The translations under genes were made by a program, and so were the position numbers. Below, piece by piece: positions 1 through 64,000 of a stretch of DNA of 64,000 nucleotides; within the stretch, counting starts at the first letter, position 1; the number at the start of each line of letters is the position of its first letter. The notes under the pieces were generated by a model, which searched no databases, was not told where the DNA came from, and saw only the letters and a list, made by a program, of their open reading frames with translations. Origin of the DNA: Corallococcus coralloides (GTDB lineage: Bacteria > Myxococcota > Myxococcia > Myxococcales > Myxococcaceae); assembly GCF_004104415.1 (NCBI RefSeq), contig NZ_CP034669.1. One strand, given 5' to 3'.

Positions 1-1
1 C

Positions 2-199
2 GCGGTGGAGGAGCGCATGCCGGTGTCGGAGGTGGAGGCCGTGGAGGTGGCGCTGCTCAAGGACGCCACGAAGCCCGCGCCCACGAAGGTGAGCGACGAG
101 GGCATCGTGCGCTTCGAGTTGAGCGTGCCGCCGCGCTCCCGTCAGACGGTGGCCTTCGGCTTCACGGTGGCTCGCGCCGCGAAGGTCGCGGGTCTGTAG
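2..199 (+). CDS. 3' end of an upstream gene (C-terminal fragment, function unknown)
   Basis: The reading frame is open from the window edge. GC3 bias is strong. It ends in TAG 15 nt before the next gene. Confidence 0.45.
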   Translation, partial: AVEERMPVSEVEAVEVALLKDATKPAPTKVSDEGIVRFELSVPPRSRQTVAFGFTVARAAKVAGL

Positions 200-213
200 G
201 GAATCACCACGCC

Positions 214-978
214 ATGCCCTTCGCGACAAGGTCCGGCCGCAGCATCCACTACGAGGTCCAGGGGCACGGCCCTCCCCTGCTGCTCCTGCACGGCCTGCTC
301 CAGCTGGGCTCGCACTGGTCGCTCAAGGGGTACCTGCCCGCGCTGACGGACGCGTACACGGTGGTGACGTTCGACTCGCTGGGGCACGGCCAGAGCGACA
401 CGCCGCATGACCTGGAGGCCTACGCGCTGAAGCATCGCGTGGAGGACGCGCTGTCGGTGCTCGACACCCTGTCCATCAACCGGGCGCATGCGTGGGGCTA
501 CTCGATGGGCGGCTGGACGGTGTGTGGCCTGGCGTCCTTCGCGCCGGAGCGGCTGGCATCATACGTCGTGGGCGGCTGGGATCCGGTGGTGGGCCTACCC
601 GTGGCCTACGCGGCCCTGGAGAAGCAGCTCAAGCCCGGCACGACGGTGGACTGGTTCCAGGTGCTCCTGATGGGAGCACGGCGCGCGCCGGAGCTGGCGG
701 AGGCCATCGACGCGGGAGACCTGGACGCGCTCCGGCTGTGCATGAAGGCCTGTGAAACCTCGGCGGGCCTGGATGAGGCGCTGGTGGGCTCCGGCAAGCC
801 GGGGTTGCTGTATTGCGGCGTGACGGACCCGTACCACGACTCCATGAAGGCGGTGGCGCAGCGGGCCGGCGCTGCGTTCGCGACCATCGAGCACGCCGAC
901 CACGGCGGCGCCTGGGCGAAGGCGCCCAAGGTGTTGCCGCGCGTCCTGCCGTTCCTCGCGTCTGTCACACGGTCCTGA
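214..978 (+). CDS. alpha/beta-fold hydrolase
   Basis: An HGxxxxxxxW nucleophile-elbow region and a GYSMGG (G-x-S-x-G) motif are present. A His lies near the C-terminus. Length is 254 aa with strong GC3. Confidence 0.85.
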   Translation: MPFATRSGRSIHYEVQGHGPPLLLLHGLLQLGSHWSLKGYLPALTDAYTVVTFDSLGHGQSDTPHDLEAYALKHRVEDALSVLDTLSINRAHAWGYSMGGWTVCGLASFAPERLASYVVGGWDPVVGLPVAYAALEKQLKPGTTVDWFQVLLMGARRAPELAEAIDAGDLDALRLCMKACETSAGLDEALVGSGKPGLLYCGVTDPYHDSMKAVAQRAGAAFATIEHADHGGAWAKAPKVLPRVLPFLASVTRS

Positions 979-985
979 GGCTTCC

Positions 986-2182
986 ATGACTTCAACTCCC
1001 GCGAACGAGCAACTGGCGGAACTCCTCCGTGCTCACGACCTCGCCTTCCAGGAGGAGGGGGAATGGCTCCGCGTGAGCCCCCGGGGCCCGCGCCTCCAGG
1101 CAACCTTCACCGACACGCGAACCGAGCCGGGCAGCTGCACACGACGACTCGACGTCTGTCTGGAGCCATGGACCGGCCGGCGGGTCGTCGAGTCCGTGGT
1201 AGGTGTTGGCACGACGGAAGCGGAGGCCTTGAACGATGCCCTGATGCACTTCGCCCGGGCGAGCCTGCACGTGCTCCTGGCCGCCTTCGTTCGTCCTCCC
1301 GATGAACACGTCACCGTCGAGACCTGGCAGGTGGGTGGCATCGACCGGAAGGTCATCCTGGGCAATATCATCACCCGCGGCGACACCCCCGGCCCGAAAC
1401 TCGTGGAGCCGTGGTTCAAAGACTTCGAGAGCGCACTCCGGTCGCTGCCGCTGGCCTCTGGCGCCCATTGCGTGCGCGTCTATTACGCCCAGCGGAACGA
1501 GGAGCGCATGGCGCTGGAGGTGCTGCTCGACAACCAGCCATGGCAGGCACTGGCGGACCTGCTTGAGACCGCCTCCTGGCCTGCTGCCCCCGGGTTTTTC
1601 AGCCGGAGGCTGTTCCTGGTGCTCCAGGGCGGCTTCGATGTGAGTCGTGCGCTCGCGGCCTGGTTCGATGTCCCGGAGGATGGAGATCGGGTGGCCGTCT
1701 TCCAGGAGCAGGGTGCGAACCTGCTGGAAGCGGAGAAGCTCAACGCCTATCTCCCTCTCGCCTTCGGGGTGCCGCTGGCGCGCAGATTGGGCGTGGCTCC
1801 ACCGATTTCGGCCTGGTTCCGCACCCTCGCTTCACAGGCCCAACGGACCCTGCTCCTGAACGAGGACCGGCTCTGGGTTGAAGCGCTCCAGTTGGCCGAG
1901 CAGGCCTTTCAAGGCCATACCGCTCTGAGCGAGGAGCAACTGACGACGCTCGCCCACTCGGGCGCGATCGTCAGGGCCATCCACCAATCATTGAAGGAAG
2001 GGGCCAGACCCGAAGACCTGCTCCTCTCCACGCCGGAGATCGGGATTTCAGGCGAAGCGATGTTGCAATGGTCGGCGTATACGCCCCTCGTGCCACCTCC
2101 CGCCCCGAAACCGGAGGCCCCTGCCCCTGCGACCTCTGTCCCGCCTGAAGCTCCGCGCCGTCCCTGGTGGAAGTTCTGGTAG
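986..2182 (+). CDS. hypothetical protein with a Pro-rich C-terminus
   Basis: A 398-aa ORF with consistent GC3 bias follows the hydrolase tightly. No recognisable motifs were seen. Confidence 0.6.
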   Translation: MTSTPANEQLAELLRAHDLAFQEEGEWLRVSPRGPRLQATFTDTRTEPGSCTRRLDVCLEPWTGRRVVESVVGVGTTEAEALNDALMHFARASLHVLLAAFVRPPDEHVTVETWQVGGIDRKVILGNIITRGDTPGPKLVEPWFKDFESALRSLPLASGAHCVRVYYAQRNEERMALEVLLDNQPWQALADLLETASWPAAPGFFSRRLFLVLQGGFDVSRALAAWFDVPEDGDRVAVFQEQGANLLEAEKLNAYLPLAFGVPLARRLGVAPPISAWFRTLASQAQRTLLLNEDRLWVEALQLAEQAFQGHTALSEEQLTTLAHSGAIVRAIHQSLKEGARPEDLLLSTPEIGISGEAMLQWSAYTPLVPPPAPKPEAPAPATSVPPEAPRRPWWKFW

Positions 2183-2191
2183 CCGCGCGAG

Positions 2192-2701
2192 TCACCGCGT
2201 GGACTGGATGGCGATCACCCGGACGTCGATGTCCTTGCACCCGGCGTCCTTGCAGACGCCGTTGAGCCACGCTTCACCCTGGCCGAACATCACGCCGTCT
2301 TCGTTGACGAAGAGGTCCGCGTAGCGCTGCCGGGTGATGACGTTGGCGATGGCCGGCGTGACGATGACGTCGTAGTGCCTCACGAACGCCGCGGCGTCGG
2401 GCAGCTTCACCTTCCTGCCGCCCACGTTCGCGGTGAAGGGATATGCCACCAGGGCGGCGACGGCTTTCGCGTCGTGCGCGGCCACCGCCTTCTGGAACGC
2501 CGCGAAGGCCTGCTCGTACTTCGCGGGCTCCCCGAGGATGCTCTGGATGCGGGCGTTGACGCCGGCTGTCCCGGCATCCGGAGCCCCCGTGACGACATTG
2601 GGAGCGGCTGGCGGCACGGCGGCCACAGGTACTTCAGCGCGCTGACAGGAAGCAGATGACACGAGTACCAAGGCGGCCAACCGCGTGGGCTTTGTCTGCA
2701 T
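2192..2701 (-). CDS. hypothetical lipoprotein
   Basis: An internal Met gives MQTKPTRLAALVLVSSASC, a lipoprotein signal with the lipobox SASC. The extended ORF start at 2746 is probably upstream read-through. Confidence 0.6.
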   Translation of the reverse strand: MQTKPTRLAALVLVSSASCQRAEVPVAAVPPAAPNVVTGAPDAGTAGVNARIQSILGEPAKYEQAFAAFQKAVAAHDAKAVAALVAYPFTANVGGRKVKLPDAAAFVRHYDVIVTPAIANVITRQRYADLFVNEDGVMFGQGEAWLNGVCKDAGCKDIDVRVIAIQSTR

Positions 2702-2768
2702 GAGCTCCCCCCGCCAGGACAGGCTGCACTCCCCTGGCAAAGACAAACTCTACAGAGCTTGATACGTC

Positions 2769-3929
2769 TCAGCGCATGCCTTGGACCAGCGTCCATAGCT
2801 GGCGTCTCGCGGCCGACTGCGGGACTCGCCGGAATAGTGCATCACGGACAAAGCGCGCGGCGCCATTCTCCCACTGGGCCATACGTCCCACCTGATGTGA
2901 GCGCACGACCAGCGCGTTGGCACGTTTCACCCGGCGGGCTTCGTATGCACGCAGTGCGTCTTCCACGCTGCCCGGCGCCGCGAGACATTCCCCCAGCACC
3001 ACGCCGTCCTCGATGGCCTGACAGCCGCCCTGCCCCAGGTTCGGCGTCATCGGATGCGCGGCGTCCCCCAGCAGCGTCACCCGGCCCCGGCTCCAGTGCG
3101 ACACCGGAGGACGGTCGTGGATGTCCGTGCGCAGGACGCGCTCGGGCGGCGTCGCCGCGAGCAGCTTCGCGATGGGCGCGTGCCATCCGGCGAAGCGCTC
3201 CTGGAGGATGGCGAGCGTCTGTCCCGGTGCATCCTCCGCCCCCGCGGGCGCATTCAGCGTGGCGAACCAGTACACCTCGCCATGGCCAATGGGCACGATG
3301 CCGAAGCGGGCCCCGGGGCCCCACGTCTCGGTGACCTGGCCCGCGGGCACCAGGTCCGCGCCCGGACAGACACCGCGCCAGCTGGTGTAGCCGGAGTAAC
3401 GCGTGGGCTGCGCGCCCAGCAGGCCGGTCCGCACGGCGGAGCGCAGGCCATCCGCGCCCACCAGGACATCGCCGGTGACGGTCTCGCCAGTGGACAGCGT
3501 CACCGTGACGCGGGCCCCGTCGTCCTCGAAGCCCGTCACGCTGACCCCCAGCCGCACCGCCTCCTCCGGGCCCGCGTGAGCGCGAAGGACGGCCTGGAGG
3601 CGCGCGCGGTGCATGGCCACCATCGGGATGGCCAGCTCCTCCTGGAGCGAGCGAACATCAACAGCGGTGATCCGGGCGCCCGTCGAATCGAGGATGAGGG
3701 TCTGCTCCGCGCGTTCGCCCTCCGCGACCACCGCGTCACACAGGCCGATGCGGCGCAGGGCGACCGCGGCGTTCATCTGCACGACGATTCCCGCGCCCAC
3801 CGGCCGCAGGGCTTCGGCGCGTTCGAACACCGTGGCGCGAAGGCCCGCGCGCTGGAGCGCACAAGCCAGCGTGAGGCCTCCAATGCCGGCTCCGGCGATG
3901 AGGACGTGGCGGGGGGATGCGGACGTCAT
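2769..3929 (-). CDS. FAD-dependent monooxygenase (UbiH/salicylate-hydroxylase-like)
   Basis: An N-terminal GAGIGGL dinucleotide-binding motif is present. A DG motif and a GDAAH FAD-binding motif follow. Length is 386 aa. Confidence 0.85.
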   Translation of the reverse strand: MTSASPRHVLIAGAGIGGLTLACALQRAGLRATVFERAEALRPVGAGIVVQMNAAVALRRIGLCDAVVAEGERAEQTLILDSTGARITAVDVRSLQEELAIPMVAMHRARLQAVLRAHAGPEEAVRLGVSVTGFEDDGARVTVTLSTGETVTGDVLVGADGLRSAVRTGLLGAQPTRYSGYTSWRGVCPGADLVPAGQVTETWGPGARFGIVPIGHGEVYWFATLNAPAGAEDAPGQTLAILQERFAGWHAPIAKLLAATPPERVLRTDIHDRPPVSHWSRGRVTLLGDAAHPMTPNLGQGGCQAIEDGVVLGECLAAPGSVEDALRAYEARRVKRANALVVRSHQVGRMAQWENGAARFVRDALFRRVPQSAARRQLWTLVQGMR

Positions 3930-3959
3930 GGCGGCCTCCGGTCATGCCGGCGCCACGGG

Positions 3960-4808
3960 TCAACCGAACCAGCGGCCGGCGTCAGGCGCGAAGACTCGCA
4001 CGCGTTCGAGCAGCGACGCAGGCAGGCGGGCCTGGAGCGTCGCGTGGACCTGCGCGGGGCTGTAAGCCTGACTGAAATGCATCAGGACCAGGGCCTCGTT
4101 CTGGAAGCGGTCCGCCATGGAGGCGATCTCCTCCAGGTGGATGTGGGCCCGCTCCTGCGCGTCGCGCACGGTGCGCTCCGCGTCGATGAACGTGCATTCG
4201 AGGATGAGCACGCGGCTGTCGAACAGCGACGGCTGGCGCTCCAGCACGTTGGAGAGGGTGTCCGTGCAGTAGGCCAGCTCCAGCCGCTCGACTTCATCGA
4301 ACAGTGGCTCACCGGCCTGACGGCGGCGGCCAATCTCCGCCGGAGGCAGCTCGCGGAACTCGGGCTTGAGCTTCGCGACGCGGCGCAGGAACTGGTAGCC
4401 CAGCGACGGCACGGGATGGTGCGTGCGAAACGCGCGGACCCACACGTCCTGCTGCACCTTCACGGTGTCACCGGGGCGCAACGGGACAGTGCGGATGTCG
4501 GACTTCATCCGGTGCAGCCGCCCCAGGGCCGCGAGCGCCTCCTGCACGGGCGCTTCAATCTCCGCCGGCAGGTAGACGAACGGCGGCCCCCTGCCCACGA
4601 GCGCGCGGATGCCCAGCAACGAGCCCAGCGCGCTCGCATGGTCCGCATGCCCGTGGCTGAGGAAGATGCGGTCCGTGGTGGCGAAGGAGCGGATGGGGAT
4701 GCCCGCGTCGAGCAGCACCCCCAGCTCCGGCACCAGGAGCGACGTGTACACGCCGCCCACGGACACGCCGCGCACGGTATAGGGCCCCGCCTGCACCTCG
4801 GTCAGCAT
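3960..4808 (-). CDS. MBL-fold metallo-hydrolase (RNase Z-like)
   Basis: It carries an HGHADH (HxHxDH) metallo-beta-lactamase motif. A C-terminal His cluster and HIHLEE are also present. Confidence 0.8.
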   Translation of the reverse strand: MLTEVQAGPYTVRGVSVGGVYTSLLVPELGVLLDAGIPIRSFATTDRIFLSHGHADHASALGSLLGIRALVGRGPPFVYLPAEIEAPVQEALAALGRLHRMKSDIRTVPLRPGDTVKVQQDVWVRAFRTHHPVPSLGYQFLRRVAKLKPEFRELPPAEIGRRRQAGEPLFDEVERLELAYCTDTLSNVLERQPSLFDSRVLILECTFIDAERTVRDAQERAHIHLEEIASMADRFQNEALVLMHFSQAYSPAQVHATLQARLPASLLERVRVFAPDAGRWFG

Positions 4809-4827
4809 GCGCGGAAGCCTACGCCGA

Positions 4828-5895
4828 TCAGTTCTTCGCGCGCTCGTACTGGTGCGGCCACAGCACGTCCGCGCGCAGCTCCTTCGCGGCGCGCAGCGGC
4901 CAGTACGGATCCCTCAACAGCTCGCGCGCCAGGAAGACGACGTCCGCCTGTCCCGTGGCCAGGATGTGCTCGGCCTGGTACGCGGAGCGGATCATCCCCA
5001 CCGCGCCCGTGAGCAGGCCCGTCTCCTTGCGCACCTGCTCCGCCAGCTGCGTCTGGTAGCCCGGCCCCACCGGGATCTTCGCGTAAGGCACCACGCCGCC
5101 GGACGAGCAATCCAGCAGGTCCACGCCCTCCTTCGCCACCAGCCGCGCCAGCGCCACCGAGTCCTCCGGCGTCCAGCCGCCCTCCACCCAGTCCGTCGCG
5201 GAGACGCGCATGAAGAGCGGCAGCGACTCCGGCCACTTCGCCCGCACGGCGCGCGTCACCTCCAGCGCGAAGCGCGCCCGGTTCTCGAACGTGCCGCCGT
5301 ACTTGTCCGTCCGCTTGTTCGACAGCGGCGACAGGAACTCGTGCAGCAGGTAGCCGTGCGCCGCGTGCAGCTCGATGACCTGGAAGCCCGCCGCCTTCGC
5401 GCGCACCGCCGCGTCCGCGAACGCCGTCACGATGCGCTGGATGCCCGCCTCGTCCAGCGCCGTGGGCACCGGGTAGCCCTCGTCGAACGCCTCCGTCGTG
5501 GGCCCCAGCACCTGCCAGCCGCCGTGCTCCGGCTCCACGCGCTTGCCCGCGTCCCAGGGCCGGGGCGTGGAGGCCTTGCGGCCCGCGTGCGCCAGCTGCA
5601 CGCCGGACGCGGCGCCGTTCTGGTGCATGAAGCGGTTGATGCGCGCCAGCTGCTCCACGTGCGCGTCCTTCCACAGCCCCAGGTCCTGCGGCGAGATGCG
5701 GCCCTCCGGCTCCACCGCCGTGGCCTCCGTCACCACCAGCCCCGCGCCCCCCACCGCGCGGCTGCCCAGGTGCACCACGTGCCACTCGTTCGCGAAGCCG
5801 TCGTCGCTCGAGTACTGGCACATGGGCGAAACCACCACGCGGTTGCGCAGCGTGATGTCCCGCAGCTTCAAGGGGGAGAACAGCTTGCTGCTCAT
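4828..5895 (-). CDS. namA: NADH:flavin oxidoreductase, old yellow enzyme family (YqjM/NamA-like)
   Basis: The N-terminus reads LKLRNRVVVSPMCQYS. HLGSRA, AHGYLLHEFLSPLSN and C-terminal TIM-barrel motifs are typical of OYEs. Confidence 0.9.
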   Translation of the reverse strand: MSSKLFSPLKLRDITLRNRVVVSPMCQYSSDDGFANEWHVVHLGSRAVGGAGLVVTEATAVEPEGRISPQDLGLWKDAHVEQLARINRFMHQNGAASGVQLAHAGRKASTPRPWDAGKRVEPEHGGWQVLGPTTEAFDEGYPVPTALDEAGIQRIVTAFADAAVRAKAAGFQVIELHAAHGYLLHEFLSPLSNKRTDKYGGTFENRARFALEVTRAVRAKWPESLPLFMRVSATDWVEGGWTPEDSVALARLVAKEGVDLLDCSSGGVVPYAKIPVGPGYQTQLAEQVRKETGLLTGAVGMIRSAYQAEHILATGQADVVFLARELLRDPYWPLRAAKELRADVLWPHQYERAKN

Positions 5896-6518
5896 GTCGG
5901 GTCCTTTCGGGGAAGCGAAGGGGTCTGCTCTGGCAATCCCAGCGCCGCGCGCACCTGGGCCGTGCTCTTGCCCAGCCAGTGCCGGCGGTGGTTCTCCTGC
6001 GTCGTGAGGCTGCGCGTCTCCATGCGGTCCACGTAGAGCGTGCCGTCCAGGTGATCCAGCTCGTGCTGGATGATGCGCGCGTACCAGCCGCGCGCGGACA
6101 CCGTCACCGGCTGCCCGTGCTCATCCAGCGCCTCCACGCGCACGCCACGCGCCCGGGCCACCAGCGCCGCCAGGCCGTTCACGCTCAAGCAGCCCTCGTG
6201 GAACTCCATCGGCGTGGGGTCCTCCACCACGAGCTTCGGGTTGATCAGCACGTGGAAGGCCACCGGTGCGCGCTCGCGCAGCGCCAGGTCCGCGGGCGAC
6301 GCGCCGGCCTGATACTCGGCGCGGTCCTCGATGACCACCAGCCGCAGGCCCACGCCCACCTGGGGTGCCGCGAGCCCCACGCCGGGCGCGTCCCGCATCG
6401 TGTCGCGCATCAACTGGATGAGCTGCCGCGTCGCTTCGCTGCCGATTTCTTCCGGGGTCAGCTCCCGCGCGCGCTGGCGCAGCACCGGTTCCCCCGCCTG
6501 GACGATCTTGAGCACCAT
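5892..6518 (-). CDS. def: peptide deformylase
   Basis: All three deformylase motifs are present: GVGLAAPQ, EGCLSV and HELDHLDG. The start was chosen at MVLKIVQ. Confidence 0.85.
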   Translation of the reverse strand: MVLKIVQAGEPVLRQRARELTPEEIGSEATRQLIQLMRDTMRDAPGVGLAAPQVGVGLRLVVIEDRAEYQAGASPADLALRERAPVAFHVLINPKLVVEDPTPMEFHEGCLSVNGLAALVARARGVRVEALDEHGQPVTVSARGWYARIIQHELDHLDGTLYVDRMETRSLTTQENHRRHWLGKSTAQVRAALGLPEQTPSLPRKDPT

Positions 6519-6656
6519 GGTGGCCCCACCGTAACAACCGCTCACCCGCCGCGCCGCATCGCCGTGGGACGGGCATGGGCCTGGCCGCCCGGTTCCCCAT
6601 GGAGAGGGCAGCCCCTGGCGTGGAGGGGTGCCACTGACGGTAGGCTGTGTCGCACC

Positions 6657-7154
6657 ATGGCTCGCCGCAAGAAGGCCGACGAAACCACCGCGCGCGTGCG
6701 CAACCTGCTCGCCCTCGACGCCGCCGGCATCATGCGGCGGCTGGCCGCACGCCGGGAGGAGATGTTCCTCCTCTTCTCCCGCCTGCGCAGCCGCGGCCCG
6801 CTGGTGGAGACGGTGGCCTCACGCTACGCGGACGGCGCCTTCGCCCAGCTCATCCACCTGACCGAACAGGAGCAGGCGGTGGTGGACCACTTCTACGGAC
6901 GCCTGGACGAGCTGCGCTGGTACTTCACGTACACCGAGGACATGCCCGGCACCGCGCACCAGACCTTCAACGCGCTGCACCGCCGCCTGGAGGACAGCTA
7001 CCGCCTCTTCGTGGAGACCCTGGGGCTGCCCGTCCAACCCGACGGCGTGCGCGTGGTGAACGCGGAGGCCGTGCGCCAGGAGGACACGGCCCCGGGAGGA
7101 ACGCCCGTGGCGCTCGCCCCGCTGCCCCGCCGCCGCCGCGCGCCGCCCGCCTGA
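6657..7154 (+). CDS. hypothetical protein (165 aa)
   Basis: The internal ATG start gives MARRKKADETT, and GC3 bias is very strong. The 5' part of the listed ORF (5979-) is antisense to def and was rejected. Confidence 0.6.
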   Translation: MARRKKADETTARVRNLLALDAAGIMRRLAARREEMFLLFSRLRSRGPLVETVASRYADGAFAQLIHLTEQEQAVVDHFYGRLDELRWYFTYTEDMPGTAHQTFNALHRRLEDSYRLFVETLGLPVQPDGVRVVNAEAVRQEDTAPGGTPVALAPLPRRRRAPPA

Positions 7155-7157
7155 CGC

Positions 7158-8310
7158 TCACGCCGCGGAGGCTTCAGCCCGGGCATCGGCGGCCGACATC
7201 CCGGGCGCCGCGGGCTTCACCAGCCGCTTCATGGACGCCTTGCCCACGATGATGTCCACCATCTTCCGCGCGCGCGTCCAGACGCTCTCCTGCACGTACG
7301 GGATGCCGTACTTCTCGCAGAGGGCCTTCACGTGCGGCTGCGCCTCGCGGTACTTGAGCATCGGCAGGTCCGGCCAGAGGTGGTGTTCAATCTGGTAGTT
7401 CAGCCACAGGTGGGCGTAGTCGTTGACGTCGCCGCCCGTGCGGTAGTTCGCGCTGCCCACCACCTGCTGCACCATGCGCTCCGCCTTGTTCGCGGGCGCG
7501 GAGTCGAAGCGGTACAGGTCCTCGCCGGTGTGGTTGGGGCCCACCACGAAGAACGTGTGCAGGTTGGTGATGACGTCCGCCATCACGGAGTTGCAGAACA
7601 CGCTGAACGCCGCCCACGGCGACACCAGCAGGAACGCCGCCGGGTACAGCCCGAAGAAGACGGTCGCGTACGGCAGGTAGCAGCGCGTGAAGAGCTCCCA
7701 CTGCTCCGCGCGCGTCAGCGCCCCGCCCTCGCGCCGCCCCTTGCGGCGAAGCGAGCCCAGCGTCTCCGGCGCGTAGTAGCTCGCGCGCCAGGTGACGGCC
7801 AGCAGCGCCAGCTGAACATAGCGCAGGGCCAGCGGCCGGCCGGTGTCGCGCAGCGAGCCCTCCGCGTTGCGCTCCAGCAGGTCCGGATCCGCCTCCTCGC
7901 CGGTGTGCGAGTGGTGCAGCACGTTGTGCTCGAAGACCCACGCCTCCGGCAGCATCCAGTCCAGCCAGTCCACGAACCGGCGGTGGCCCTTCGCGAAGCC
8001 CTTGCTGGTGCGCGACGCGGGCATGCCCGGCACGCGGTCATAGCCCCGGTGCCCCACGTGGTGCATCAGCAGCCAGCGCGTGGAGCGGCCCAGGCCCAGC
8101 GCCACCGCGGAGAGCGGGTTGGGGGCGATCCACGCCGTGGCCACGCCCAGCACCGACGCGACCTTCCCCCAGCGCTCCAGCTTCCGCAGGTGCGCGGCGT
8201 CCGCCTCACCCAGGTTCGCGTCCAGCCGGGCGCGCAGCTCCTTCAGCTCCCGGTAGAAGCCCTCCACGTCCACGGAGGCCAGGTCGAAGTCGGGGGCAGC
8301 GCGGGACATG
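7158..8310 (-). CDS. membrane fatty-acid desaturase family protein
   Basis: Histidine boxes HHVGHRGYD, HNVLHHSHTGE and EHHLWPD are present. It has hydrophobic segments. The start was chosen at MSRAAPDFD. Confidence 0.8.
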
Positions 8311-8403
8311 TGAAGGAACTCCTCGTGAGCGGGACGGGGACCACGGCCGATGCGGGCCGCACGGTAGCCTCCGCCCGCGCTCACGCAAAGCGTCACGTCC
8401 CGC

Positions 8404-8910
8404 TCACCCGCTCGCCGGGCGACGGGGCAGCACCAGCTTCGCGACCAACACCTGCACCACGTCACCCCTCTGGGTGCGCGTCTCGCTGCGCACGGTGGCG
8501 ATGCCCCGGTCCGGCCGTGTGCGCGAGGGAGTCACCTCCAGCACCTCGCTCTCCACGTGAAGGACGTCCCCCGGGCGCGTCGGCCTGGGCCAGCGGAGGT
8601 CCCCGCCCGCCCCCACGATGCCGCCCTTGAAGGGCAGACCGCTCTGGACGTTGAGCTTCATGGTGATGGCGGCCGTGTGCCAGCCGCTCGCCGCCAGCCC
8701 TTCGAACAGCGTGTCCTTCGCCGTGGCGTCGTCCAGATGGAAGCCCTGCGGGTCGAACTCCCGCGCGAAGGCGACAATCTGCGCCGCGTCCAGCGTGTGC
8801 GTGCCGCTGGTGAACCTCTGCCCCACGGACAGGTCGTCCAGGAACAACTCCCGGCGCCCGCCCTCTTCCGTCGATGCCATGCCCACGTCCTCCAGGACGG
8901 ATGTCTGCAT
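8404..8910 (-). CDS. MaoC-like (R)-specific enoyl-CoA hydratase/dehydratase
   Basis: It has a hot-dog fold signature with a DxxxxH-like region (FDPQGFHLDDATA) and a GGIVGAGGDLRWP loop. The start may instead be the internal MASTEEG. Confidence 0.75.
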   Translation of the reverse strand: MQTSVLEDVGMASTEEGGRRELFLDDLSVGQRFTSGTHTLDAAQIVAFAREFDPQGFHLDDATAKDTLFEGLAASGWHTAAITMKLNVQSGLPFKGGIVGAGGDLRWPRPTRPGDVLHVESEVLEVTPSRTRPDRGIATVRSETRTQRGDVVQVLVAKLVLPRRPASG

Positions 8911-9065
8911 GAATTACGACCATAATACGTCCGGATGCGGGCCGCTCGTCCAGAGGCCACTGTCCTCCAGGGTGCACGGGAAGCCGCTGGCGGGCCGGGC
9001 CGAACGTTGAACATCGCGCGCCCGCGCCGCTCGACCCACGCCGGAACAACCAGCGCCCGCGGCCC

Positions 9066-10481
9066 GTGGAGTATGAGCGGTGCGTGCCGCTCTCCTGCCT
9101 GCGCCGTCACCTGTCCGTCCTCGCCGTGGCCCTGACGGGCCTGGGCGCCCCCATGGCCCACGCGGACGAGGACACGCCCGTGTCCACCCCTCAACGCTCC
9201 CAGGTTGGAGATGTGACGGTGGAGGGCGCGAACAAGACGCGGTCCTCGACGGTGCGCTCGTTCGGCCAGGTGGACGTGGGCGACGAGGTGGACAGGGAGG
9301 AGCTGGAGAAGGTGGAGCGGCGCCTCCTGGCCACCGGCCTCTTCCAGGACGTCCGTGTGGGCACCGAGCCGATGGCCGACGGGCGCGTGCGGCTGGTGCT
9401 GCGCGTGAAGGACAAGGCGTCGTGGGTGGTGGCCCCCACGGTGGCCCTGTCCTCCGCGAACACCGGCGGCGGGCTGCTCTACGCGGAGAACAACCTGGGC
9501 GGCCGCGCGAAGAAGTTCGCCGTCGCGGCGCAGGTGAGCACCGGCGAGAGCGGCCTGTACGTGGGCTTCCTGGATCCCATCCTCTTCGGCCTCCCGCAGC
9601 TCAAGTTCAGCCTGGAGGGGCAGCTCAAGAGCGACCGCGTGGACGAGTACAGCATGGACCCCAGCGAGGACGACCCGGAGGTCCTCCGGCGCACGCGCTT
9701 CAACTCCGCGTCCATCAACTCCGAGCTGGGCTTCATCCTCTTCGAGCGCGTGCGCGCGGCGGCGAAGTACCGCCTGTCCAGCATCGACGGGAAGACTCCG
9801 GACCCGGAGAAGCCGGTGACGGTGCCGCCGTTCTCCACCGGCCCCGCCATGCGGGACACGTCGCTGCGCCTCATGGTGGGCCTGGACTCGCGCCAGACGC
9901 TGCACGCGGTGACGGAGGGGCTCAACCTGGAGGCCTCCTACGAGGTGTCCAGCCCGGGCGTGTGGAGCGAGTTCGACTACCGCAAGTTCGGCCTCCTCTA
10001 TCGCCACGGCATCCGCCTCTTCGAGGAGAACAACCTGGTGCTGCGCGGAGAGCTGGTCCTGGGCAGGGACCTGCCCTTCCACCAGGAGCTGGTGATGGGC
10101 GGCACCACGCTGCGCGGCTTCCAGTACCGGCAGTTCCGCGGCGACAGCCGGCTCACCTTCACGGCCGAGTACCACTTCCCCCTCTTCAAGGTGCAGTCGC
10201 TGGCCTTCCGGGGCGTGGCCTTCTCCGACACGGGCGCCATCGCGTGGAGGGACGTGGCCGAGGATGGGCTCCTGATCGACGCCAACGGACGCGTCATCCG
10301 CGACTACCTGCGGGTGACCATCACGGGCCAGAACCCCGTCACCGTGGCCCAGGGCGTGGGCGGGGGCCTGCGGCTGTACCTCAACAACGTCGTGCTGCCC
10401 CTGTTGGGCGTGGACGTCGCCTACGCCGTCAACTCCGGCCAGGTGCGCTTCTACCTCGTGGCCGGAGTCACGCCCTCTTGA
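9066..10481 (+). CDS. Omp85-family outer membrane protein with one POTRA domain (BamA/TamA/TpsB-like)
   Basis: A signal peptide ends in AHA. A POTRA-like segment (VGDVTVEGANKTRSSTV...LLATGLFQDV) is followed by a beta-barrel with alternating hydrophobics ending in an aromatic-rich C-terminus. Confidence 0.7.
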   Translation: MEYERCVPLSCLRRHLSVLAVALTGLGAPMAHADEDTPVSTPQRSQVGDVTVEGANKTRSSTVRSFGQVDVGDEVDREELEKVERRLLATGLFQDVRVGTEPMADGRVRLVLRVKDKASWVVAPTVALSSANTGGGLLYAENNLGGRAKKFAVAAQVSTGESGLYVGFLDPILFGLPQLKFSLEGQLKSDRVDEYSMDPSEDDPEVLRRTRFNSASINSELGFILFERVRAAAKYRLSSIDGKTPDPEKPVTVPPFSTGPAMRDTSLRLMVGLDSRQTLHAVTEGLNLEASYEVSSPGVWSEFDYRKFGLLYRHGIRLFEENNLVLRGELVLGRDLPFHQELVMGGTTLRGFQYRQFRGDSRLTFTAEYHFPLFKVQSLAFRGVAFSDTGAIAWRDVAEDGLLIDANGRVIRDYLRVTITGQNPVTVAQGVGGGLRLYLNNVVLPLLGVDVAYAVNSGQVRFYLVAGVTPS

Positions 10482-10490
10482 AGCAGGCCG

Positions 10491-11582
10491 CTAGCCGGCG
10501 CGGGCAGCGCTCGCGTCCGCTTCCGGCGCAGGCTCCGGAGGCAGCACCACGCCGGGCCACGCCTCCGGCGGCAGGTCCAGGCTGAACGGCGGAGACTCGC
10601 CGCGCACCGTCCACCAGAGCGCCTTGTCCGCGCACAGCGCCTGCGCGATGCGGCCGGACGTCGTGCGGACGCGCTCCACGACGGCCTGGTGCTCCTCGGG
10701 CGTCTGCGCCTCCAGCATCGCGACGACGTTGTCCCAGACGCGCTGCCGCCAGACGATCAGCATCCGCATCACCGCCCGCTCCACCACCGGGCGGCTGAAC
10801 GGCACGCGCAGGAGCAGCCGCGTGGACGCGCACTGGTAGCGCTCCGCGAGCAGGTCCACGCACTCCGGGATGCACGAGCGGAGGATCTCGTTCACGTGGA
10901 AGTAGTCGTGCCGGTAGCGCGCCATGCGGCGTGCATCCGCCGGCGGCGACTGGTGGGCGATGTTGTCGTAGACGACCATTCCCAGGTCGTGGTTGATGTG
11001 GGCGCTCACGCCCAAGAGCGCGTCCTGGTACGGCTGCGTGAGGCCCTGGGCCGGGTAATGCGTCGCGAAGCGCCACGCCGCGGTGGGCAGCGGCAGGTTC
11101 TTCAGCGAGTCCCGCACCGCGATGAGCGCCTCTTCCGCGAAGCGGCCCGTCAGGTGGGACAGCCACTCGGGTTCGAGGAAGCCGCCCGCGTCCTCCCGGC
11201 TCAGCAGGTGGACGACCTTGCGCGTGACGATGGCGTAGATGTCCAGGAAGATGGCGCGTGAGTCATTGCGCGCGTTCAGCCGGGCGAGGATCTTCTCCAG
11301 CCCCTCCAGCGCCTCCTCCGCGTTGACCGGGTTCCAGAGCACGTCATCCAACCGGATGGGCCCCTGCGCATCCGGGGCTTTTGTCTCGTGGAGGTGAAGC
11401 GGCTGGGGGCGCTGCGACCGATGAGCCGAGGGAGAGGCCGGTGAAACATTCATGGAATGACGCTCCGCGGGGTGGGGGAACGACTTCGCATGAAAGCTTA
11501 TATCAACCGGTACTTCCTGTGACACCCGCCCACTCCGGGAGGGATGGGTTGTTTCACCTGACCCCCGCGTGTGGACACTCAC
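10491..11582 (-). CDS. hypothetical protein
   Basis: A long ORF with GC3 bias lies downstream of the cytochrome genes on the same strand. The start is ambiguous; the internal MNVSPAS is possible. Confidence 0.55.
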   Translation of the reverse strand: MSVHTRGSGETTHPSRSGRVSQEVPVDISFHAKSFPHPAERHSMNVSPASPSAHRSQRPQPLHLHETKAPDAQGPIRLDDVLWNPVNAEEALEGLEKILARLNARNDSRAIFLDIYAIVTRKVVHLLSREDAGGFLEPEWLSHLTGRFAEEALIAVRDSLKNLPLPTAAWRFATHYPAQGLTQPYQDALLGVSAHINHDLGMVVYDNIAHQSPPADARRMARYRHDYFHVNEILRSCIPECVDLLAERYQCASTRLLLRVPFSRPVVERAVMRMLIVWRQRVWDNVVAMLEAQTPEEHQAVVERVRTTSGRIAQALCADKALWWTVRGESPPFSLDLPPEAWPGVVLPPEPAPEADASAARAG

Positions 11583-11612
11583 GCGGGGGCCAATGTCACA
11601 CCGCTGTCAAAC

Positions 11613-12866
11613 TCAGGGCGCGGTGCCTTCACTCACGGTGCCGCCCGTCCTGCCCAGCACGTACCTGGCCAGCGCCAGGGCGTTGTTCTCGTCGACGAGG
11701 GACTCGTAGGTGGGCATCTGCGTGCCGGGCTTGAAGGACTCCGGGTTGCGGATCCACTTCGCCACTTCCTCCGGGGCCTTGCCCTTGGCGCCCTGGAGCT
11801 TGGCCTCGAAGGCCTTGCCGGGGGCGTGGCAGGTGGCGCAGCCCAGGGAGCTGAACATCTTCTCCGGGTCGTTGGAGGGCTCCGCCTTGGGGCGGCCACC
11901 CGCGGGAGGCGGCACCACCGTGTCGTTGGGCTTCATGGAGCGCAGGAAGGTGTAGAGGGCCGCGAGCTCCACGTCGTCCGCGTAGCGGTACTTGGGCATG
12001 GGCGGGCGCAGGATGTAGCCGCCCGGCGTCACGCCCGTGATCATGGCGTGCTTGAACTCATCCAGCGTCCACTTGCCGATGCCGGCCGTCTCGCTGACGC
12101 TGATGTTGGGCGACAGCAGCTTGCCCTCGCCGCCCAGCGGCACCAGGTCGAACTCGAAGCCGCCGCTCAGCACCGTGTCCGGGTGCTGCAACTTCACGGC
12201 GCTGCCGTCGAAGCCCGGCGAGTGGCAGAAGACGCAGTCGTAGACGCTGCCGGCCAGGTAGCGGCCGTACTCCACGGAGTCCGCCGCCTTCGCGGGCACG
12301 GGCACCGGCTCCGTGCGGCCCTTGTCGTTGATGCCCATGGCGAACGCGAACACCATCCGGCCCGGGGGCGTCAGCTCGGAGCGCGGCGGCTGGAACTTCT
12401 CCGGCGCGAAGTCCGGGTGCCCGGAGCGCATGAAGCCGATGACCGCCGCGATGTCCTTGTCACCCATGTTGGGGAACGCGGGCATGGGACGGAAGTGGTG
12501 GCTCTTGTCGATGCCGTTGATCACCATCCGGGCGATCTCCTGGTCCGTCCAGGCCCCCACGCCCTTCTCCATGTCGGAGGTGATGTTCGCGGAATAGAAC
12601 GTGCCCAGGTCTGGCGGGAAGTCGTGCATCCGGCCGCCCACGGGCTTGGTGTTGCCACCGCCCGCGTGACACTCCGCGCACACCGCGCGGAACACCTGCT
12701 CACCGCGGGCAATGCCCTCCGGCGAGCTGTCGCGCGTGATGTTGGGCAGCGCGACATAGTCATACGTCTTGTTGATCTTGTGGCTGGCCACGCCCATGGC
12801 GGTACCCGCGCCAATCAGGACCAGGGCGACCAACGCACCAATGGCGATCAGGATCTTCTTCATCAT
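11613..12866 (-). CDS. membrane-anchored trihaem c-type cytochrome
   Basis: The start MMKKILIAIGALVALVLIGAG is a signal anchor. Three CXXCH motifs are present: CAECH, CVFCH and CATCH. Confidence 0.85.
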   Translation of the reverse strand: MMKKILIAIGALVALVLIGAGTAMGVASHKINKTYDYVALPNITRDSSPEGIARGEQVFRAVCAECHAGGGNTKPVGGRMHDFPPDLGTFYSANITSDMEKGVGAWTDQEIARMVINGIDKSHHFRPMPAFPNMGDKDIAAVIGFMRSGHPDFAPEKFQPPRSELTPPGRMVFAFAMGINDKGRTEPVPVPAKAADSVEYGRYLAGSVYDCVFCHSPGFDGSAVKLQHPDTVLSGGFEFDLVPLGGEGKLLSPNISVSETAGIGKWTLDEFKHAMITGVTPGGYILRPPMPKYRYADDVELAALYTFLRSMKPNDTVVPPPAGGRPKAEPSNDPEKMFSSLGCATCHAPGKAFEAKLQGAKGKAPEEVAKWIRNPESFKPGTQMPTYESLVDENNALALARYVLGRTGGTVSEGTAP

Positions 12867-12967
12867 GGGGAACGCTTCTCCGGATGAACGGGGACGGCAC
12901 ACGGCGCCGCTGCCTGCTCCACGGGGAGGAGTGGACAGCCGCGCCGGTGTTGGGACGGGTGAGGCGG

Positions 12968-14110
12968 CTACTGGCCCGGCAGGCAGGTGCTGGGCGGGGG
13001 AATCTGGGGCGTCGTCGAGGGCGTCTTGCTGTACATCTGGAGGCCGGCGAACGTCACCGTGCCCGGGGCCACGGGAAGATCCAGCGGCTGGAGCACCCAC
13101 GGGCGCCCTTCCGGGTCGCTCGTGGTGGAGTCCTTCGCTTCGTAGTGGACCACCGGCGGCGGCCCCGGCGGCGACGGCGGGTGGACGACGGCGACGATGC
13201 CCAGGGAGCTGTTGGGCGCCGGCGGCCCCGGCGGGATGAAGAAGCCACGCGTGGACTGGAACGGCGCCAGCGGCGGCGGCAGGGCCCCCACGGGCGCCCA
13301 CTCGATGTTCAGCACGCGGCCCGCGCTGGCCTCCACGGTGGTGTTCGCCGCAGGCACGCGGAAGACGGGGAAGCCCGGCCGGTACAGCCAGAACACCGTC
13401 ACGCCGCCGAACTTGGCGGAGTCGAGCAGGTCCGCCACCGGGATGGGGACGTCGGGGGTCGAGCTCTCCGCGGTCAGGTACTTCGCGACCGCCTCCAGGA
13501 TGCCCTTGTCGCTCATCTGCAGGGCCTCCAGGCCCACGCAGGCGCTGTGCGCGGGCACCACCGGCCGCACCGTCAGCGTGGACACATAGCTGCCCTCCGG
13601 AACGGGCGGCAGCGGCGGCAGTGGCGGCTGCGCAGGGGCATTATTGGCCAGCGTGCCGCTCGGTATCGGCGGCATCTCCGTCGACACCAGCGACAGCACG
13701 AAATACGGCGCGCCCCGGCGCGTGGGGACCTTGTCGAGGGTCCAGACGCCATTGGCGTCCGACGCCGTGATCACGCCGCTCGCCGCGAGCGGCTGGCCCG
13801 TGGCGGAGTCCAGCAGGGTGATGGCCGCGTTCTTCACCACCGCGCGCTGCAAGAGCGGGCTGAACTCCGCGTACAGCGGCGGCAGTGGGCACTGCGCGGG
13901 AGGCGGAGCGCAGGCTGCCAGGTTGAAGAAGTAGGCCTCCGGGTCCACGGTGAAGCCGTTCAGCCGGGAGGTGAGGCCCTCCGGCTCGCGGTTCTCATAC
14001 GTGGGGCGCGGCGTGAACGTGGACGCCGCGGGGTTGTTGGAGGAGTCCTGGCAGCCGGCGTTCAGCAGGGCCGCGCCGAGGAGCGTTCCGACGAAGAGAG
14101 CTCTTTGCAT
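12968..14110 (-). CDS. Pro-rich lipoprotein, function unknown
   Basis: The signal MQRALFVGTLLGAALLNAGC carries the lipobox LNAGC. It has many PPxP tracts. Confidence 0.7.
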   Translation of the reverse strand: MQRALFVGTLLGAALLNAGCQDSSNNPAASTFTPRPTYENREPEGLTSRLNGFTVDPEAYFFNLAACAPPPAQCPLPPLYAEFSPLLQRAVVKNAAITLLDSATGQPLAASGVITASDANGVWTLDKVPTRRGAPYFVLSLVSTEMPPIPSGTLANNAPAQPPLPPLPPVPEGSYVSTLTVRPVVPAHSACVGLEALQMSDKGILEAVAKYLTAESSTPDVPIPVADLLDSAKFGGVTVFWLYRPGFPVFRVPAANTTVEASAGRVLNIEWAPVGALPPPLAPFQSTRGFFIPPGPPAPNSSLGIVAVVHPPSPPGPPPVVHYEAKDSTTSDPEGRPWVLQPLDLPVAPGTVTFAGLQMYSKTPSTTPQIPPPSTCLPGQ

Positions 14111-14125
14111 GGCGGGTGGCTTCCC

Positions 14126-16036
14126 CTACTTCGCGGGGAGGATGTGGCTGGCGGGAAGCTGATCGCCGCCGTGGCAGGTCTGCGCGCAGTTGCCGAACCG
14201 GCTGGGCGTGCCGCGCTGGTTGAAGGCGATCTGGAAGAACTCATCCCCGTGCTGGGAGATGTGGCACGAGCCGCACAGCGACAGGCTGGGACGCTCCGTG
14301 CTCTTGCGCGTCAGGTGGCACACGGTGCAGTCCGCGCGGTTGGCCGGATAGCTGGGCGAGTTCATGTGGATGCGGTGCACCATCTCCTGCGTGCGGCCCA
14401 CCGTGTCCGTGTCGTAGTGGTGGCAGACCTTGCAGCTCTCGATGTGGTCCACCGACAGGCCGTGGCGCAGGTTGTCCAGCGACAGCACGCCGCGGTGGCA
14501 GATCTGGCAGTTGCCCACGTTGCCCGGGTACGTCGTCGGCTCGTCCTGGCCCACCTGGAAGAAGAACGGGTTCAACTTGGCGACGCGCTCGCCCAGGGCC
14601 GCGCGGTTGAACTTCACCAGCGCCACGTAGGTGCCCGGCTTCGCGTTCGCGGGCAGCGTGAACGTCTGGCGGGTGGGCCACTTGTAGTCGATGAGGCCCG
14701 GCGTCAGCCCCGTGAGCGTGGCGTCATCCAGCATGGCGAACGGGAACGGCCGCGCGAAGAACTCGGGCTTGTCGCTGGGGTTGCCCAGCACCTTCAGGTC
14801 CTGGATGGGGCCGGCGATGGCCACGTTGGAGATGGAGTCGTTCTCCGTGACGGTCGCGATGACGTTGGGCACGAAGGTCTGGATGCCGTTGGACTGGCCT
14901 CCGATGATCTCCCGCGCGCTGGGCAGCAGGTCGCGCGAGTGCAGGTGCGCGCCCGCGCTGTCGCGCAGGTCCACGTAGACGCTCACGTCCTCGCCGGGCT
15001 TGTAGAAGCTGCCCTCCTTCGGAGGCGAGAACACCAGCCGCGAGTCCAGGCCCGGGCTGCACTGCACCGGGTTGCCGGCGTCGTCGGTGCAGGTGGACGG
15101 GCGGTCATCCGGGATGATGTACGTGACGGGGAAGAAGAACGGCTTGTCCGGCAGCTGGCTCCAGGTGGCCTTGAGCGCGCCGGGACCCGACAGGCGCGGC
15201 ACGCGCAGCACCTTGAAGGGGTTGGTGCTGCCCACCCAGTCCACGCGCGCGATGGTGCGCGTGATGGCGCTCTGGTCCAGGCCGCCCGCGAAGCCCGTCA
15301 CGGTGCCGGGGTCCTTGTCGCCGGGGAAGCGCGGCGGCTTCAGGTTCTCCGACCGCCAGGAGAAGCGGCTGTGGCCGGCGTAGGGCGAGGAGGCCAACAG
15401 CTCCGAGCGCAGGTACGTCTGGCTCGCGCGCGGGGTGCCCGTCTCGTCCAGCACCTCCACGGTGATGGTGTCGTCCTTCACCTTCTGCCAGTTCGCGTTG
15501 CCGAACTGCACCTCGCGGGTCCAGCAGTCCTCCACGGCGCCCGCGAGGCTGTAGAAGCTCCACTCGTCCGGGCCCTGGTTGACGTTGGCCCAGTCCAGGC
15601 CCGCGAACACGGACTCGTTCTTGATCCACCCCAGCGCGGCGGTCTGGTCGTTGGGGTTGTTGTGCTGGTTGACCACGGTCTCCGACACGGAGAACTGGTT
15701 CAGGAAGTACTGGGTGTCCGACAGGATCTGCAGCGTCCCAGTAGGAGGCGACAGCGTCAGCGGGTTCTGCGCGAGCGGCGTGATGCACATGTCCGGGTAC
15801 GAGCCGGTCACGCTGTTCTTCGCCACCATCTGCCCGTTGGGCAGGAAGGCGCAGCCGTTGATGTACTGGAGGCTCAGCCGGATCGCGCCGGAGTTGAGGC
15901 CCTGGTACGGGTCGAACCGTTTGGCACCGCGGCCCGTGGTGGACCCCTCGTCGTCAGTGACCTTGAGGAGGTTGCAGGACAGCAGGGGCACCAGCAGGGC
16001 GCACCACGCGCTCTTCAACAGGATTGAGCGGTTCAT
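14126..16036 (-). CDS. multihaem c-type cytochrome lipoprotein (large N-terminal domain plus C-terminal pentaheme module)
   Basis: The lipobox is LLSC. The C-terminal 130 aa carry CQICH, CKVCH, CTVCH and CGSCH, plus an atypical CAQTCH (CX3CH). Confidence 0.8.
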   Translation of the reverse strand: MNRSILLKSAWCALLVPLLSCNLLKVTDDEGSTTGRGAKRFDPYQGLNSGAIRLSLQYINGCAFLPNGQMVAKNSVTGSYPDMCITPLAQNPLTLSPPTGTLQILSDTQYFLNQFSVSETVVNQHNNPNDQTAALGWIKNESVFAGLDWANVNQGPDEWSFYSLAGAVEDCWTREVQFGNANWQKVKDDTITVEVLDETGTPRASQTYLRSELLASSPYAGHSRFSWRSENLKPPRFPGDKDPGTVTGFAGGLDQSAITRTIARVDWVGSTNPFKVLRVPRLSGPGALKATWSQLPDKPFFFPVTYIIPDDRPSTCTDDAGNPVQCSPGLDSRLVFSPPKEGSFYKPGEDVSVYVDLRDSAGAHLHSRDLLPSAREIIGGQSNGIQTFVPNVIATVTENDSISNVAIAGPIQDLKVLGNPSDKPEFFARPFPFAMLDDATLTGLTPGLIDYKWPTRQTFTLPANAKPGTYVALVKFNRAALGERVAKLNPFFFQVGQDEPTTYPGNVGNCQICHRGVLSLDNLRHGLSVDHIESCKVCHHYDTDTVGRTQEMVHRIHMNSPSYPANRADCTVCHLTRKSTERPSLSLCGSCHISQHGDEFFQIAFNQRGTPSRFGNCAQTCHGGDQLPASHILPAK

Positions 16037-16284
16037 GGAAGACGAGGCCGGGGGGAGTCAGGGGGAGGAAAGGGAGCAGGTATCCTCACGCGCGGGCCCA
16101 CGCGACCCACCATTCCCGACGACGCCAGCGCTCCGCCACGCGGAGATGGTGAGGATCGGGAGGGGTTGGGAGGAGAACACCTCATCGGTTCAAACTGACC
16201 ACATTATGAGAGTCCGCGCAATTCGTGGACTTCAGATCGCCCGGAGGACTGGAGCCCCGCGGGCGGGTGACCCAGGGCGTCGGA

Positions 16285-17211
16285 CTAGAGGCTGAGGCCG
16301 ACGGACAGGAGCAGCGCGAAGACGAGCCCCAGCGCCGCCGTCTTCCCCAGGTGGGGGTTGAGCGCACCGCCATCCTCACGCCAGATGGCGCGGATCTGCC
16401 TCACCGCGAGCGGCAGGGCCGGCAGCGTGAAGAGCCAGGCCCGGCCGTGCTCGGGCAGGAGCAGCCAGGCCGCTACCGGGAGCGCGAACGCGCCCCCCAC
16501 CGCCACCGTGTACTCCCAACGCCCGAAGCGTTGGCCGAAGCGCACCACCAGCGTGCGCTTGCCGGCGACCACGTCCGTCTCGCGGTCGCGCAGGTTGTTC
16601 ACCGCGAGGATGCCGGCGGAGAACAGCCCCATGGACAGCCCCGCCAGCAGCACGGCCGGCGTGACGTGGTGGGTGAGCACGACGTAGCTGCCGCTGACCC
16701 CCAGCAGGCCGAAGATGATCAGCACCAGCACGTCCCCCATCCCCAGGTAGCCCAGGGGGATGGGGCCCGCGGAGTAGAGGACCGCGCCCGCCAGACAGAA
16801 GGCGCCGCCCGCGAACACCGTCCAGCCCTCCGCCCGGGTCAGCAGCAGCAGCGCCAGCGACGAACCGGTGAACGCCAGCGCCGCGGCCGTCGCCACCTCA
16901 CGCGCGGTGAGCCAACCCTTCTGCGTGACGCGCGCGGGCCCCAGGCGCGCCTCGGTGTCCGCGCCCCGCTCGAAGTCCGCGTAGTCGTTCACCAGGTTGC
17001 TCACGATCTGCATGAGCACGAAGCCCACCAGGAACGTGAGCGCCGGAGCGAGCCGCCATTGCCCCTCCGCGTTGGCGAAGGCCCACCCCAGCACCGTGGG
17101 CGCGATGGAGGCCGTCAACGTCTTGGGGCGCAGCGCGAGCCACCAGATGCGGGCGAGCGAGGGCTTGGCTTCGACCGCGACACTCGACGAAGGGAGACTC
17201 GAAGTGGTCAT
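16285..17211 (-). CDS. menA: 1,4-dihydroxy-2-naphthoate octaprenyltransferase (UbiA superfamily)
   Basis: It has the NDxxDxxxD-type motif NLVNDYADFERGAD. Eight to nine TM helices are predicted. The second Asp-rich region NNLRDRETD is present. Confidence 0.85.
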   Translation of the reverse strand: MTTSSLPSSSVAVEAKPSLARIWWLALRPKTLTASIAPTVLGWAFANAEGQWRLAPALTFLVGFVLMQIVSNLVNDYADFERGADTEARLGPARVTQKGWLTAREVATAAALAFTGSSLALLLLTRAEGWTVFAGGAFCLAGAVLYSAGPIPLGYLGMGDVLVLIIFGLLGVSGSYVVLTHHVTPAVLLAGLSMGLFSAGILAVNNLRDRETDVVAGKRTLVVRFGQRFGRWEYTVAVGGAFALPVAAWLLLPEHGRAWLFTLPALPLAVRQIRAIWREDGGALNPHLGKTAALGLVFALLLSVGLSL

Positions 17212-17464
17212 GGATGTCCGGGGGAGGGAAGCAGGCGCACGGTAAAGCTACAGGCCCGTGAACCGCAAGAGGAGCCAATGATTCACATCGGTTCTCCTCA
17301 TGTATCACCTGTCGCAAGCCTCCACGCTCCGTCGCAGACGCAGTGTGTCGACAATCCGCCCGGCCTCGATGCGACACAAAGGCAGACGCCAGTCCTATTT
17401 CGGGCAAATTCGAGAACAATCAGAAATACCAGCCATCCTGCCCGTTGGATGCTAGAAGGGAGCC

Positions 17465-18154
17465 ATGAACCCGACCTCCTTCCCTTCCTCCCCTCCCCTT
17501 TCGAGCCGGAGCACCCTGACGGTGCTGGGCGCGTTCGTGCTCGCACTCGCCGGCTGTCATCCGGTGCTCTCCATCGAGGATGCGCGCTCGCGCTCCAACG
17601 GCTCGGAGGTGACGGTGGAGGGCTCGGTGACCGTGGCGCCCGGCACGTTCTCCTCCGCCCTGGGCGACGAGGGCTTCGCCATCCAGGACGACACCGGCGG
17701 CATCTACGTCAAGCTGGAGGAGAAGCTGCCCTTCGGCCTGGGCGCCCGCGTGCGCGTCACCGGCACGCTGGACGAGCAGAACCGGCTGCGCATCCTCAAG
17801 AGCGTGCCCGAGGACGTGGACCTGAAGTCGGGCACGGAGCAGGTGTCGCCCCAGGAGCTCACCACCGGCGGCGTGAACGAGTCCGTGGAGGGCGAGCTCA
17901 TCCGCGTGAGCGGCGCCATCACCCAGGCGTTCCAGGACGACTCGCCCTACGGCTACAAGCTCTACATCGACGACGGCACCGGCGAGGTGCAGGTGTTCGT
18001 CCACGTGTCCGCCGGGTTCGACAAGGCCGCGCTCCAGGCCCTCACCGTGGGACAGCGCATCGCCGTGGTGGGGCTCGCCGCGCAGTATGAGACGACCTAC
18101 GAGGTGGCGCCCCGCATGCCGGGCGACCTCTCCGTGCAGAACGCCGCGCCCTGA
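17465..18154 (+). CDS. hypothetical lipoprotein
   Basis: The signal peptide carries the lipobox LAGC. The sequence reads as a beta-rich soluble domain. Confidence 0.65.
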   Translation: MNPTSFPSSPPLSSRSTLTVLGAFVLALAGCHPVLSIEDARSRSNGSEVTVEGSVTVAPGTFSSALGDEGFAIQDDTGGIYVKLEEKLPFGLGARVRVTGTLDEQNRLRILKSVPEDVDLKSGTEQVSPQELTTGGVNESVEGELIRVSGAITQAFQDDSPYGYKLYIDDGTGEVQVFVHVSAGFDKAALQALTVGQRIAVVGLAAQYETTYEVAPRMPGDLSVQNAAP

Positions 18155-18365
18155 CAAGCAGGCAGGCGCCCCTGGGTATGTAGCACCCCAGACGCCAGAC
18201 GCAGGGTCCGCGGGCCGTTGGCTTTCGTGCAGCGCTCCGGATGTGTGCCTGGGAGCGGATGCACGAAAGCCAACGCGAGCCTGGCGAGCGGACAGGCGGG
18301 CAGGTTCCAAGCTCACGGGCAGTGCCAATCCATCCGGGTCCCTGGCGGACGAACGAGGGCTGGCA

Positions 18366-20815
18366 TGGACGGACTTCGAGGAACAGCAGCGGTGTTGCTC
18401 GCGTGCGCGGGCCTGTGGGCCCCGGGCACCACGTGGGCACAGGCGCCGGACGAGGACGACTCCGGCGACGTGATGTCGGAGGAGAAGCTGGAGGCCCTGC
18501 TCGACACGCCCACGGCGCAGCCCTCCGAGGACGAGGTGACGGCGGAGGCCTTCGGGCCGGAGCGGCTCACGTCCTATTTCGCGGAAGGCCTGCTGGCGAA
18601 GGCGAAGGCGGAGTTCGACCGCGGCCGGTTCAAGTCCGCGCGGGCGCTGCTCGCGACCGAGTCTCCCCCTTCCCTCCCCGGCCGCTTCCTCCAGGCGCAG
18701 AGCGCGTTCCTCGCGCGCGACTTCGCGACCGCCGCCACGGAGTTCACCGCGCTCGCGGAGGACTACGTCCCGCTGCGCGACCACTGCCTGATGAAGGCCG
18801 CGCAGTCGCATGAACGGCTGCGCAAGCCGCTGCGCGCGGCGGAGCAGTATGGCCAGGTGAGCCCCAGCTCCCCGCTCTATCCGGAGGCCCGCTTCACCAT
18901 GGCGCGCGTGCTCAAGCGCCAGCTGAAGATCCCCGAGGCGCTGGCCGCGCTCCAGGAGTTCATCGACCACCGGCAGGCCCGCGGGCCGGACGCGCCGCGG
19001 ATGAAGGCGCTGCTCGCGTACTGCGACCTGGCGCGCGCGGCGGGGCAGTACAACGCCGAGCACCGCGCGCTGCTGGAGGTCTGGGCCACCGCGCCCCTGT
19101 CGCCGGAGGCGGACCGCGCGAAGGCCCTCTTGCGCGACCTGCCCCTGCCCATGAAGTGGCGCGTGCGCCGCGCGGAGGCGCTGGTGGAGCTGCACCAGAA
19201 CGTCGCGGCCATGAACATGCTGGCCCGCTCGGGGCCCCGCACGGAGCTCCCGGACGAGCTGGCCTGCCGCGCCCAGCTCACCCTGGGCCGCGCGCTGCGC
19301 AAGGAGCGTCAGCACCGCCGCGCCATCCAGGTGCTGGAGCCGGTGGCGCGCGAGTGCCAGTCGCCCGAGCAGCGGCCGCAGGCGCTCTACCTGCTCGCCT
19401 ATTCGCAGTCCGTGGTGCAGCCGGAAGCGGCGGTGGAGACGTACGCCACGCTGGCCAGGGACTACCCGGAGCACGGCTACGCGGACGACGCGCTGTTCTT
19501 CGAGGCCTGGACGCAGCAGCGCCTGGGCCGCGCGGACGAAGCGCTGGAGAACTACGAGGCGCTGGCGAAGCGCTACCCGGCCGGCAACTTCGCCGCCGAG
19601 GCCCTCTTCCGCGCCTTCTGGCTGCACCTGCGCAAGGGCGAGACGCAGCCGGGCCTGGCGTCGCTCATGTCGGTGGAGCAGCTGCCGGAGTCCGCGCGCA
19701 CCGACGACGCCCTCTGGCGCGCGCGCTACTGGCAGGCGCGGACCCAGGAGAACGCGGGCGCGGTGGAGCTGGCGCTCGCGCGCTACGAGCTCATCGCCAC
19801 CGAGCGCCCCACGGCCTGGTACGGGCTCTTGTCCCGGACGCGGCTGGCGCAGCACGCGCCGGAGCGCCTGGCGCGGCTGACGGAGACCGCCGCGCAACCG
19901 GCCGTGGCCAAGAGCGTGAACGCCGCCGCGCCGGCCAACGACGAGGTCTGGCCCCTGCCCCCGGGCCCGCTCCAGAAGGATGCGCGCTTCGCGGCGGGCG
20001 TGGAGCTCCTGCGCCTGGGACAGCGGGGCGTGGTGGAGGAGCTGCTCGCGGTGGACACGCGCGGCCTGGCGGAGGCGCCCGCGCGGCTGCTCTACCAGAC
20101 CATGCGCCGCACCGGCCGGGGCCGGGCCACGCGGCAGGTGGCTCGCGTGACGCTGCGCCAGGAGGCCGCGGGCCCCTTGAGCGCCGCGTCCCGTCCGGTG
20201 TGGGAGGCGACGTGGCCGCTCGCGTTCCGCCCGCTCATCCAGAACTACTCGAAGGCCGCGCGCGTGGACCCCGACCTCCTGCAGGGCCTCATCCGCGAGG
20301 AGAGCCGGTTCAACCCGCGCGCGCGCTCGTCCACCGGCGCGCTGGGGCTCGCGCAGCTGATGCCCACGACGGCGCAGGCGGTGGCGGACTCGCTCAAGCT
20401 GGCGTCGTTCGAGATGTCGTCGCTGCTCCAGCCCGCGCAGAACATCCGGCTGGGGGCGGCGTACCTGGGCTCGCTGCTCAAGCACTTCGACGGCAACCCC
20501 GCCTACGCGGTGGCCGCCTACAACGCGGGCCCCGCGGCGGTGGAGCGCTGGCGCAAGGCCCTGCCCCAGGCGGAGCTGGACGAGTGGGTGGAGCACATCG
20601 CCTTCGACGAGACCCGCGACTACGTGAAGCGCGTGCTCAGCAGCTACAGCGCCTACAAGCTGCTCTACGCCAACGAGGTCCCCGCCTCCTTCGCGCCGGC
20701 CCGCAAGGTGCCGCTGGAGGCCGCGCGCACGCCCACGATGAGCCCCGCCACGGGCGTGGGCGGCAGCGGCCGGAACGTGGCGACGCCCACGTCCTCCGTC
20801 TCCGGGAGACGCTAG
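18366..20815 (+). CDS. slt: soluble lytic murein transglycosylase (Slt70-like, superhelical/TPR N-domain plus SLT domain)
   Basis: The C-terminal SLT catalytic motif reads LIREESRFNPRARSSTGALGLAQLMPTTA...AYNAGP. A signal peptide is present from MDGLRGTAAVLLACAGLWA. Confidence 0.85.
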
Positions 20816-20862
20816 CGGCTCACGCCGGACGGAAAGCGCACCCCCGTCCGGCGCGGTCGTGA

Positions 20863-21678
20863 CTACTTCGCGCCCGTGGGCTGGGTGATGGACTCGGAGC
20901 GGATGGTGTACTCGCCGGCGATGGCGTTCGTGTCGATGCCCGTGAAGTGACGGTACGGGTACGCGCCATCCGCGACGGTCTCGATGAACTCCACCGAGTC
21001 ACCGGTGATGGACTTGCCGTCGATGTTCACGGTGAAGGTGTTCTTCTCCGAGTCCAGGCGCCACACGCACGCGCCCACGTTCGTCTCCGCGGAGCCGGTG
21101 GACAGCCCGTCGATGTCGAAGTCGTTCAGGAAGTGGTGGTGCATCTCCGCCCAGCGCAGGAAGTCCCGCCAGTTGGTGAAGGTGATCATCAGCCCGGCCG
21201 GCTGGGGGCTGGAGCCCTGGAGCACGCCGCCCCGGTAGATGTTCATCCGGTACGCGGAGCCGCCCGGCGAGCCCGTGAAGGTGGGCAGCATGTTGACCGT
21301 GTTCGCCTCGCGGCCCGGCGTCACCTTCAGCGTGCTGACGACCTGGTCGCCATCACGCGCGGACAGCTGGTAGCCGCCCTGCGCCCCCAGGCTCACCGCC
21401 ACGCGCTGCTCCCACTTCACGGCCTGCGTGAAGCTGCTGGAGACGCCGTCCTTCTGGGTCTTGAGGTTGGACACCGCCAGCCCGTCCGCGACGGCATCCA
21501 CCTTCGCGCCGCCCAGCGCGCAGCTGGTGATGCCGTCGAACTTCTTCACGCACTGGGACGCCGCGGCCTCCTGCGCGCCCAGGGAACCGGAGGCCTGGCC
21601 GTCATCGGCACCGCCCGCGCAACCCGTGATGCTCAGCAGCACGGAAGCCAGCAGGGAACCCGTGATCTTCAAATGCAT
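20863..21678 (-). CDS. hypothetical lipoprotein
   Basis: The signal peptide carries the lipobox ITGC. GC3 bias is present. Confidence 0.65.
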   Translation of the reverse strand: MHLKITGSLLASVLLSITGCAGGADDGQASGSLGAQEAAASQCVKKFDGITSCALGGAKVDAVADGLAVSNLKTQKDGVSSSFTQAVKWEQRVAVSLGAQGGYQLSARDGDQVVSTLKVTPGREANTVNMLPTFTGSPGGSAYRMNIYRGGVLQGSSPQPAGLMITFTNWRDFLRWAEMHHHFLNDFDIDGLSTGSAETNVGACVWRLDSEKNTFTVNIDGKSITGDSVEFIETVADGAYPYRHFTGIDTNAIAGEYTIRSESITQPTGAK

Positions 21679-21954
21679 CCGCTACCTCATGGTGTGGGGT
21701 GGACTGCCCACGGCCCCACTGCACCCCGCACGCCAACACCCCGAGTCTGTCTGCTTTCACTCGTGGAATTCATTGATTGAGAAAATGGAGTAGCGCCGGG
21801 CGTCACATGAAACATGTGATTTGTAGCAAGCCCGGTCTCACACGGAGCGTCAGTCCTCCGCACTCCAGGGCGGAACTTTGCCGTGACACACAACTTCCCA
21901 GGGGGTTCGGCGGATAATCTGGGGAGCGCGGTTCCTCCCCCCGGACACCCCACC

Positions 21955-23388
21955 ATGGCCTCGAAGATCAACGACAGCTCGCGTCCCCTCACCTCCGTCT
22001 CGCGGCTGTCCTCGCAGGACGCCCGGACGACGGAGACGAAGTCCCGGAACCGCCCCCTTGCGTTCAAGGACGGCTTCGAGTCCTCCAGCAGCACGCGCCC
22101 CGCGCCCGGCCAGCTGCCGCGGCTGCCCGCGCCCCCTCCCATCCTGGGGCTGCCCGCGCCCACCACCCCGACTCCGGCGCCGACGACGCCCGTGCCTCCG
22201 GAGGCGCCCACCGAGCCGCCCGTGTCGGCGGACTCGGATCCGATGACGCACATCGAGTACCTGGCCTCGGACGCGCTGCAGGGCCGTGACAGCCCCTCCG
22301 CGGGGCTGGACGCGGCTTCCGTCTACGTGCAGGCCCACGCGGAGAAGTACGGGCTCTTGGGGCCCAACATCAACAACCCGGAGAACCCCTTCCAGCAGAA
22401 GTTCAACGTCTACTCGTGGCTGGGCGCGGACAAGGCGGGCGAGACGGAGGGCGCGGCCCACGCCGGGCATGCCGGGCACAAGCAGTTTGGCCACACGATG
22501 TTCCAGGAGGGCTTCTACCTGGACGAGAAGATGCCCCAGGACACGCTGAAGAAGCTCAACCAGCAGTACGAGCAGACGATGAAGGCGGCGGGCCAGTCAG
22601 TGGTGCCGGCGCAGGCCGGGAAGCAGCGCAGCGTGGAGGAGCTCAAGCAGGTGGCCACGGCCACGGGCCAGGCGGTGAACACCATGGCCATGCTGCCCGG
22701 CACCGGCCCTCACAAGGACGAGGTCATCGTGGTGATGGCCCACCTGGACCACGTGGGCGTGGACCGCAAGGGCAACGCGTACAACGGCGCGGACGACAAC
22801 GCGTCCGGCAGCGCGGTGCTGATGGCGGCGGTGCCGGAGCTGGCGGAGGCCGCGAAGAACGGCAAGCTGGATCGCTCCGTGCTCTTCATCTGGACGGGCG
22901 CGGAGGAGAAGGGCCTGGTGGGCTCGCAGTACTTCGTGGACCACCCCATCCCCGGCCTGGAGCTGAAGAACATCGCTGGCGTCATCAACACGGACATGGT
23001 GGGCCGCTGGGATGATCAGCGCCTGTCCGTGGTGGACACCAACACCAAGGGCCAGCCCAACTACTTCCGCGACGTGGTGGACCAGGCGAACCAGCAGCTG
23101 GCGGATCCGTTCGACCGCATCAACCGCGACATCAACGTCTACCGCGACCGGCAGGACGGCGCGTCCTTCGGACGCAAGGGCGAGGACGTGCTCTTCCTCT
23201 TCGAGGGCCTGTCCAACCCCGAGGGCGGCGGCGACCTCATCCCCGAGTACCACCGGCAGGATGACGACATCGACAAGATCATCGAGGACAACGGCGGCAA
23301 CAAGCCCCGCCGCGTGAAGGACCTGCTCCTCAACGTCATCAACCTGGCGGCGAACCGCACGACGGAGCCGCAGCAGCCGACGAAGTAG
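21955..23388 (+). CDS. M28-family metallopeptidase (aminopeptidase)
   Basis: M28 zinc-ligand motifs are present: HLDHVG, DDNASGSA and the EEKGLVGS pair. The start is uncertain, either 21883 or 21955. Confidence 0.8.
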   Translation: MASKINDSSRPLTSVSRLSSQDARTTETKSRNRPLAFKDGFESSSSTRPAPGQLPRLPAPPPILGLPAPTTPTPAPTTPVPPEAPTEPPVSADSDPMTHIEYLASDALQGRDSPSAGLDAASVYVQAHAEKYGLLGPNINNPENPFQQKFNVYSWLGADKAGETEGAAHAGHAGHKQFGHTMFQEGFYLDEKMPQDTLKKLNQQYEQTMKAAGQSVVPAQAGKQRSVEELKQVATATGQAVNTMAMLPGTGPHKDEVIVVMAHLDHVGVDRKGNAYNGADDNASGSAVLMAAVPELAEAAKNGKLDRSVLFIWTGAEEKGLVGSQYFVDHPIPGLELKNIAGVINTDMVGRWDDQRLSVVDTNTKGQPNYFRDVVDQANQQLADPFDRINRDINVYRDRQDGASFGRKGEDVLFLFEGLSNPEGGGDLIPEYHRQDDDIDKIIEDNGGNKPRRVKDLLLNVINLAANRTTEPQQPTK

Positions 23389-23445
23389 CGGCCCCGCGGC
23401 ACCTTCCGCCGGAAGGAGCACTTCCGGCGGAAGAAGGCCTTCGAC

Positions 23446-24330
23446 TCAGGCGGCCAGCGTCTCCCCGCTGCCTTCCACGGGCCTGCCGGAGAGCGCGGCG
23501 ACCTCGTGGTCGCTCAGCACGAGCTTCTCCTCGGAGCCGCGCCAGACGAACGGGATGCCGGGCTGGCGGTACAGGTTCGCGGGGATCTCCTGCGCCAGCT
23601 GCGCGTGCAGCTCCGGCAGCTTGGACCAGTGCAGCCCGTGCCGCGTGTGATGCGCGGTGTGGTAGCCCAGGTTGCCCGTCATCAGGTTGTAGCCCTTGTG
23701 GAGGATGTTGTACGACGCCTCCGAGTGGTTCGCCGTCTCCAGGCCCACGTGGTGGAAGTACGTGGCCCAGGTCGTCACGTAGAGCGACGCCATCATGGGC
23801 AGCAGGAAGACGAAGAGCGCGTTGTAGGGGTTCACCCAGAACAGGCCCGCCAGCAGCACCAGCTGGAGCGCGGCCATCCACACGAACACGCGCAGCGCCT
23901 TGGGGTGATGCTTCCTGCCCACCTGGAACGCGCGCGAGTACGCGGTCAGCGCCGTGCTCAGCGAGTACTCCACCTCGCCCATCGTCGAGCCGTCCTCCCG
24001 CTTCCAGCGCGACTCGTCCTGCGACTGATCCAGGTAGTTCTTGTGGTGGCCCAGCACGTGGTGGAGGAACCACGCCTGCGACGTCACGCCCGTCTGGAAG
24101 CCGAAGACGATCTCCAACAGGCGGTTGGGCAGCGCGTGCTTGAAGAAGGACAGGTGCTGGTGGTGGTGGTTCCACGAGCAGATCCACCCCTTGGGGATGA
24201 TGCCCAGCCCGAACCACAGCACCGGCACCCACCAGCTGCGCGCCGTGAGGAACACCGTCATGTCGAGCGCGAAGACGCCAAGGAACATCAGGACCGGGAT
24301 GCGATCTTCAGGGTGCCGGAACAGGGTCAT
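23446..24330 (-). CDS. small membrane di-iron desaturase/hydroxylase-family protein
   Basis: It carries three His boxes: HHHQH, HHVLGHH and HTAHH. Four TM segments are predicted. The start was chosen at MTLFRHPEDR; the upstream Arg-rich extension of the ORF was rejected. Confidence 0.7.
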   Translation of the reverse strand: MTLFRHPEDRIPVLMFLGVFALDMTVFLTARSWWVPVLWFGLGIIPKGWICSWNHHHQHLSFFKHALPNRLLEIVFGFQTGVTSQAWFLHHVLGHHKNYLDQSQDESRWKREDGSTMGEVEYSLSTALTAYSRAFQVGRKHHPKALRVFVWMAALQLVLLAGLFWVNPYNALFVFLLPMMASLYVTTWATYFHHVGLETANHSEASYNILHKGYNLMTGNLGYHTAHHTRHGLHWSKLPELHAQLAQEIPANLYRQPGIPFVWRGSEEKLVLSDHEVAALSGRPVEGSGETLAA

Positions 24331-24549
24331 GCGTCTTCCGTACAAGGGGGACAGGGGAAAAATGCCGATTTTCCAACTGTAGGCCGTCAGCCCCCATGCC
24401 GAACAGCCCACCCTCGCCTGCCTGCACGTTCCACACTGGCGGTAAACAATGTAGTCACGTTGAACTTGTCTTTCTACATTTCCAAGAATCGCAGTCCTGC
24501 TTTGTGATAAACGCCGACCCAGCCCTTTTGGACCCACCTGGAGGCGGCA

Positions 24550-25212
24550 ATGCGGAACCAGACCATCGAGGCGGCACTGGCGAAGAATCCCCACCGTGAG
24601 CAGCTGCTCAAACACCGGTTCTTCGAGGTGGTGGACGAGAAGGCCTTCAGCCGCGATCAGGCGGAGCTGGTCCTGGGTCAGTGGTGGCACCCCCTGCACT
24701 ACTTCCCCACCTTCCTGGGCAAGCTCATCGCCGTCTGCCCGCAGATGGAGATGAAGACGGCGGTGACGCACATCCTCAACCAGGAGGTGGGCGAGGGAGA
24801 CCCGGCGCGTGCGCACGAGCGCTTCTTCATCCAGACGATGACGGACGCGGGCTTCACCAAGGCGGGCGTGTCGGAGGCGGACATGACGCCCGCGACGCGC
24901 CGGCTCATCGACGGGTACCAGCGCTCCACGGACAGCCACCTCACGGGCCTGGGCTTCCTCTACGGCACGGAGGTGGCGGACCTCACCATGGTGGCCAAGC
25001 TGGGCAAGCTGGTGCGCCGCACCACGGGCCTCAAGGCCCTGCCCTGGGTGGACATCCACGTGAAGCAGGAGCCGGACCACGTGGAGACGGCCGGCCACAC
25101 CATGGGCCTTGCGTACACGGACGAGGAGCTGGCCACCATCACCCGCGGTGCGGAGGAGATGTGGCAGCTGTGGGTGGGCTTCTTCGAGGAGCTGCGCAAC
25201 CGCGTCGTCTGA
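24550..25212 (+). CDS. haem-oxygenase-like / TenA-PqqC-like iron-containing redox enzyme family protein
   Basis: A helical 220-aa protein has spaced E/H residues (EVGEGD, HERFF). GC3 bias is strong. It is divergent from the desaturase-family gene. Confidence 0.65.
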   Translation: MRNQTIEAALAKNPHREQLLKHRFFEVVDEKAFSRDQAELVLGQWWHPLHYFPTFLGKLIAVCPQMEMKTAVTHILNQEVGEGDPARAHERFFIQTMTDAGFTKAGVSEADMTPATRRLIDGYQRSTDSHLTGLGFLYGTEVADLTMVAKLGKLVRRTTGLKALPWVDIHVKQEPDHVETAGHTMGLAYTDEELATITRGAEEMWQLWVGFFEELRNRVV

Positions 25213-25388
25213 GCGGCGCCTCGCGTCAAGCGCAACCCCCCGGAATCCGTACGTTTTCGAACGGAACACTGGCGAATCTCTCCAGGTAGGGTAGTCACTC
25301 CCGCGTCACGGGAGTGTCACCCCCCAGAGGCGCCACCCCCTCCCGCGGCGGATAGCTCCTGTCCCTCCAGGCGCCGAGGGAGATCCCC

Positions 25389-26015
25389 ATGCTCGAAAAG
25401 CTGATGCCGAAGTCGGACGAGTTCTTCGACGACTTCGACGCGCAATGCGCCAGAACTGTCGAGGGAGCGAAGCTCCTGCACGAGCTCCTGAGCGACTTCC
25501 GGGACGTGCCCACGCGCGTCCAGGCCCTCAAGGACGTGGAGCACCAGGGCGACGAGGTCACCCACACGGCCTTCAACCGGCTCCACCAGCAGTTCATCAC
25601 CCCGTTCGACCGGGGGCAGATCCACACGCTCCTGTCGCGCATCGACGACGTGTTGGACCTGACCAACGCGGCGGCGGCGCGGCTGCTCTACTACGAGATC
25701 GAATCCAGCCGGGAGGACGCCACGGAGCTGGCGCGGCTGTTGGTGCTCTCCACGCGGAAGGTGCAGGAGGTCGTCGCGGCGCTGCGGCTCATCAAGAAGC
25801 CGGAGCAGATCCTCGCGGGCTGCAAGGAGATCAAGCACCTGGAGACCCAGGCGGATGAGGTCCTCCGCGCGGGCATGGGCCGGCTGTTCAAGAGCGGCGT
25901 GGACACCCTGACCATCATCAAGTGGAAGGAGATCTACGACCTCATCGAGACGGCCACCGACAAGTGCCAGGGCGTGGCCAACGTCATCGAGGGCGTCGTG
26001 CTGGAGCACAGCTGA
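25389..26015 (+). CDS. DUF47-family (PhoU-like) phosphate transport regulator
   Basis: A helical 208-aa protein sits immediately upstream of the PiT transporter, overlapping it by 1 nt. This is the classic pit-associated partner. Confidence 0.85.
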   Translation: MLEKLMPKSDEFFDDFDAQCARTVEGAKLLHELLSDFRDVPTRVQALKDVEHQGDEVTHTAFNRLHQQFITPFDRGQIHTLLSRIDDVLDLTNAAAARLLYYEIESSREDATELARLLVLSTRKVQEVVAALRLIKKPEQILAGCKEIKHLETQADEVLRAGMGRLFKSGVDTLTIIKWKEIYDLIETATDKCQGVANVIEGVVLEHS

Positions 26016-26016
26016 G

Positions 26017-27042
26017 ATGCTGCTCGCAGCGGTCGTCACCATCGTCGCCGTCGCGCTCATCTTCGATTTCATCAATGGCTTCCACGACGCGGCGAACTCC
26101 ATCGCCACCGTGGTGTCCACGCGCGTGCTGTCGCCGAACCTGGCCGTGGCCTGGGCGGCGTTCTTCAACTTCATCGCGGCCTTCGCGGGCGGCGTGCACG
26201 TGGCCAACACCATGGGCAAGGGCATCATCAACTTCGAGATGCTCCGGGCCGCCGGCCCCACCGCGGTGCTGCTGGTCATCTTCGCGTCGCTGATGGGCGC
26301 CATCGTCTGGAACCTGCTCACCTGGTGGTGGGGGCTGCCCTCGTCGTCGTCGCACGCGCTGGCGGGCGGGATGATTGGCGCCACGCTGCCCGTGCTGGGC
26401 TTCGAGGGCCTGGTGGGCAGCGGCATCGCGCGCATCGCGGCCTTCATCGTGCTGTCGCCGCTCATCGGCATGACGCTGGGCATCGGGATGATGCTGGCCA
26501 GCACCTGGGCGGTGCACCGTCAGACGCCGCTGCGCGTGGACACCTGGTTCCGCCGGCTGCAGCTGGTGTCGTCCGCCATCTTCTCCTTCAGCCACGGCAC
26601 CAACGACGCGCAGAAGGTCATGGGCATCATCGCGGTGGTGCTCTTCGGCACCATCTGGCGCGACCGCCCGTTCCACATCGACTGGTGGATGATCATCTCC
26701 TGCCACGCCGCCATCGCGCTGGGCACCTTCTTCGGCGGCTGGCGCATCATCCGCACCATGGGCCACAGCCTCACGAAGCTGGCGCCCATTGGCGGCTTCA
26801 GCGCGGAGACGGGCGGCGGCGTCACCATCATCGCGCTGGCGGAGCTGGGCATCCCCGTCTCCACCACGCACACCATCACCGGCGCCATCGTCGGCGTGGG
26901 GTCCACGCGCGGCTGGCGGGCCGTGAAGTGGGGCACCGCCGGCCGCATCATCTGGGCGTGGGTGTTCACCATCCCCGCCGCCGCGCTGGTGTCCGTGCTC
27001 GTCTACGGAATCACGCTGGCCGTCGTCCGGATGGTGGGCTGA
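26017..27042 (+). CDS. pit: inorganic phosphate transporter, PiT family
   Basis: The N-terminal GFHDAANSIAT and C-terminal GTNDAQK PHO4 repeats are present. It has about 10 TM segments. Confidence 0.9.
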   Translation: MLLAAVVTIVAVALIFDFINGFHDAANSIATVVSTRVLSPNLAVAWAAFFNFIAAFAGGVHVANTMGKGIINFEMLRAAGPTAVLLVIFASLMGAIVWNLLTWWWGLPSSSSHALAGGMIGATLPVLGFEGLVGSGIARIAAFIVLSPLIGMTLGIGMMLASTWAVHRQTPLRVDTWFRRLQLVSSAIFSFSHGTNDAQKVMGIIAVVLFGTIWRDRPFHIDWWMIISCHAAIALGTFFGGWRIIRTMGHSLTKLAPIGGFSAETGGGVTIIALAELGIPVSTTHTITGAIVGVGSTRGWRAVKWGTAGRIIWAWVFTIPAAALVSVLVYGITLAVVRMVG

Positions 27043-27053
27043 GGAAAGCCCCG

Positions 27054-27080
27054 GGCGCGGGGGAGCAGGTCCCCCGCGCC
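27054..27080. terminator. GC-rich hairpin between convergent genes (possible bidirectional terminator)
   Basis: The inverted repeat is ggcgcggggga(5-nt loop)tcccccgcgcc. It lies between the pit stop (27042) and the convergent membrane-protein stop (27094). No T-tract follows. Confidence 0.4.
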
Positions 27081-27093
27081 ACCTGCCGCGGCC

Positions 27094-28881
27094 CTACTGG
27101 ACGACGCGGACGTTGAGGGCGGACGACGGCCCGCCCACGGCCGGCGGCACCCAGGGCACCACCTTCTTGTTCTGCCACTGGACCAGCTTCAGCGACGGGT
27201 CCTCCAGCGGCACGTCGAAGGTGTAGGAGATGCGCGTGGGGCCCTGCGCGTCCGCCTCTTCAATCCTCACCTTCATGCCCTTCATGTCGAACTCGTCGCC
27301 CTGGCGCACCGGGTGGCGAGCGGCGCGGTGGATGCGCTCCTCCACGGAGTCCAGGAAGTGGCCGCCATTCGTGAGCGACAGCTCCAGCGAGTTGGGGCCG
27401 GTGCGCGTCACCTTCTGCTCGTAGAGCGAATAGGACAGCACCCACCAGGCCTTCGGCAGCGGCTGGCCCGAGGACCACCAGCGCACGGAGCCGTAGATGC
27501 CGACGATGCCGTTGGGGGCGTTGAGCACCACCACGCGCTGGTGGGGGAGCTTCTCCTGGTCGAACGCCTCCGTGTAGCGCGCCTGCACGCGCCCCATGAG
27601 CGCGTCCGCCTGGGAGTACTGGTCCATGGTCTGCCACCAGATGTACGGCGAGCCCACGACGTGGATGACCGCCATCACCGCCGCGCCGGCCAGCACCGCG
27701 CCCGCGCGGAGCGTCTTCGCCCGCCCCTTCCACGCGTGCCGCAGCACCACGGCCAGGCCCACCGCCGTGCCCAGGCTGGGCACGATGAGCGTGCGCGAGC
27801 CGGCGAAGGCGGAGTTGGACAGCCACGTGGACACGAACGCGCCCGTCAGCATCCAGCCCACGGTGCGCCGCTCCGCGGCCTCCAGCCGGGGCCACACGCC
27901 CCACACGAGCAGCGCGAACAGCGTCAGGCCCACCGCGCCCAGGAGGGTGAAGAGGGGCACCAGGGACTGGTCGAAGATGAAGTCCGGGGGCGCGTTCAGC
28001 GTCAGGCCCGCGATGGCCGCCGGGACGCGGCCGAGCATCGCCTGGAACCACGCCACGGGCGTCCCCAGCGCGTCCAGGTACATGTCCGAGCCGCCCGCGC
28101 CGTAGCCCATGGCCCGGTACGCCGCGAAGTAGACGGCCATCAGCACGCCGAAGGGGATGAGCCCCTTGAGCTTGTCCTTCGCCTTCCCCGGGCCGGAGAA
28201 GGCCTCGTAGGCCAGCACGTACGGGCTGAGGATGACCATGGTCTCGCCGCACAGGAGCGCCAGCGTGAAGGACACCAGCGCGCCCACCAGCGCGTTCCTG
28301 CGCCCCTGCTCCCGCCACTGGATGTGGAAGGCGAGGCCGAGGACGCCGAACATCAGGGACATCACCACGCTGCGGTAGGACAGCCAGCCCAGCACCGCCG
28401 CGTGCGAGCCCCAGATGGCGAAGAGGACCATCGCCACGCCCGCCACCGCCGTGGGCAGCACCCGCTTGAACAGCGCGCCCGCCAGCACCACCAGGCCCAC
28501 GTACCAGAGCAACGAGTGGAACTGATAGGCCACCGCGACGCGGTTGTAGAGCAGGTGATCCAGCCCGTAGAGCAGGCTGCCCAGGGGCCGGAAGAACGAG
28601 ACGCGAACGGAGGGCTCCACCCACCACGGGAAGACGCCCACCTCCGCCAGCCGCAGCGTGTGCTCCGGGATGCCCGTGGCCGTGCGGTACACGTCCAGGG
28701 GCGTGTTGCCCAGCGGCGCGGGCGGCGGAATGTTGTCCCAGACGCCCAGCCAGATGAAGTCATCCGGCATGAATCCCGAGCGCAACGCCGTCGCGCCCAG
28801 GGCCACCGCGAACACGATGGAAATCCAGAAGTAACGCTTGAACGGCCAACCCGGGGCGGTTGGCGAAGGTGAAGTATCCAT
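27094..28881 (-). CDS. polytopic membrane protein, putative GT-C-fold glycosyltransferase
   Basis: About 12 TM helices are predicted. The first loop carries an acidic motif (FMPDDFIW). A C-terminal soluble domain is present. This is a fold-level guess only. Confidence 0.6.
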   Translation of the reverse strand: MDTSPSPTAPGWPFKRYFWISIVFAVALGATALRSGFMPDDFIWLGVWDNIPPPAPLGNTPLDVYRTATGIPEHTLRLAEVGVFPWWVEPSVRVSFFRPLGSLLYGLDHLLYNRVAVAYQFHSLLWYVGLVVLAGALFKRVLPTAVAGVAMVLFAIWGSHAAVLGWLSYRSVVMSLMFGVLGLAFHIQWREQGRRNALVGALVSFTLALLCGETMVILSPYVLAYEAFSGPGKAKDKLKGLIPFGVLMAVYFAAYRAMGYGAGGSDMYLDALGTPVAWFQAMLGRVPAAIAGLTLNAPPDFIFDQSLVPLFTLLGAVGLTLFALLVWGVWPRLEAAERRTVGWMLTGAFVSTWLSNSAFAGSRTLIVPSLGTAVGLAVVLRHAWKGRAKTLRAGAVLAGAAVMAVIHVVGSPYIWWQTMDQYSQADALMGRVQARYTEAFDQEKLPHQRVVVLNAPNGIVGIYGSVRWWSSGQPLPKAWWVLSYSLYEQKVTRTGPNSLELSLTNGGHFLDSVEERIHRAARHPVRQGDEFDMKGMKVRIEEADAQGPTRISYTFDVPLEDPSLKLVQWQNKKVVPWVPPAVGGPSSALNVRVVQ

Positions 28882-29100
28882 GTTTCAAGGATCTATCAGC
28901 CCGCCCCCCACACGAGATAGGTCCTCCTGGGTCGTCCGCTGCCACCGGAAACACGCGGAGAGTGCGGCGCGTATGACGGAGATCCTTTGCCAGCGCCCGG
29001 ACTCCGGGTGATCCTCCTCCGACGAAGGGGGACGCGGTCCGGCAGGTGAAACCATGAGCGCGAGCGCCGTTGCACCCGCGCCGCCGCCGGGCCCGCTCGC

Positions 29101-30516
29101 ATGCGCATCGCCATCATCGCCACGTACACCCATCCGACCCGGCTGCGAATCAAGGAACCCTCCATCATGCAGTCCTCCGTGCCGGAGCTCATCGCGGGCC
29201 TGTGCCCGGAGCACGCGCAGGTGGAGATATTCAACGAGAAGGAGGCGGACCTGCCGTTGGACCGGCACTGGGACCTGGTCTTCTTCTCGTACCTGCACTC
29301 GTACTACGAGCACACCAAGGTCCTCTCCACCCTCTTCCGTCAGCGCGGCATGACGACGGTGGCGGGAGGCCGGCACGCGAGCCACTTCCCCGACGACGCG
29401 GCGAAGTACTTCGACGCGGTCATCACCGGGGAGCCGGAGTCCAACGTGCCCGCGCTCATCGCGGACTTCGAGAAGGGCGAGCTCAAGCCCCGCTACAGCC
29501 TGCCGTCACAGGGCGCCGCGGCCATCCGGCCGTACCGCTACGAGCTCATCGACTTCACGCACAACAAGGTGCGCCTGCCGGGCATCGAGGCGTCGCGCGG
29601 CTGCCCCTTCACGTGCAACTTCTGCGTGCTCACCGGCCACGAGCGCTACCGCTTCCGGCCCATCCCGGAGGTCATCGACGAAATCCAGACGCGCATGCGC
29701 TGGAACCCGAACTTCCTGGGGTTGATGGGGGACGCGTTCGTCTTCCTGGACAACAACCTGGGCGGCTCGCCCAAGTACCTGCGCGCGCTGTGCGAAGCGC
29801 TCATCCCCTTGAAGAAGACGTGGGGCTGCGCGCTCACCTTCAACGTCCTAAAGGATGAGTCGCTGGTGAAGCTGATGGCGAAGGCGGGCTGCCGCTACGT
29901 CTACACCGGCCTGGAGTCGCTCAACCCGGAATCGCTCAAGGCGATGAACAAGGGCCAGAACAAGCTGTCGGAGGTGGACGCCGTCATCCGCCGCGTCTTC
30001 TCCGCCGGCATCCTCTTGTCCTTCGGGCTCATCGTGGGCTCGGACGGCGACACCAACGAGTACCTGCACCGGCTGCCGGACTACCTGGCGGACCTGAAGT
30101 ACTTCTCCGTCACGTTCCTGGGAATCGTGTGCCCGTATCCGGAGACGCCCTTCTTCCGCGAGCTCAAGGCGGAGGACCGGCTTCTGCCCGGCACCACCAG
30201 CCGCGACTACGACGGCTACACGCTGTGCCACCGGCCCAAGCAGATGCACGCGTCGGAGGTGGTGGAGCACTTCCAGCGGCTGTGCCACACGCTGGGCAGC
30301 CTGCCCAACATCGCGCGGCACTACGCGTCCAAGCTGATGATGAGCGACCTGCCCCGCTACAAGCAGACCATCCTCTTCTCCGGGCCCGAAATCGTCAGCG
30401 TCCGCAACCCGGTGAAGAACCCGGAGCGCCGCTACATCGCGGGGCTGGATGCGATCGAGGCGTGGGACGCGGAGCGGATGCCCGCGCTGGGCCTCACGCC
30501 GCAGGTCCTGACCTGA
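29101..30516 (+). CDS. B12-binding radical SAM protein (class B)
   Basis: An N-terminal Rossmann-like B12 domain is present. The radical SAM cluster motif reads CPFTCNFC (CxxxCxxC). Confidence 0.8.
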   Translation: MRIAIIATYTHPTRLRIKEPSIMQSSVPELIAGLCPEHAQVEIFNEKEADLPLDRHWDLVFFSYLHSYYEHTKVLSTLFRQRGMTTVAGGRHASHFPDDAAKYFDAVITGEPESNVPALIADFEKGELKPRYSLPSQGAAAIRPYRYELIDFTHNKVRLPGIEASRGCPFTCNFCVLTGHERYRFRPIPEVIDEIQTRMRWNPNFLGLMGDAFVFLDNNLGGSPKYLRALCEALIPLKKTWGCALTFNVLKDESLVKLMAKAGCRYVYTGLESLNPESLKAMNKGQNKLSEVDAVIRRVFSAGILLSFGLIVGSDGDTNEYLHRLPDYLADLKYFSVTFLGIVCPYPETPFFRELKAEDRLLPGTTSRDYDGYTLCHRPKQMHASEVVEHFQRLCHTLGSLPNIARHYASKLMMSDLPRYKQTILFSGPEIVSVRNPVKNPERRYIAGLDAIEAWDAERMPALGLTPQVLT

Positions 30517-31324
30517 GCCGGGACGGCAGGCGCACGTCCCACGCCAGCCCCAGGGCCTGGAGCGCCCGGATGAAGAGCCAGCCCGGGTCCCACTGCCACC
30601 ACACCCAGCCGTGCCGCGCGGACGCGGGGAAGGCGTGGTGGTTGTTGTGCCAGCCCTCGCCCAGCGCGAGCACGCTCACCCACCACACGTTGCGGCTGTG
30701 GTCGCGCGTGTCGTGGTCGCGGTGGCCGAACGCCGCGTGGCACACGGAGTTCACCGCGTAGGTGCTCTGCATCCAGCACACCACGGGCAGGAAGAAGTAC
30801 GCGGGCACCGTGCGCCAGCCGAACGTCAGCCCCACGAAGAGCACCCCCAGCACCTGCGGCGCGATGCGGTAGCGCAAGAGCCAGTGGTAGTAGCCGTCAT
30901 CCGCCATGTCGCGGCACCAGGTGCGCCAGCCGTCCTCTTCCGTGGAGGCCTCGTTGAGGATCCACCCCATGTGCGCGTACCAGAAGCCGCGCAGCGGCGA
31001 GTGCACGTCCCCGTCCGCGTCCGCCTTCGCGTGGTGCAGCCGGTGGTTGGCGGCCCACAGGAGCGGGCTGCCCTGCGCCGTGAGCATGGCCACCGTCACC
31101 AGCGCGTACTCCACCCAGCGGGGGCACGCGAAGGCGCGGTGGCACAGCAGCCGGTGCAGCCCCACCGTCGTGCCCAGGCCAATGGAGACGTACACGGCCA
31201 GCGCCACCGGCAGCGCGTACGGCGGCCAGGGCAGGAAGAACGCCAGCGCGGCCAGCCCGTGGACCACGAGCATGTAGCTGACGATGACGGGACTGAGCTG
31301 GAAGCGGAGCGGCGCGGTGTTCAT
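30494..31324 (-). CDS. acyl-CoA (stearoyl-CoA-type) desaturase
   Basis: Its His boxes are HRLLCHRAF, HRLHHAKAD and HNNHHAF. The start was chosen at MNTAPLRFQ. Confidence 0.85.
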   Translation of the reverse strand: MNTAPLRFQLSPVIVSYMLVVHGLAALAFFLPWPPYALPVALAVYVSIGLGTTVGLHRLLCHRAFACPRWVEYALVTVAMLTAQGSPLLWAANHRLHHAKADADGDVHSPLRGFWYAHMGWILNEASTEEDGWRTWCRDMADDGYYHWLLRYRIAPQVLGVLFVGLTFGWRTVPAYFFLPVVCWMQSTYAVNSVCHAAFGHRDHDTRDHSRNVWWVSVLALGEGWHNNHHAFPASARHGWVWWQWDPGWLFIRALQALGLAWDVRLPSRLRSGPAA

Positions 31325-31394
31325 GGGCCCGGTGCGGAGTCGAGGAAGGAGCACGCAGTCTAGGGGCCCCGCCTGACGGGACAAGGAATGCGCG

Positions 31395-34300
31395 TCACAT
31401 CACGCGGGCGTCACGGACCTGGGAGGCCTGGGGCGGCACGAGCGCTTCGGCCGGCGGGGCCTGGAGCGGGGCCTGGAGCGTGGCCTGGAAGCGGTCCATG
31501 CGGCGCAGCTCCGCGCGGGCCTCCACCTCCGTGAAGATGGCGCGCGCCTTCGCGAGGAAGTCCTCGCGCCGGTGCGGCAGGGCCACCGCCGCGTCGAAGT
31601 AGGCCACGCCCGTCTCCCAGCGGTTGGGGCTCTTCTCCAGGACGGCGATGGCCTCCAGGAACACCGGCTCCGCGGCCTTGGGGCCCTTGCGCAGGGCCAG
31701 GGAGCGCGCCGTCACGCGCAGCGCCGGGCCCTTCAGGTACGGATAGAGCCGCGCGATGACGCGCGCCTTGATGCAGGACAGGCGGACAATCCTCAGCAGC
31801 TCCTTGCGCGGCACCACCGTGGCGCCCTCCTCCAGCGCGAAGAGGGCCGCCTCCGCCGCGTCCACCAGCCCCACCTGGAGGAACGGCACCAGCACCTGGT
31901 AGCTCCAGATGCTCTTGAAGCAGCGCACCGCGACGAGCGCGGCCTCCTCCACCTGGTGCTCGCGCACCGTGACGTTGGCCAGGTGGTTCAAGCTGGCGCA
32001 CTGGTTGGCCAGGTCCGCCACCTCCTCGCTGATGCGCAGCCCCTGCTCCAATTCCGCGCACAGCTCGCCCACGTCCCCTTCGCCCATGAGGTAGCGGCAC
32101 ATGGGCGCCCACGAGTGCGCCCAGCCCTGGTGCATCAGCGCGTTGAGCTCCACGCCAATGGTCCCCATCTGCTCGTAGAGCGCCACCGCGGTGCGGAAGC
32201 GCGAGTGGAGGAACTCGCCCGTGGCCTGCATCATCAGCGACGTCTGGCGCTCCCAGCGCTCGCCCACCTGGCGCAGCGTGGAGACGGCCTCCTCCTGGAA
32301 GGCCCGCGCGCGCTCCAGCTCGTTGGCGAAGAAGGCCTGGATGCCCAGGCGGCTGAGCGCGAGCCCCTCCGCCACCGGGTCCTTGGAGCGGCGCGCGTAC
32401 TCCAGCGCCTTCTCGCAGTGGTAGCGCGAGCGCTTGAGCAGCCCCGCGCCGAACAGGAGCGTGCCGTAGTAGCCGCGCGCCAGGCTCATGGCGTAGTCGC
32501 TGCGAGAGCGCTCCGCCATGTTGGTGGACACCAGCGTCGCCCAGGTGAGCTTGGTGATGTCCGCGAAGTAGTAGATGCGGATGAGCGAGTTGAGCGTGGA
32601 CAGCTGCTGCAGGTAGTTGCCCAGCCTCGCCGCCGGCAGCGGGCGCAGGATGAAGGGCAGCAGCGACGCGAGCCCTCGCAAGAGGAGGTTGGCCAGCGTG
32701 CGCAGGCCCAGCGCGGCCAGGCTCCCCGGGAGGCTGCGGCCCCGCAGCACCAGGGACTTCTCCAGGTGCTGCGTGGCGAGCGCGGACTCGCCCTTCTCCT
32801 GGTGCGCGCGGCCCAGGCCCAGGTGCAGCTCCGCCTGGCGCGGGGGCTCCTCCTCGTCCACCAGGCACTGCTCGAACATCAGGATGGCGTTGGCGTAGTG
32901 GCCCGCCTGGAGCAGCGTCTCCGCCAGCTCCTGCATCACCCGGCGCGTCTGGAGCAGCGTCACCTCCGGGTCCACCGGGACGACGGTGCCCAACAGCTCC
33001 AGGCCGCGGTTGTAGTGGTAGAGCGCGTCGTCGTTCGCGTACTGCGCCCGCGCGCTGCGGGCCGCCATCAGCGTGTACGCCAGCCCCTTGTCCTCCACGT
33101 TGCCCGCGAGGAAGTGGAACGCGAGCAGACCCGCGGAGCCCGCGAGGTTGTCGTTGGCGCGGGCCTCCAGGTAGCGCGCGAGCCGGCGGTGCAGGTCCTC
33201 ACGCGCCGACACCAGCAGCGTGTTGTAGGCCACGTCGCGGATGACGATGTGCTTGAAGAGGCAGGTGTACGGCTCCTCCGTCTCCAGCAGGATGAGGCCC
33301 AGGCGCTGGAGCGTGTCCATGGCCTCGCGCAGCACGCCGTGGCCCAGGGTGGGCACCAGCGCCGCCACCGCGTCCAGCGTGAAGATGCGCCCGATGACGG
33401 ACGCCACCTTCACCACCAGCTTCTCCGTCTCGCTGAGCAGGTCGATGCGCGACAGCACCACGTCCTGGATGGAGTCCGGCAGGATGAGGTCCTGCAGGCC
33501 GCGCTTCAACTCCATCCGTGTGGAGCCGGGCTCCGCCAGCCCCAGGTAGCCCTGCTCCGCCAGGCCCTCCACGATGGATTCGATGAAGAACGGGTTGCCC
33601 TGCACCTTCGCGAGCAGCCGGTCCTCCAGCGCGACGTCCGGCGGCGACAGGCGCAGGTGCACGCGCAACAGCGCGCGCGTATCCTCGTCGTCCAGGCTCG
33701 TCAGGTCCAGCGGGACGAACTCCGGCAGGTCGCGCATCCCCCGGAGCTGGTCGCCCGGGCGCATCGTCGCCAGCACCATGATGCGGTGCGAGCCCACGCG
33801 CACCGCCAGGTACTGGAGCAGGTCCAACGAGATGTAGTCCGCCCAGTGCAGGTCCTCGAAGAAGAGCAGCAGCGGCTGCGCGCGGCTGAGCTTCTCCAGC
33901 AGCTGGAAGACGAGCTGAAACACCTTCTGCTGCTTGCGCCGAGCGTCCATCCCCGCCGTGGCGGACGTCTCCTCCAGCGACATGCCGAGGATGCCCGCGA
34001 CCACGGGGATCCACTCCGGCCCCACGTCCTCCAGGCCCTCCAGCCCCTGCCGCAGGCGCGCGAGCTGCGCCTCGGTGTCGTCCGAGTCGTGCAGTCCGAA
34101 CGCCTGGAGCAGCACCTCCTTCCAGGGGAAGAAGGGGGTGAAGGCCTCGTAGGAGTAGCAGACGCCGTACAGCGCGCGGGCGCCGCCCTCCTCCGCGTCC
34201 TCCAGCACGCGCGCGCCCAGGCGCGACTTGCCGATGCCCGCCTCGCCGGACACCACGCACACGCGGCCCTGGCCCGCGAAGGACGCGGTGAGCGATTCGT

Positions 34301-35708
34301 GCAGCACGTTGAGCTCACGGCTGCGGCCGATGATGTCGCCCCGGCCCTTGATGAAGAGGCCGCGGCGCGTCTCTCCCAACAGCCGGTACACCGGCACCGA
34401 GCGCGAGACGCCCTTGAGCTTCGCGTCCTCCACGAACTCGGTGGCGAAGCCGCCCTGCTGGGAGCGTGCCTGGGTGTTGGCGCACAGGTGCACGCCGTCC
34501 TGGCGTCCGCCGTGCGTCATCAGGCGCGCGGCCATGTTCACGACCTCGCCCAGCGCGGAGTAGCCCTTGCGCGTGGGCGAGCCCATGTCCCCGCAGTAGG
34601 CGTGGCCGGTGGCGATGCCGATCTGCAGCTCATCCAGGAAGGGGAACTGCTCCCGGGCCTTGAGCAGCTTGCAGGCCAGCCGGCACGCCAGCACCTCCTT
34701 GTTCTGCTGGGCGGTGGGCGCGCCGAACAGGACGTAGAGCACGTTGCCCTTGTCCGTGAAGTCCGTCATCAGCAGCACGCCGCCGTGGTGGGCGGACGCG
34801 CGCTGGACGTATTCGTAGTAGGTGTTGAGGTCGCGGGTGAAGGCGTCCGGATCCGTGTCCGCCCGCGCGTGGGTGAAGCGCACGAAGAAGCAGGTGACGT
34901 CGCGGAAGTCGCCCGCGAACTCCTGGTGCGCGGTGGTGATCTTCGTGAAGAGCACCGGGTGCAGCAGCAGCGCGCACCGGCCCACCAGCTCCGCCCCGCC
35001 CGTGGGCGCGGGCAGCGGGCGCTTCACCGACTCCACCGGCGCGTCGAGCGCCAGCCGGTGGTTGCCGCCCTCGCGCGGCTCGCCCTTGCGCGCGGCTTCC
35101 GGCAGCGCCGCCCAGGCGCGCGGGCTCAAGACGACCTCCGACACCGTGGCCTGCTTCTCCGCGCCCACCGCCTGCGCCAGCGGCTCGCCCACGAGCGCCG
35201 GGTGCATCCACAGGCCGGTGCCGCCCATCACGATGCGGGTGGCCTCCCCAAAGCCGATGCCGATGCGCGACGACACGCCGAAGCGCTGGCCCAACAGCTC
35301 CAGCCGGGCGAAGCGCGCGAGCCTGCGCTGCACGTGCAGCGCGCACACCGCCGCTCGCTGCACGACGTCGGTGTCCGGCTCGGCGGGCGCGGCCTCGAAG
35401 CACGCGAGGATGGAGTCGCCGGCGAACTGGTAGATGTCCCCGCCGTGGTCGCGGACCACGTCGATCATCTCCGTGTAGTAGTTCGTCAGCAGGCGCTGGA
35501 GCGCGTCGATGCCGCGCGGGCCCGCGCCGCTCAGCCCCACCACGATGGGCGTGAAGCCCGCGATGTCCAGCAGCAGGATGGCGCCCCGCACCCCTTCCGC
35601 GCGGGGCAGCGCGTCCGCCTCCTGGTCCCCAAGCCGCGCGAGGATGGCCGCCGGCAGGTACGGCGCCAGCATCGCGACAGCGGGATCAATGGGCTGCGTG
35701 GAGGGCAT
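31395..35708 (-). CDS. tandem adenylate/guanylate cyclase domains plus AAA ATPase plus TPR repeats
   Basis: Two class-III cyclase-like segments (DIAGFT...FAGDSILA and FVRFTHA...) are followed by the P-loop GEAGIGKSRLG. The C-terminus is TPR-like. Confidence 0.85.
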   Translation of the reverse strand: MPSTQPIDPAVAMLAPYLPAAILARLGDQEADALPRAEGVRGAILLLDIAGFTPIVVGLSGAGPRGIDALQRLLTNYYTEMIDVVRDHGGDIYQFAGDSILACFEAAPAEPDTDVVQRAAVCALHVQRRLARFARLELLGQRFGVSSRIGIGFGEATRIVMGGTGLWMHPALVGEPLAQAVGAEKQATVSEVVLSPRAWAALPEAARKGEPREGGNHRLALDAPVESVKRPLPAPTGGAELVGRCALLLHPVLFTKITTAHQEFAGDFRDVTCFFVRFTHARADTDPDAFTRDLNTYYEYVQRASAHHGGVLLMTDFTDKGNVLYVLFGAPTAQQNKEVLACRLACKLLKAREQFPFLDELQIGIATGHAYCGDMGSPTRKGYSALGEVVNMAARLMTHGGRQDGVHLCANTQARSQQGGFATEFVEDAKLKGVSRSVPVYRLLGETRRGLFIKGRGDIIGRSRELNVLHESLTASFAGQGRVCVVSGEAGIGKSRLGARVLEDAEEGGARALYGVCYSYEAFTPFFPWKEVLLQAFGLHDSDDTEAQLARLRQGLEGLEDVGPEWIPVVAGILGMSLEETSATAGMDARRKQQKVFQLVFQLLEKLSRAQPLLLFFEDLHWADYISLDLLQYLAVRVGSHRIMVLATMRPGDQLRGMRDLPEFVPLDLTSLDDEDTRALLRVHLRLSPPDVALEDRLLAKVQGNPFFIESIVEGLAEQGYLGLAEPGSTRMELKRGLQDLILPDSIQDVVLSRIDLLSETEKLVVKVASVIGRIFTLDAVAALVPTLGHGVLREAMDTLQRLGLILLETEEPYTCLFKHIVIRDVAYNTLLVSAREDLHRRLARYLEARANDNLAGSAGLLAFHFLAGNVEDKGLAYTLMAARSARAQYANDDALYHYNRGLELLGTVVPVDPEVTLLQTRRVMQELAETLLQAGHYANAILMFEQCLVDEEEPPRQAELHLGLGRAHQEKGESALATQHLEKSLVLRGRSLPGSLAALGLRTLANLLLRGLASLLPFILRPLPAARLGNYLQQLSTLNSLIRIYYFADITKLTWATLVSTNMAERSRSDYAMSLARGYYGTLLFGAGLLKRSRYHCEKALEYARRSKDPVAEGLALSRLGIQAFFANELERARAFQEEAVSTLRQVGERWERQTSLMMQATGEFLHSRFRTAVALYEQMGTIGVELNALMHQGWAHSWAPMCRYLMGEGDVGELCAELEQGLRISEEVADLANQCASLNHLANVTVREHQVEEAALVAVRCFKSIWSYQVLVPFLQVGLVDAAEAALFALEEGATVVPRKELLRIVRLSCIKARVIARLYPYLKGPALRVTARSLALRKGPKAAEPVFLEAIAVLEKSPNRWETGVAYFDAAVALPHRREDFLAKARAIFTEVEARAELRRMDRFQATLQAPLQAPPAEALVPPQASQVRDARVM

Positions 35709-35726
35709 CCGTCAGGGGCTTTCCGC

Positions 35727-36128
35727 TCAGGACAGGTTGGCGAAGCGCAGGTACAGGGCGCCCAGGCACATGGCGCCGTAGAGGGGGATTTCCGCCGTCT
35801 CCGGCCAGGGCTGCTGCTTCTTCACCGCGCCCCAGACGTGCACCGCCGTCATCAGGCCCCCAATGAGGCCGATGAGCTCGAAGATGACCAGGTGGCTCTT
35901 GGGGTCCGGGATGAACTGCACCACCGCGATGATGACGGACAGCGCCAGGCCGCCCAGGCAACGCGCGAAGTAGACCGTCAAATCATTGTTGCCCGTGGGC
36001 AGCTCCCACCCGAACCAACGCGCCCAACGCAGCGGGATGAACAGCAACGGCAGTGCGTAGACCAGCAGGAAGACCGAGGTGGAGACCGCGAGGAACCAGC
36101 TGGCCAGCGGATAGTCGGGGTTGATCAT
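35727..36128 (-). CDS. small integral membrane protein (4 TM), function unknown
   Basis: Hydrophobic segments are present with GC3 bias. Confidence 0.55.
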   Translation of the reverse strand: MINPDYPLASWFLAVSTSVFLLVYALPLLFIPLRWARWFGWELPTGNNDLTVYFARCLGGLALSVIIAVVQFIPDPKSHLVIFELIGLIGGLMTAVHVWGAVKKQQPWPETAEIPLYGAMCLGALYLRFANLS

Positions 36129-36259
36129 GATGGCGGACGTGATGGGTGACGGACGTGCACCCGCGGCGCACCCCTCCCCACGCCGTCCATCCTAGAATCT
36201 TTTGCCACCCCGTGGGGCGGCTTCCCCCCGCCAAGGCCCTGCTTGAGCCCGCCTGCCGC

Positions 36260-36790
36260 CTAGCGGGTGGCGGCCAGGAGGAACTCGGCCACCCGCTCCA
36301 GGGAGGTGGTGCGCTCGGCCTCCGCCGGGAAGCGCCGGAACACCTCCGGTGGCCCGTGCAGGATGAGCGGCTTGCCATAGCGCAAGGCCAGGACGGCCTC
36401 CGCCGCGGTGCCGGCGCCCCCGGGCAGCGCGACCAGCGCGTGCGGCGTCAGCACGTTGATGTGGTTGCGGCTCATGGGGTCCGTGCCCTGCTCCCCGCTG
36501 AGCGGCAGGTGCGTGTAGATGGGGATTTCGATGTCCGTGTTCGGGTAGCCGGGCCGGGGCTGGTAACGGCCATCCGCGCCCACGGTGCCGGGGATGATGC
36601 CGATGGCCGCCCCCCGCCGCCCCTCCACCTGGACGAAGGCCCCCGCCGCCGCGCTCATGACGCCGCCGCCCGCGCCGGTGAGCAGGTCGAACCCGGCCTC
36701 CGCGATCCACCGCGCCAGGGGGACGACCCACTCTTCGTGGGAGTGCGCCCCGGAGCCGAACACTCCGATGATGCGGCGGTATCTGCGCAT
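36260..36790 (-). CDS. LOG / TIGR00725-family Rossmann-fold nucleotide-binding protein
   Basis: An N-terminal VFGSG motif is present. A PGGxGT motif reads LPGGAGTAAEA. Confidence 0.65.
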   Translation of the reverse strand: MRRYRRIIGVFGSGAHSHEEWVVPLARWIAEAGFDLLTGAGGGVMSAAAGAFVQVEGRRGAAIGIIPGTVGADGRYQPRPGYPNTDIEIPIYTHLPLSGEQGTDPMSRNHINVLTPHALVALPGGAGTAAEAVLALRYGKPLILHGPPEVFRRFPAEAERTTSLERVAEFLLAATR

Positions 36791-37032
36791 GACTGCGTCC
36801 TCCCCGAAAAACTGGAACTACGTGAGCCCCTGTTCCATGCGAATCCCCGGCCAACGCCGCAAGGGCTCACGGACCGGCGTGCGTCCTGCTACCCGTCCAC
36901 CCGTGGAAGGTGCGCGGCGCGAGCGTCGGCCAGCCGTCGCTTCCCTCCGCCCGGAGCGCCAGACGCTCCCGCACCCCCCGTGATGTCGGACCCCTCCGCT
37001 ACCTTCCTCGCAGGTGAGCAAGGAGGCTGCCC

Positions 37033-37338
37033 ATGTTCGACGCCTGTGGAGGTTGTGAGCGCCGTGGCACCGCCGGAGAGGTGTTCGACTGGTGCGCGCA
37101 CTGCGAATTGTCCCTGTGCCCCGGCTGCCTCCAGCGCGGCTGCTGCGGCAGCGTGCCCGCGGACTCCGGGCGGGGCGCCCCCCGGGAGCTGCCCGACCCA
37201 CCACCTCCCGAGCGCGAAGTCCTGCCGGAGGACTTCGGGGGGCGCTGCTGCACGCACGCCCGCGCGGTGGCGTGCTCCTGCGCCTTCCACTGGGTCTGCA
37301 CGCGCCACGGCGACCTGCACGTGGGCACGCACGACTGA
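37033..37338 (+). CDS. small Cys-rich protein (101 aa, 12 Cys; putative zinc-ribbon/B-box-like)
   Basis: A strong Shine-Dalgarno (aaggagg) sits about 8 nt upstream of the ATG. GC3 bias is high. The CxxC pairs are CGGC, CAHC and CPGC. Confidence 0.55.
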   Translation: MFDACGGCERRGTAGEVFDWCAHCELSLCPGCLQRGCCGSVPADSGRGAPRELPDPPPPEREVLPEDFGGRCCTHARAVACSCAFHWVCTRHGDLHVGTHD

Positions 37339-37513
37339 GCGCGGCGACACACGGGCGGCCCGTCCCCGGCGGTGCACATCGTCCACGAGGACGCGCCGGG
37401 CTACGGCCGGTGCCGGGCCTTCCTGCTGAAGAAGCGGTGAGGCCGCGCGGCTTCACGGACCGGAGGGACGCTTTGTCAGCGGTGTCCTCCGGCCCCGGTT
37501 CATTCCGTCCGGT

Positions 37514-40500
37514 TCAGGGCACGTCCAGCGCGACGCCCTGGCCCGGGACGGCCATCACCCAGCGGACGACGTCCGGCTTGCCGCCGCAGGTGACGCGCAC
37601 CTCGAACTCGCGCCCCGCGGGCATCTGGCTGGACAGGGGCGTCTGGCCCTCCAGCACCTGCGAGCCCAGCGCCACGCGGCAGCCCTGGGCACCGGTGACG
37701 CTGAGCGTGCCCCGGGCATCCGCCTGGGGCGGGGCGTCCGCGAGCGTGCGCAGGTCGATGTGCTCCGACCGCGGCACCTTGCCGAAGCGGTGCAGCTTGC
37801 CGTCCACGGCCGTGGAGATGAGCCAGCCGGCGGTGCCCTCGGGCAGGCCCTGGCTCGCCTCCAGCCGGACGCCGGATACGTAGACGCGCTCACCCTCCTG
37901 GGCGTTGCGCACCTCCACGCCGCCCTTGGGCAGCAGGAACACCAGCGCGAGCCCCGCGAGCACCAGGCCCACGCCGCCCACGATGAGCCCCTTGCGCTGG
38001 CCGGGCGTCAGGCCCTTCCCCGTCGCTCCGGCGGCGGGCGCGGAAGCCGCGGGGGAGACCGCGTGGACGGGGGCCGGCGGCGCGGCCACGGGAGCCGCCG
38101 GAGGCCGCGCGGGAGGAGCCACGGGGGCCGTGACTGGCGGTGGCGGCGGAGCGGCCACGTGCGGCGGCGGCGGCGGGTGTCCCCCATAGGCCGCGTGGGT
38201 GCCCGTCGGCGGCGGCGCATGGTGCCCCAGCGGCGGCGGCTGTGGGGCGCTTCCCTGCGGCGCGTGGGCGGCAGCGTATTGCGCGTGGGTCCCCCCATGC
38301 GACGCAGGGGGCGGCGGCGGGGCCGCGGTCAGGGGGGCGACGGAGGGCACCGACACCGACGGGCGCGCGGGCCCCTGCGGCGGGGGCCCCACGCGCGTGG
38401 GCACGTTGGCGGACGCCGCGGGGCGCACCGCGGTGGGCGGCGGCAACGGCGACGTGGGCGAAGCCGCGGCCGGGCGCGACGGACGGGGCGCGGCCACCGG
38501 AGGCGCGGCGGCCACGGGCGGCGCGTTGACGGAGACGACCTCGGTTCCGCGCTCGGCGGGCTCCGGCGGGGAGGCCACCGGGGGCGGCTCCATCCGGGGC
38601 ATGCTGCCGGAGCCGCCGCGCACGGGCGGACGGGACAGGTCCGACGGGGCCCGCATGTCGCTGCCGGAGCCCGTGCCCAGGTTGCGCGAGTGCGAGCCCG
38701 TCCCCGGCATCAGCGCCCGGGGGTTGGAGCCCGTCCCCGAGCCGGCGATGGACGACGGCGCGTACTCGGAGAGCCGGTCGCCCAGCGCCTCCTTGAAGAA
38801 CTGCGCCACCGACGCGGGCGACGAGGACAGCCGGTGGTGCGCGATGACGGCTTCGATCTCCTCGCGCATCGCCGCCGCGGAGGGCGTGCGCCGCGCGGGG
38901 TCCTTCACCAGCGCGCGGAGGATGAGGTCCGACACGTCCTGCGGGATGTGGGGCCGCAGCTGCGAGGGCACCGGCGCGGGCTCGCGCACGATGGCCGCGA
39001 GCGTGGCCGCGTCATGGTCCCGGCGGAACGGCAGCTGGCCGGTGAGCAGCTCGAAGAGCACCACGCCCAGCGCGAACACGTCGTTGCGCCAGTCCAGCGG
39101 GCGGCCGCTGGCGGCCTCCGGGGAGAGGTACGAAATCTTCCCCTTGATGACGCCCGCCTGCGTGTGCTCCTCGCCCTGCACCTTGGCGATGCCGAAGTCC
39201 GACAGCTTGATGGCGCCGTCCAGCGACACCAGCACGTTGTGGGGGCTGACGTCGCGGTGCACCACCGGGTGCGCCGTGCCGGAAGGGTCCACGTAGCTGT
39301 GCGCGTAGTGCAGGCCCGCGGCCACCTCCGCCACGATGCGCAGCGCGTGCTCCAGCGGCAGCGCCATGCCCTTGCGGCGCAGCTCCGTGAGCAGGCGCTT
39401 CAGGTCCGGGCCGCGCACGTACTCCATCAGGATGTACGCCACGCCGTCCGTCACGCCCACGTCGAAGGTCTGCACGACGTTGGGGTGCGTGAGGCGCGCG
39501 TTGGCGCGGGCCTCCGCGAAGAGCATGTCGACGAACTCAGGATTCTCAGCGAACTGCGCGAGAATCTTCTTCATCACCACGAACTTCTCGAAGCCCTTCA
39601 CGCCCTGCTGCTTGGCGAGGAACACCTCCGCCATGCCGCCCTGCCCCAGCCGGCGGATGATCTGCAACCGGGCGCCGCTGGTGTGCGTGTCCGTGGCTGA
39701 CGAGCCCCGGGCGCCGGGGTCCGTGTTGGTGGAGCCGAAGAGGTACTGGCTGAGCGCGCGCTGCTCCAGCGCCTCGATGTCCTCCAGCGGCTTGTCGGTG
39801 AGCGGCGTGCGCGCGAGCAGCCCCTGGAACTGCGCGAGCGCCGGAGCCCGGGCGCTGCCGCCGCAGACGGGGCACACGCGCTCCATGGTGCCCTTGGCGC
39901 GCAGCACCTCCAGGTACTCGGAGGTCTGGATGCGCTGGTGGGTGACCTGACCGCAGTTGCGGCAGTCACACGGCAGCCACAGCGTGGCCAGCTTCGCCGG
40001 CAGCGCCTTGGTGGACTTCGCCAGCACGGCCAGAAGCGGCGGCGGCACGCGGCAGAGCACCACCTGGGCGCCCTGCGACGCCACCTCCAGCACCTGTTCG
40101 ATGCGCGGCAGCGCTTCCTGCTCCACCACGCTCACGTGGCAGCAGTCGAACGCGACGCGCCCCTCCAGGCCGGACGCCAGCCGGCGCACGTTGAGGTCGG
40201 CCTTGAGCGTGCTGGCCAGGGTGATGAAGGTGATGTCGTCCTGGACGATCTTCAGGTGCGACGCGAGCTCGGACGGCTCAGACGGGATGCCGGAGCGCAG
40301 GTAGCGCAGCACCGCCGGATCCACCGCGGAGAACTGCTGGCGGCGCGCGAAGTCGAAGAACTCCGTGGGCTCGTCCGCGAACTCCAGCGGCTGGGCGCAC
40401 ACCGGGCACTGGTGCGGCGGGGCCCCGCCCTGCTCCAGCACCTTCGCCTCCTCCACCAGGCGGACCAGCCGCAGCCGGTCCTCCTTGCAGAAGCGGCACG

Positions 40501-40825
40501 TGTACGGCGCCAGCAGCGAGAGCACGCGCGCGACGCCCGCGAAGCCCTCCACCATGTTGAGCTGATCCACCACCACCGGCGGCGCGTTGACGACGTACAG
40601 CCCCGACACGCCCTGCGGCGGGTGGCCGGCGAATTCGATCCACCGGCGCACGCCGAAGGAGCTGATGCGCTCCACCAGGCCCAGGTCCACCACCACCAGG
40701 CCCTGGAGGCTCTTGGAGGCTGGCGAGAGGGGGAAGGTTTCGTCGATCACCCCGGCCACGCGCACGTGGGTCAGACTGCCCACGCGCAGGGAGGTGATGC
40801 TGGCATTGGAAGTTTGGCTCTCCAC
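37514..40825 (-). CDS. Hanks-type Ser/Thr protein kinase with two N-terminal STAS-like domains and zinc ribbons, a TM helix, and C-terminal PEGA-like extracytoplasmic repeats
   Basis: Kinase motifs are GQGGMAEV, VMKK, HRDVSPHNVL, DFGIAK and SPE. STAS-like segments read VRVAGVIDETF...LVVVDLGLVERISSFGVRRW. CxxC pairs and a single TM are present. Confidence 0.9.
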   Translation of the reverse strand: MESQTSNASITSLRVGSLTHVRVAGVIDETFPLSPASKSLQGLVVVDLGLVERISSFGVRRWIEFAGHPPQGVSGLYVVNAPPVVVDQLNMVEGFAGVARVLSLLAPYTCRFCKEDRLRLVRLVEEAKVLEQGGAPPHQCPVCAQPLEFADEPTEFFDFARRQQFSAVDPAVLRYLRSGIPSEPSELASHLKIVQDDITFITLASTLKADLNVRRLASGLEGRVAFDCCHVSVVEQEALPRIEQVLEVASQGAQVVLCRVPPPLLAVLAKSTKALPAKLATLWLPCDCRNCGQVTHQRIQTSEYLEVLRAKGTMERVCPVCGGSARAPALAQFQGLLARTPLTDKPLEDIEALEQRALSQYLFGSTNTDPGARGSSATDTHTSGARLQIIRRLGQGGMAEVFLAKQQGVKGFEKFVVMKKILAQFAENPEFVDMLFAEARANARLTHPNVVQTFDVGVTDGVAYILMEYVRGPDLKRLLTELRRKGMALPLEHALRIVAEVAAGLHYAHSYVDPSGTAHPVVHRDVSPHNVLVSLDGAIKLSDFGIAKVQGEEHTQAGVIKGKISYLSPEAASGRPLDWRNDVFALGVVLFELLTGQLPFRRDHDAATLAAIVREPAPVPSQLRPHIPQDVSDLILRALVKDPARRTPSAAAMREEIEAVIAHHRLSSSPASVAQFFKEALGDRLSEYAPSSIAGSGTGSNPRALMPGTGSHSRNLGTGSGSDMRAPSDLSRPPVRGGSGSMPRMEPPPVASPPEPAERGTEVVSVNAPPVAAAPPVAAPRPSRPAAASPTSPLPPPTAVRPAASANVPTRVGPPPQGPARPSVSVPSVAPLTAAPPPPPASHGGTHAQYAAAHAPQGSAPQPPPLGHHAPPPTGTHAAYGGHPPPPPHVAAPPPPPVTAPVAPPARPPAAPVAAPPAPVHAVSPAASAPAAGATGKGLTPGQRKGLIVGGVGLVLAGLALVFLLPKGGVEVRNAQEGERVYVSGVRLEASQGLPEGTAGWLISTAVDGKLHRFGKVPRSEHIDLRTLADAPPQADARGTLSVTGAQGCRVALGSQVLEGQTPLSSQMPAGREFEVRVTCGGKPDVVRWVMAVPGQGVALDVP

Positions 40826-40829
40826 CCGC

Positions 40830-41672
40830 CTACCCTCGTTCCAGACTGAACAGCAGCGACTTGGGCTGCGCGGCCCGGCGGCGAGCGTCGCCCAGGTCCA
40901 CCCCGCAGGCGAACTGCGTGCGCTTTCCCGGAGTCACCCGCACCGCCACCACGTCGCTGTGCTCCAGGATGCGCCGCAGACCCAGGCCCGCGCCACCACC
41001 CGAAGCATCCACCTGCGCCTTCTCACCCCACGCCTTGACCACCCGCACCAACGGTGACACCGACAGGCGGCCGAAGCGGTCCGTCGCCTCCAGCCACGCC
41101 CTGCCGTCCGCCACCGCCCAGGACACCAGGCAGCGATCCTCCTCCGCCACCGACTGCACCTGGCCGCGCCGGTGGGCGTACTTCGGCTCGCCGCTCCCGT
41201 CCACTGGCGCGTCGAGCAGGGCGTTCACACCCATCTCATGGACGACATCCGCCACCCGGCTGGCCGCGCTCTTGGAGCCGCCAGCCTGGAGGACGGCCTC
41301 GGCCGCCCGCTCGCCCAGGGCCCTCACCTCCGCCACGCTGCCCAGCCACGCCACGGACGTGGCGGCCTCCTGGGGGATCAGGGGCTCGCCGCGGAGCAGC
41401 GCGCCGAGCAGCCGCGCCTCCCAGGCGGACGGCTGGCCGCCCTCGCGGGTGGCCAGGAGCAGCGCCGGGGAACGGCGTTCCAGGAGCGCGGCGTGGGCGG
41501 GGGTGAACCGCCCGTCGAACAGCACCAGCTGCGGCGCTGCGTCGTCACCGTGCCCCAACAACAGGCCGTCCCGGGCCAGCACTCCGGAGGCCTTCTCCAG
41601 CGCCTCCGGCGTGAGCGTCGTGTCCGGCGTCAACTTCAGGGGAGCATCCTTCACGGCGGCGACGGTATCCAA
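40830..41672 (-). CDS. RsbW/SpoIIAB-like GHKL ATPase (putative anti-sigma/partner-switching kinase) with unknown N-terminal domain
   Basis: The C-terminal half carries an N-box-like EMGVNALLDA and G-box-like DGSGEP and GAGLGL motifs. It ends 4 nt before the kinase start. Confidence 0.55.
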   Translation of the reverse strand: MDTVAAVKDAPLKLTPDTTLTPEALEKASGVLARDGLLLGHGDDAAPQLVLFDGRFTPAHAALLERRSPALLLATREGGQPSAWEARLLGALLRGEPLIPQEAATSVAWLGSVAEVRALGERAAEAVLQAGGSKSAASRVADVVHEMGVNALLDAPVDGSGEPKYAHRRGQVQSVAEEDRCLVSWAVADGRAWLEATDRFGRLSVSPLVRVVKAWGEKAQVDASGGGAGLGLRRILEHSDVVAVRVTPGKRTQFACGVDLGDARRRAAQPKSLLFSLERG

Positions 41673-41680
41673 ACAGGGCC

Positions 41681-44299
41681 CTAATAATGGAGCCGGACTT
41701 CGGTGAAGACGCCCAGCGGCGGGGCGGGGAAGCCGTGGGACTCTTCGTACTTGGCGTTGAAGAGGTTGGTCCCCAACAGCGACACCGCCACGCGCTCGTG
41801 GACGTTGAAGCCCACACGCGCGGTCGCGGTGATGTAGCTGGGCAGCTTCACGCGGGTGGTGGTGCCGGCGTTCTCGTCCACCACGAAGCCCGGATCATAC
41901 CGGGCGCCCACGAACAGGCCGTAGAGCTCCACGAAGGCGAACTTGCCGATGTTGGTGCGGCCGCGCAGGTAGACGCGGTGGGTGGGCGCGTAGTCCAGCG
42001 GGTAGCCGGCCCCGCCGCCCACCGGCAGCGCCTGGGCGTCCAGGAACTGGTAGGCCACGTCGAAGGACGAGTTGATGGACGGCACCTGCGCCGCGGCTTC
42101 CGCCTCGAAGCCCGCCACGCGCGCGTCACCCAGGTTCTTGAACTGGGACGTGGAGCCGAAGAGGAGCTCCTGATTGATGAAGTTGCGGGCGCGGTTGTAG
42201 AAGCCCGTGCCCGTCAGGCGCACCCTGCGGTCCAGCGGCCAGAAGTCCACCGCCGCCTCCACCGTGTCCAGCGTCTCCGCGCGCAGGCCCGGGTTGCCCA
42301 GGAGCGTCGCGGCGTACATCTGCTGGTTGATGGCCAGCTCCGCCAGCGTGGGCGCGCGGAAGGCGCGGCCGTAGTTGGTGCGCAGCGTGAGCAGCTCCGG
42401 GATGGCGTGGAACACGACGCTGGCGCGCGGGGACACCTGATCCGTCTTCGCCTCCCAGACCTTGGAGGGGATCTGGTAGTTGTCGTAGCGGGCGCCCGCG
42501 CCCACCACCAGCCGCTCCGTGATGCGGTACTCGGCGTCCACGAAGCCGCCCAGGATGGTCTGCTTCGTGTCGTCCAGGGTCAGGCCGGGCAGGATGTTCT
42601 GGTTGTTCACCTGGTCGGCCTTCACGTCGCCGCCGACGGTGACGGAGAGCTTGTCCAGGGAGAACAGCGCGCGCGCCTCACCGCCGATGCGGCTGCGCTT
42701 GCCCAGCGTGTCCTCCAGCGCGCCGGTGACTTCGTTCTCCAGCGTCACGTTGCGGCGCTTGAAGAACGTGTAGGCCTGGGCGAACACGCGCACGTGGTCC
42801 GTCACCTGCTGATCCAGCTGCAGGGCGGCGTTCAGGTTCTGGACGTGCTCGTTGTCCTGCGCGGTGTAGTGGCAGCGGCCGCAGTTGCCCACGGTGGAGA
42901 TGTTCTGGCCGCCGGGCCGGCCGATGTTGCCGTCCGTGAAGTCCGCGTCCAGCGCGAGGGGGCCCACGCGGACCTTGCCGTTCACCTGGTGGACCAGCGA
43001 GTCCTCGTTGGTGTCCGTCTGGTTCAGCTGCGGGTTGTTGAAGAGCTGCGGGCCGTCCGAGCCGAAGCCGTAGTAGCCGAGCAGCGCCTCCACCGGGCCG
43101 CCGCGGCCGGCGACGTTGGTCTGCAGGCGCCAGGTCTTGTCCTGGCCCGCGAGGATGCGCGCGTCGGCGCCCACGTTCTGGCCCTTGGCGATGAGGTCCG
43201 CGGGCTGGCGCTCGATGATGTTGATGACGCCGCTGAAGGCGTTGGAGCCGTAGAGCGAGGAGCCCGGGCCGCGAATCACCTCCACCTGCTTCAGGTTGGT
43301 GAGCGGCGTCGTCTCATCCGCGTAGAACTGGCCCGTCCACGGGTCCGTCAGCGGACGGCCGTCCTTGAGGAGCAGCAGGCGGTTGGACAGGTAGTTGGAG
43401 CCCAGGCCGCGCGCGCTCACCGCCGCCTTGCGCATGGAGCCCCGGCGGCACTCCATGCCGGGGAAGTACTGGATGGCCTCGCAGAGCGAGAACTGGCCGG
43501 TGCCTTCCAGTTCCTCCGCGGGAATCCAGGACACCGTGAGGGGCACGTCGGAGATGCGCTGGCTGCGCTTGGACGCCGTGGTGACCACGGCCTCGCTCAG
43601 CGCCATGTTGATGTTCTGCTCCAGGTCGTCGCCACCGACCAGGTCCGGGCCGTCCAGGCCGGAGAGGCTGGAGGGCGGCGGCAGCGCGCGGTCCGAGGCG
43701 GGCTCCGTGAAGGGCGCGCGGTCCGGGACGTTGTCCGCCGTGCGCGGCTGCGACGACGGCAGCAGCGCGCCGGTCCCCAGCGCCGGGGCGGGCGGCGGGT
43801 TGGACGGGATGTCCGACATCAGCGGCCCGTCATACGGCGACGGCGACGGCGAGGCGGGCGAGGCCACGGGCAACGGATCCGCGACGGACGGACCCGGGCC
43901 GGCCATGGGGGCGGGAGGCGCGGGCTGCGGCTCGGTGGCGAGCGCCGGCTCCTGCGGCGAGACGGGCTCGTCCACGGGAGCGGGCTCCACGTCCACCGGC
44001 GGGGGCGGCGGCTTCGCGCCCCGGCGCGTCTTCGCCGTGCGCGGAGGCTTCGTGCCCTTGGCGCCCGGGGTGCCCTTGGCGCCCGGCGTGGTCGCCGCGC
44101 GCTTGCGGGTGGCCTTGGTCCGCGTCTTGGGAGCGGGCTCCTGGGCCTCCTGGGCCTGGGCCGTCTCCACCGTGAAAAGGGACAGTGCGCAGACCACCAG
44201 GGTGAGGCACGCGCGCGCGCCCAGCCGACCGGCAAACCCCTTCACCGCGTTGGTGCGCGATCCACCGTACTCAGTCGAGTCCATCGTTCTCAATTCCAC
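41681..44299 (-). CDS. TonB-dependent receptor with long Pro/Ala-rich N-terminal extension
   Basis: A signal peptide ends in AQA. The plug region reads DVPLTV...RGLGSN...IRGPGSSLYGSNAFSGVINII. The beta-barrel ends in a C-terminal Tyr. Confidence 0.85.
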   Translation of the reverse strand: MELRTMDSTEYGGSRTNAVKGFAGRLGARACLTLVVCALSLFTVETAQAQEAQEPAPKTRTKATRKRAATTPGAKGTPGAKGTKPPRTAKTRRGAKPPPPPVDVEPAPVDEPVSPQEPALATEPQPAPPAPMAGPGPSVADPLPVASPASPSPSPYDGPLMSDIPSNPPPAPALGTGALLPSSQPRTADNVPDRAPFTEPASDRALPPPSSLSGLDGPDLVGGDDLEQNINMALSEAVVTTASKRSQRISDVPLTVSWIPAEELEGTGQFSLCEAIQYFPGMECRRGSMRKAAVSARGLGSNYLSNRLLLLKDGRPLTDPWTGQFYADETTPLTNLKQVEVIRGPGSSLYGSNAFSGVINIIERQPADLIAKGQNVGADARILAGQDKTWRLQTNVAGRGGPVEALLGYYGFGSDGPQLFNNPQLNQTDTNEDSLVHQVNGKVRVGPLALDADFTDGNIGRPGGQNISTVGNCGRCHYTAQDNEHVQNLNAALQLDQQVTDHVRVFAQAYTFFKRRNVTLENEVTGALEDTLGKRSRIGGEARALFSLDKLSVTVGGDVKADQVNNQNILPGLTLDDTKQTILGGFVDAEYRITERLVVGAGARYDNYQIPSKVWEAKTDQVSPRASVVFHAIPELLTLRTNYGRAFRAPTLAELAINQQMYAATLLGNPGLRAETLDTVEAAVDFWPLDRRVRLTGTGFYNRARNFINQELLFGSTSQFKNLGDARVAGFEAEAAAQVPSINSSFDVAYQFLDAQALPVGGGAGYPLDYAPTHRVYLRGRTNIGKFAFVELYGLFVGARYDPGFVVDENAGTTTRVKLPSYITATARVGFNVHERVAVSLLGTNLFNAKYEESHGFPAPPLGVFTEVRLHY

Positions 44300-44520
44300 G
44301 AAGGGGAAGCAGGAATGTCCGCGGTCGTTGCGCCGGGAACCAGAGCCGGTGTGACTGGCAATCGTTCTCAGGGGCGAGTTTCCACCCCTGAACGGTGGCG
44401 TTCCGCTCGACTTCTCAAATTACCGCAATAACTCGCCTTAGGCCAAGTCATGGCTGTCGATCCCGGTGAAACATGCGCACGGCGGCGGGGGCGCCGTGCG
44501 CGGATCAGCCCACGGCGCAA

Positions 44521-45447
44521 TCAGTCATCGGGCTGTTCGGCGGAGACGGCCAGGTCGTCCGCGAACGGCGGCAGGGCAGGACCCAGCGACTCGGATTGGA
44601 CGAGCACGGGCGTCTCCACCCGCAGGTCGGGGGTGTCCGCGAAGACGGGCTGGCGGCGCGGGGGGCCCTGGGTGACGAGCTTGCGGAAGTCCTCGAACTC
44701 GCGGCCCTGGATGCGGGCGAAGGCGTCGAACGGGGCGACCGCACCCACGGAGGACAGGGACTGGGACAACGCGTCTCCCCCGCCCTTCAGGTCCACCAGC
44801 ACGGCGCCCGGCACCCGGCTGCTCTTGAAGAGCACCCGCATGTCCCTGGGCACATGCGCCACCGGCACGAGCGCGGCCTCCGCGCCCCTGGCCTCCAGCA
44901 TCTTCACCGCCGACTCCACGTTGGGCACCGGCACCAGCTTGAAGTGCTTCTGGGCATCCAGGTCGCCGCCCAGCACGACGTGGGAGACGAACTTGGGGTC
45001 CGCGGAGCCCGCGCCCTTGACCAGCGCCATGCGCTTGCCGGCGAGGTCCTTCACGGTGCCCTTCTGGAGGGAGATGATGGCCCAGCGCTGCTGCGTCTCA
45101 CCGGCGCGCGGCGCGTACGCCACCGGCTGCGCCTTGGAGCCCAGCTGCACCGCGGCCCAGCCGTCCACCACGGCGAAGTCGATCTGCCCCTCCCCCACCG
45201 CCTTGGAGAAGTCCTCGTAGCGGCCGAAGCTCTTGGCGCCCACGGGGCGTCCCAGGCGGGCCTCCAGCTTCTGGGCGAGCGCCTCCGCGTACTGGAAGCG
45301 CTCCTGGCCATCCGACAGCGTGGTGGCGAGGAACACGCCCAGCGTGGCCTTCTTCGGCGCGGCGGACGCGGGGCTGGCAACGGAAACGGCGAACAGCGCG
45401 GCGGCGAGCAGGAGGCTCCCCCGCGCGACAAGGGATGGCGTCTTCAC
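44521..45447 (-). CDS. PhnD/SsuA-like periplasmic substrate-binding protein (orphan)
   Basis: A signal peptide ends in ASAA. It has a type-2 periplasmic-binding-protein fold (TIGR01098-like). No permease or ATPase is nearby. Confidence 0.65.
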   Translation of the reverse strand: MKTPSLVARGSLLLAAALFAVSVASPASAAPKKATLGVFLATTLSDGQERFQYAEALAQKLEARLGRPVGAKSFGRYEDFSKAVGEGQIDFAVVDGWAAVQLGSKAQPVAYAPRAGETQQRWAIISLQKGTVKDLAGKRMALVKGAGSADPKFVSHVVLGGDLDAQKHFKLVPVPNVESAVKMLEARGAEAALVPVAHVPRDMRVLFKSSRVPGAVLVDLKGGGDALSQSLSSVGAVAPFDAFARIQGREFEDFRKLVTQGPPRRQPVFADTPDLRVETPVLVQSESLGPALPPFADDLAVSAEQPDD

Positions 45448-47957
45448 GGCGTCTCCTCCGCGACCCCGGTGGCCGGCGTGGCGCCCTGCGCGTCACCCAG
45501 TCCATAGAGGCCCTGCAAGCGGTCCTTCCATTCCCGCACCTGGGCGGCGCGGGGGGCCGCGCCGGAGGCCAGGTAGCGGCGCCAGGCGTCCACGGCCTCG
45601 GCGGGTTCATGCCGGCGCTCCTGCGCGTCGATGCCCAGGTTGAGCGACGCGACAGGCACGGCGGTCTCCAAACGCTTCCACGTCGCGAGCGCCGAAGCGC
45701 TGTCGCCCTTGCGCCAGTCCACGCACGCCAGGTTGTGCTGCACCAGCGCGTCGTCCGGCGTCGCGGCGAGCGCGGCCTTCAGCGCCTTCTGCGACGCCTT
45801 CATGTTGCCGGAGGCGTACGCGAGCGCCGCCTCACGCCGCAGCAGCGCGCCGGTGAGGTTGCCCATCCACTTCGGCTGCCCGGGCATGGGCTTCCTCTGG
45901 GCGGCGGTGAGCAGCCTGCGCGAGGGCGCCACCTTGCCCTGGCGGTAGAGCACCCACGCGTCCGCGAGCGCGCGCGTGTTGGGCCACGCCCACTCCGGCG
46001 TGGGCGTGAGGGAGCGCTTGAGGCCCGCGGTGGCCTCCGCGAACCGTCCCTCCTCCGCGCGCGTGAGCGCCCGGGCGAAGGCGGCCAGCTTCGCCAGGTC
46101 CGCGCGCTTGCCGGTGCCCAGGCGGTCCACCGCGTCCAGGTCCCGGTTCGCCGCGACGGCGTCGCCTGTCTCCAGCTTCGCCAGGGCCCGGCGCACCAGC
46201 ACGCGAGGCAGGTTCGCCTCCGCCACCTTCGCGGCCGTCTTGGAGGGCCCCGCGTCCGTCAGCCGCTGCACGGCGGCGTCCACCTGGCCCAGCTCCACCT
46301 CCGCGAGCGCGGCGCCCGCGGACGCCTCCGCGCGCTGATCCGGCTCCTGCGTGGCCTCACCGGACTGATTGAACGCGGCGAGCGCTCCTTGCGCGTCGCC
46401 ACCGCCCAGGCGGGCGTAGCCGAGCAGCAGGTGCTCGCGCCAGGTCACGCCCGGCAGCGTCACCGCGCCCTCCAGCACCTTGCGGGCCTCCGCGAACTGG
46501 CGGTGGTCCAGGAGCGCCGCGCCCAGCCGGCGGGCCATGGGCACGGAGCGGTCCAGGTCATACGCGCGGCGCAGGTCGCGCACGGCGTCTTCCAGGCGCT
46601 GGGTGCCGGCGCGCTCTCTCGCGCGGTGGGCCAGGGCCCGGGCCAGCCACTGCTTCGCGCCGGGGTGGCCGGGTTCGACCTGGAGCGCGCTGCCGTAGTC
46701 CTCGATGGCCTGATCCCACTGGCCGGTGGCGAAGTGATCCGCGCCCAGCAGCATGTGGCCCAGCGCCTGGCGCGGGGCCATCTCCACCACGCGCCGGTGC
46801 ACCTCCACCGCGCGCTGGTAGCGGCCGGCGCGGCGGTTGACGGAGCCCAGCGTCGCCCACAGCTCCAGGCTGCCGCCGCCCGACTTCACGGCGGACTCCA
46901 GGAACTGGATGGCCTCTTCGTGGCGCGCCTGCGCCTGGAGCGCCTTGCCCACGGCGATCTGCCCCATCAGCAGGCCCGGCTGCAGCTCCAGCACCTTGCG
47001 GAACTCCGCCTCCGCCTGCGCGGGCTGCTTCTGCGCGAGCCGCACGTCACCCAGCAAGAGGTGCGAGGCGGGCGTGGAGCCCAGCTTCATCAGGGCGGTG
47101 GCCTGCAGGTCCGCGCGCGGCACGTCGCCCGCGGACAGGTACAGGCGCGCGAGGCGCTCCTTCGGCTCCGCCACCTGCGGGAACTTCGTCACCAGCCGCT
47201 CCAGCAGCGCGCGGGACTCCGGCGCGTGGCCTTCCATCTCCAGCACGGCCGCGAGGCCGATCTGCGCGGTCGCGGACTCGGCCCGGCCGGCCTGCGCCTT
47301 CTCGAACGAGGCGCGCGCGGCACCAGCGTCCCGGCGGATGAGGTGCGCCTTGCCCAGGAGCTCGTGGATCTGGAAGTCGTTGCCCGCGAGCCTCTCCGGG
47401 CGCAGCACCAGGTAGCGCTGCAGCCGCGTCACGGCCCGGTTCCCGTCCTGGACGTACAGGTAGTAGCTGGCCAGGTAGTAGTGGACGATGAGGTGGTCCG
47501 GCTGATCCGCGGCGGCCACCTGCTCCAGCACCGGCACCGCCTCCTGGAAGCGGCGCAGCTTGAAGTACGCGGTGCCCAGCGGGTACGCGAGCGACAGGTC
47601 CCGCGGGTTCTGCGCGAACACCGGCGCAAGGCGCGTGGCCGTGCGCTGGAAGTCCTGGAGCGCGTTGGCGGCGCTGCCCAGGCCCGCGGCGGCGAACACG
47701 GACTGCGGCTCCTGCGTGAGCGCCTGCTCGAAGAGCTGGAGCGCCTTGGTGAATTTCTCCTGCGCCTCCTTCCTGTCGCCCTTGGCGAGGGCGGCGTTGG
47801 CGGACACGAGGGTCTGCTCGCCCTGCTCCGTCATGCGCTGCGCCTCGGTGGCGGGCGGTGGGCGGAACTGGGCGAGCGCCGCCGGCGGGCCGGCCAGGGT
47901 GGCCAGCAGGGCGAGCGCGGTGCAGACGCGGCGCGGGGAACGGTTGAATGGGCGCAT
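45444..47957 (-). CDS. periplasmic TPR-repeat protein
   Basis: The start MRPFNRSP...ALAQ gives a signal peptide. About 14 TPR-like helical repeats follow. The upstream Arg-rich extension of the ORF was rejected. Confidence 0.75.
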   Translation of the reverse strand: MRPFNRSPRRVCTALALLATLAGPPAALAQFRPPPATEAQRMTEQGEQTLVSANAALAKGDRKEAQEKFTKALQLFEQALTQEPQSVFAAAGLGSAANALQDFQRTATRLAPVFAQNPRDLSLAYPLGTAYFKLRRFQEAVPVLEQVAAADQPDHLIVHYYLASYYLYVQDGNRAVTRLQRYLVLRPERLAGNDFQIHELLGKAHLIRRDAGAARASFEKAQAGRAESATAQIGLAAVLEMEGHAPESRALLERLVTKFPQVAEPKERLARLYLSAGDVPRADLQATALMKLGSTPASHLLLGDVRLAQKQPAQAEAEFRKVLELQPGLLMGQIAVGKALQAQARHEEAIQFLESAVKSGGGSLELWATLGSVNRRAGRYQRAVEVHRRVVEMAPRQALGHMLLGADHFATGQWDQAIEDYGSALQVEPGHPGAKQWLARALAHRARERAGTQRLEDAVRDLRRAYDLDRSVPMARRLGAALLDHRQFAEARKVLEGAVTLPGVTWREHLLLGYARLGGGDAQGALAAFNQSGEATQEPDQRAEASAGAALAEVELGQVDAAVQRLTDAGPSKTAAKVAEANLPRVLVRRALAKLETGDAVAANRDLDAVDRLGTGKRADLAKLAAFARALTRAEEGRFAEATAGLKRSLTPTPEWAWPNTRALADAWVLYRQGKVAPSRRLLTAAQRKPMPGQPKWMGNLTGALLRREAALAYASGNMKASQKALKAALAATPDDALVQHNLACVDWRKGDSASALATWKRLETAVPVASLNLGIDAQERRHEPAEAVDAWRRYLASGAAPRAAQVREWKDRLQGLYGLGDAQGATPATGVAEETP

Positions 47958-47965
47958 GCGGTTCG

Positions 47966-49765
47966 TCACGGAGAGGGGGCGGGGCTGAATTCGGCGACGA
48001 TGACGGTGATGTCGTCGCGCTGGGGCTGGCCGGCGCTGTACGCGCGCACGTCCGCGAGGAGCGCGTCGCGAAGGGCATCGGCGGGGAGGTGGGCGTGGGC
48101 CTGGAGCGCGGCGGCCAGCCGCTGCGTGCCGTAGAGCCGGTTGGCGCCGTCGCGCGCCTCGGTGAGGCCGTCCGTGTACCAGACGATGATGTCGCCGGGG
48201 CTCAGCTGCGCCTGGCGCGACGTGAACTGCGAGGCCACGTTCGCGCCCAGCAGCGGACCGCGCGCCGGCAGCGACGCCATCTGCCGCGTGTTCCGGTTGT
48301 AGATGGCCGCGGCAGGGTGGGCGCCCGCCGCGTAGTCGATGCTGCCGCTGTACACGTCGATGACCGCGAGCGCGCTGGACATCTGGTGCTCGCCGCGGCC
48401 CACGTTGGCCAGCGTCACGTTGAGCGCGGTGATCAGCATCTGCGCGTGCACCTGCGACGGCTCGCGCAGCGTCATGGCGGAGGCGAAGCCGCTGGTGGCG
48501 CTGGTGGCGACCAGCGACGTGGACAGGCCGTGGCCCGTCACGTCTCCAATGCCAATCACCACGCGCCGGTCGTCCAGCGCGGCGCGGAACCACCAGTCGC
48601 CGCCGCACGCGTCCGCGGGAACCACCAGTCCAGCGAGCCGCAGCGGGCCCACCGTCACGGCCTCGCGGCCCGGCAGGAGCGTCTCCTGCACCGTGCGCGC
48701 GAGCGACACCTCGCGCTCCAGCTGCGCCTTGGCGCGCACGTCCTCCAGCAGGACCTTGATGCGCTCCGCCATGTGGTTGAACACCACGCCCAGCGTCGTC
48801 ACCTCGCGGCCCGCGCCCGGCGCCGTGCCCGCGCGCGCGCCCAGGTCACCGGCGGCCAGCTGCATCACGCGGTGGGTGAGCACGCCCAGCGGCTTGGTGA
48901 TGCGGCGGCTCTGGAACGCGGCCAGCACGCCGGCCAGCACCACGAAGCCCAGGCCCAGCCCCACGATGCGCAGCGTGTTGGCGCGCACGGAGGCGCGGTT
49001 GTTCTCCTCCAGCTCGTGCAGCTGCTTCTGCAGGTCCTCCAGCGAGTAGCTGATGACCACCACGCCCTTGCCGGACTGCGAGCCGTAGTCGAGCGGCTCC
49101 TGGAACTCGAAGACGGGCTGGCCGTTGAAGAAGGCGCTGGCCCAGCGGCGCTCCGCGGTGCGGCCTCCGGAGGACTCGCCCAGCCTGGCGGCCGGGTCGC
49201 TGTCCGCGACGAGCTGCCCGTCCGCGTCGAACATCTGCACGCGCAGGATGTTGTGGTTGTCCGCGATGATGGAGCGCGCCACTTCCGTGAGGAACGCGTA
49301 GTTGTTGTCACGCAGGCTGGTGGCGGAGGTGAGCGCCAGCGTGTGGCTCACCGTCTGGCCCAGCTCGCGCGCCTGGGACTGGAGCCGCTGCGTGAAGCGG
49401 TCCGACGTCGCGGTGAGCTGCGCCTCCGTCGTCTTCGCGGACAGCGCGGCCAGGAGGCCCACGATCACGATGACCAGCGCGCCCGTGGTGAGCAGCAGCA
49501 GCTGATCCAACCGCAGCCCGCGGATGGCCGCCACGTTGGGCAGCTCGCCGGCCTCCATGGGCGCGATGACCGTGCTCGTGGGCTCCGCGGCCGGCAGCCC
49601 CAGCGCACCCGTCAGCCGGGTGGCCGTGTGCTCACCGCGCAGGGCGGTGAGCTCCCGGGAATGGGTGCCGGTGTACTCCGGAGGAGGAGGCGGGGTGCCG
49701 GGCGCCGCATCGGACGCATCAGATGATTCGGGCACGGGGTCGAGGCGCGTGTTCGTACGGGACAA
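47966..49765 (-). CDS. membrane-bound PP2C-type Ser phosphatase (SpoIIE/RsbU family) with periplasmic sensor domain and HAMP
   Basis: Two TM helices flank a ~200-aa sensor domain. A HAMP segment is present. The PP2C motifs are GGDWW, GDVTGHG and DGLTEA. Confidence 0.85.
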   Translation of the reverse strand: MSRTNTRLDPVPESSDASDAAPGTPPPPPEYTGTHSRELTALRGEHTATRLTGALGLPAAEPTSTVIAPMEAGELPNVAAIRGLRLDQLLLLTTGALVIVIVGLLAALSAKTTEAQLTATSDRFTQRLQSQARELGQTVSHTLALTSATSLRDNNYAFLTEVARSIIADNHNILRVQMFDADGQLVADSDPAARLGESSGGRTAERRWASAFFNGQPVFEFQEPLDYGSQSGKGVVVISYSLEDLQKQLHELEENNRASVRANTLRIVGLGLGFVVLAGVLAAFQSRRITKPLGVLTHRVMQLAAGDLGARAGTAPGAGREVTTLGVVFNHMAERIKVLLEDVRAKAQLEREVSLARTVQETLLPGREAVTVGPLRLAGLVVPADACGGDWWFRAALDDRRVVIGIGDVTGHGLSTSLVATSATSGFASAMTLREPSQVHAQMLITALNVTLANVGRGEHQMSSALAVIDVYSGSIDYAAGAHPAAAIYNRNTRQMASLPARGPLLGANVASQFTSRQAQLSPGDIIVWYTDGLTEARDGANRLYGTQRLAAALQAHAHLPADALRDALLADVRAYSAGQPQRDDITVIVAEFSPAPSP

Positions 49766-50110
49766 AGGCAGACCTGAGGGAGCCCGCGTCGGAAGTACGC
49801 GGTCGGGGCGGAGCGGACTCTATCTCACTTCCTGATTGACGCGAGGAGTCCACCTGTCGGGCGATTCCTCGCGGCCGCCCCCTCACCCGGCCCCCCAACA
49901 GCCGTGCGATCAGCCCGGACCCGGAGCGTCCGCCCCCCTGAAGAAGCAGCACGTCACGGGGGCATGGATGAGTTCCGCTCATTGCCGCGTCGCGCCACCC
50001 GGGGGCCGAAAGGTGATGGCGAACACCCGTGACATCAGGGTCCTTGAGTCGGGAGGCCGCGTTCGGAGTATAGGGGCGTCCCTTTCTTTCCCCTTCGAGG
50101 TCCTCCGCCC

Positions 50111-51118
50111 GTGTCACGGCCCCGGTTGATCAAAGAAAACTCCGCGCCGCTCTCCCTGCCCCGAGAGCAGCTCATCCGCATCCATGACCTGATGGTGAAG
50201 GCGCGCGTCCTGGAGGAGCGCCTGATCCAGATGTACAAGCAGGGTCACGGCTACTTCTGGATCGGCGGTCCCGGTGAGGAGGCGTTCAACGTCCCCCTGG
50301 GCATGCTGATGAAGGTCGGCGAGGGCCCGGCCTACGACTACCTGCACGCGCACTACCGCCAGTCCGCGACGCTGCTCGCCATGGGCGAGGAGCCCATCGG
50401 GGCGCTGCGGCAGATGAAGAACACGGCCACGGACCCCTACTCCGGCGGCCGCAACTTCGCGGGCCACTTCAGCCGGCGCTCGAAGAACATCGCGCCCGTC
50501 ACCTCCCCCATCGAGGTGCAGTACGCCGTCGCGCCGGGCACGGCCATGGCCCAGAAGCGCCACGGCGGCGACGGCATCACCATCGTCACCGGCGGCGACG
50601 CGGGCACGGCCGAGGGCGACTTCGCCAGCTGCCTCATCTGGAGCAGCCGCCCGGCCAACCCGCTGCCCATCCTGATCGTCGTCACCAACAACAAGTGGGG
50701 CATCAGCACCACTTCGGACGGCCAGCACGGCGAGACGAACATCAGCGACCGCGCGCGCGCCTTCAACATCCAGGCGAAGACCATCAACGGCAATGATCCG
50801 GTGGAGTCCTACCAGGAGCTCCAGGCCGCGATGGAGTACGTGCGCAAGGAGCGCAAGCCCTTCTTCATCGAGGCGCGCGTGTCGCGCCTGTACGGGCACT
50901 CGTCCGCGTCCGGCGCCAACTTCGTGAACGAGGAGCAGGACTGCCTGCGCCTCTTCGAAGCGCGGCTGGAGCAGGAGGGCGTCCTCAGCCGCGAGCAGAT
51001 GGACGAGGCGCGCAACCGGTACTCGGAGGAGCTGGCCGCCGCGGCGCGCACCGTGCGTGACGAGCCGCAGCCCTCTGGCGACTCCATCTGGGAACACATC
51101 TACGCGGAGAAGAAATAA
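50111..51118 (+). CDS. 2-oxo acid dehydrogenase E1 component alpha subunit (TPP-dependent; branched-chain type)
   Basis: The TPP-binding motif reads GDGxxxEG...NN (GGDAGTAEGDF...VTNNKW). It uses a GTG start. Confidence 0.9.
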   Translation: MSRPRLIKENSAPLSLPREQLIRIHDLMVKARVLEERLIQMYKQGHGYFWIGGPGEEAFNVPLGMLMKVGEGPAYDYLHAHYRQSATLLAMGEEPIGALRQMKNTATDPYSGGRNFAGHFSRRSKNIAPVTSPIEVQYAVAPGTAMAQKRHGGDGITIVTGGDAGTAEGDFASCLIWSSRPANPLPILIVVTNNKWGISTTSDGQHGETNISDRARAFNIQAKTINGNDPVESYQELQAAMEYVRKERKPFFIEARVSRLYGHSSASGANFVNEEQDCLRLFEARLEQEGVLSREQMDEARNRYSEELAAAARTVRDEPQPSGDSIWEHIYAEKK

Positions 51119-51120
51119 CC

Positions 51121-52176
51121 ATGGCGAACATGGCACAGGCCATCCGCATGGCCCTGCACTACGCGGAAGAGAACCTGGGCGTCACCGACATCTTCGGCGA
51201 GGACGTGGGCGCCCCGCTGGGCGGCGTCTTCACCTGCACGCAGGGCCTGAAGACGGCGTGGAACAGCCCCCTGGACGAGCGCGGCATCATCGGCGCGGCC
51301 ATGGGCCTGGCGATGGCGGGCCACCGCCCGGTCGCGGAGATCCAGTTCTGCGACTACATCTACAACACCATCGACCTGCTCAAGCTGGCGGGCAACACGC
51401 ACTGGTCCACGAACGGTGACTGGGCGGTGCCCATGGTGGTGCGCACGCCCGTGGGCAGCGGCATCCGCGGGTCGCTGTACCACTCGCATTCCTTCGACGC
51501 GACGATGACGCACATCCCCGGCTGGAAGGTCGTCATGCCCTCCACGCCGCTGGACGCGTACGGCCTGCTCATCTCCGCGTGCCAGGACCCCAACCCCGTC
51601 ATGTTCCTGGAGCCCAAGGCGCTCTTGCGCGTGAAGGGCGAGGAGCGCATCCCCGGCGAGCCCGACGACGACCGCGCGCTGTCGAAGATGATCGACGCGC
51701 CCCTGGGGGACCGCACGCAGTGGAAGCCCCAGTGGCCCCTGGTGGAGGCGTTCGCCATCCCCATTGGCAAGGGCAAGCTCGTGCGCGAGGGCACCCAGGC
51801 CACCGTCATCAGCTACGGCCGCACCATGCCCCTGTGCATCAAGGCCGCCGCCCAGCTGGCGGAGGAGGGCCTGAGCGTGGAGGTCATCGACCTGCGCTCG
51901 CTCTGGCCGTACGACTGGGAGATGATCAAGGCCTCCGTCCAGAAGACGGGCCGCGTGCTCTTCGTCAACGAGGACACGGAGGTCACCAACTTCGGCGAGC
52001 ACCTGCTCCGTCGCACCGTGGAGGAGCTGTTCTACTCGCTGCTCGCGCCGCCCCGGCTGGTCGCCGGCAAGTTCATCCCGGGCATCGGCCTGGCGGACGC
52101 GCTGGAGATGGCGTCCGTGCCGCAGCAGAACGACATCACCACCGCCCTGCGCTCGCTCTGCCGCGAGCAGCCGTAG
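51121..52176 (+). CDS. 2-oxo acid dehydrogenase E1 component beta subunit
   Basis: A transketolase-like pyrimidine-binding domain (EDVG...GGVF) is present. The C-terminal domain follows. It starts 3 nt after the E1 alpha stop. Confidence 0.9.
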   Translation: MANMAQAIRMALHYAEENLGVTDIFGEDVGAPLGGVFTCTQGLKTAWNSPLDERGIIGAAMGLAMAGHRPVAEIQFCDYIYNTIDLLKLAGNTHWSTNGDWAVPMVVRTPVGSGIRGSLYHSHSFDATMTHIPGWKVVMPSTPLDAYGLLISACQDPNPVMFLEPKALLRVKGEERIPGEPDDDRALSKMIDAPLGDRTQWKPQWPLVEAFAIPIGKGKLVREGTQATVISYGRTMPLCIKAAAQLAEEGLSVEVIDLRSLWPYDWEMIKASVQKTGRVLFVNEDTEVTNFGEHLLRRTVEELFYSLLAPPRLVAGKFIPGIGLADALEMASVPQQNDITTALRSLCREQP

Positions 52177-52214
52177 GCCTGCTCGGGTTCCACCCACACC
52201 GCAGAAAGACATCC

Positions 52215-52247
52215 GGGCCGCCGTTCCTCTTTGGAGGCCGGCGGCCC
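52215..52247 (+). terminator. hairpin downstream of the E1 beta gene
   Basis: The inverted repeat is gggccgccg ... cggcggccc. It lies 40 nt after the stop. The T-tract is weak. Confidence 0.35.
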
Positions 52248-52290
52248 AGTCGTTAGAATCCCAACTTCCGTGTCCCAGCCCATCGTCCGC

Positions 52291-52761
52291 ACCATGACCC
52301 CCGCCCCAGACGCCAACGCCTTCCGCATCCGCCGCGCGCGTCGCGGTGACGCCGAGGTCATGGCCCAGCTGCTGCGCGAGCTGGGCTACCCCCAGGGCAC
52401 CGATCAGCAGACGGTGCACTGGGTCATCAGCCATCCGGAGATTGAAATCTTCGTCGCGGGAGACCCCCAGGACCGCGCGGTGGGCATGGTGTCCTTCTCC
52501 CACCGGCCGCAGCTGCGGCTGCGCGGGCGCGTGGCCACCGTGGACGAGCTGGTGGTGTCCGAGGGCTGGCGCCGCCGGGGCGTGGGCCGCGCGCTGCTCG
52601 CGCAGGTGGCGCAGCGGGGCAAGGTGCTGAGCGTGAAGCAGCTGCAGCTCATCGCCCCCATCAACGTCACGGACGAGACGCGCGCCTTCTACCGGGCGTG
52701 CGGCTACGTGGAAGGTGACTCCGGGGTGTTCCGCCACTCGGAGTACGAGCCCCAGAAGTAG
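52291..52761 (+). CDS. GNAT-family N-acetyltransferase
   Basis: The acetyl-CoA binding motif reads RRRGVGRALLAQV. The start was chosen at MTPAPDAN, downstream of the hairpin. Confidence 0.75.
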   Translation, partial: TMTPAPDANAFRIRRARRGDAEVMAQLLRELGYPQGTDQQTVHWVISHPEIEIFVAGDPQDRAVGMVSFSHRPQLRLRGRVATVDELVVSEGWRRRGVGRALLAQVAQRGKVLSVKQLQLIAPINVTDETRAFYRACGYVEGDSGVFRHSEYEPQK

Positions 52762-52820
52762 CGGGAAGTGCCGCGAGGGCCCGGCATCCTGGCCGGGCGC
52801 CTCCCGCGGCGAAGGCAGCT

Positions 52821-53177
52821 TCAGCGCTTGAAGCTCGCGATGACGCGGCGCAGGCGCTCGTGGTCCTCTTCGCTCACGTCGATGAAGCGCACGCCGATGG
52901 CCTCCGCCTCGTCGCGCACCCAGGCGACGACGCCGATGAGGTGGAACTCCTCCCCGTCGATGACCATGGCCAGCCGCACCTGCGCGCCCACGTCGTAGGA
53001 CTTGCGCGTGCGCAGGCACAGGCCGCCAGCGGACACATTCAGGGAGTAGGCCCGCAGCGCCCTGGCCGCGTCCTCCATCTGCTCGAAGCGCACTTCGAAC
53101 CGCGCCGCCACGCGCTCCTCGGCGCGGCGGTTCATGTACGGGTCTGGCTCCACCGGCCCATCCAACTTCGTGTTCAT
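52821..53177 (-). CDS. PilZ-domain protein
   Basis: RxxxR (RRAEER) and DxSxGG (NVSAGG) c-di-GMP binding motifs are present. Confidence 0.7.
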   Translation of the reverse strand: MNTKLDGPVEPDPYMNRRAEERVAARFEVRFEQMEDAARALRAYSLNVSAGGLCLRTRKSYDVGAQVRLAMVIDGEEFHLIGVVAWVRDEAEAIGVRFIDVSEEDHERLRRVIASFKR

Positions 53178-53304
53178 GCGCACCCTGACCCCCTCGGTTC
53201 TCGGACCGGAAGTGTCGGCTGGTTTCCAGGCCCGGTTCAAGGGCCCCCGGACAACGGAATCGCTCGTGTAAGTCCCAGGCTACTTCGACGCCAGGAGTTT
53301 CCGG

Positions 53305-54198
53305 ATGAGTGCACGTCTCGTGTTGTTGGGTGGAGCCTTGATGCTGGGGCTGTGGGTGGCGGGCTGCGATGACGGCGAGACTGTCCGCCCGCCAACGGAT
53401 GGCGGGACGACCCTGGATTCCGGGACAGACGCCGGAGATTCCGGGGCTGTCGATGCTGGTGATGGCGGCGGCGGTGGAAGCTCCGGCTTCGCGTGCAACG
53501 TGGCGAAGCAGGAGGGCTGCGCCGCGGGCCAGAGCTGTCTGTACACGGACCTGACGGATGGCGGCACGGGCAGCCAGTGCTTCGAGGCCGCGTGCGACGT
53601 GGTCCGCCAGGACTGTCCGTCCGGGCAGCGGTGCACCTACGTGGGAACGGACGGCGGCACCACCGCGCGCCAGTGCGTCGCCGCGGGCACCGCCACGGAG
53701 GGCGCGCCGTGCACGCTGGCCGAGTCGCCTCCGGGGCAGACGTATGACACGTGCGCGGCGGGCCTGTACTGCAAGGACGAGCCGCGGGACGACGGCGGCA
53801 CGGGCTTCTTCTGCCGCAAGCTGTGCCACGCGCTGTCCGACTGCGGCTCCGGCGAGTGCAACACCGTGCTGCGGCTGTCCGGCACGCGCGAGCTGCCGCT
53901 GGTGTGCGGCCCCGCGTCCGCGCGGTGCGATCCGTTCGCGCAGGACTGCGAGAGCCCGCTGGCCTGCTACCCCGCCGCCAACGGCGCGGTGTGCGCGGGC
54001 CAGGGGTCGCTGACGGAGGGCGCCGCGTGCGAGTTCAGCAACCAGTGTTCACAGGGCAGCACCTGCGTGATGGCCGGCGGCGGCGGCACGTGCCGGACGC
54101 TGTGCCGCTTGCCCGCGGGCTCACCGGGGTGCGCGAACGGCGCGACCTGCCGGACCATCAACAACAACGACAGCGACGTGGGAGCCTGCGTCCCGTAG
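53305..54198 (+). CDS. lipoprotein made of Myxococcus-type cysteine-rich repeats
   Basis: The lipobox is VAGC. About six repeats of C-x-G-x-x-C...GG...C, each ~45 aa, are present. A Gly/Asp-rich linker is present. Confidence 0.75.
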   Translation: MSARLVLLGGALMLGLWVAGCDDGETVRPPTDGGTTLDSGTDAGDSGAVDAGDGGGGGSSGFACNVAKQEGCAAGQSCLYTDLTDGGTGSQCFEAACDVVRQDCPSGQRCTYVGTDGGTTARQCVAAGTATEGAPCTLAESPPGQTYDTCAAGLYCKDEPRDDGGTGFFCRKLCHALSDCGSGECNTVLRLSGTRELPLVCGPASARCDPFAQDCESPLACYPAANGAVCAGQGSLTEGAACEFSNQCSQGSTCVMAGGGGTCRTLCRLPAGSPGCANGATCRTINNNDSDVGACVP

Positions 54199-54414
54199 GC
54201 AACGGATTGCCCACGGAAGGAAGCGCCCCTGCCCGGGGTGGCGAGCGCGCGGGTCCTCCAGGGGTCCGGCCCGCCACCTCCTGGGGGCAGCCCTGCGCTG
54301 GCCGTGCCCGTCTTGGGGATGTTCGCGGTCCGCGGCGATTGGCGCGCGCCATGAAACCCCGGGTCGCCACGCGGGCACATCGTGCACATTGTCTTGCGCC
54401 GGGAGGTCGTGGGC

Positions 54415-55692
54415 ATGGGTCTGAGGAAGGCGCTTCGCTGGGGGTACTTCGGGGCCCTGGGCGTGCTGGTGGGGTGCGGAGGCATGGATGACGGCCGCCC
54501 GCCGGAGGAGGCCTCCGGGCCGGGCCGCACGGACGCGGAGGTGACCGCGCCCGCCGCCACGGAGTCCGTGGAGGCCGCCCCCACGCTGACGCTGCATGAC
54601 GGGCACCAGGTGCAGGCCACCCCGCCCGTGGCGCCCCTGCCCGCCGGGTTCCAGCCCGCCTTCCATCAGTCGCTGCGCGAATCCGTCTCCGTGGGGAGCT
54701 TCACCACGTACCGGCTCAAGGTGCCCCTGGGGCGCGCGGGCAGCCGCGTGCGCGTCACCTTCCGCTCCGGCGACGGCGGCCTGACGCTGCAGCGGGCCAC
54801 GGTGGCGAAGGCCGGCGTCAATGGCGCGCTGGACTCCGCGCCGGTGGCGCTCACCTTCGGCGGCAACGCGGGCTTCACCACGGGCACGCGCACGCTGGTG
54901 ACGTCGGATCCGGTCGCGTTCCCGGTGGGCTTCCGCGACGAGGTGGCCATCTCCTTCGAGGTGAAGGGCGCGCTGGGCAAGAGCCGCATCCAGGCGCTCC
55001 CGGACAGCTGGATGCGGGCCGGCGCCTACGCGACGACGCAGGGCGCGCTGGGCGGCCAGGCCTGGGAGTACGCCACGGGCGTGGCGACGGTGGACGTGGA
55101 AGGCGCGCCGGGCCGGGCCTTCGTCGCCATTGGAGACAGCATCACGGAGGGCTACACGGGCACGTGGAACGACACGCGCAACGCGTGGCCGTCCCGGGTG
55201 GAGAAGCTGCTCGGGGTGCCGGTGGTGAACTCGGGCGCGTCCGGGCAGGGCTTCTGGGACGCGAACCTCCAGCTGCCGCAGGAGGTGCTCTCCCTGCAGG
55301 GGGTCACCGACTGCATCGTCCTGCTGGGCATCAACGACATGGCCGCGGAGGGCATGACGATGCCGAAGCTGCAGCAGCGCATGACGCAGCTGCTGGATCA
55401 GCTCCAGCCCATGTGCAAGCTGTGGGTGAGCACGCTCTTGCCCAAGGAGAAGATGGGCGCGGACGGCGGGGACTTCGAGCTGATGAAGGCCCAGCGCCAC
55501 GAGTTCAACGCGTGGCTGCGCTCCCTGACGCGCGCGCAGCTCATCGACCTGGAGGCCGTCACGCGGCAGCCGGGCAACGTGGACCTCTTCATCGACGGGC
55601 TGGAGGTGGACGGCATCCACCCGTCCGTGGAGGGCCACCGGGTGATGGCGGACGAGGTGGCGCGGACCCTCAAGGCGAACGGCGGCCTGTAG
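54415..55692 (+). CDS. SGNH/GDSL-family hydrolase lipoprotein
   Basis: The lipobox is LVGC. Block I reads AIGDSITEG and the catalytic His block reads DGIHP. Confidence 0.8.
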   Translation: MGLRKALRWGYFGALGVLVGCGGMDDGRPPEEASGPGRTDAEVTAPAATESVEAAPTLTLHDGHQVQATPPVAPLPAGFQPAFHQSLRESVSVGSFTTYRLKVPLGRAGSRVRVTFRSGDGGLTLQRATVAKAGVNGALDSAPVALTFGGNAGFTTGTRTLVTSDPVAFPVGFRDEVAISFEVKGALGKSRIQALPDSWMRAGAYATTQGALGGQAWEYATGVATVDVEGAPGRAFVAIGDSITEGYTGTWNDTRNAWPSRVEKLLGVPVVNSGASGQGFWDANLQLPQEVLSLQGVTDCIVLLGINDMAAEGMTMPKLQQRMTQLLDQLQPMCKLWVSTLLPKEKMGADGGDFELMKAQRHEFNAWLRSLTRAQLIDLEAVTRQPGNVDLFIDGLEVDGIHPSVEGHRVMADEVARTLKANGGL

Positions 55693-55783
55693 CGCCTGCC
55701 CGGCTGGAAAGCGCACGGGGGGTTTGAATAGGTTCGCGGGCGTTGCGTCCAGGCGGTGTTCCCGTCTTCCCCAGCTCCCGGAG

Positions 55784-56147
55784 CTTCCCCCCCATGCGCG
55801 CCCTCCCCACCGCCCTCGCCATCGCCTGCCTCGCCCTGCCCTCCCTTGCCCACGCGGCATCGCTGCGGTGTGGCAACAAGCTCGTGTCGGAAGGGGCCTC
55901 GCAGGCGGACGCGGTGGCGAAGTGCGGCCAGCCCGTGTCGACCGAGACCAGGCGCGAGCGCGTGACCACCCGGTCCCGGGATGGCAGGCGGGACGGGTCC
56001 CGCCGCGGGGACTCCTCCACGGAGTTCTCGTCCTCGAGCAGCGTGGAGGAGTGGACCTACAACTTCGGGCCCAACCGGCTCATGCAGATCGCCATCTTCC
56101 GCGACGGCCTGCTGGTGGACGTGCGCAGCGGCAGCTACGGCTACTGA
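55784..56147 (+). CDS. small secreted two-Cys protein (DUF2845-like), paralog 1
   Basis: It has a signal peptide, a conserved C...C pair and a C-terminal EEWTYNFGP...IFRDG...VDVRSGSYGY. Confidence 0.7.
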
Positions 56148-56207
56148 GGCCAGCGCCGCGCGACCTGGTATTCGAAGTTGATTTCCTACTCTTCTGGAAC
56201 GCCCCCC

Positions 56208-56561
56208 ATGCGCACCCTTTCCGCCGCTCTCGTCGTCGCCTGCCTCGCCCTGCCCTCCCTCGTCCACGCGTCCGCGCTGCGCTGTGACAACAAGATCGTG
56301 TCGGAAGGAGCCTCGCAGACGGACGCGCTGGCCAAATGTGGCCAGCCCGTGACGAAGCAGAGCAGGACGGAGTACGTGACCCGCAAGGTCAAGGAAGGGG
56401 CGCGGGGAGAGACGCGCTACGGGGAGGCCTCCACGGAGGTCACGACCTCCACGACCGTGGAGGAGTGGACCTACAACTTCGGGCCCCACCGGTTCATGCA
56501 GGTCGCCATCTTCCGCGACGGCCGGCTGGTGGACGTGCGCAGCGGTTCCTACGGCTACTGA
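56208..56561 (+). CDS. small secreted two-Cys protein (DUF2845-like), paralog 2
   Basis: It is about 70% identical to the upstream paralog. The N- and C-termini are identical and the middle diverges. Confidence 0.7.
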   Translation: MRTLSAALVVACLALPSLVHASALRCDNKIVSEGASQTDALAKCGQPVTKQSRTEYVTRKVKEGARGETRYGEASTEVTTSTTVEEWTYNFGPHRFMQVAIFRDGRLVDVRSGSYGY

Positions 56562-56577
56562 GGCCCCAGGTGCTGCC

Positions 56578-57300
56578 TCATGCGGGGGGCGCGGTGGCTT
56601 CGAGCAGGCCGTGCTTCTGGAGGAGCGCGGCCAGCGCGGGCGGCGCGAGCATCCAGTCCTCGCGCGTGGGCACCCAGCGCACGGGGGCTCCGGCGGCGGC
56701 GAGCCGCGCGTTCACCTCCGCGATCATCGGGGCGAAGGTGGGCTGGGGCACGTCCCAGCTGCCCACTCCCGCCTGGACCTCCACGGCCCCGGGCTCCACG
56801 CGCACCGCGGGCTGGCCCTGCACCGGCTGGATGGCGAACCCCGGCAGGTACGGCTGCATGGCGGCGGACAGGCGCTCCAGCAGCGTCGGGTCCTCGAAGG
56901 GGTGGGCACCCTCCAGGTCGAAGAAGGTGGGCAGCTGCGCCTGGAGCTCGTCGCGCAGCGGGTCGTCCTTGCTGTCGCGCCAGGCGTGTTCCGCCAGGAC
57001 GCGGGCCTCGTGGGGGATGCGGATCTCCCAGCGCTCCAGGAGCGCGAGCAGCTCCGCCACGCGCTCCACCTCCTCCCAGGGCGGCTCCACGCGCGCAAGC
57101 CAGGCCACCTCCGACACCGTCTGGCCGCGGCGAAGGCCCGTCACCCGGTCCCCCTTGCGCAGTTGGAAGGGCGGAGCCTGGGTGAACTCCGGATCCGGAT
57201 AGAGGGCGGTGTGCAGCAACCCCGTGCCCTCTTCCGGGCGCACGCGCGCGAAGCCGTGCTTGGGGTTGATCTCCTCCACGACGAACGTCTCCTGGGCCAT
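56578..57300 (-). CDS. hypothetical protein
   Basis: A 240-aa ORF has GC3 bias and is convergent with paralog 2. Confidence 0.55.
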   Translation of the reverse strand: MAQETFVVEEINPKHGFARVRPEEGTGLLHTALYPDPEFTQAPPFQLRKGDRVTGLRRGQTVSEVAWLARVEPPWEEVERVAELLALLERWEIRIPHEARVLAEHAWRDSKDDPLRDELQAQLPTFFDLEGAHPFEDPTLLERLSAAMQPYLPGFAIQPVQGQPAVRVEPGAVEVQAGVGSWDVPQPTFAPMIAEVNARLAAAGAPVRWVPTREDWMLAPPALAALLQKHGLLEATAPPA

Positions 57301-57310
57301 GGTCTCTTCT

Positions 57311-59980
57311 CTAACCGGTGTTCCGCATGCCCGCAGCGATGCCGTTGAGCGCCAGGAGGAGCGGCCGGTCGCATTCCGCGTCCCCGTCCCGCTTGCGCTT
57401 GAGCAGCTCCACCTGGAGGAAGGACATGGGGTCCACGTAGGGGTTGCGCAGCGCGATGCTCCGCTGCAGCTGCGGGTTGTTGTCCAAGAGCTTCGCCTCC
57501 CCCGTGAGCGTCTTCACCGCGCGGCGCGTGCGGGAGTGCTCCTGCTGGATGCGCAGCCACAGGGGCCGCGTGGACGCGGGGGCCAGCTTCGCGTACCGCG
57601 CCGCGATGGCCATGTCCGTCTTGGCCAGCACCATGGTCACGTTGTCGATGACCGCGCGGAAGAAGGGCCACTCCTTGTACATGCGCTGCAGGAGCGCCGC
57701 GCCCTCCGGCGTGGCCGCGGACTCCTCCAGCGCGCTGCCCACGCCGTACCAGGCCGGGAGGATGGCGCGCGTCTGCGTCCACGCGAAGCTCCACGGGATG
57801 GCGCGCAGCGTGTCCAGCCCGCCCGCCTTGCGCTTGCTGGGGCGCGAGCCGATGGGCAGCGCGGAGATTTCATCCACGGGCGTGCCCTTCATGAAGAACT
57901 CCACGAAGCCCGGGTCCTCCCAGACGAGCGCGCGGTACGCCTTGCGGCCGGACTCCGCCAGCGCGTCGAAGGCGGCGCGGAAGGTGGACTCGTCCTCCGG
58001 GGACGGGCGCGGCTGCGCGTCCAGCGTGTGCAAGAGCACGCCGCCCACCACCAGCTCCAGCGTGCGCTGGGTGAGCTCCGGGCGCGCGTACTTGTGGTCC
58101 ATCGCCTCGCCCTGCTCGGTGGCCTTGTAGGCGCCGGCCACCGTGCCCGGCGGCAGCGCGAGGATGGCCGTCTGGGCGGGGCCGCCGCCGCGCGCCACCG
58201 TCTCCCCTCGGCCGTGGAACAGGCGCAGGGGCACGTCGTTCTCGTCCGCCACCTGCGTGAGCGCCACCTGGGCGCGGTACAGCGCGGCGCTCGCGGCGAG
58301 CAGGCCCACCTCCTTGCCGGAGTCGCTGTAGCCCACCATCACCTCCTGCACCCCGCGGCCCTTCAGGTGCTGGCGGTACTCCGGATGCGCGAAGAGCTGG
58401 CGCAGCACGTCCGGCCCGCCGTCCAGCGCGCCCAGCTGCTCGAAGAGCGGCGCCACGTCCACGGTGGCGCACTGCCGCTCCTTGTCCCAGAGCCCCGCGT
58501 GCTTCAGGCACTGGAAGGCCGCCAGCACGTCGTCCGCGGTGGAGGCCATGGAGAGGATGAGCGTGCGGCACACGGACTCGCCGCCCTCGTCCTGGCCCTC
58601 GCGCAGCTTCGCCAGCACCTCCAGGAGCCGCTTGCCGCCTTCGGTGGGGGCCGGTCCGCCGTTGAAGGACGCCGCGGCGCTCACCGCGTCCTCCGCGGGG
58701 GCCCGCACCTCCAGCTCGCCCAGGCCCAGGCCCAGCGCGCGGACGCGCTCGGACATGCGGCGCACCTCGCGCAGGCCCGCGGCTTCCGCGCGCGCCGCGA
58801 AGAGCGACCGCTCCAGCACCGCCAGGTCATCCCCCAGCGCCTCCGGCGAACGGTAGGCCCCGGCCGGCAGCGTGGACTCCTTCCCCTGCCGCCGCGCCAG
58901 CACGTGCTCCAGCGCCAGCGACAGGCGCATCTCCATGAAGCGCAGCTTGCGGCGCCACGGCTCGCCCAGCGTGCGCGGGCCCTGCTGCTTCGCCACGTCC
59001 GGCAGCGCCTTCGCGTCCTCCTCCAGCGAGCGCTCCAGCTCCTGCGTGGGGCGCGCGTGCCGCTCCGACTGGGACAGCATCCCGCCCAGCCGCTCCACGT
59101 CGCGCAGGAGCAGCCGCAGTCCCCGGGCGCGGTGCGCGCGCAGCGTGTCCGCGAACACCTCCGGCGTCACCAGCGGGTTGCCGTCCATGTCGCCGCCCAC
59201 CCACGAGTGCACGCGCACGGGCGTGTCCAGCGCGCCCAGGGGCTCGCCGTAGGCGCGCTCGAAGGCCCAGTCCAGCGCCTCCGGCAGCCGGGCCACCGGC
59301 TCCGACAGCATCTCCTCCACGTACCAGTGGACGTTCTTCACCTCGTCGCCCACGGTGGGGCGCTCGCGGCGCAGCTCGTCCGTCTGCCACAGCGCCGTGA
59401 TCTCCTCGCGCATGGCGGTGAGGTTCGCGGCGGACTCGCGCGGGGTGAGCGTGCACCGGTCGCGCTCCTCCAACAGCTGCGACAGCCGGTAGAGCTTCTC
59501 CAGCAGCGTGCGGCGCACCGCCTGGGTCGGGTGCGCGGTGAACGTCAGCGTCACCTTCAGCGTCCCCAGCGTCTCACGCACCTTGTCGGCGCTGACGCCC
59601 GCGGCCTTCAGCGCCAGCAGCGTGGACTCCAGCGACCCCTTCTGGGGCCGGGTGGCGGTGGGGCTCGCGTGGGCCCGAGCGCGGCGGATGCGGTGGTGCT
59701 GCTCCGCCAGGTTCACCAGCTGGAAGTAGACGGAGAAGGCGCGCAGCACCGGCTCCACCTGCTCCGACGGCAGCCGCCGCAACACCGCCGCCAGCTCCGC
59801 CGCCGCGGCGCGTCGTCCGGCCACCGGCCCCCGCCTGCGCTGGATGGCCAGGTGGCGGACCTCCTCCTCCTTGTCGAACAGGGCCTGCCCCTCCTGTTCC
59901 ACCAACACCTCACCCAACAGCCGGCCCAAGAGCCGGACATCCCGCCGCAGCGGGGGATCCACGGGACGTGTACGCGCCAT
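57311..59980 (-). CDS. ppc: phosphoenolpyruvate carboxylase
   Basis: PEPC motifs are present: VLTAHPT-like TFTAHPTQ, GYSDSGKE, FHGRGETVARGGGP and the C-terminal NTG. The start was chosen at MARTRPVD. Confidence 0.9.
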   Translation of the reverse strand: MARTRPVDPPLRRDVRLLGRLLGEVLVEQEGQALFDKEEEVRHLAIQRRRGPVAGRRAAAAELAAVLRRLPSEQVEPVLRAFSVYFQLVNLAEQHHRIRRARAHASPTATRPQKGSLESTLLALKAAGVSADKVRETLGTLKVTLTFTAHPTQAVRRTLLEKLYRLSQLLEERDRCTLTPRESAANLTAMREEITALWQTDELRRERPTVGDEVKNVHWYVEEMLSEPVARLPEALDWAFERAYGEPLGALDTPVRVHSWVGGDMDGNPLVTPEVFADTLRAHRARGLRLLLRDVERLGGMLSQSERHARPTQELERSLEEDAKALPDVAKQQGPRTLGEPWRRKLRFMEMRLSLALEHVLARRQGKESTLPAGAYRSPEALGDDLAVLERSLFAARAEAAGLREVRRMSERVRALGLGLGELEVRAPAEDAVSAAASFNGGPAPTEGGKRLLEVLAKLREGQDEGGESVCRTLILSMASTADDVLAAFQCLKHAGLWDKERQCATVDVAPLFEQLGALDGGPDVLRQLFAHPEYRQHLKGRGVQEVMVGYSDSGKEVGLLAASAALYRAQVALTQVADENDVPLRLFHGRGETVARGGGPAQTAILALPPGTVAGAYKATEQGEAMDHKYARPELTQRTLELVVGGVLLHTLDAQPRPSPEDESTFRAAFDALAESGRKAYRALVWEDPGFVEFFMKGTPVDEISALPIGSRPSKRKAGGLDTLRAIPWSFAWTQTRAILPAWYGVGSALEESAATPEGAALLQRMYKEWPFFRAVIDNVTMVLAKTDMAIAARYAKLAPASTRPLWLRIQQEHSRTRRAVKTLTGEAKLLDNNPQLQRSIALRNPYVDPMSFLQVELLKRKRDGDAECDRPLLLALNGIAAGMRNTG

Positions 59981-60180
59981 GACGGACCGGAACCGTAGTC
60001 TTTTGGCCCCCACCGCCCCTACCCATTCTCGGGTTTTCGACCGCCAGCCGACGGATGACCCACTCCGTCCTTGCAGGAAAAATTCAACCTCCCGGTCTTC
60101 CCAAAAGGTCAGGTGTTCCACTACAAAGTGGGCACTCCCGGACCCCGCCGGGATGTCTGACCTGACCCTAAGGAGTGGCA

Positions 60181-62532
60181 ATGCGGAAAAACCCGTCTTG
60201 GCTGGCCGTGGGCCTGCTCGCACTCGCGGCGCCGTCCGCGTACGCGGAGCGTGCGTGGTACGAGAAGCCGCAACCGGACGTCGCCGCGCCGTCGGCATCG
60301 CTGCGCAAGTCAGTGGTTCAGGACATCACGGATGACCTGCCCCACCGTCTGGGTGAGCAGCAGAAGGAGCTGAAGGCCCAGGCGCTGAAGATGCGCCTGG
60401 AGGGTCGCGGTCAGCCGGGCCGGGTGCAGAAGCTGGCCAACGGCAAGTTCGTGGAGCTGGAGCTGCAGCGCACGGACCGCATCTTCGTCATCCTGGTGGA
60501 GTACGGCACGCAGATCCACCCGGTGTTCGGCAACCCCACCACCAACCCGGGCGGCGACATCCCCGGTCCGCTGCACAACGAGATTCCGGCCCCTGACCGC
60601 TCGGTGGACAACACCACCATCTGGCAGCCGGACTACGACCGGGCGCACTTCGAGAAGCTCTACTTCGACACCACTCCCGGCGTGGACTCGGTGGCGAACT
60701 TCTACAAGGCCGCGTCCTCCGGCCGCTACGGCGTGACCGGCGCGGTGTCCGAGTGGGTGAAGGTGCCGTACAACGCCGCCCGCTACGGCAACAACCTGTG
60801 CGGCAGCTCCAGCTGCTCCAACTCCGTGTGGCCGCTCATCAGCGACGCCATCAAGGCGTGGACCCACGCCCAGGTGGCCGCCGGCAAGACGCCCGCGGAG
60901 ATCAAGGCGTACCTGGACACGTTCGACACGTGGGACCGGTACGACTACGACGGCGACGGCAACTTCGACGAGCCGGACGGCTACATCGACCACTTCCAGA
61001 TCGTCCACGCCGGCATGGGTGAGGAGGTCGGCGGCGGCGCGCAGGGCCCCAACGCCGTGTGGAGCCACCGCTGGTTCGCGTACAGCAACGGCACGAGCCC
61101 GGATGGCATTGGCCCCGCGTACAACCAGAACGGCGGCACGCGCTTCGCGACGGGCATCGACAAGTGGGTGGGCGACTACACCATCCAGCCGGAGAACGGC
61201 GGCCTGGGTGTGTTCGCGCACGAGTACGGCCACGACCTGGGCCTGCCGGACCACTACGACACGACGAACGCGGCGGACAATGGGACGGGCTTCTGGACCA
61301 TCATGTCGTCCGGCTCGTACCTGAACGACGGCACCCAGGACATTGGCAGCCGTCCGGGTGACTTCTTCGCCTGGGACAAGCTGCAGCTGGGCTGGCTGGA
61401 CTACGCCACCACGGACGCGGGCCTGTACTCGTACCACAACCTGGGCCCCGCGGAGTTCACGTCCGCGAACGCGAAGCAGGCGCTCGTGGTGAAGCTGCCC
61501 GGCAAGCCCGTGCTGCAGCCCACCACCGCCCCCTACGAGGGCCAGGGCATGTGGCAGGGCGGCCAGGGCAACAACCTGGACCGCGTGCTCGAGAAGACGG
61601 TGAAGCTGCCGAACAAGAAGCCCATCACCTTCTCCTTCCACACGTGGTTCGACATCGAGGAGGACTGGGACTACGCCTACGTCGCCCTCTCCGTGGACGG
61701 TGGCCCGTTCGTGAACCTGCCCAGCCCCGTGAGCCGCACCACGAACCCGTGGGGCAACAACCTGGGCAACGGCATCACCGGCACGTCCGGCGGTTGGGTT
61801 CCCCTGGAGTTCGACCTGTCCGCCCACGCGGGCAAGAGCGTCACGCTGAAGATCCGCTACAAGACGGACGGGGCGGAGTTCGGCAAGGGCTTCCTCGTGG
61901 ACTTCGTGCAGCTGTGGGCGAAGAACACGTACCTCTTTGGTGACGACGGCGAGTGGGGCCACAAGTGGTGGGACAAGTCGTCGTTCTTCGTGACGGACGG
62001 CACCAACACCCTCTACGACAACTACTACCTGGCCGAGTGGCGCCAGTTCCGCGGCTACGACGAGGGTCTGGCCACGGGTCCCTACAACTACGGCTTCAGC
62101 GCGGACGGGCTGTATGACTGGGCGGAGCGCTACTCGTACAACCCCGGCCTGCTCGTCACCTACTGGGACACGTCGCAGTCGAACAACAACGTGTCGCAGC
62201 ACCCGGGCTCGGGCCGCATCCTGCCCGTGGACTCGCGCCCGCAGCCCCTGCAGCGCAGCGACGGCCGCTACTGGTCCGGCCGCGTGCAGACGCACGACGC
62301 GACGTTCGGTCTGGAGCCCAGCTTCCCGCTGTCGCTCAAGCCCAACGGCTTCCCGCGCAACGAGTACCCCTCGCAGCCCGCGGTGCCGGTGTTCAACGAC
62401 ACGAACGAGTTCTGGTCCGCCACGCAGCCGTACGCCGGCGTGAAGGTCCCGAAGACGGGCACCATCATCGAGGTGCTGTCCACGAACGCGGACCAGACCG
62501 TGATGGAAGTCCAGGTGCGTCCGGTCGACTGA
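60181..62532 (+). CDS. M6-family metalloprotease (immune inhibitor A-like)
   Basis: The zinc motif reads HEYGHDLGLPDHYD (HExxHxxGxxD). A signal peptide ends in AYA. The RBS aggag lies 5 nt upstream of the ATG; the alternative GTG is at 60175. Confidence 0.9.
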   Translation: MRKNPSWLAVGLLALAAPSAYAERAWYEKPQPDVAAPSASLRKSVVQDITDDLPHRLGEQQKELKAQALKMRLEGRGQPGRVQKLANGKFVELELQRTDRIFVILVEYGTQIHPVFGNPTTNPGGDIPGPLHNEIPAPDRSVDNTTIWQPDYDRAHFEKLYFDTTPGVDSVANFYKAASSGRYGVTGAVSEWVKVPYNAARYGNNLCGSSSCSNSVWPLISDAIKAWTHAQVAAGKTPAEIKAYLDTFDTWDRYDYDGDGNFDEPDGYIDHFQIVHAGMGEEVGGGAQGPNAVWSHRWFAYSNGTSPDGIGPAYNQNGGTRFATGIDKWVGDYTIQPENGGLGVFAHEYGHDLGLPDHYDTTNAADNGTGFWTIMSSGSYLNDGTQDIGSRPGDFFAWDKLQLGWLDYATTDAGLYSYHNLGPAEFTSANAKQALVVKLPGKPVLQPTTAPYEGQGMWQGGQGNNLDRVLEKTVKLPNKKPITFSFHTWFDIEEDWDYAYVALSVDGGPFVNLPSPVSRTTNPWGNNLGNGITGTSGGWVPLEFDLSAHAGKSVTLKIRYKTDGAEFGKGFLVDFVQLWAKNTYLFGDDGEWGHKWWDKSSFFVTDGTNTLYDNYYLAEWRQFRGYDEGLATGPYNYGFSADGLYDWAERYSYNPGLLVTYWDTSQSNNNVSQHPGSGRILPVDSRPQPLQRSDGRYWSGRVQTHDATFGLEPSFPLSLKPNGFPRNEYPSQPAVPVFNDTNEFWSATQPYAGVKVPKTGTIIEVLSTNADQTVMEVQVRPVD

Positions 62533-62568
62533 GCGTCTGACCGTCGTCACCGCTGAGCCGTGAAGGGA

Positions 62569-62610
62569 GGCCGGTCCCGCGCTGATGCGGGGCCGGCCTT
62601 TCGCTTTTGC
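62569..62610 (+). terminator. rho-independent terminator after the M6 protease
   Basis: The stem is ggccggtcccgc / gcggggccggcc with a 6-nt loop. It is followed by tttcgcttttg. Confidence 0.65.
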
Positions 62611-62674
62611 GGGTTGAAGGAATCCGGACACCCGGAGCGCGGCCGGGGATGACCGAGGCGCGCGGGGCGCTACG

Positions 62675-63649
62675 GTGCCCGCCATGGCCGAGTGCCCCGT
62701 GGGCGGTCCCTCCTCCCCTTCCCCTCCTCCCGAGCCGCCCTCCGACGTCGCGCGAACCGTGGCGCTGGAGCCCGCGGATCCGCTCAGCGTGCTCAACCAG
62801 GCGTTCCGCGACGCGTACGCCGCGCGCCGTGAGGCCGTGCTGTCCCGCATGGGGCCCGTCATCGCGCAGATCGACGACGTGCTCATCCTGCGCAAGGGCG
62901 GCCAGCGCTTCGAGGCGCCCGCGCGCACGCGCCACTACCACGAGTACAAGGCCGTCACCCACGTGCCGCTCGCGCTCCACGTCCTGCTCGCCAGCAAGGA
63001 CGCGCTCGATGACGAGACGCGCGCGCGGCTCACCACCCTGCGCGGCCTCATCACCGCCTCGCACGCGAGCCTGGACGGCCGGGGGCTTCCGGCCGAAGCC
63101 CTGGCGCGGCAGCACCGCCTGCTCGACGCGTCGCTCGCGCTCGTGGACGGCGTGCTGGCGGCGAACCGGGTGACGCAGGCGGAGCTCTCCGCGTTCATCC
63201 ACGCCCGGGTGCCGGACCTCTTGAAGAACGCCGAGGACGCGGCGAGGGATCAGATCGACACCATGCACGCCTCGGTCGAGGCGTGGAAACGCCAGATGAC
63301 CGCCGAGGAGCGCGGCCAGCTGCGCGCCGTGGTGGCCGCGTCACACATGTCGCGGCCCGGCAACGTGGCCGCGCAGTACTTCTCCATCACCCTGGGCGAC
63401 ACGTGGGAGGGGCGCTTCCACGAAGAGGATCAACAGCCCGGCAAGCGCGTGCTCTCCTCGGAGGCGACGTTCGACGAGCCCTCGGCGTTCGCGCTGCTGG
63501 CCACGCACGTGCTGGACGCGAACACGTCACGCGGCATCTTCGGCGAGGAGACGCGCATGGCCAGGGATCTGCTCGCGGACGCGGCCGAGCGCATCCTCGC
63601 GGGCATGTTCCAGACGTCGCCCCAGCCGCCCGGCGCGAGCGCGCCTTGA
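62675..63649 (+). CDS. hypothetical protein
   Basis: A 324-aa ORF has GC3 bias and no recognised motifs. The start is uncertain. Confidence 0.5.
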   Translation: MPAMAECPVGGPSSPSPPPEPPSDVARTVALEPADPLSVLNQAFRDAYAARREAVLSRMGPVIAQIDDVLILRKGGQRFEAPARTRHYHEYKAVTHVPLALHVLLASKDALDDETRARLTTLRGLITASHASLDGRGLPAEALARQHRLLDASLALVDGVLAANRVTQAELSAFIHARVPDLLKNAEDAARDQIDTMHASVEAWKRQMTAEERGQLRAVVAASHMSRPGNVAAQYFSITLGDTWEGRFHEEDQQPGKRVLSSEATFDEPSAFALLATHVLDANTSRGIFGEETRMARDLLADAAERILAGMFQTSPQPPGASAP

Positions 63650-63655
63650 AGCCCC

Positions 63656-64000
63656 TCAGGAGCGCGTGAGCGGCAGCTCCACCATGAACGTCGCGCCCTC
63701 GCCCAGCTGGCTGTCCAGGGACACGCGCCCGCCCTCGGCCTCCACGATGGTGCGGGTGAGGTAGAGCCCCAGGCCCAGGCCGCCATAGTGGCGCTCGGAC
63801 ACCGCGCGGCCGTAGCGCTCGAAGAGGCGGGGCCGCTGCTCCGGCGAGACGCCGATGCCCCCGTCGCGCACCGTGAGCCGCGCCACGGGCCCGTCCGCCA
63901 CGAGCCGCACGGACACCGGCGTCCCGGCGCCGTACTTGAGGGCGTTGACCAGCAGGTGATCCAGCACCTGCGCCAGCCGCGTCCGGTCGAAGCAGCCGCG
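63656..64000 (-). CDS. sensor histidine kinase, C-terminal HATPase_c part (gene continues beyond window)
   Basis: The N-box reads LVNALKYG. G-boxes DGGIGV and GGLGLGL are present. It is in frame to the window edge. Confidence 0.8.
   Translation of the reverse strand, partial: RGCFDRTRLAQVLDHLLVNALKYGAGTPVSVRLVADGPVARLTVRDGGIGVSPEQRPRLFERYGRAVSERHYGGLGLGLYLTRTIVEAEGGRVSLDSQLGEGATFMVELPLTRS

Follow-up and report, generated by a model that had tools for sequence, protein, structure and literature searches.

Two adjacent lipoproteins of Corallococcus coralloides, one carrying five haems, form the core of an uncharacterised, myxobacteria-specific module that is a variant of the MtrC-type cytochromes, looks like an envelope electron relay and probably carries electrons across the periplasm. 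What is conserved as a unit is the pentaheme protein together with a second lipoprotein, encoded directly downstream in 62 of the 63 loci compared. In the window analysed here (a stretch of 64,000 nucleotides), gene content and synteny, sequence motifs and their conservation, as well as remote homologies and folds, were established computationally for the genes listed in the Table. The order of the original prediction, in which menA, a pentaheme protein, a Pro-rich lipoprotein, a triheme cytochrome and a 'hypothetical' gene follow one another on the same strand, is confirmed; every gene is encoded on the minus strand, and this order accordingly reads from 17211 down to 11613. GC3 values of 0.80–0.97 support the chosen frames over the many long antisense open reading frames of this 70% GC DNA. 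Only 15 bp separate the pentaheme gene from that of its partner.

Table. Features of the pentaheme locus in the C. coralloides window.
Feature	Position	Strand	Length	Characteristics
menA, 1,4-dihydroxy-2-naphthoate polyprenyltransferase	16285-17211	minus	308 aa	PF01040 and TIGR00751
menA/pentaheme spacer	16037-16284		248 bp	contains conserved upstream region
Pentaheme lipoprotein	14126-16036	minus	636 aa	lipobox and five haem motifs
Pro-rich partner lipoprotein	12968-14110	minus	380 aa	lipobox, no haem motif
Triheme cytochrome c, membrane-anchored	11613-12866	minus	417 aa	begins MMKKIL; TM helix, three CXXCH
DUF5995 gene	10491-11582	minus		PF19458 at 159 bits

The pentaheme protein starts with a lipoprotein signal peptide ending in the lipobox LLSC21, the cysteine of which is invariant in 55 homologues. 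A conserved, unstructured linker (residues 22–45, GRGAKxFDPY) leads into β-sandwich domains (approximately residues 50–500) containing the invariant cysteines Cys62, Cys84, Cys316 and Cys326. This haem-free N-terminal part is large, as originally described, comprising some 450–480 residues rather than 500; the suggestion that it might be a propeller is contradicted by the predicted fold, which consists of immunoglobulin/macroglobulin-like β-sandwiches. All five haem motifs are confined to the C-terminal haem domain (residues 508–636), and are invariant or nearly so among the 55 homologues. Four are of the CXXCH type (C510QICH, C535KVCH, C570TVCH and C588GSCH), and the fifth, in a correction of the original description, is CX3CH (C617AQTCH). 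Five additional histidines (H525, H554, H557, H596 and H631) are similarly conserved, and all five haems are probably bis-His ligated.

Judged by profile comparison, the haem domain appears to be a remote homologue of domain II of MtrC and MtrF. With PF22113 the window protein scores 21.9 bits (E value of 1.3e-4), short of the gathering score of 30, whereas E values of 0.01 or better are reached by 49 of the 55 family members, the best being 2.6e-7; searched against the PDB, the family profile retrieves MtrC and MtrF only (E value of ~1e-3). The nearest characterised proteins are MtrC, OmcA, MtrF and UndA of Shewanella (PDB codes 6qyc, 6r2q, 3pmq, 4lmh and 3ucp), which belong to PF22113. Whereas MtrC and OmcA comprise four domains (two β-barrel and two pentaheme) with ten or eleven haems, the myxobacterial protein has a single pentaheme domain with five haems, of which the last is bound by CX3CH, preceded by about 450 residues of unrelated immunoglobulin/macroglobulin-like sandwiches, and is accompanied by an obligate haem-free partner lipoprotein. 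The OmcA/MtrC decaheme model TIGR03507, which has its cut-off at 209.3 bits, gives it a score of 17.9. Family members carry only the database names 'hypothetical' or 'cytochrome c'.

The partner lipoprotein has the lipobox LNAGC20 and four more invariant cysteines (67, 74, 191 and 376); with four such residues in each lipoprotein besides that of the lipobox, disulfides could be formed in both. Its predicted fold of transthyretin-like β-sandwiches led us to reject it as a candidate porin or β-barrel. Lysine at position +2 is an inner-membrane retention signal of Myxococcus xanthus lipoproteins (PMC3222651). Neither the pentaheme protein, in most homologues of which residue +2 is Asn or Asp, nor the partner has a lysine there, and an outer-membrane anchor is therefore predicted for both, by a sorting rule drawn from few M. 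xanthus proteins.

The third cytochrome is membrane-anchored as originally described, by an N-terminal hydrophobic transmembrane helix, and an N-terminal anchor or lipobox is present throughout its family. Its three CXXCH motifs and Met128, Met290 and Met384 are invariant in 26 homologues, identifying three class-I domains with His/Met ligation. Matches to PF13442 (71 bits) and PF00034 place these among class-I and cbb3-subunit-III-type domains. The best PDB relatives are the β-subunit of FAD-glucose dehydrogenase (GDH; 8hdd chain B, E value of 1.9e-20), the cytochrome subunit of fructose dehydrogenase (FDH; 7w2j chain C, 2.7e-18) and subunit II of alcohol dehydrogenase (ADH; 8gy2 chain B, 4.6e-15), in partial alignments that cover mainly residues 39–327 and align the third domain poorly. 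These membrane-associated subunits likewise have three class-I His/Met domains in some 400–480 residues. Unlike them, the triheme protein is anchored by an N-terminal transmembrane helix and is encoded with no adjacent catalytic or small-subunit gene, no dehydrogenase gene being found beside it in the window, in related loci or in stand-alone loci; the host quinone, moreover, is menaquinone and not ubiquinone as in the dehydrogenase systems. The arrangement of an N-terminal anchor followed by class-I His/Met domains is also that of the oxidase-serving cytochromes of the cy type and CcoP, which have one or two domains instead of three.

Orthology of the cytochromes to a known respiratory complex, which the original prediction had named as a finding that would count against it, is not what sequence comparison supports: no NCBIfam equivalog reaches its cut-off (27.6 bits against 180 for CcoP, TIGR00782; 20.7 against 200 for QcrC; 16.6 against 400 for HmcA; 15.1 against 375 for octaheme tetrathionate reductase) and no close relative was found in the PDB.

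The pentaheme family is small, and found solely in genomes and MAGs of the Myxococcota. Around the pair, gene content varies. In Hyalangium-type loci the triheme gene precedes the pair and in Corallococcus it follows the pair, whereas three other Corallococcus species carry it at a distance of 8 kb; in Myxococcus its place is taken by a diheme homologue, a lipoprotein with Lys, Arg or Gln at +2. A clade other than that with the men and triheme genes has a Rieske oxygenase and a diheme lipoprotein instead. Linkage to men genes takes three arrangements (menA-5H-P-3H; menF-3H-5H-P...menD-H-A-C; and menA(-) beside 3H-5H-P-menF). This linkage recurs in other genera and in different orders, but it is limited to one clade of the family, and most loci share the pair only. 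As the tree suggests, the men/triheme linkage probably arose once, so the differing gene orders are not independent evidence. The DUF5995 gene, which lies beyond the span of the original prediction and corresponds to its adjacent, co-directional 'hypothetical', is present in a subset of Corallococcus loci only (it is missing from L008–L011 and from all other clades) and is outside the conserved part of the module. Also nearby, on the opposite strand, is an Omp85 gene conserved within Corallococcus only.

The identity of menA was correctly assigned: the protein scores 111.5 bits with the UbiA model PF01040 (cut-off 34.2) and 189.5 bits with the equivalog TIGR00751 (cut-off 102.15), the narrower PRK06080 sub-models scoring below their cut-offs. 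In each of the 11 clade-A loci of Corallococcus, the gene stands upstream of that for the pentaheme protein. Across ten Corallococcus loci, the ~200 nucleotides 5' of the pentaheme ATG are better conserved than the 3' end of menA, and contain a 33-nucleotide core that is 100% identical. In the window this core (16193–16225) consists of the inverted repeat GTCC(A/G)CG-AATTG-CGCGGAC followed by CATAAT; the repeat is found about 190 nucleotides 5' of the ATG in nine loci. One of these is L040, in which menA lies at a distance of 767 bp and the operator/promoter-like element has stayed beside the cytochrome gene. The spacer has no Rfam match and no excess RNA stability. Owing to this conserved operator-like element, a promoter of their own is probable for the cytochrome genes, and menA is probably a neighbour outside their transcription unit, the link with which may be historical. 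Separate transcription of menA, raised originally as an objection to a functional link, is thus favoured by the element. A search for a terminator-like site after menA found none.

The combination of an MtrC-like lipoprotein predicted at the outer membrane with a triheme cytochrome anchored in the inner membrane makes a haem relay across the periplasm the most likely arrangement, running between the two membranes in either direction and built with no Mtr-type porin–cytochrome complex; we put its chances at about even. Counting against it, the loci encode no means of crossing the outer membrane, and the alignment of 55 homologues reveals neither a terminal substrate site nor a conserved metal-ligand cluster in the β domains. 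Localisation, physical partnership, electron flow and any menaquinone link are here what we infer. The two lipoproteins would act together outside the cytoplasm, the pentaheme protein presenting its five-haem domain at the far C-terminal end of a β-sandwich stalk held by a lipid anchor and flexible linker. In Corallococcus and Hyalangium, the pair would be wired to the triheme protein, kin of quinone-reactive dehydrogenase subunits, which may connect the relay to the menaquinone pool or the respiratory chain. The product of menA makes menaquinone, and the gene may be adjacent because the module once lay within or beside the men cluster.

Set against this relay is the rather unlikely alternative that the genes are unrelated neighbours: a housekeeping menA, a triheme protein serving as general carrier and an independent pair (with a role, for example, in surface redox reactions, adhesion or iron acquisition), brought together by inherited synteny. 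The single-clade origin of the linkage and the separate element before the pentaheme gene are consistent with it, as is the regional synteny with a radical-SAM/desaturase/cyclase/LDcluster4 block. In about 40% of loci the pair has no cytochrome c or men gene nearby, and the triheme protein occurs apart from the pair in Sandaracinus and Archangium gephyra, so it may act as a carrier of general use and not as a partner dedicated to the pair. Against mere adjacency, by our own tally, 38 of 63 loci have a membrane-anchored class-I multi-domain cytochrome in the same co-directional cluster as the pair, in both major clades and with differing gene orders and anchor types; in the window the gap between partner and triheme genes is only ~100 bp and contains no terminator-like site.

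The reading as a quinol-fed conduit is borne out in part; if the genes do form a relay, its direction must be weighed. The original prediction of a quinol-fed conduit, in which the triheme protein would oxidise menaquinol and hand the electrons to the MtrC-like lipoprotein, for delivery to an extracellular or periplasmic acceptor (Fe(III), humics, quinone shuttles or peroxide), draws on the homology of the haem domain to MtrC, a terminal extracellular reductase, on the kinship of the triheme protein to subunits that exchange electrons with quinones, and on the men genes that adjoin the module in two genera, albeit in one clade. It also gains from the distant relative at locus L073, where the gene for a cytochrome lipoprotein overlaps that of a TonB-dependent receptor, a hint of a metal-related role at the outer membrane. 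Like the porin–cytochrome conduits (MtrCAB, and Pcc and Ext of Geobacter), the module encodes a multihaem lipoprotein cytochrome with other envelope proteins and, in one lineage, shares their closeness to quinone-related genes; unlike them, it has no β-barrel porin and no periplasmic multihaem cytochrome, the co-encoded lipoprotein being made of β-sandwiches. Genes for MtrA-type periplasmic decahemes or MtrB-type porins are absent from the neighbours in all 63 loci. The hosts, in contrast to those of MtrC and OmcA, are aerobic Myxococcaceae/Archangiaceae-type genomes, and no family locus was found in Anaeromyxobacter. Transfer from a His/Met triheme to a probably bis-His pentaheme cytochrome would, moreover, by general haem chemistry tend to run uphill, and we regard outward flow as rather unlikely.

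Inward flow seems to us unlikely as well. Here an extracytoplasmic donor, which might be Fe(II), a reduced humic or quinone compound or a periplasmic enzyme, would supply the pentaheme protein with electrons, and these would pass through the His/Met cytochrome to an oxidase or the menaquinone pool. This flow has the thermodynamically expected direction, with ligands read from the sequence and potentials deduced from these, and agrees with aerobic hosts, with the resemblance of the triheme protein to anchored carriers that serve oxidases, and with the homologous dehydrogenase subunits, which pass electrons to the quinone pool. However, the pair is encoded with neither a site nor an enzyme that would oxidise a donor, genes for an oxidase or bc1 are absent from around the pair and the triheme gene, and homology to MtrC fits either direction equally. 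Ligation of the haems gives outward, quinol-fed flow no advantage over inward flow. We consider it very improbable that the haem-free N-terminal region is instead a catalytic or substrate-binding, propeller-like domain that would make the pentaheme protein a self-contained oxidoreductase. In favour of such a domain are the size of the region (about 450 residues), its confident fold (pLDDT >90) and its high conservation, many aromatic and charged residues being invariant.

A fuller joint reading, distinctly improbable as a whole, is that of a porin-independent envelope conduit of obligately aerobic predatory myxobacteria, composed of an outer-membrane 'half-MtrC' on a β-sandwich stalk, its dedicated partner lipoprotein and the inner-membrane triheme protein. 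This conduit would link either the menaquinone pool or the respiratory chain with a redox partner outside the cytoplasm, such as a secreted naphthoquinone shuttle (DHNA-derived), iron in mineral or chelated form, or redox compounds from prey, and its origin in the men cluster would be functional and not accidental.

Should the module prove to be merely a periplasmic carrier, the gain would be a modest one in annotation, for about 200 'hypothetical' proteins. For extracellular electron transfer, the paradigm in anaerobic metal reducers is provided by cytochromes of the MtrC/OmcA type. A compact relative with a single pentaheme domain, a new stalk, an obligate partner and no porin–cytochrome complex would add to the known architectures of envelope electron transfer and, through the aerobic soil myxobacteria to which it is restricted, to the organisms that may trade electrons with their environment. 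With only two to three genes, the module is a genetically tractable target in Myxococcus and Corallococcus, and bears on whether predatory aerobes put extracytoplasmic haem relays to use, be it to acquire iron, for redox shuttling or to oxidise external donors.

At ~70% GC, the window holds many spurious long open reading frames, from which a third-position GC of 0.80–0.97 singles out a co-directional gene run on the minus strand. The run comprises menA, a pentaheme cytochrome lipoprotein, a Pro-rich haem-free partner lipoprotein, a membrane-anchored triheme cytochrome c and a DUF5995 gene, with intergenic gaps of 248, 15, 101 and 30 bp in that order. The two lipoproteins are referred to here as the pair, and the pair plus the triheme cytochrome as the module. 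The menA product scores 189.5 bits against the TIGR00751 equivalog (cut-off 102), and the pentaheme protein is 100% identical to C. coralloides EJ065_4504 at NCBI. The original prediction described this gene set correctly and needs only minor corrections: haem site five has the form CX3CH, the span it gave leaves out the DUF5995 gene, and the strand is minus. Three plus-strand antisense ORFs, at 12884–16027 (1047 aa), 11571–12887 (438 aa) and 16225–18090 (621 aa), are artefacts of the 70% GC and not genes. Upstream of the block, in divergent orientation, are the gene for an OB-fold lipoprotein and that for a lytic transglycosylase. The OB-fold lipoprotein and Omp85 genes border the block across most Corallococcus loci; in other genera they do not.

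Features of the gene block and its surroundings in the window
Feature	Coordinates	Strand	Length	Remark
Single-POTRA Omp85 gene	9066-10481	+		downstream, convergent with the DUF5995 gene
DUF5995 gene	10491-11582	minus	363 aa	
Triheme cytochrome c	11613-12866	minus	417 aa	N-terminus MMKKIL
Pro-rich partner lipoprotein	12968-14110	minus	380 aa	
Pentaheme lipoprotein	14126-16036	minus	636 aa	
Pentaheme residues 21-44	15905-15976	minus		directly after the lipid-anchor Cys
Spacer, menA to pentaheme gene	16037-16284		248 bp	
Conserved core of the spacer	16193-16225	minus	33 nt	
menA	16285-17211	minus	308 aa	
OB-fold lipoprotein (DUF5818/BOF-type)	17465-18154	+		divergent from menA
Radical-SAM to LDcluster4 block	29050-36817			12-20 kb from the module

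Anchored by the lipobox Cys21, the pentaheme protein carries four CXXCH sites and one CX3CH site, all invariant or nearly so in 55 homologues, as are H525, H554, H557, H596 and H631. These five extra conserved histidines would suffice for bis-His ligation of five haems, so the haems are probably bis-His. Also invariant in the 55 homologues are Cys62, Cys84, Cys316 and Cys326, which could form disulfides. In an AlphaFold2 model (pLDDT 82, pTM 0.83), residues 14–43 are unstructured, residues ~50–500 are all-beta with pLDDT mostly above 90, and a helical haem domain follows at what is, in the model, the far end of the β-sandwich chain. The Pfam family PF22113 matches 49 of the 55 family members (best E 2.6e-7). 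At 21.9 bits, the protein of the window falls short of the gathering score of 30. MtrC and MtrF were the only matches of the family profile among all PDB sequences, with haem motifs 1–4 and the intervening histidines colinear in the profile alignment. By these comparisons the haem domain appears remotely but consistently MtrC-like.

Directly after the lipid-anchor cysteine, residues 21–44 are predicted to be unstructured (pLDDT <50) and hold invariant E30, G35, R36, G37, F41, D42, P43 and Y44, with the motif GRGAKxFDPY. The motif may serve in docking or sorting. It is missing from the consensus of a wider tier of relatives that keep the lipobox and the C-terminal four CXXCH and one CX3CH sites, with differing N-termini (for example Pendulispora and a Deltaproteobacteria MAG). 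At two wider-tier loci (L072 and L073) the cytochrome gene is not followed by a partner-like gene. The Deltaproteobacteria MAG locus (L073:8001-13947, JACRCV010000016.1) encodes a 649-aa relative with the same lipobox and haem sites, whose gene shares 4 bp with the beginning of a gene for a TonB-dependent receptor; after it, on the opposite strand, comes another gene for an MtrC-like cytochrome (575 aa). This one context hints at a role in the outer membrane, possibly metal-related; metagenome scans for the context of wider-tier relatives returned nothing.

The triheme family has three invariant CXXCH motifs and one invariant methionine per domain (M128, M290 and M384), which gives His/Met ligation of all three haems. 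Its N-terminus is a hydrophobic anchor, with a lipobox in a few members. The closest solved structures (E 1.9e-20 to 4.6e-15) are those of the cytochrome subunits found in membrane-bound dehydrogenases for glucose, fructose and alcohol; these subunits hand electrons to membrane quinone. The triheme cytochrome lacks the dehydrogenase partner that defines them. Its gene also occurs without the pair, in Sandaracinus and Archangium gephyra.

The pentaheme family is small: a word-indexed search gave 112 matches, and a profile run against 1.84 billion cluster representatives reached 216 at E<=1e-3, just ~16 of them full-length representatives. Named members are all of Myxococcaceae/Archangiaceae type (Corallococcus, Myxococcus, Pyxidicoccus, Archangium, Hyalangium, Vitiosangium and Citreicoccus), and the family searches found no locus in Anaeromyxobacter. 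Among the 63 loci with sufficient downstream sequence for synteny comparison, the pentaheme gene is immediately followed by a partner homologue in 62. The sole locus with no detectable partner in that position, L049 (MAG_AAO_H10.6), harbours two pentaheme paralogues separated by 5 kb (2873–4594 and 10001–11872). The conserved unit is thus the pentaheme and partner pair, and the other neighbours differ by clade.

The Corallococcus order is menA, pentaheme, partner, triheme and, in some cases, DUF5995; in three other Corallococcus species the triheme gene is 8 kb upstream of the pair. Shikimate genes lie upstream in Hyalangium-type loci, which run menF, triheme, pentaheme, partner, SnoaL and menD-H-A-C-E; one MAG locus (L048) has menA on the opposite strand, then triheme, pentaheme, partner and menF. 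In ~12 loci the pair stands alone amid unrelated genes. In the large Myxococcus/Pyxidicoccus/Archangium clade, a Rieske/VanA_C oxygenase gene and often a diheme lipoprotein cytochrome gene come before the pair; the diheme protein is homologous to domains 1–2 of the triheme cytochrome (27–32% identity). Across this clade (L001 and L027–L066) the oxygenase, which has no signal peptide, always precedes the pair, and convergent TldD/PmbA genes follow it. By our own tally of tree labels, a membrane-anchored class-I multidomain cytochrome is present in the cluster in 38 of the 63 loci, in both major clades.

In a neighbour-joining tree, the men- and triheme-linked loci all fall in one clade, mixed with lineages that have neither linkage, which is most simply read as a single origin with later decay. 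Aromatic or quinone-related genes (men, shikimate, DAHP synthase, SnoaL, P450 and IDO) lie near the pair in several clades, a recurrence that may be due to chance; no other men gene was found among the 37 ORFs scanned in the 64-kb window. Farther off in the window, a block comprises radical-SAM, fatty-acid desaturase, adenylate/guanylate cyclase plus AAA_16 (1438 aa), a 154-aa ORF and LDcluster4 (SLOG). The same block directly adjoins the pair at a locus of another Corallococcus species and at a MAG locus (L068:13647-21353 and L069:14027-20162), a regional synteny that speaks for vertical inheritance with insertions.

Across ten Corallococcus species, ~200 nt of the spacer between menA and the pentaheme gene is better conserved than the end of menA, and its core is 100% identical. 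The core includes a 7-bp inverted repeat, GTCC(A/G)CG-AATTG-CGCGGAC, followed by CATAAT. In nine loci the repeat precedes the pentaheme ATG by ~190 nt; these include C. coralloides KYC2213 (L040), where menA is 767 bp away. Since the spacing is kept there, the element belongs to the cytochrome genes. We read it as a putative operator and promoter, or a leader. Read-through from menA may also occur. A sigma-70 promoter and terminator scan, which is uninformative for myxobacterial promoters, found nothing promoter-like and, behind menA, no terminator. A riboswitch or structured leader was rejected (no Rfam match between the two genes, fold-energy z 0.04). Near the core, three loci (L009–L011) carry a compensatory change in a hairpin, CTCCGC-GTG-GCGGAG.

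In Myxococcus xanthus, Lys at position +2 marks inner-membrane lipoproteins, and outer-membrane lipoproteins lack such a signal (PMC3222651). Position +2 is N or D in most pentaheme family members and Q in the window partner, so an outer-membrane location is predicted for both proteins. In the diheme homologues of Myxococcus this residue is K, R or Q, and the triheme cytochrome has a transmembrane helix, which would place both in the inner membrane. Among known systems, the module is most like those of MtrC type, in which an outer-membrane cytochrome is fed by an inner-membrane one. It seems to lie outside the decaheme OmcA/MtrC family: the pentaheme protein has five haems rather than ten and scores 17.9 bits against TIGR03507 (cut-off 209), and neither mtrA nor mtrB accompanies it. 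Orthology of the cytochromes to a known respiratory complex, which the original prediction named as counting against it, was rejected on NCBIfam scores and PDB searches; none of the curated respiratory-complex models in NCBIfam was reached.

We infer the function of the module from homology and synteny alone. The original prediction of a quinol-fed extracytoplasmic conduit is supported in part: it agrees with the MtrC-like haem domain and the membrane-anchored triheme cytochrome, and is weakened by the lack of mtrA and mtrB and of any route across the outer membrane encoded with the module. From the geometry, we propose a haem relay spanning the periplasm, in which the stalk would hold the pentaheme domain out towards the cytochrome of the inner membrane; alternatively, the lipoprotein could be surface-exposed, with the stalk presenting the haems outward. 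As a whole, the relay model has about an even chance of being right. That the genes are mere neighbours with no shared function is unlikely. Outward flow, towards which the MtrC homology and the men neighbourhood point, is rather improbable. Inward flow towards the respiratory chain is favoured by the general potentials of His/Met haems, as in the triheme cytochrome, against those of the probable bis-His pentaheme haems, and by the aerobic lifestyle of the hosts; we consider it about as improbable as outward flow.

Literature searches found no published work on the pentaheme family. The feature exists and is conserved, and it is uncharacterised. On a reading that we regard as very doubtful, the module would give aerobic predators an electron conduit that needs no porin and has a functional tie to naphthoquinone metabolism.

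Follow-up and report, generated by a model that had tools for sequence, protein, structure and literature searches.

A six-gene cluster of Corallococcus coralloides encoding a candidate partner-switch-type module with STAS and zinc-ribbon units fused to a Hanks-type kinase

The window analyzed here, i.e., the whole 64,000-nt stretch of contig NZ_CP034669.1 of Corallococcus coralloides (RefSeq assembly GCF_004104415.1), contains a cluster of co-directional genes on the minus strand at positions 37,514–49,765. Mapping of open reading frames and their starts resolved six genes, encoding in order a SpoIIE-type PP2C phosphatase, a TPR protein, a PhnD-like protein, a TonB-dependent receptor (TBDR), a 280-aa protein, and a 1103-aa Hanks kinase; the first-pass annotation had counted seven genes, and its own list also named six. 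The spacings between these genes are, in order, 8 nt, a 4-nt overlap, 221 nt, 8 nt, and 4 nt, in agreement with the earlier description of gaps of 8 nt or less apart from one of 221 nt. In this larger gap, between the PhnD-like and TBDR genes, an intergenic alignment of 13 loci revealed a promoter-like element kept across genera (44,417–44,446, minus strand; TTGGCC at 44,446–44,441 and TAATTT at 44,422–44,417, separated by 18 nt), which is a possible internal promoter for the TBDR, GHKL, and kinase genes and whose conservation suggests two transcription units. A consensus promoter scan did not call the element, and the gap yielded neither a terminator nor an Rfam match. The Myxococcus xanthus orthologues of the cluster are MXAN_4557–4562, for which no functional study was found in the open-access literature searched; the first-pass annotation had not recognized the arrangement as a characterized system.

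The phosphatase (599 aa; 47,966–49,765, minus strand; orthologue MXAN_4562) is a membrane protein with a first transmembrane helix at aa 84–113, a periplasmic Cache-like sensor at approximately aa 114–262 whose matches to the Pfam Cache families are sub-threshold, a second transmembrane helix at aa 263–286, and a cytoplasmic portion composed of a HAMP domain (aa 286–336) and a SpoIIE-type PP2C domain (aa 398–593). Its first-pass identification as an RsbU/SpoIIE phosphatase with HAMP was confirmed by Pfam (SpoIIE PF07228, E = 1e-38, 133.7 bits against a cut-off of 25; HAMP, E = 3.8e-9), and the protein retains the metal-binding motifs GDVTGHG, TDG, and DDIT. In M. xanthus, this cluster holds the only SpoIIE-type phosphatase (PMC2887360). 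The TPR gene (45,444–47,957, minus strand), which starts at an ATG at 47,957, 8 nt past the PP2C stop, lies beside the PP2C gene in the gene tables of relatives as well, and encodes a secreted protein of 837 aa that is matched by several Pfam TPR families (best E = 5.8e-31) and has a Sec-type N-terminal signal peptide that can be read straight from the sequence. The PhnD-like gene (44,521–45,447, minus strand) encodes a periplasmic solute-binding protein of 308 aa with a signal peptide and a match to Phosphonate-bd (PF12974, E = 5.6e-11, 42.7 bits against a cut-off of 27). Genes for an ABC permease or ATPase were absent from every gene table examined, those of related and remote loci included, with no ABC transporter partner in the present locus either, and homologues of the PhnD-like protein adjoin the same PP2C in remote loci; the earlier readings of a periplasmic TPR protein and an orphan binding protein are both upheld.

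The TBDR (41,681–44,299, minus strand) is 872 aa long when read from a GTG; its true start is probably the ATG at 44,284, a start that is conserved across genera and that would bring the preceding gap from 221 to 236 nt. It is composed of a signal peptide, a Pro/Ala-rich extension of approximately 185 aa, a Plug domain, and a 22-strand barrel, with Pfam matches (Plug, E = 2.6e-18; barrel, E = 4.1e-44) that bear out its first-pass assignment; no equivalog-level NCBIfam match was obtained. The FecA/FecR/FecI transducers likewise comprise a TonB receptor encoded with an envelope-spanning signaling system. Identity as a TonB-dependent transducer was rejected given that no N-terminal signaling (STN) domain was matched, the N-terminal extension being of low complexity, and that no FecR-type anti-sigma or ECF sigma factor gene was found in the surroundings of the cluster; furthermore, it is only within Myxococcaceae and Archangiaceae that receptor and module are conserved together. 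The receptor is absent from the rearranged locus L003, from the remote locus L067, and from most metagenomic loci, and since several relatives lack it, the receptor is an accessory rather than a core part, which makes the outer-membrane relay proposed in the first-pass annotation its weakest link. Nutrient sensing as the input of the cluster is speculation.

The 280-aa protein (40,830–41,672, minus strand; MXAN_4558) is cytoplasmic and comprises a small alpha/beta N-domain (aa ~10–110; 41,343–41,645) followed by a GHKL domain (aa ~113–280; 40,833–41,336). It had no match in Pfam or NCBIfam, and a sequence profile of its family did not find SpoIIAB, so the link to SpoIIAB rests on predicted structure and transitive matches; the earlier call of an RsbW-like GHKL kinase lacks the expected HMM match but is retained on these two grounds. 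On this basis, the protein is of the RsbW/SpoIIAB fold with intact ATP-binding motifs, and its family shows no variation at the Mg/ATP-binding Asn, at the G1 Asp, or in the G2 glycine loop. This family, which joins the N-domain to an RsbW-like serine kinase domain, numbers approximately 2000 representatives at 50% identity and is unannotated by current HMM libraries.

The last gene (37,514–40,825, minus strand; MXAN_4557) encodes a membrane Hanks-type Ser/Thr kinase of 1103 aa, in which two consecutive STAS plus zinc-ribbon units are followed by the kinase domain, a 270-aa Pro/Ala-rich linker, a single transmembrane helix (aa 945–972; 37,910–37,993), and an extracytoplasmic tail of approximately 130 aa. 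The catalytic domain (aa 388–653; 38,867–39,664) matched Pkinase at E = 1.2e-41 and retains the G-loop GQGGMAEV, the Lys in VVMKK, HRDVSPHN, DFG, and SPE, which agrees with the first-pass identification, and the kinase is apparently active as judged from these motifs. STAS domain 1 (aa ~10–105; 40,511–40,798) carries the invariant motif RISSFGVR, within which S56 (codon at 40,658–40,660), the candidate phospho-acceptor, is invariant in 49/49 family members and aligns to the S58 phospho-site of SpoIIAA and to the ‘DS’ motif of the prestin STAS domain. STAS domain 2 (aa ~186–285; 39,971–40,270), identified by its hhalign alignment to STAS1 and by STAS_2 and STAS matches, retains the acidic residue and has Q, P, or L at the Ser position, and is predicted to be non-phosphorylatable. 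The first-pass claim of two N-terminal STAS domains did not reach threshold in the window protein itself (Pfam STAS_2, E = 0.002 at full length and 1e-4 for the N-terminus alone) but was borne out at the level of the family: STAS1 matched STAS in 11/20 members and STAS_2 in 8/20, with no other Pfam families matched, STAS2 matched STAS_2 in 11/20 and STAS in 6/20, and against the PDB the STAS1 family profile retrieved the SpoIIAA-like 4hyl (E = 5.4e-5) and TM1442 (E = 2.4e-4) and STAS2 best matched MlaB and RsbS (E = 0.13–0.5). Taken across the family, STAS1 reads as a STAS antagonist with a conserved, putatively phosphorylatable Ser at the start of helix 2. Each STAS domain is followed by a CxxC...CxxC zinc ribbon that was absent from the first-pass annotation: ribbon 1 (aa 106–160; 40,346–40,510) reads APYxCxxC...CPxC...EFxDxPxxFF and has four invariant Cys, with weak matches to zinc-ribbon Pfam families, and ribbon 2 (aa 286–335; 39,821–39,970) reads CRNC...CPVC. 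Alignment of STAS1 with STAS2 (hhalign 95.8%; E = 8e-9) and of the two ribbons with one another (96.3%; E = 2e-9) shows the unit to be internally duplicated. The STAS–zinc-ribbon family is found in hundreds of metagenomic loci and is likewise unannotated by current HMM libraries.

The neighborhood-conservation check proposed with the first-pass annotation found the cluster to be co-conserved across related genomes, with the same gene order in approximately 40 genomes from several genera. This six-gene order is common to Myxococcaceae and Archangiaceae, where it holds in Corallococcus, Myxococcus, Pyxidicoccus, Archangium, Hyalangium, Vitiosangium, and Citreicoccus, and deeper relatives are rearranged with linkage kept: the PP2C, TPR, and PhnD-like genes still lie beside the GHKL and kinase genes. 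Wherever a locus includes downstream DNA, the gene immediately after GHKL is that of the STAS-bearing kinase. Such retention of order, together with linkage that persists despite rearrangement, places the arrangement far beyond chance. Among remote loci, L067 has a stand-alone STAS–zinc-ribbon gene beside TPR, PhnD-like, PP2C, and GHKL genes, and L068 has a kinase with C-terminal STAS–zinc-ribbon units followed by a GHKL gene. Stand-alone STAS–zinc-ribbon proteins are common in metagenomes, where they adjoin the same GHKL family, the trio of HAMP-PP2C, TPR, and PhnD-like proteins, and often a Hanks kinase; in 38 loci of at least 6 kb (34 metagenome contigs and four other loci), PP2C was found in 17/38, a PhnD-like protein in 14/38, GHKL in 13/38, and a Hanks kinase in 7/38.

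On computational evidence, then, all three partner-switch components that the first-pass annotation had listed (PP2C, GHKL, and STAS) are present, and STAS is fused to a Hanks kinase rather than placed in control of a sigma factor, as it had also stated. Neither the window cluster nor the M. xanthus locus contains a sigma factor gene, and no candidate was found in the cluster for a third partner, sigma factor or otherwise, to be held and released by the GHKL protein; the sole sigma gene in the gene tables examined is a housekeeping-type sigma-70 gene in L003, approximately 9 kb from GHKL and beside dnaG and rpsU. The STAS-fused kinase is the only obvious output. We consider it reasonably probable, judging from the sequences, that the cluster encodes a phospho-switch of the partner-switch type, in which a membrane Hanks kinase carries the STAS element as part of its own chain and is gated by the switch. 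The GHKL protein would bind STAS1 and phosphorylate S56, the PP2C would strip this phosphate upon a change of state in its periplasmic sensor, and the phosphorylation or occupancy of STAS1 would set, on or off, the activity or assembly of the fused kinase, the output of which would be the phosphorylation of downstream targets; STAS2 may be a non-phosphorylatable docking copy.

The Hanks domain might instead phosphorylate the STAS Ser itself, in cis or in trans, with the GHKL protein as a non-catalytic binder (an ‘anti-kinase’ or adaptor) and the PP2C resetting the system. We regard this as unlikely, even though the kinase, with its full set of catalytic motifs, is part of the same polypeptide as the STAS units, stand-alone STAS–zinc-ribbon genes repeatedly have Hanks kinase genes as neighbors, and SpoIIAB-type proteins also act as stoichiometric binders, since the invariance of the Asn, G1 Asp, and G2 loop argues for retained ATP binding and catalysis in the GHKL family, and no Hanks kinase is encoded within 8 kb of many GHKL and STAS–zinc-ribbon pairs.

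The phospho-switch would receive its input from the periplasm, the probable source being a transporter-less binding protein. A periplasmic arm of this kind is supported by gene content, as even distant lineages keep the PP2C, TPR, and PhnD-like genes together with those for STAS and GHKL. The steps of this arm have less support than the switch itself. Much as AioX signals to AioS, the PhnD-like protein may convey the presence of a periplasmic ligand to the sensor domain of the PP2C, the TPR protein may be a helper scaffold for this input, and in Myxococcaceae the co-transcribed TonB receptor may carry the ligand across the outer membrane. The conserved promoter-like element in the 221-nt gap, the dispensability of the receptor in relatives, and the fact that PhnD-family proteins are usually transport components would also fit two independent adjacent units, one a set for uptake or assembly in the envelope (TPR, PhnD-like, and TBDR, with the transporter elsewhere) and the other a cytoplasmic signaling set; this division is improbable given that the TPR and PhnD-like genes stay with PP2C, and not with the TBDR, in every rearranged or remote locus and adjoin STAS–zinc-ribbon genes there with no ABC genes. 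Equally improbable is that the STAS–zinc-ribbon units are ligand, metal/redox-sensing, or localization modules (cf. SLC26, MlaB) and that the PP2C opposes the Hanks kinase on its substrates, as bacterial PP2Cs often do (PMC2887360), for although STAS2 lacks the Ser and has MlaB and RsbS as its closest structures by sequence, and four-Cys ribbons could bind metal, the invariant STAS1 Ser coincides precisely with the phospho-site of SpoIIAA, the units occur together with an RsbW-fold protein dedicated to them, and the phosphatase belongs to the SpoIIE/RsbU type and not to that of PF00481.

The proposed phospho-switch shares with the classical partner switches (SpoIIE/SpoIIAB/SpoIIAA and RsbU/RsbW/RsbV) a SpoIIE-type PP2C, a GHKL fold, and a STAS phospho-site Ser, all encoded together. 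It differs from them in that there is no sigma factor, the STAS domain is duplicated, bears a zinc ribbon after each copy, and is fused as a pair to a Hanks kinase, the GHKL protein carries an additional alpha/beta domain at its N-terminus and has diverged too far to match HATPase_c_2, and the phosphatase is a periplasm-sensing membrane protein with TPR and PhnD-like companions. The best NCBIfam match of the phosphatase was SiaA (NF038263); identity with SiaABCD of Pseudomonas aeruginosa, the output of which is a diguanylate cyclase activated by the separate protein SiaC, was rejected given a score of 87 bits against a cut-off of 700, the lack of a GGDEF gene in the cluster, and the fusion of STAS to a kinase. 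SiaABCD counts among the precedents for the phospho-switch reading, as do the three systems that follow. In the Anabaena HenR/Alr3423/All4160 system, STAS is likewise fused directly to the regulated enzyme, a glycosyltransferase, and its conserved Ser is phosphorylated by serine kinases, an action that the phosphatase HenR was shown genetically to counter (PMC13555669); there, however, the output is a sugar transferase, the layout of the phosphatase input is different, and there is neither a zinc ribbon nor a periplasmic binding-protein arm. In CapK/CapS, a GHKL kinase phosphorylates the conserved STAS Ser of a STAS-wHTH repressor (PMC13373217), so that the second domain of the STAS substrate is again the output, but this output is a DNA-binding domain, the trigger is DNA damage, and PP2C and envelope components are absent. 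On the input side, AioX is a PF12974 binding protein that signals to the sensor kinase AioS (AioX/AioS/AioR, PMC8050422), and the present cluster resembles this system in encoding a transporter-less PhnD-family protein beside a membrane sensor whose periplasmic domain is Cache-like (here sub-threshold), with putative docking of the former on the latter. The Aio sensor is a histidine kinase; in the present system its place is taken by a PP2C, which a large TPR protein invariably accompanies. The phosphatase thereby joins a short list of sensors apparently served by signaling-only binding proteins.

We advance more tentatively, and with doubt, the wider reading of a widespread, unnamed trans-envelope system, mainly in Myxococcota and related uncultured bacteria, in which PhnD-like and TPR proteins (TBDR-fed in Myxococcaceae) may control a PP2C that, together with the new RsbW-like family, may toggle a new STAS–zinc-ribbon family directly gating Hanks-type kinases. 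Myxococcus xanthus has approximately 100 Hanks kinases, most of which have, to our knowledge, neither a known signal nor a known mode of regulation; the cluster provides a concrete, testable candidate for an upstream switch of one. The analysis also defines two protein families, the N-domain plus RsbW-like GHKL family and the STAS plus zinc-ribbon family, and, as read here, takes partner switching beyond sigma factors, cyclases, and transferases into eukaryotic-like kinases. Were the trans-envelope reading true, the system would be the first defined upstream switch joining GHKL partner-switch chemistry to eukaryotic-like kinase signaling.

The minus-strand cluster at 37514-49765, lying in myxobacterial DNA of ~70% GC, is co-directional as the first-pass annotation had it but comprises six genes, not the seven counted there: a PP2C phosphatase (47966-49765), a TPR protein (45444-47957, with its ATG at 47957), a PhnD-like protein (44521-45447), a TonB-dependent receptor (TBDR; 41681-44299), a 280-aa protein (40830-41672), and an 1103-aa Hanks-type kinase (37514-40825). 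The tight packing described earlier was recovered: the first two genes lie 8 nt apart, the next pair overlaps by 4 nt, and the remaining gaps are 221, 8, and 4 nt. Upstream, a divergent E1 dehydrogenase gene occupies the plus strand (50111-51118); in Myxococcus xanthus an M50 peptidase gene stands between it and the cluster, and this peptidase gene is absent from the corresponding stretch here (49766-51118). The genes downstream are unrelated. Two of them, co-directional on the minus strand and backed by GC3 analysis, encode a 176-aa putative LOG/TIGR00725-like protein recognized by eye only (36260-36790, ~720 nt from the kinase stop at 37514) and a 133-aa membrane protein (35727-36128), and beyond these lies a minus-strand gene (31395-35708) for a 1437-aa STAND-type signalling protein that combines TPR repeats with AAA_16 ATPase and adenylate/guanylate cyclase domains; M. 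xanthus instead carries lanthipeptide-dehydratase-like genes downstream of the kinase.

Pfam searches bore out the identities proposed for the first four products. The phosphatase matched SpoIIE (1e-38) and HAMP (3.8e-9) and, weakly, Cache families; its metal-binding motifs are intact, and hydropathy places two transmembrane helices around a periplasmic domain of 150 aa. Many TPR families were matched by the TPR protein, Phosphonate-bd by the PhnD-like protein (42.7 bits against a cut-off of 27), and Plug and TonB barrel domains by the TBDR, and typical Sec signal peptides are predicted from sequence inspection at the N-termini of all three. Two other readings of the locus were rejected: a TonB-dependent transducer/ECF system, since an STN domain, FecR, and an ECF sigma factor are all lacking, and a phosphonate uptake operon, since ABC and C-P lyase genes are missing.

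The 280-aa protein, 96% identical to a protein of Corallococcus sp. CA054B and 95% to one of C. coralloides, had been called a GHKL kinase. No match was found in Pfam, NCBIfam, or PDB sequences for the protein itself, phmmer and profile searches of its family against PDB sequences returned nothing relevant, and aligning the family with SpoIIAB by hhalign gave no match; its assignment as an RsbW-like GHKL protein therefore depends on a predicted structure together with Pfam matches reached transitively. From the single sequence, AF2 gave no usable model (pLDDT 43). Among 41 aligned orthologues, the N-box (H-E146-x3-N150-A-x2-D-A-P), the G1 motif (D198-x-F-G201), the G2 motif (G225-GGAGLG-231), and a C-terminal RRR...KS motif (aa 264-272) are invariant. 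The protein also carries an extra N-terminal beta-alpha domain (aa 10-110), confidently modelled, with weak BRCT, receiver, and Rossmann similarities that do not pin down its fold class. SpoIIAB and RsbW, by contrast, have neither this domain nor the RRR...KS motif.

The kinase is well supported as a Hanks-type enzyme (Pkinase, 1.2e-41), with intact G-loop, Lys, HRD, and DFG motifs, and hydropathy shows a 270-aa Pro/Ala-rich linker followed by one transmembrane helix (aa 945-972) and a 130-aa external tail. The linker (aa ~670-940) is a very long low-complexity segment with 68 Pro in 270 aa. By eye the tail (aa 973-1103; 37514-37909) resembles one or two PEGA-type beta domains, with no Pfam match; in one metagenomic locus (L085), the Hanks kinase adjoining a stand-alone STAS-zinc-ribbon gene has a bona fide PEGA domain.

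Sequence comparison resolves the kinase N-terminus into (STAS + zinc ribbon) × 2. The two STAS domains proposed at first pass were sub-threshold in the window protein itself (STAS_2, E 0.002 at full length and 1e-4 for the N-terminus alone) and were recovered at the level of the family. STAS and STAS_2 were essentially the sole Pfam families matched across diverse kinase orthologues, domain 1 matching STAS in 11 and STAS_2 in 8 of 20, and domain 2 in 6/20 and 11/20, respectively. By hhalign, domain 1 is homologous to domain 2 (95.8%, E 8e-9), as are the two CxxC...CxxC segments to each other (96.3%, E 2e-9). A phmmer search of the N-terminus against the PDB found nothing, and STAS matches stayed below significance with the narrow profiles A2, A3, and A4, becoming significant with the broad family profile (A6, 49 members) only. 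Matches of the 'PYxCxxC' ribbon to C2H2 zinc fingers were dismissed as pattern similarity and not homology.

Searching with a profile of STAS1 and its ribbon uncovered a family of free-standing proteins, 150-190 aa long, which several sources name 'anti-anti-sigma regulatory factor'; a metagenome scan yielded at least 569 relatives. The 49-member profile matched SpoIIAA-like 4hyl (E 5.4e-5) and the anti-sigma antagonist TM1442 (2.4e-4) in the PDB, as well as RsbV, SpoIIAA, and RsfB. All 49 members share the Ser of the motif V-R-R-I-N-S-x-G-V-R-E-W (in the window, I-S-S56-F-G-V-R). This residue aligned with S58 of SpoIIAA (hhalign E 1.7e-4) and with the prestin STAS 'DS' motif; in domain 2 the acidic residue is retained, and Q, P, or L stands in place of Ser. 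A longer form of ~300 aa, whose C-terminal half (~160 aa) is unannotated, also occurs (L074:1044-2000 and similar ORFs in loci L088, L096, L097, L103, L109, L123, and L132), and in many metagenomic loci PP2C-TPR-PhnD is bracketed by two STAS-zinc-ribbon genes, one of the ~170-aa stand-alone form and one of the ~300-aa form. Two long ORFs bearing the unit (L075:7254-10199 and L110:228-2174; 650-980 aa stop to stop) matched no Pfam domain at all and suggest that further output domains are fused to the STAS-zinc-ribbon switch element.

A tblastn census of 66 loci confirmed that the neighbourhood is conserved: the order PP2C-TPR-PhnD-TBDR-GHKL-kinase is shared by Corallococcus, Myxococcus (MXAN_4562 to MXAN_4557), Pyxidicoccus, Archangium, Hyalangium, Vitiosangium, and Citreicoccus, and the STAS-kinase directly follows the GHKL gene in every locus with downstream DNA. 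In deeper relatives (42-50% identity), the genes have been rearranged with linkage kept, PP2C-TPR-PhnD being divergent from TBDR-GHKL-kinase in L004 and L063 and from GHKL-kinase, with no TBDR, in L003. More remotely, L067 combines TPR-PhnD-PP2C with a stand-alone STAS-zinc-ribbon protein (hhalign 98.8%) and a GHKL relative (a 549-aa neighbour, considered as a STAS protein, is not one), in L068 a GHKL relative follows a kinase with C-terminal STAS-zinc-ribbon units (99%), L073 has STAS-zinc-ribbon then GHKL, and L074 has PP2C-TPR-PhnD-STAS-zinc-ribbon. Across 38 loci spanning 6 kb or more (34 from the metagenome scan and 4 others), partners were PP2C in 17, PhnD-like in 14, GHKL in 13, and Hanks kinases in 7, one of the last with a PEGA tail and one with an AAA_16 domain. 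From these counts and the remote loci, we therefore conclude that the core module is PP2C/TPR/PhnD-like plus GHKL plus STAS-zinc-ribbon; Hanks kinases recur alongside it and are fused in Myxococcaceae, and the TBDR is a lineage-specific addition.

Within the cluster region, no riboswitch or other Rfam family was detected, and neither promoters nor terminators were called on the cluster strand by consensus scans, the single terminator-like match lying antisense within the PP2C gene. The 221-nt PhnD-TBDR gap has diverged overall, yet two blocks (TTGGCC, 18 nt, TAATTT; minus strand, 44446-44417) are kept from Corallococcus to Hyalangium. Conservation across genera extends to the ATG at 44284 and its ribosome-binding site, pointing to this codon, and not GTG 44299, as the likely TBDR start. 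The division of the cluster into two sub-operons is plausible and would fit the rearranged loci. The TBDR itself carries a very long Pro/Ala-rich low-complexity segment (aa ~40-225; 44 Pro in 185 aa), which occupies the signalling-domain position of TonB-dependent transducers and is shorter in distant orthologues.

With the gene count corrected, the first-pass observation is in essence correct. The anatomy of the cluster fits a partner-switch-type phospho-switch, and the initial interpretation, a partner switch with STAS fused to a kinase, is supported computationally. The GHKL protein would bind STAS1 and phosphorylate S56, the membrane PP2C would reverse this modification on a periplasmic signal, and the fused Hanks kinase would be under the control of the STAS1 state. 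For the input arm, a model is offered by AioX/AioS, in which a transporter-less PF12974 binding protein signals to a membrane sensor (PMC8050422). Non-sigma outputs have precedents in SiaABCD, in the Anabaena STAS-glycosyltransferase All4160 with HenR and serine kinases (PMC13555669), and in CapK/CapS (PMC13373217), and STAS proteins fused to eukaryotic-like kinases were reported from Sorangium in the 2010 work that noted no SpoIIE-like phosphatase in M. xanthus other than MXAN_4562 (PMC2887360). Our search for MXAN_4557-4562 returned list entries only (including MXAN_4559 and MXAN_4561), and no description of the module or of the STAS-zinc-ribbon family was found in the literature searched. 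The system varies a known partner-switch type and is not a new category; the module is conserved, widespread, present in a model organism, and directly testable.
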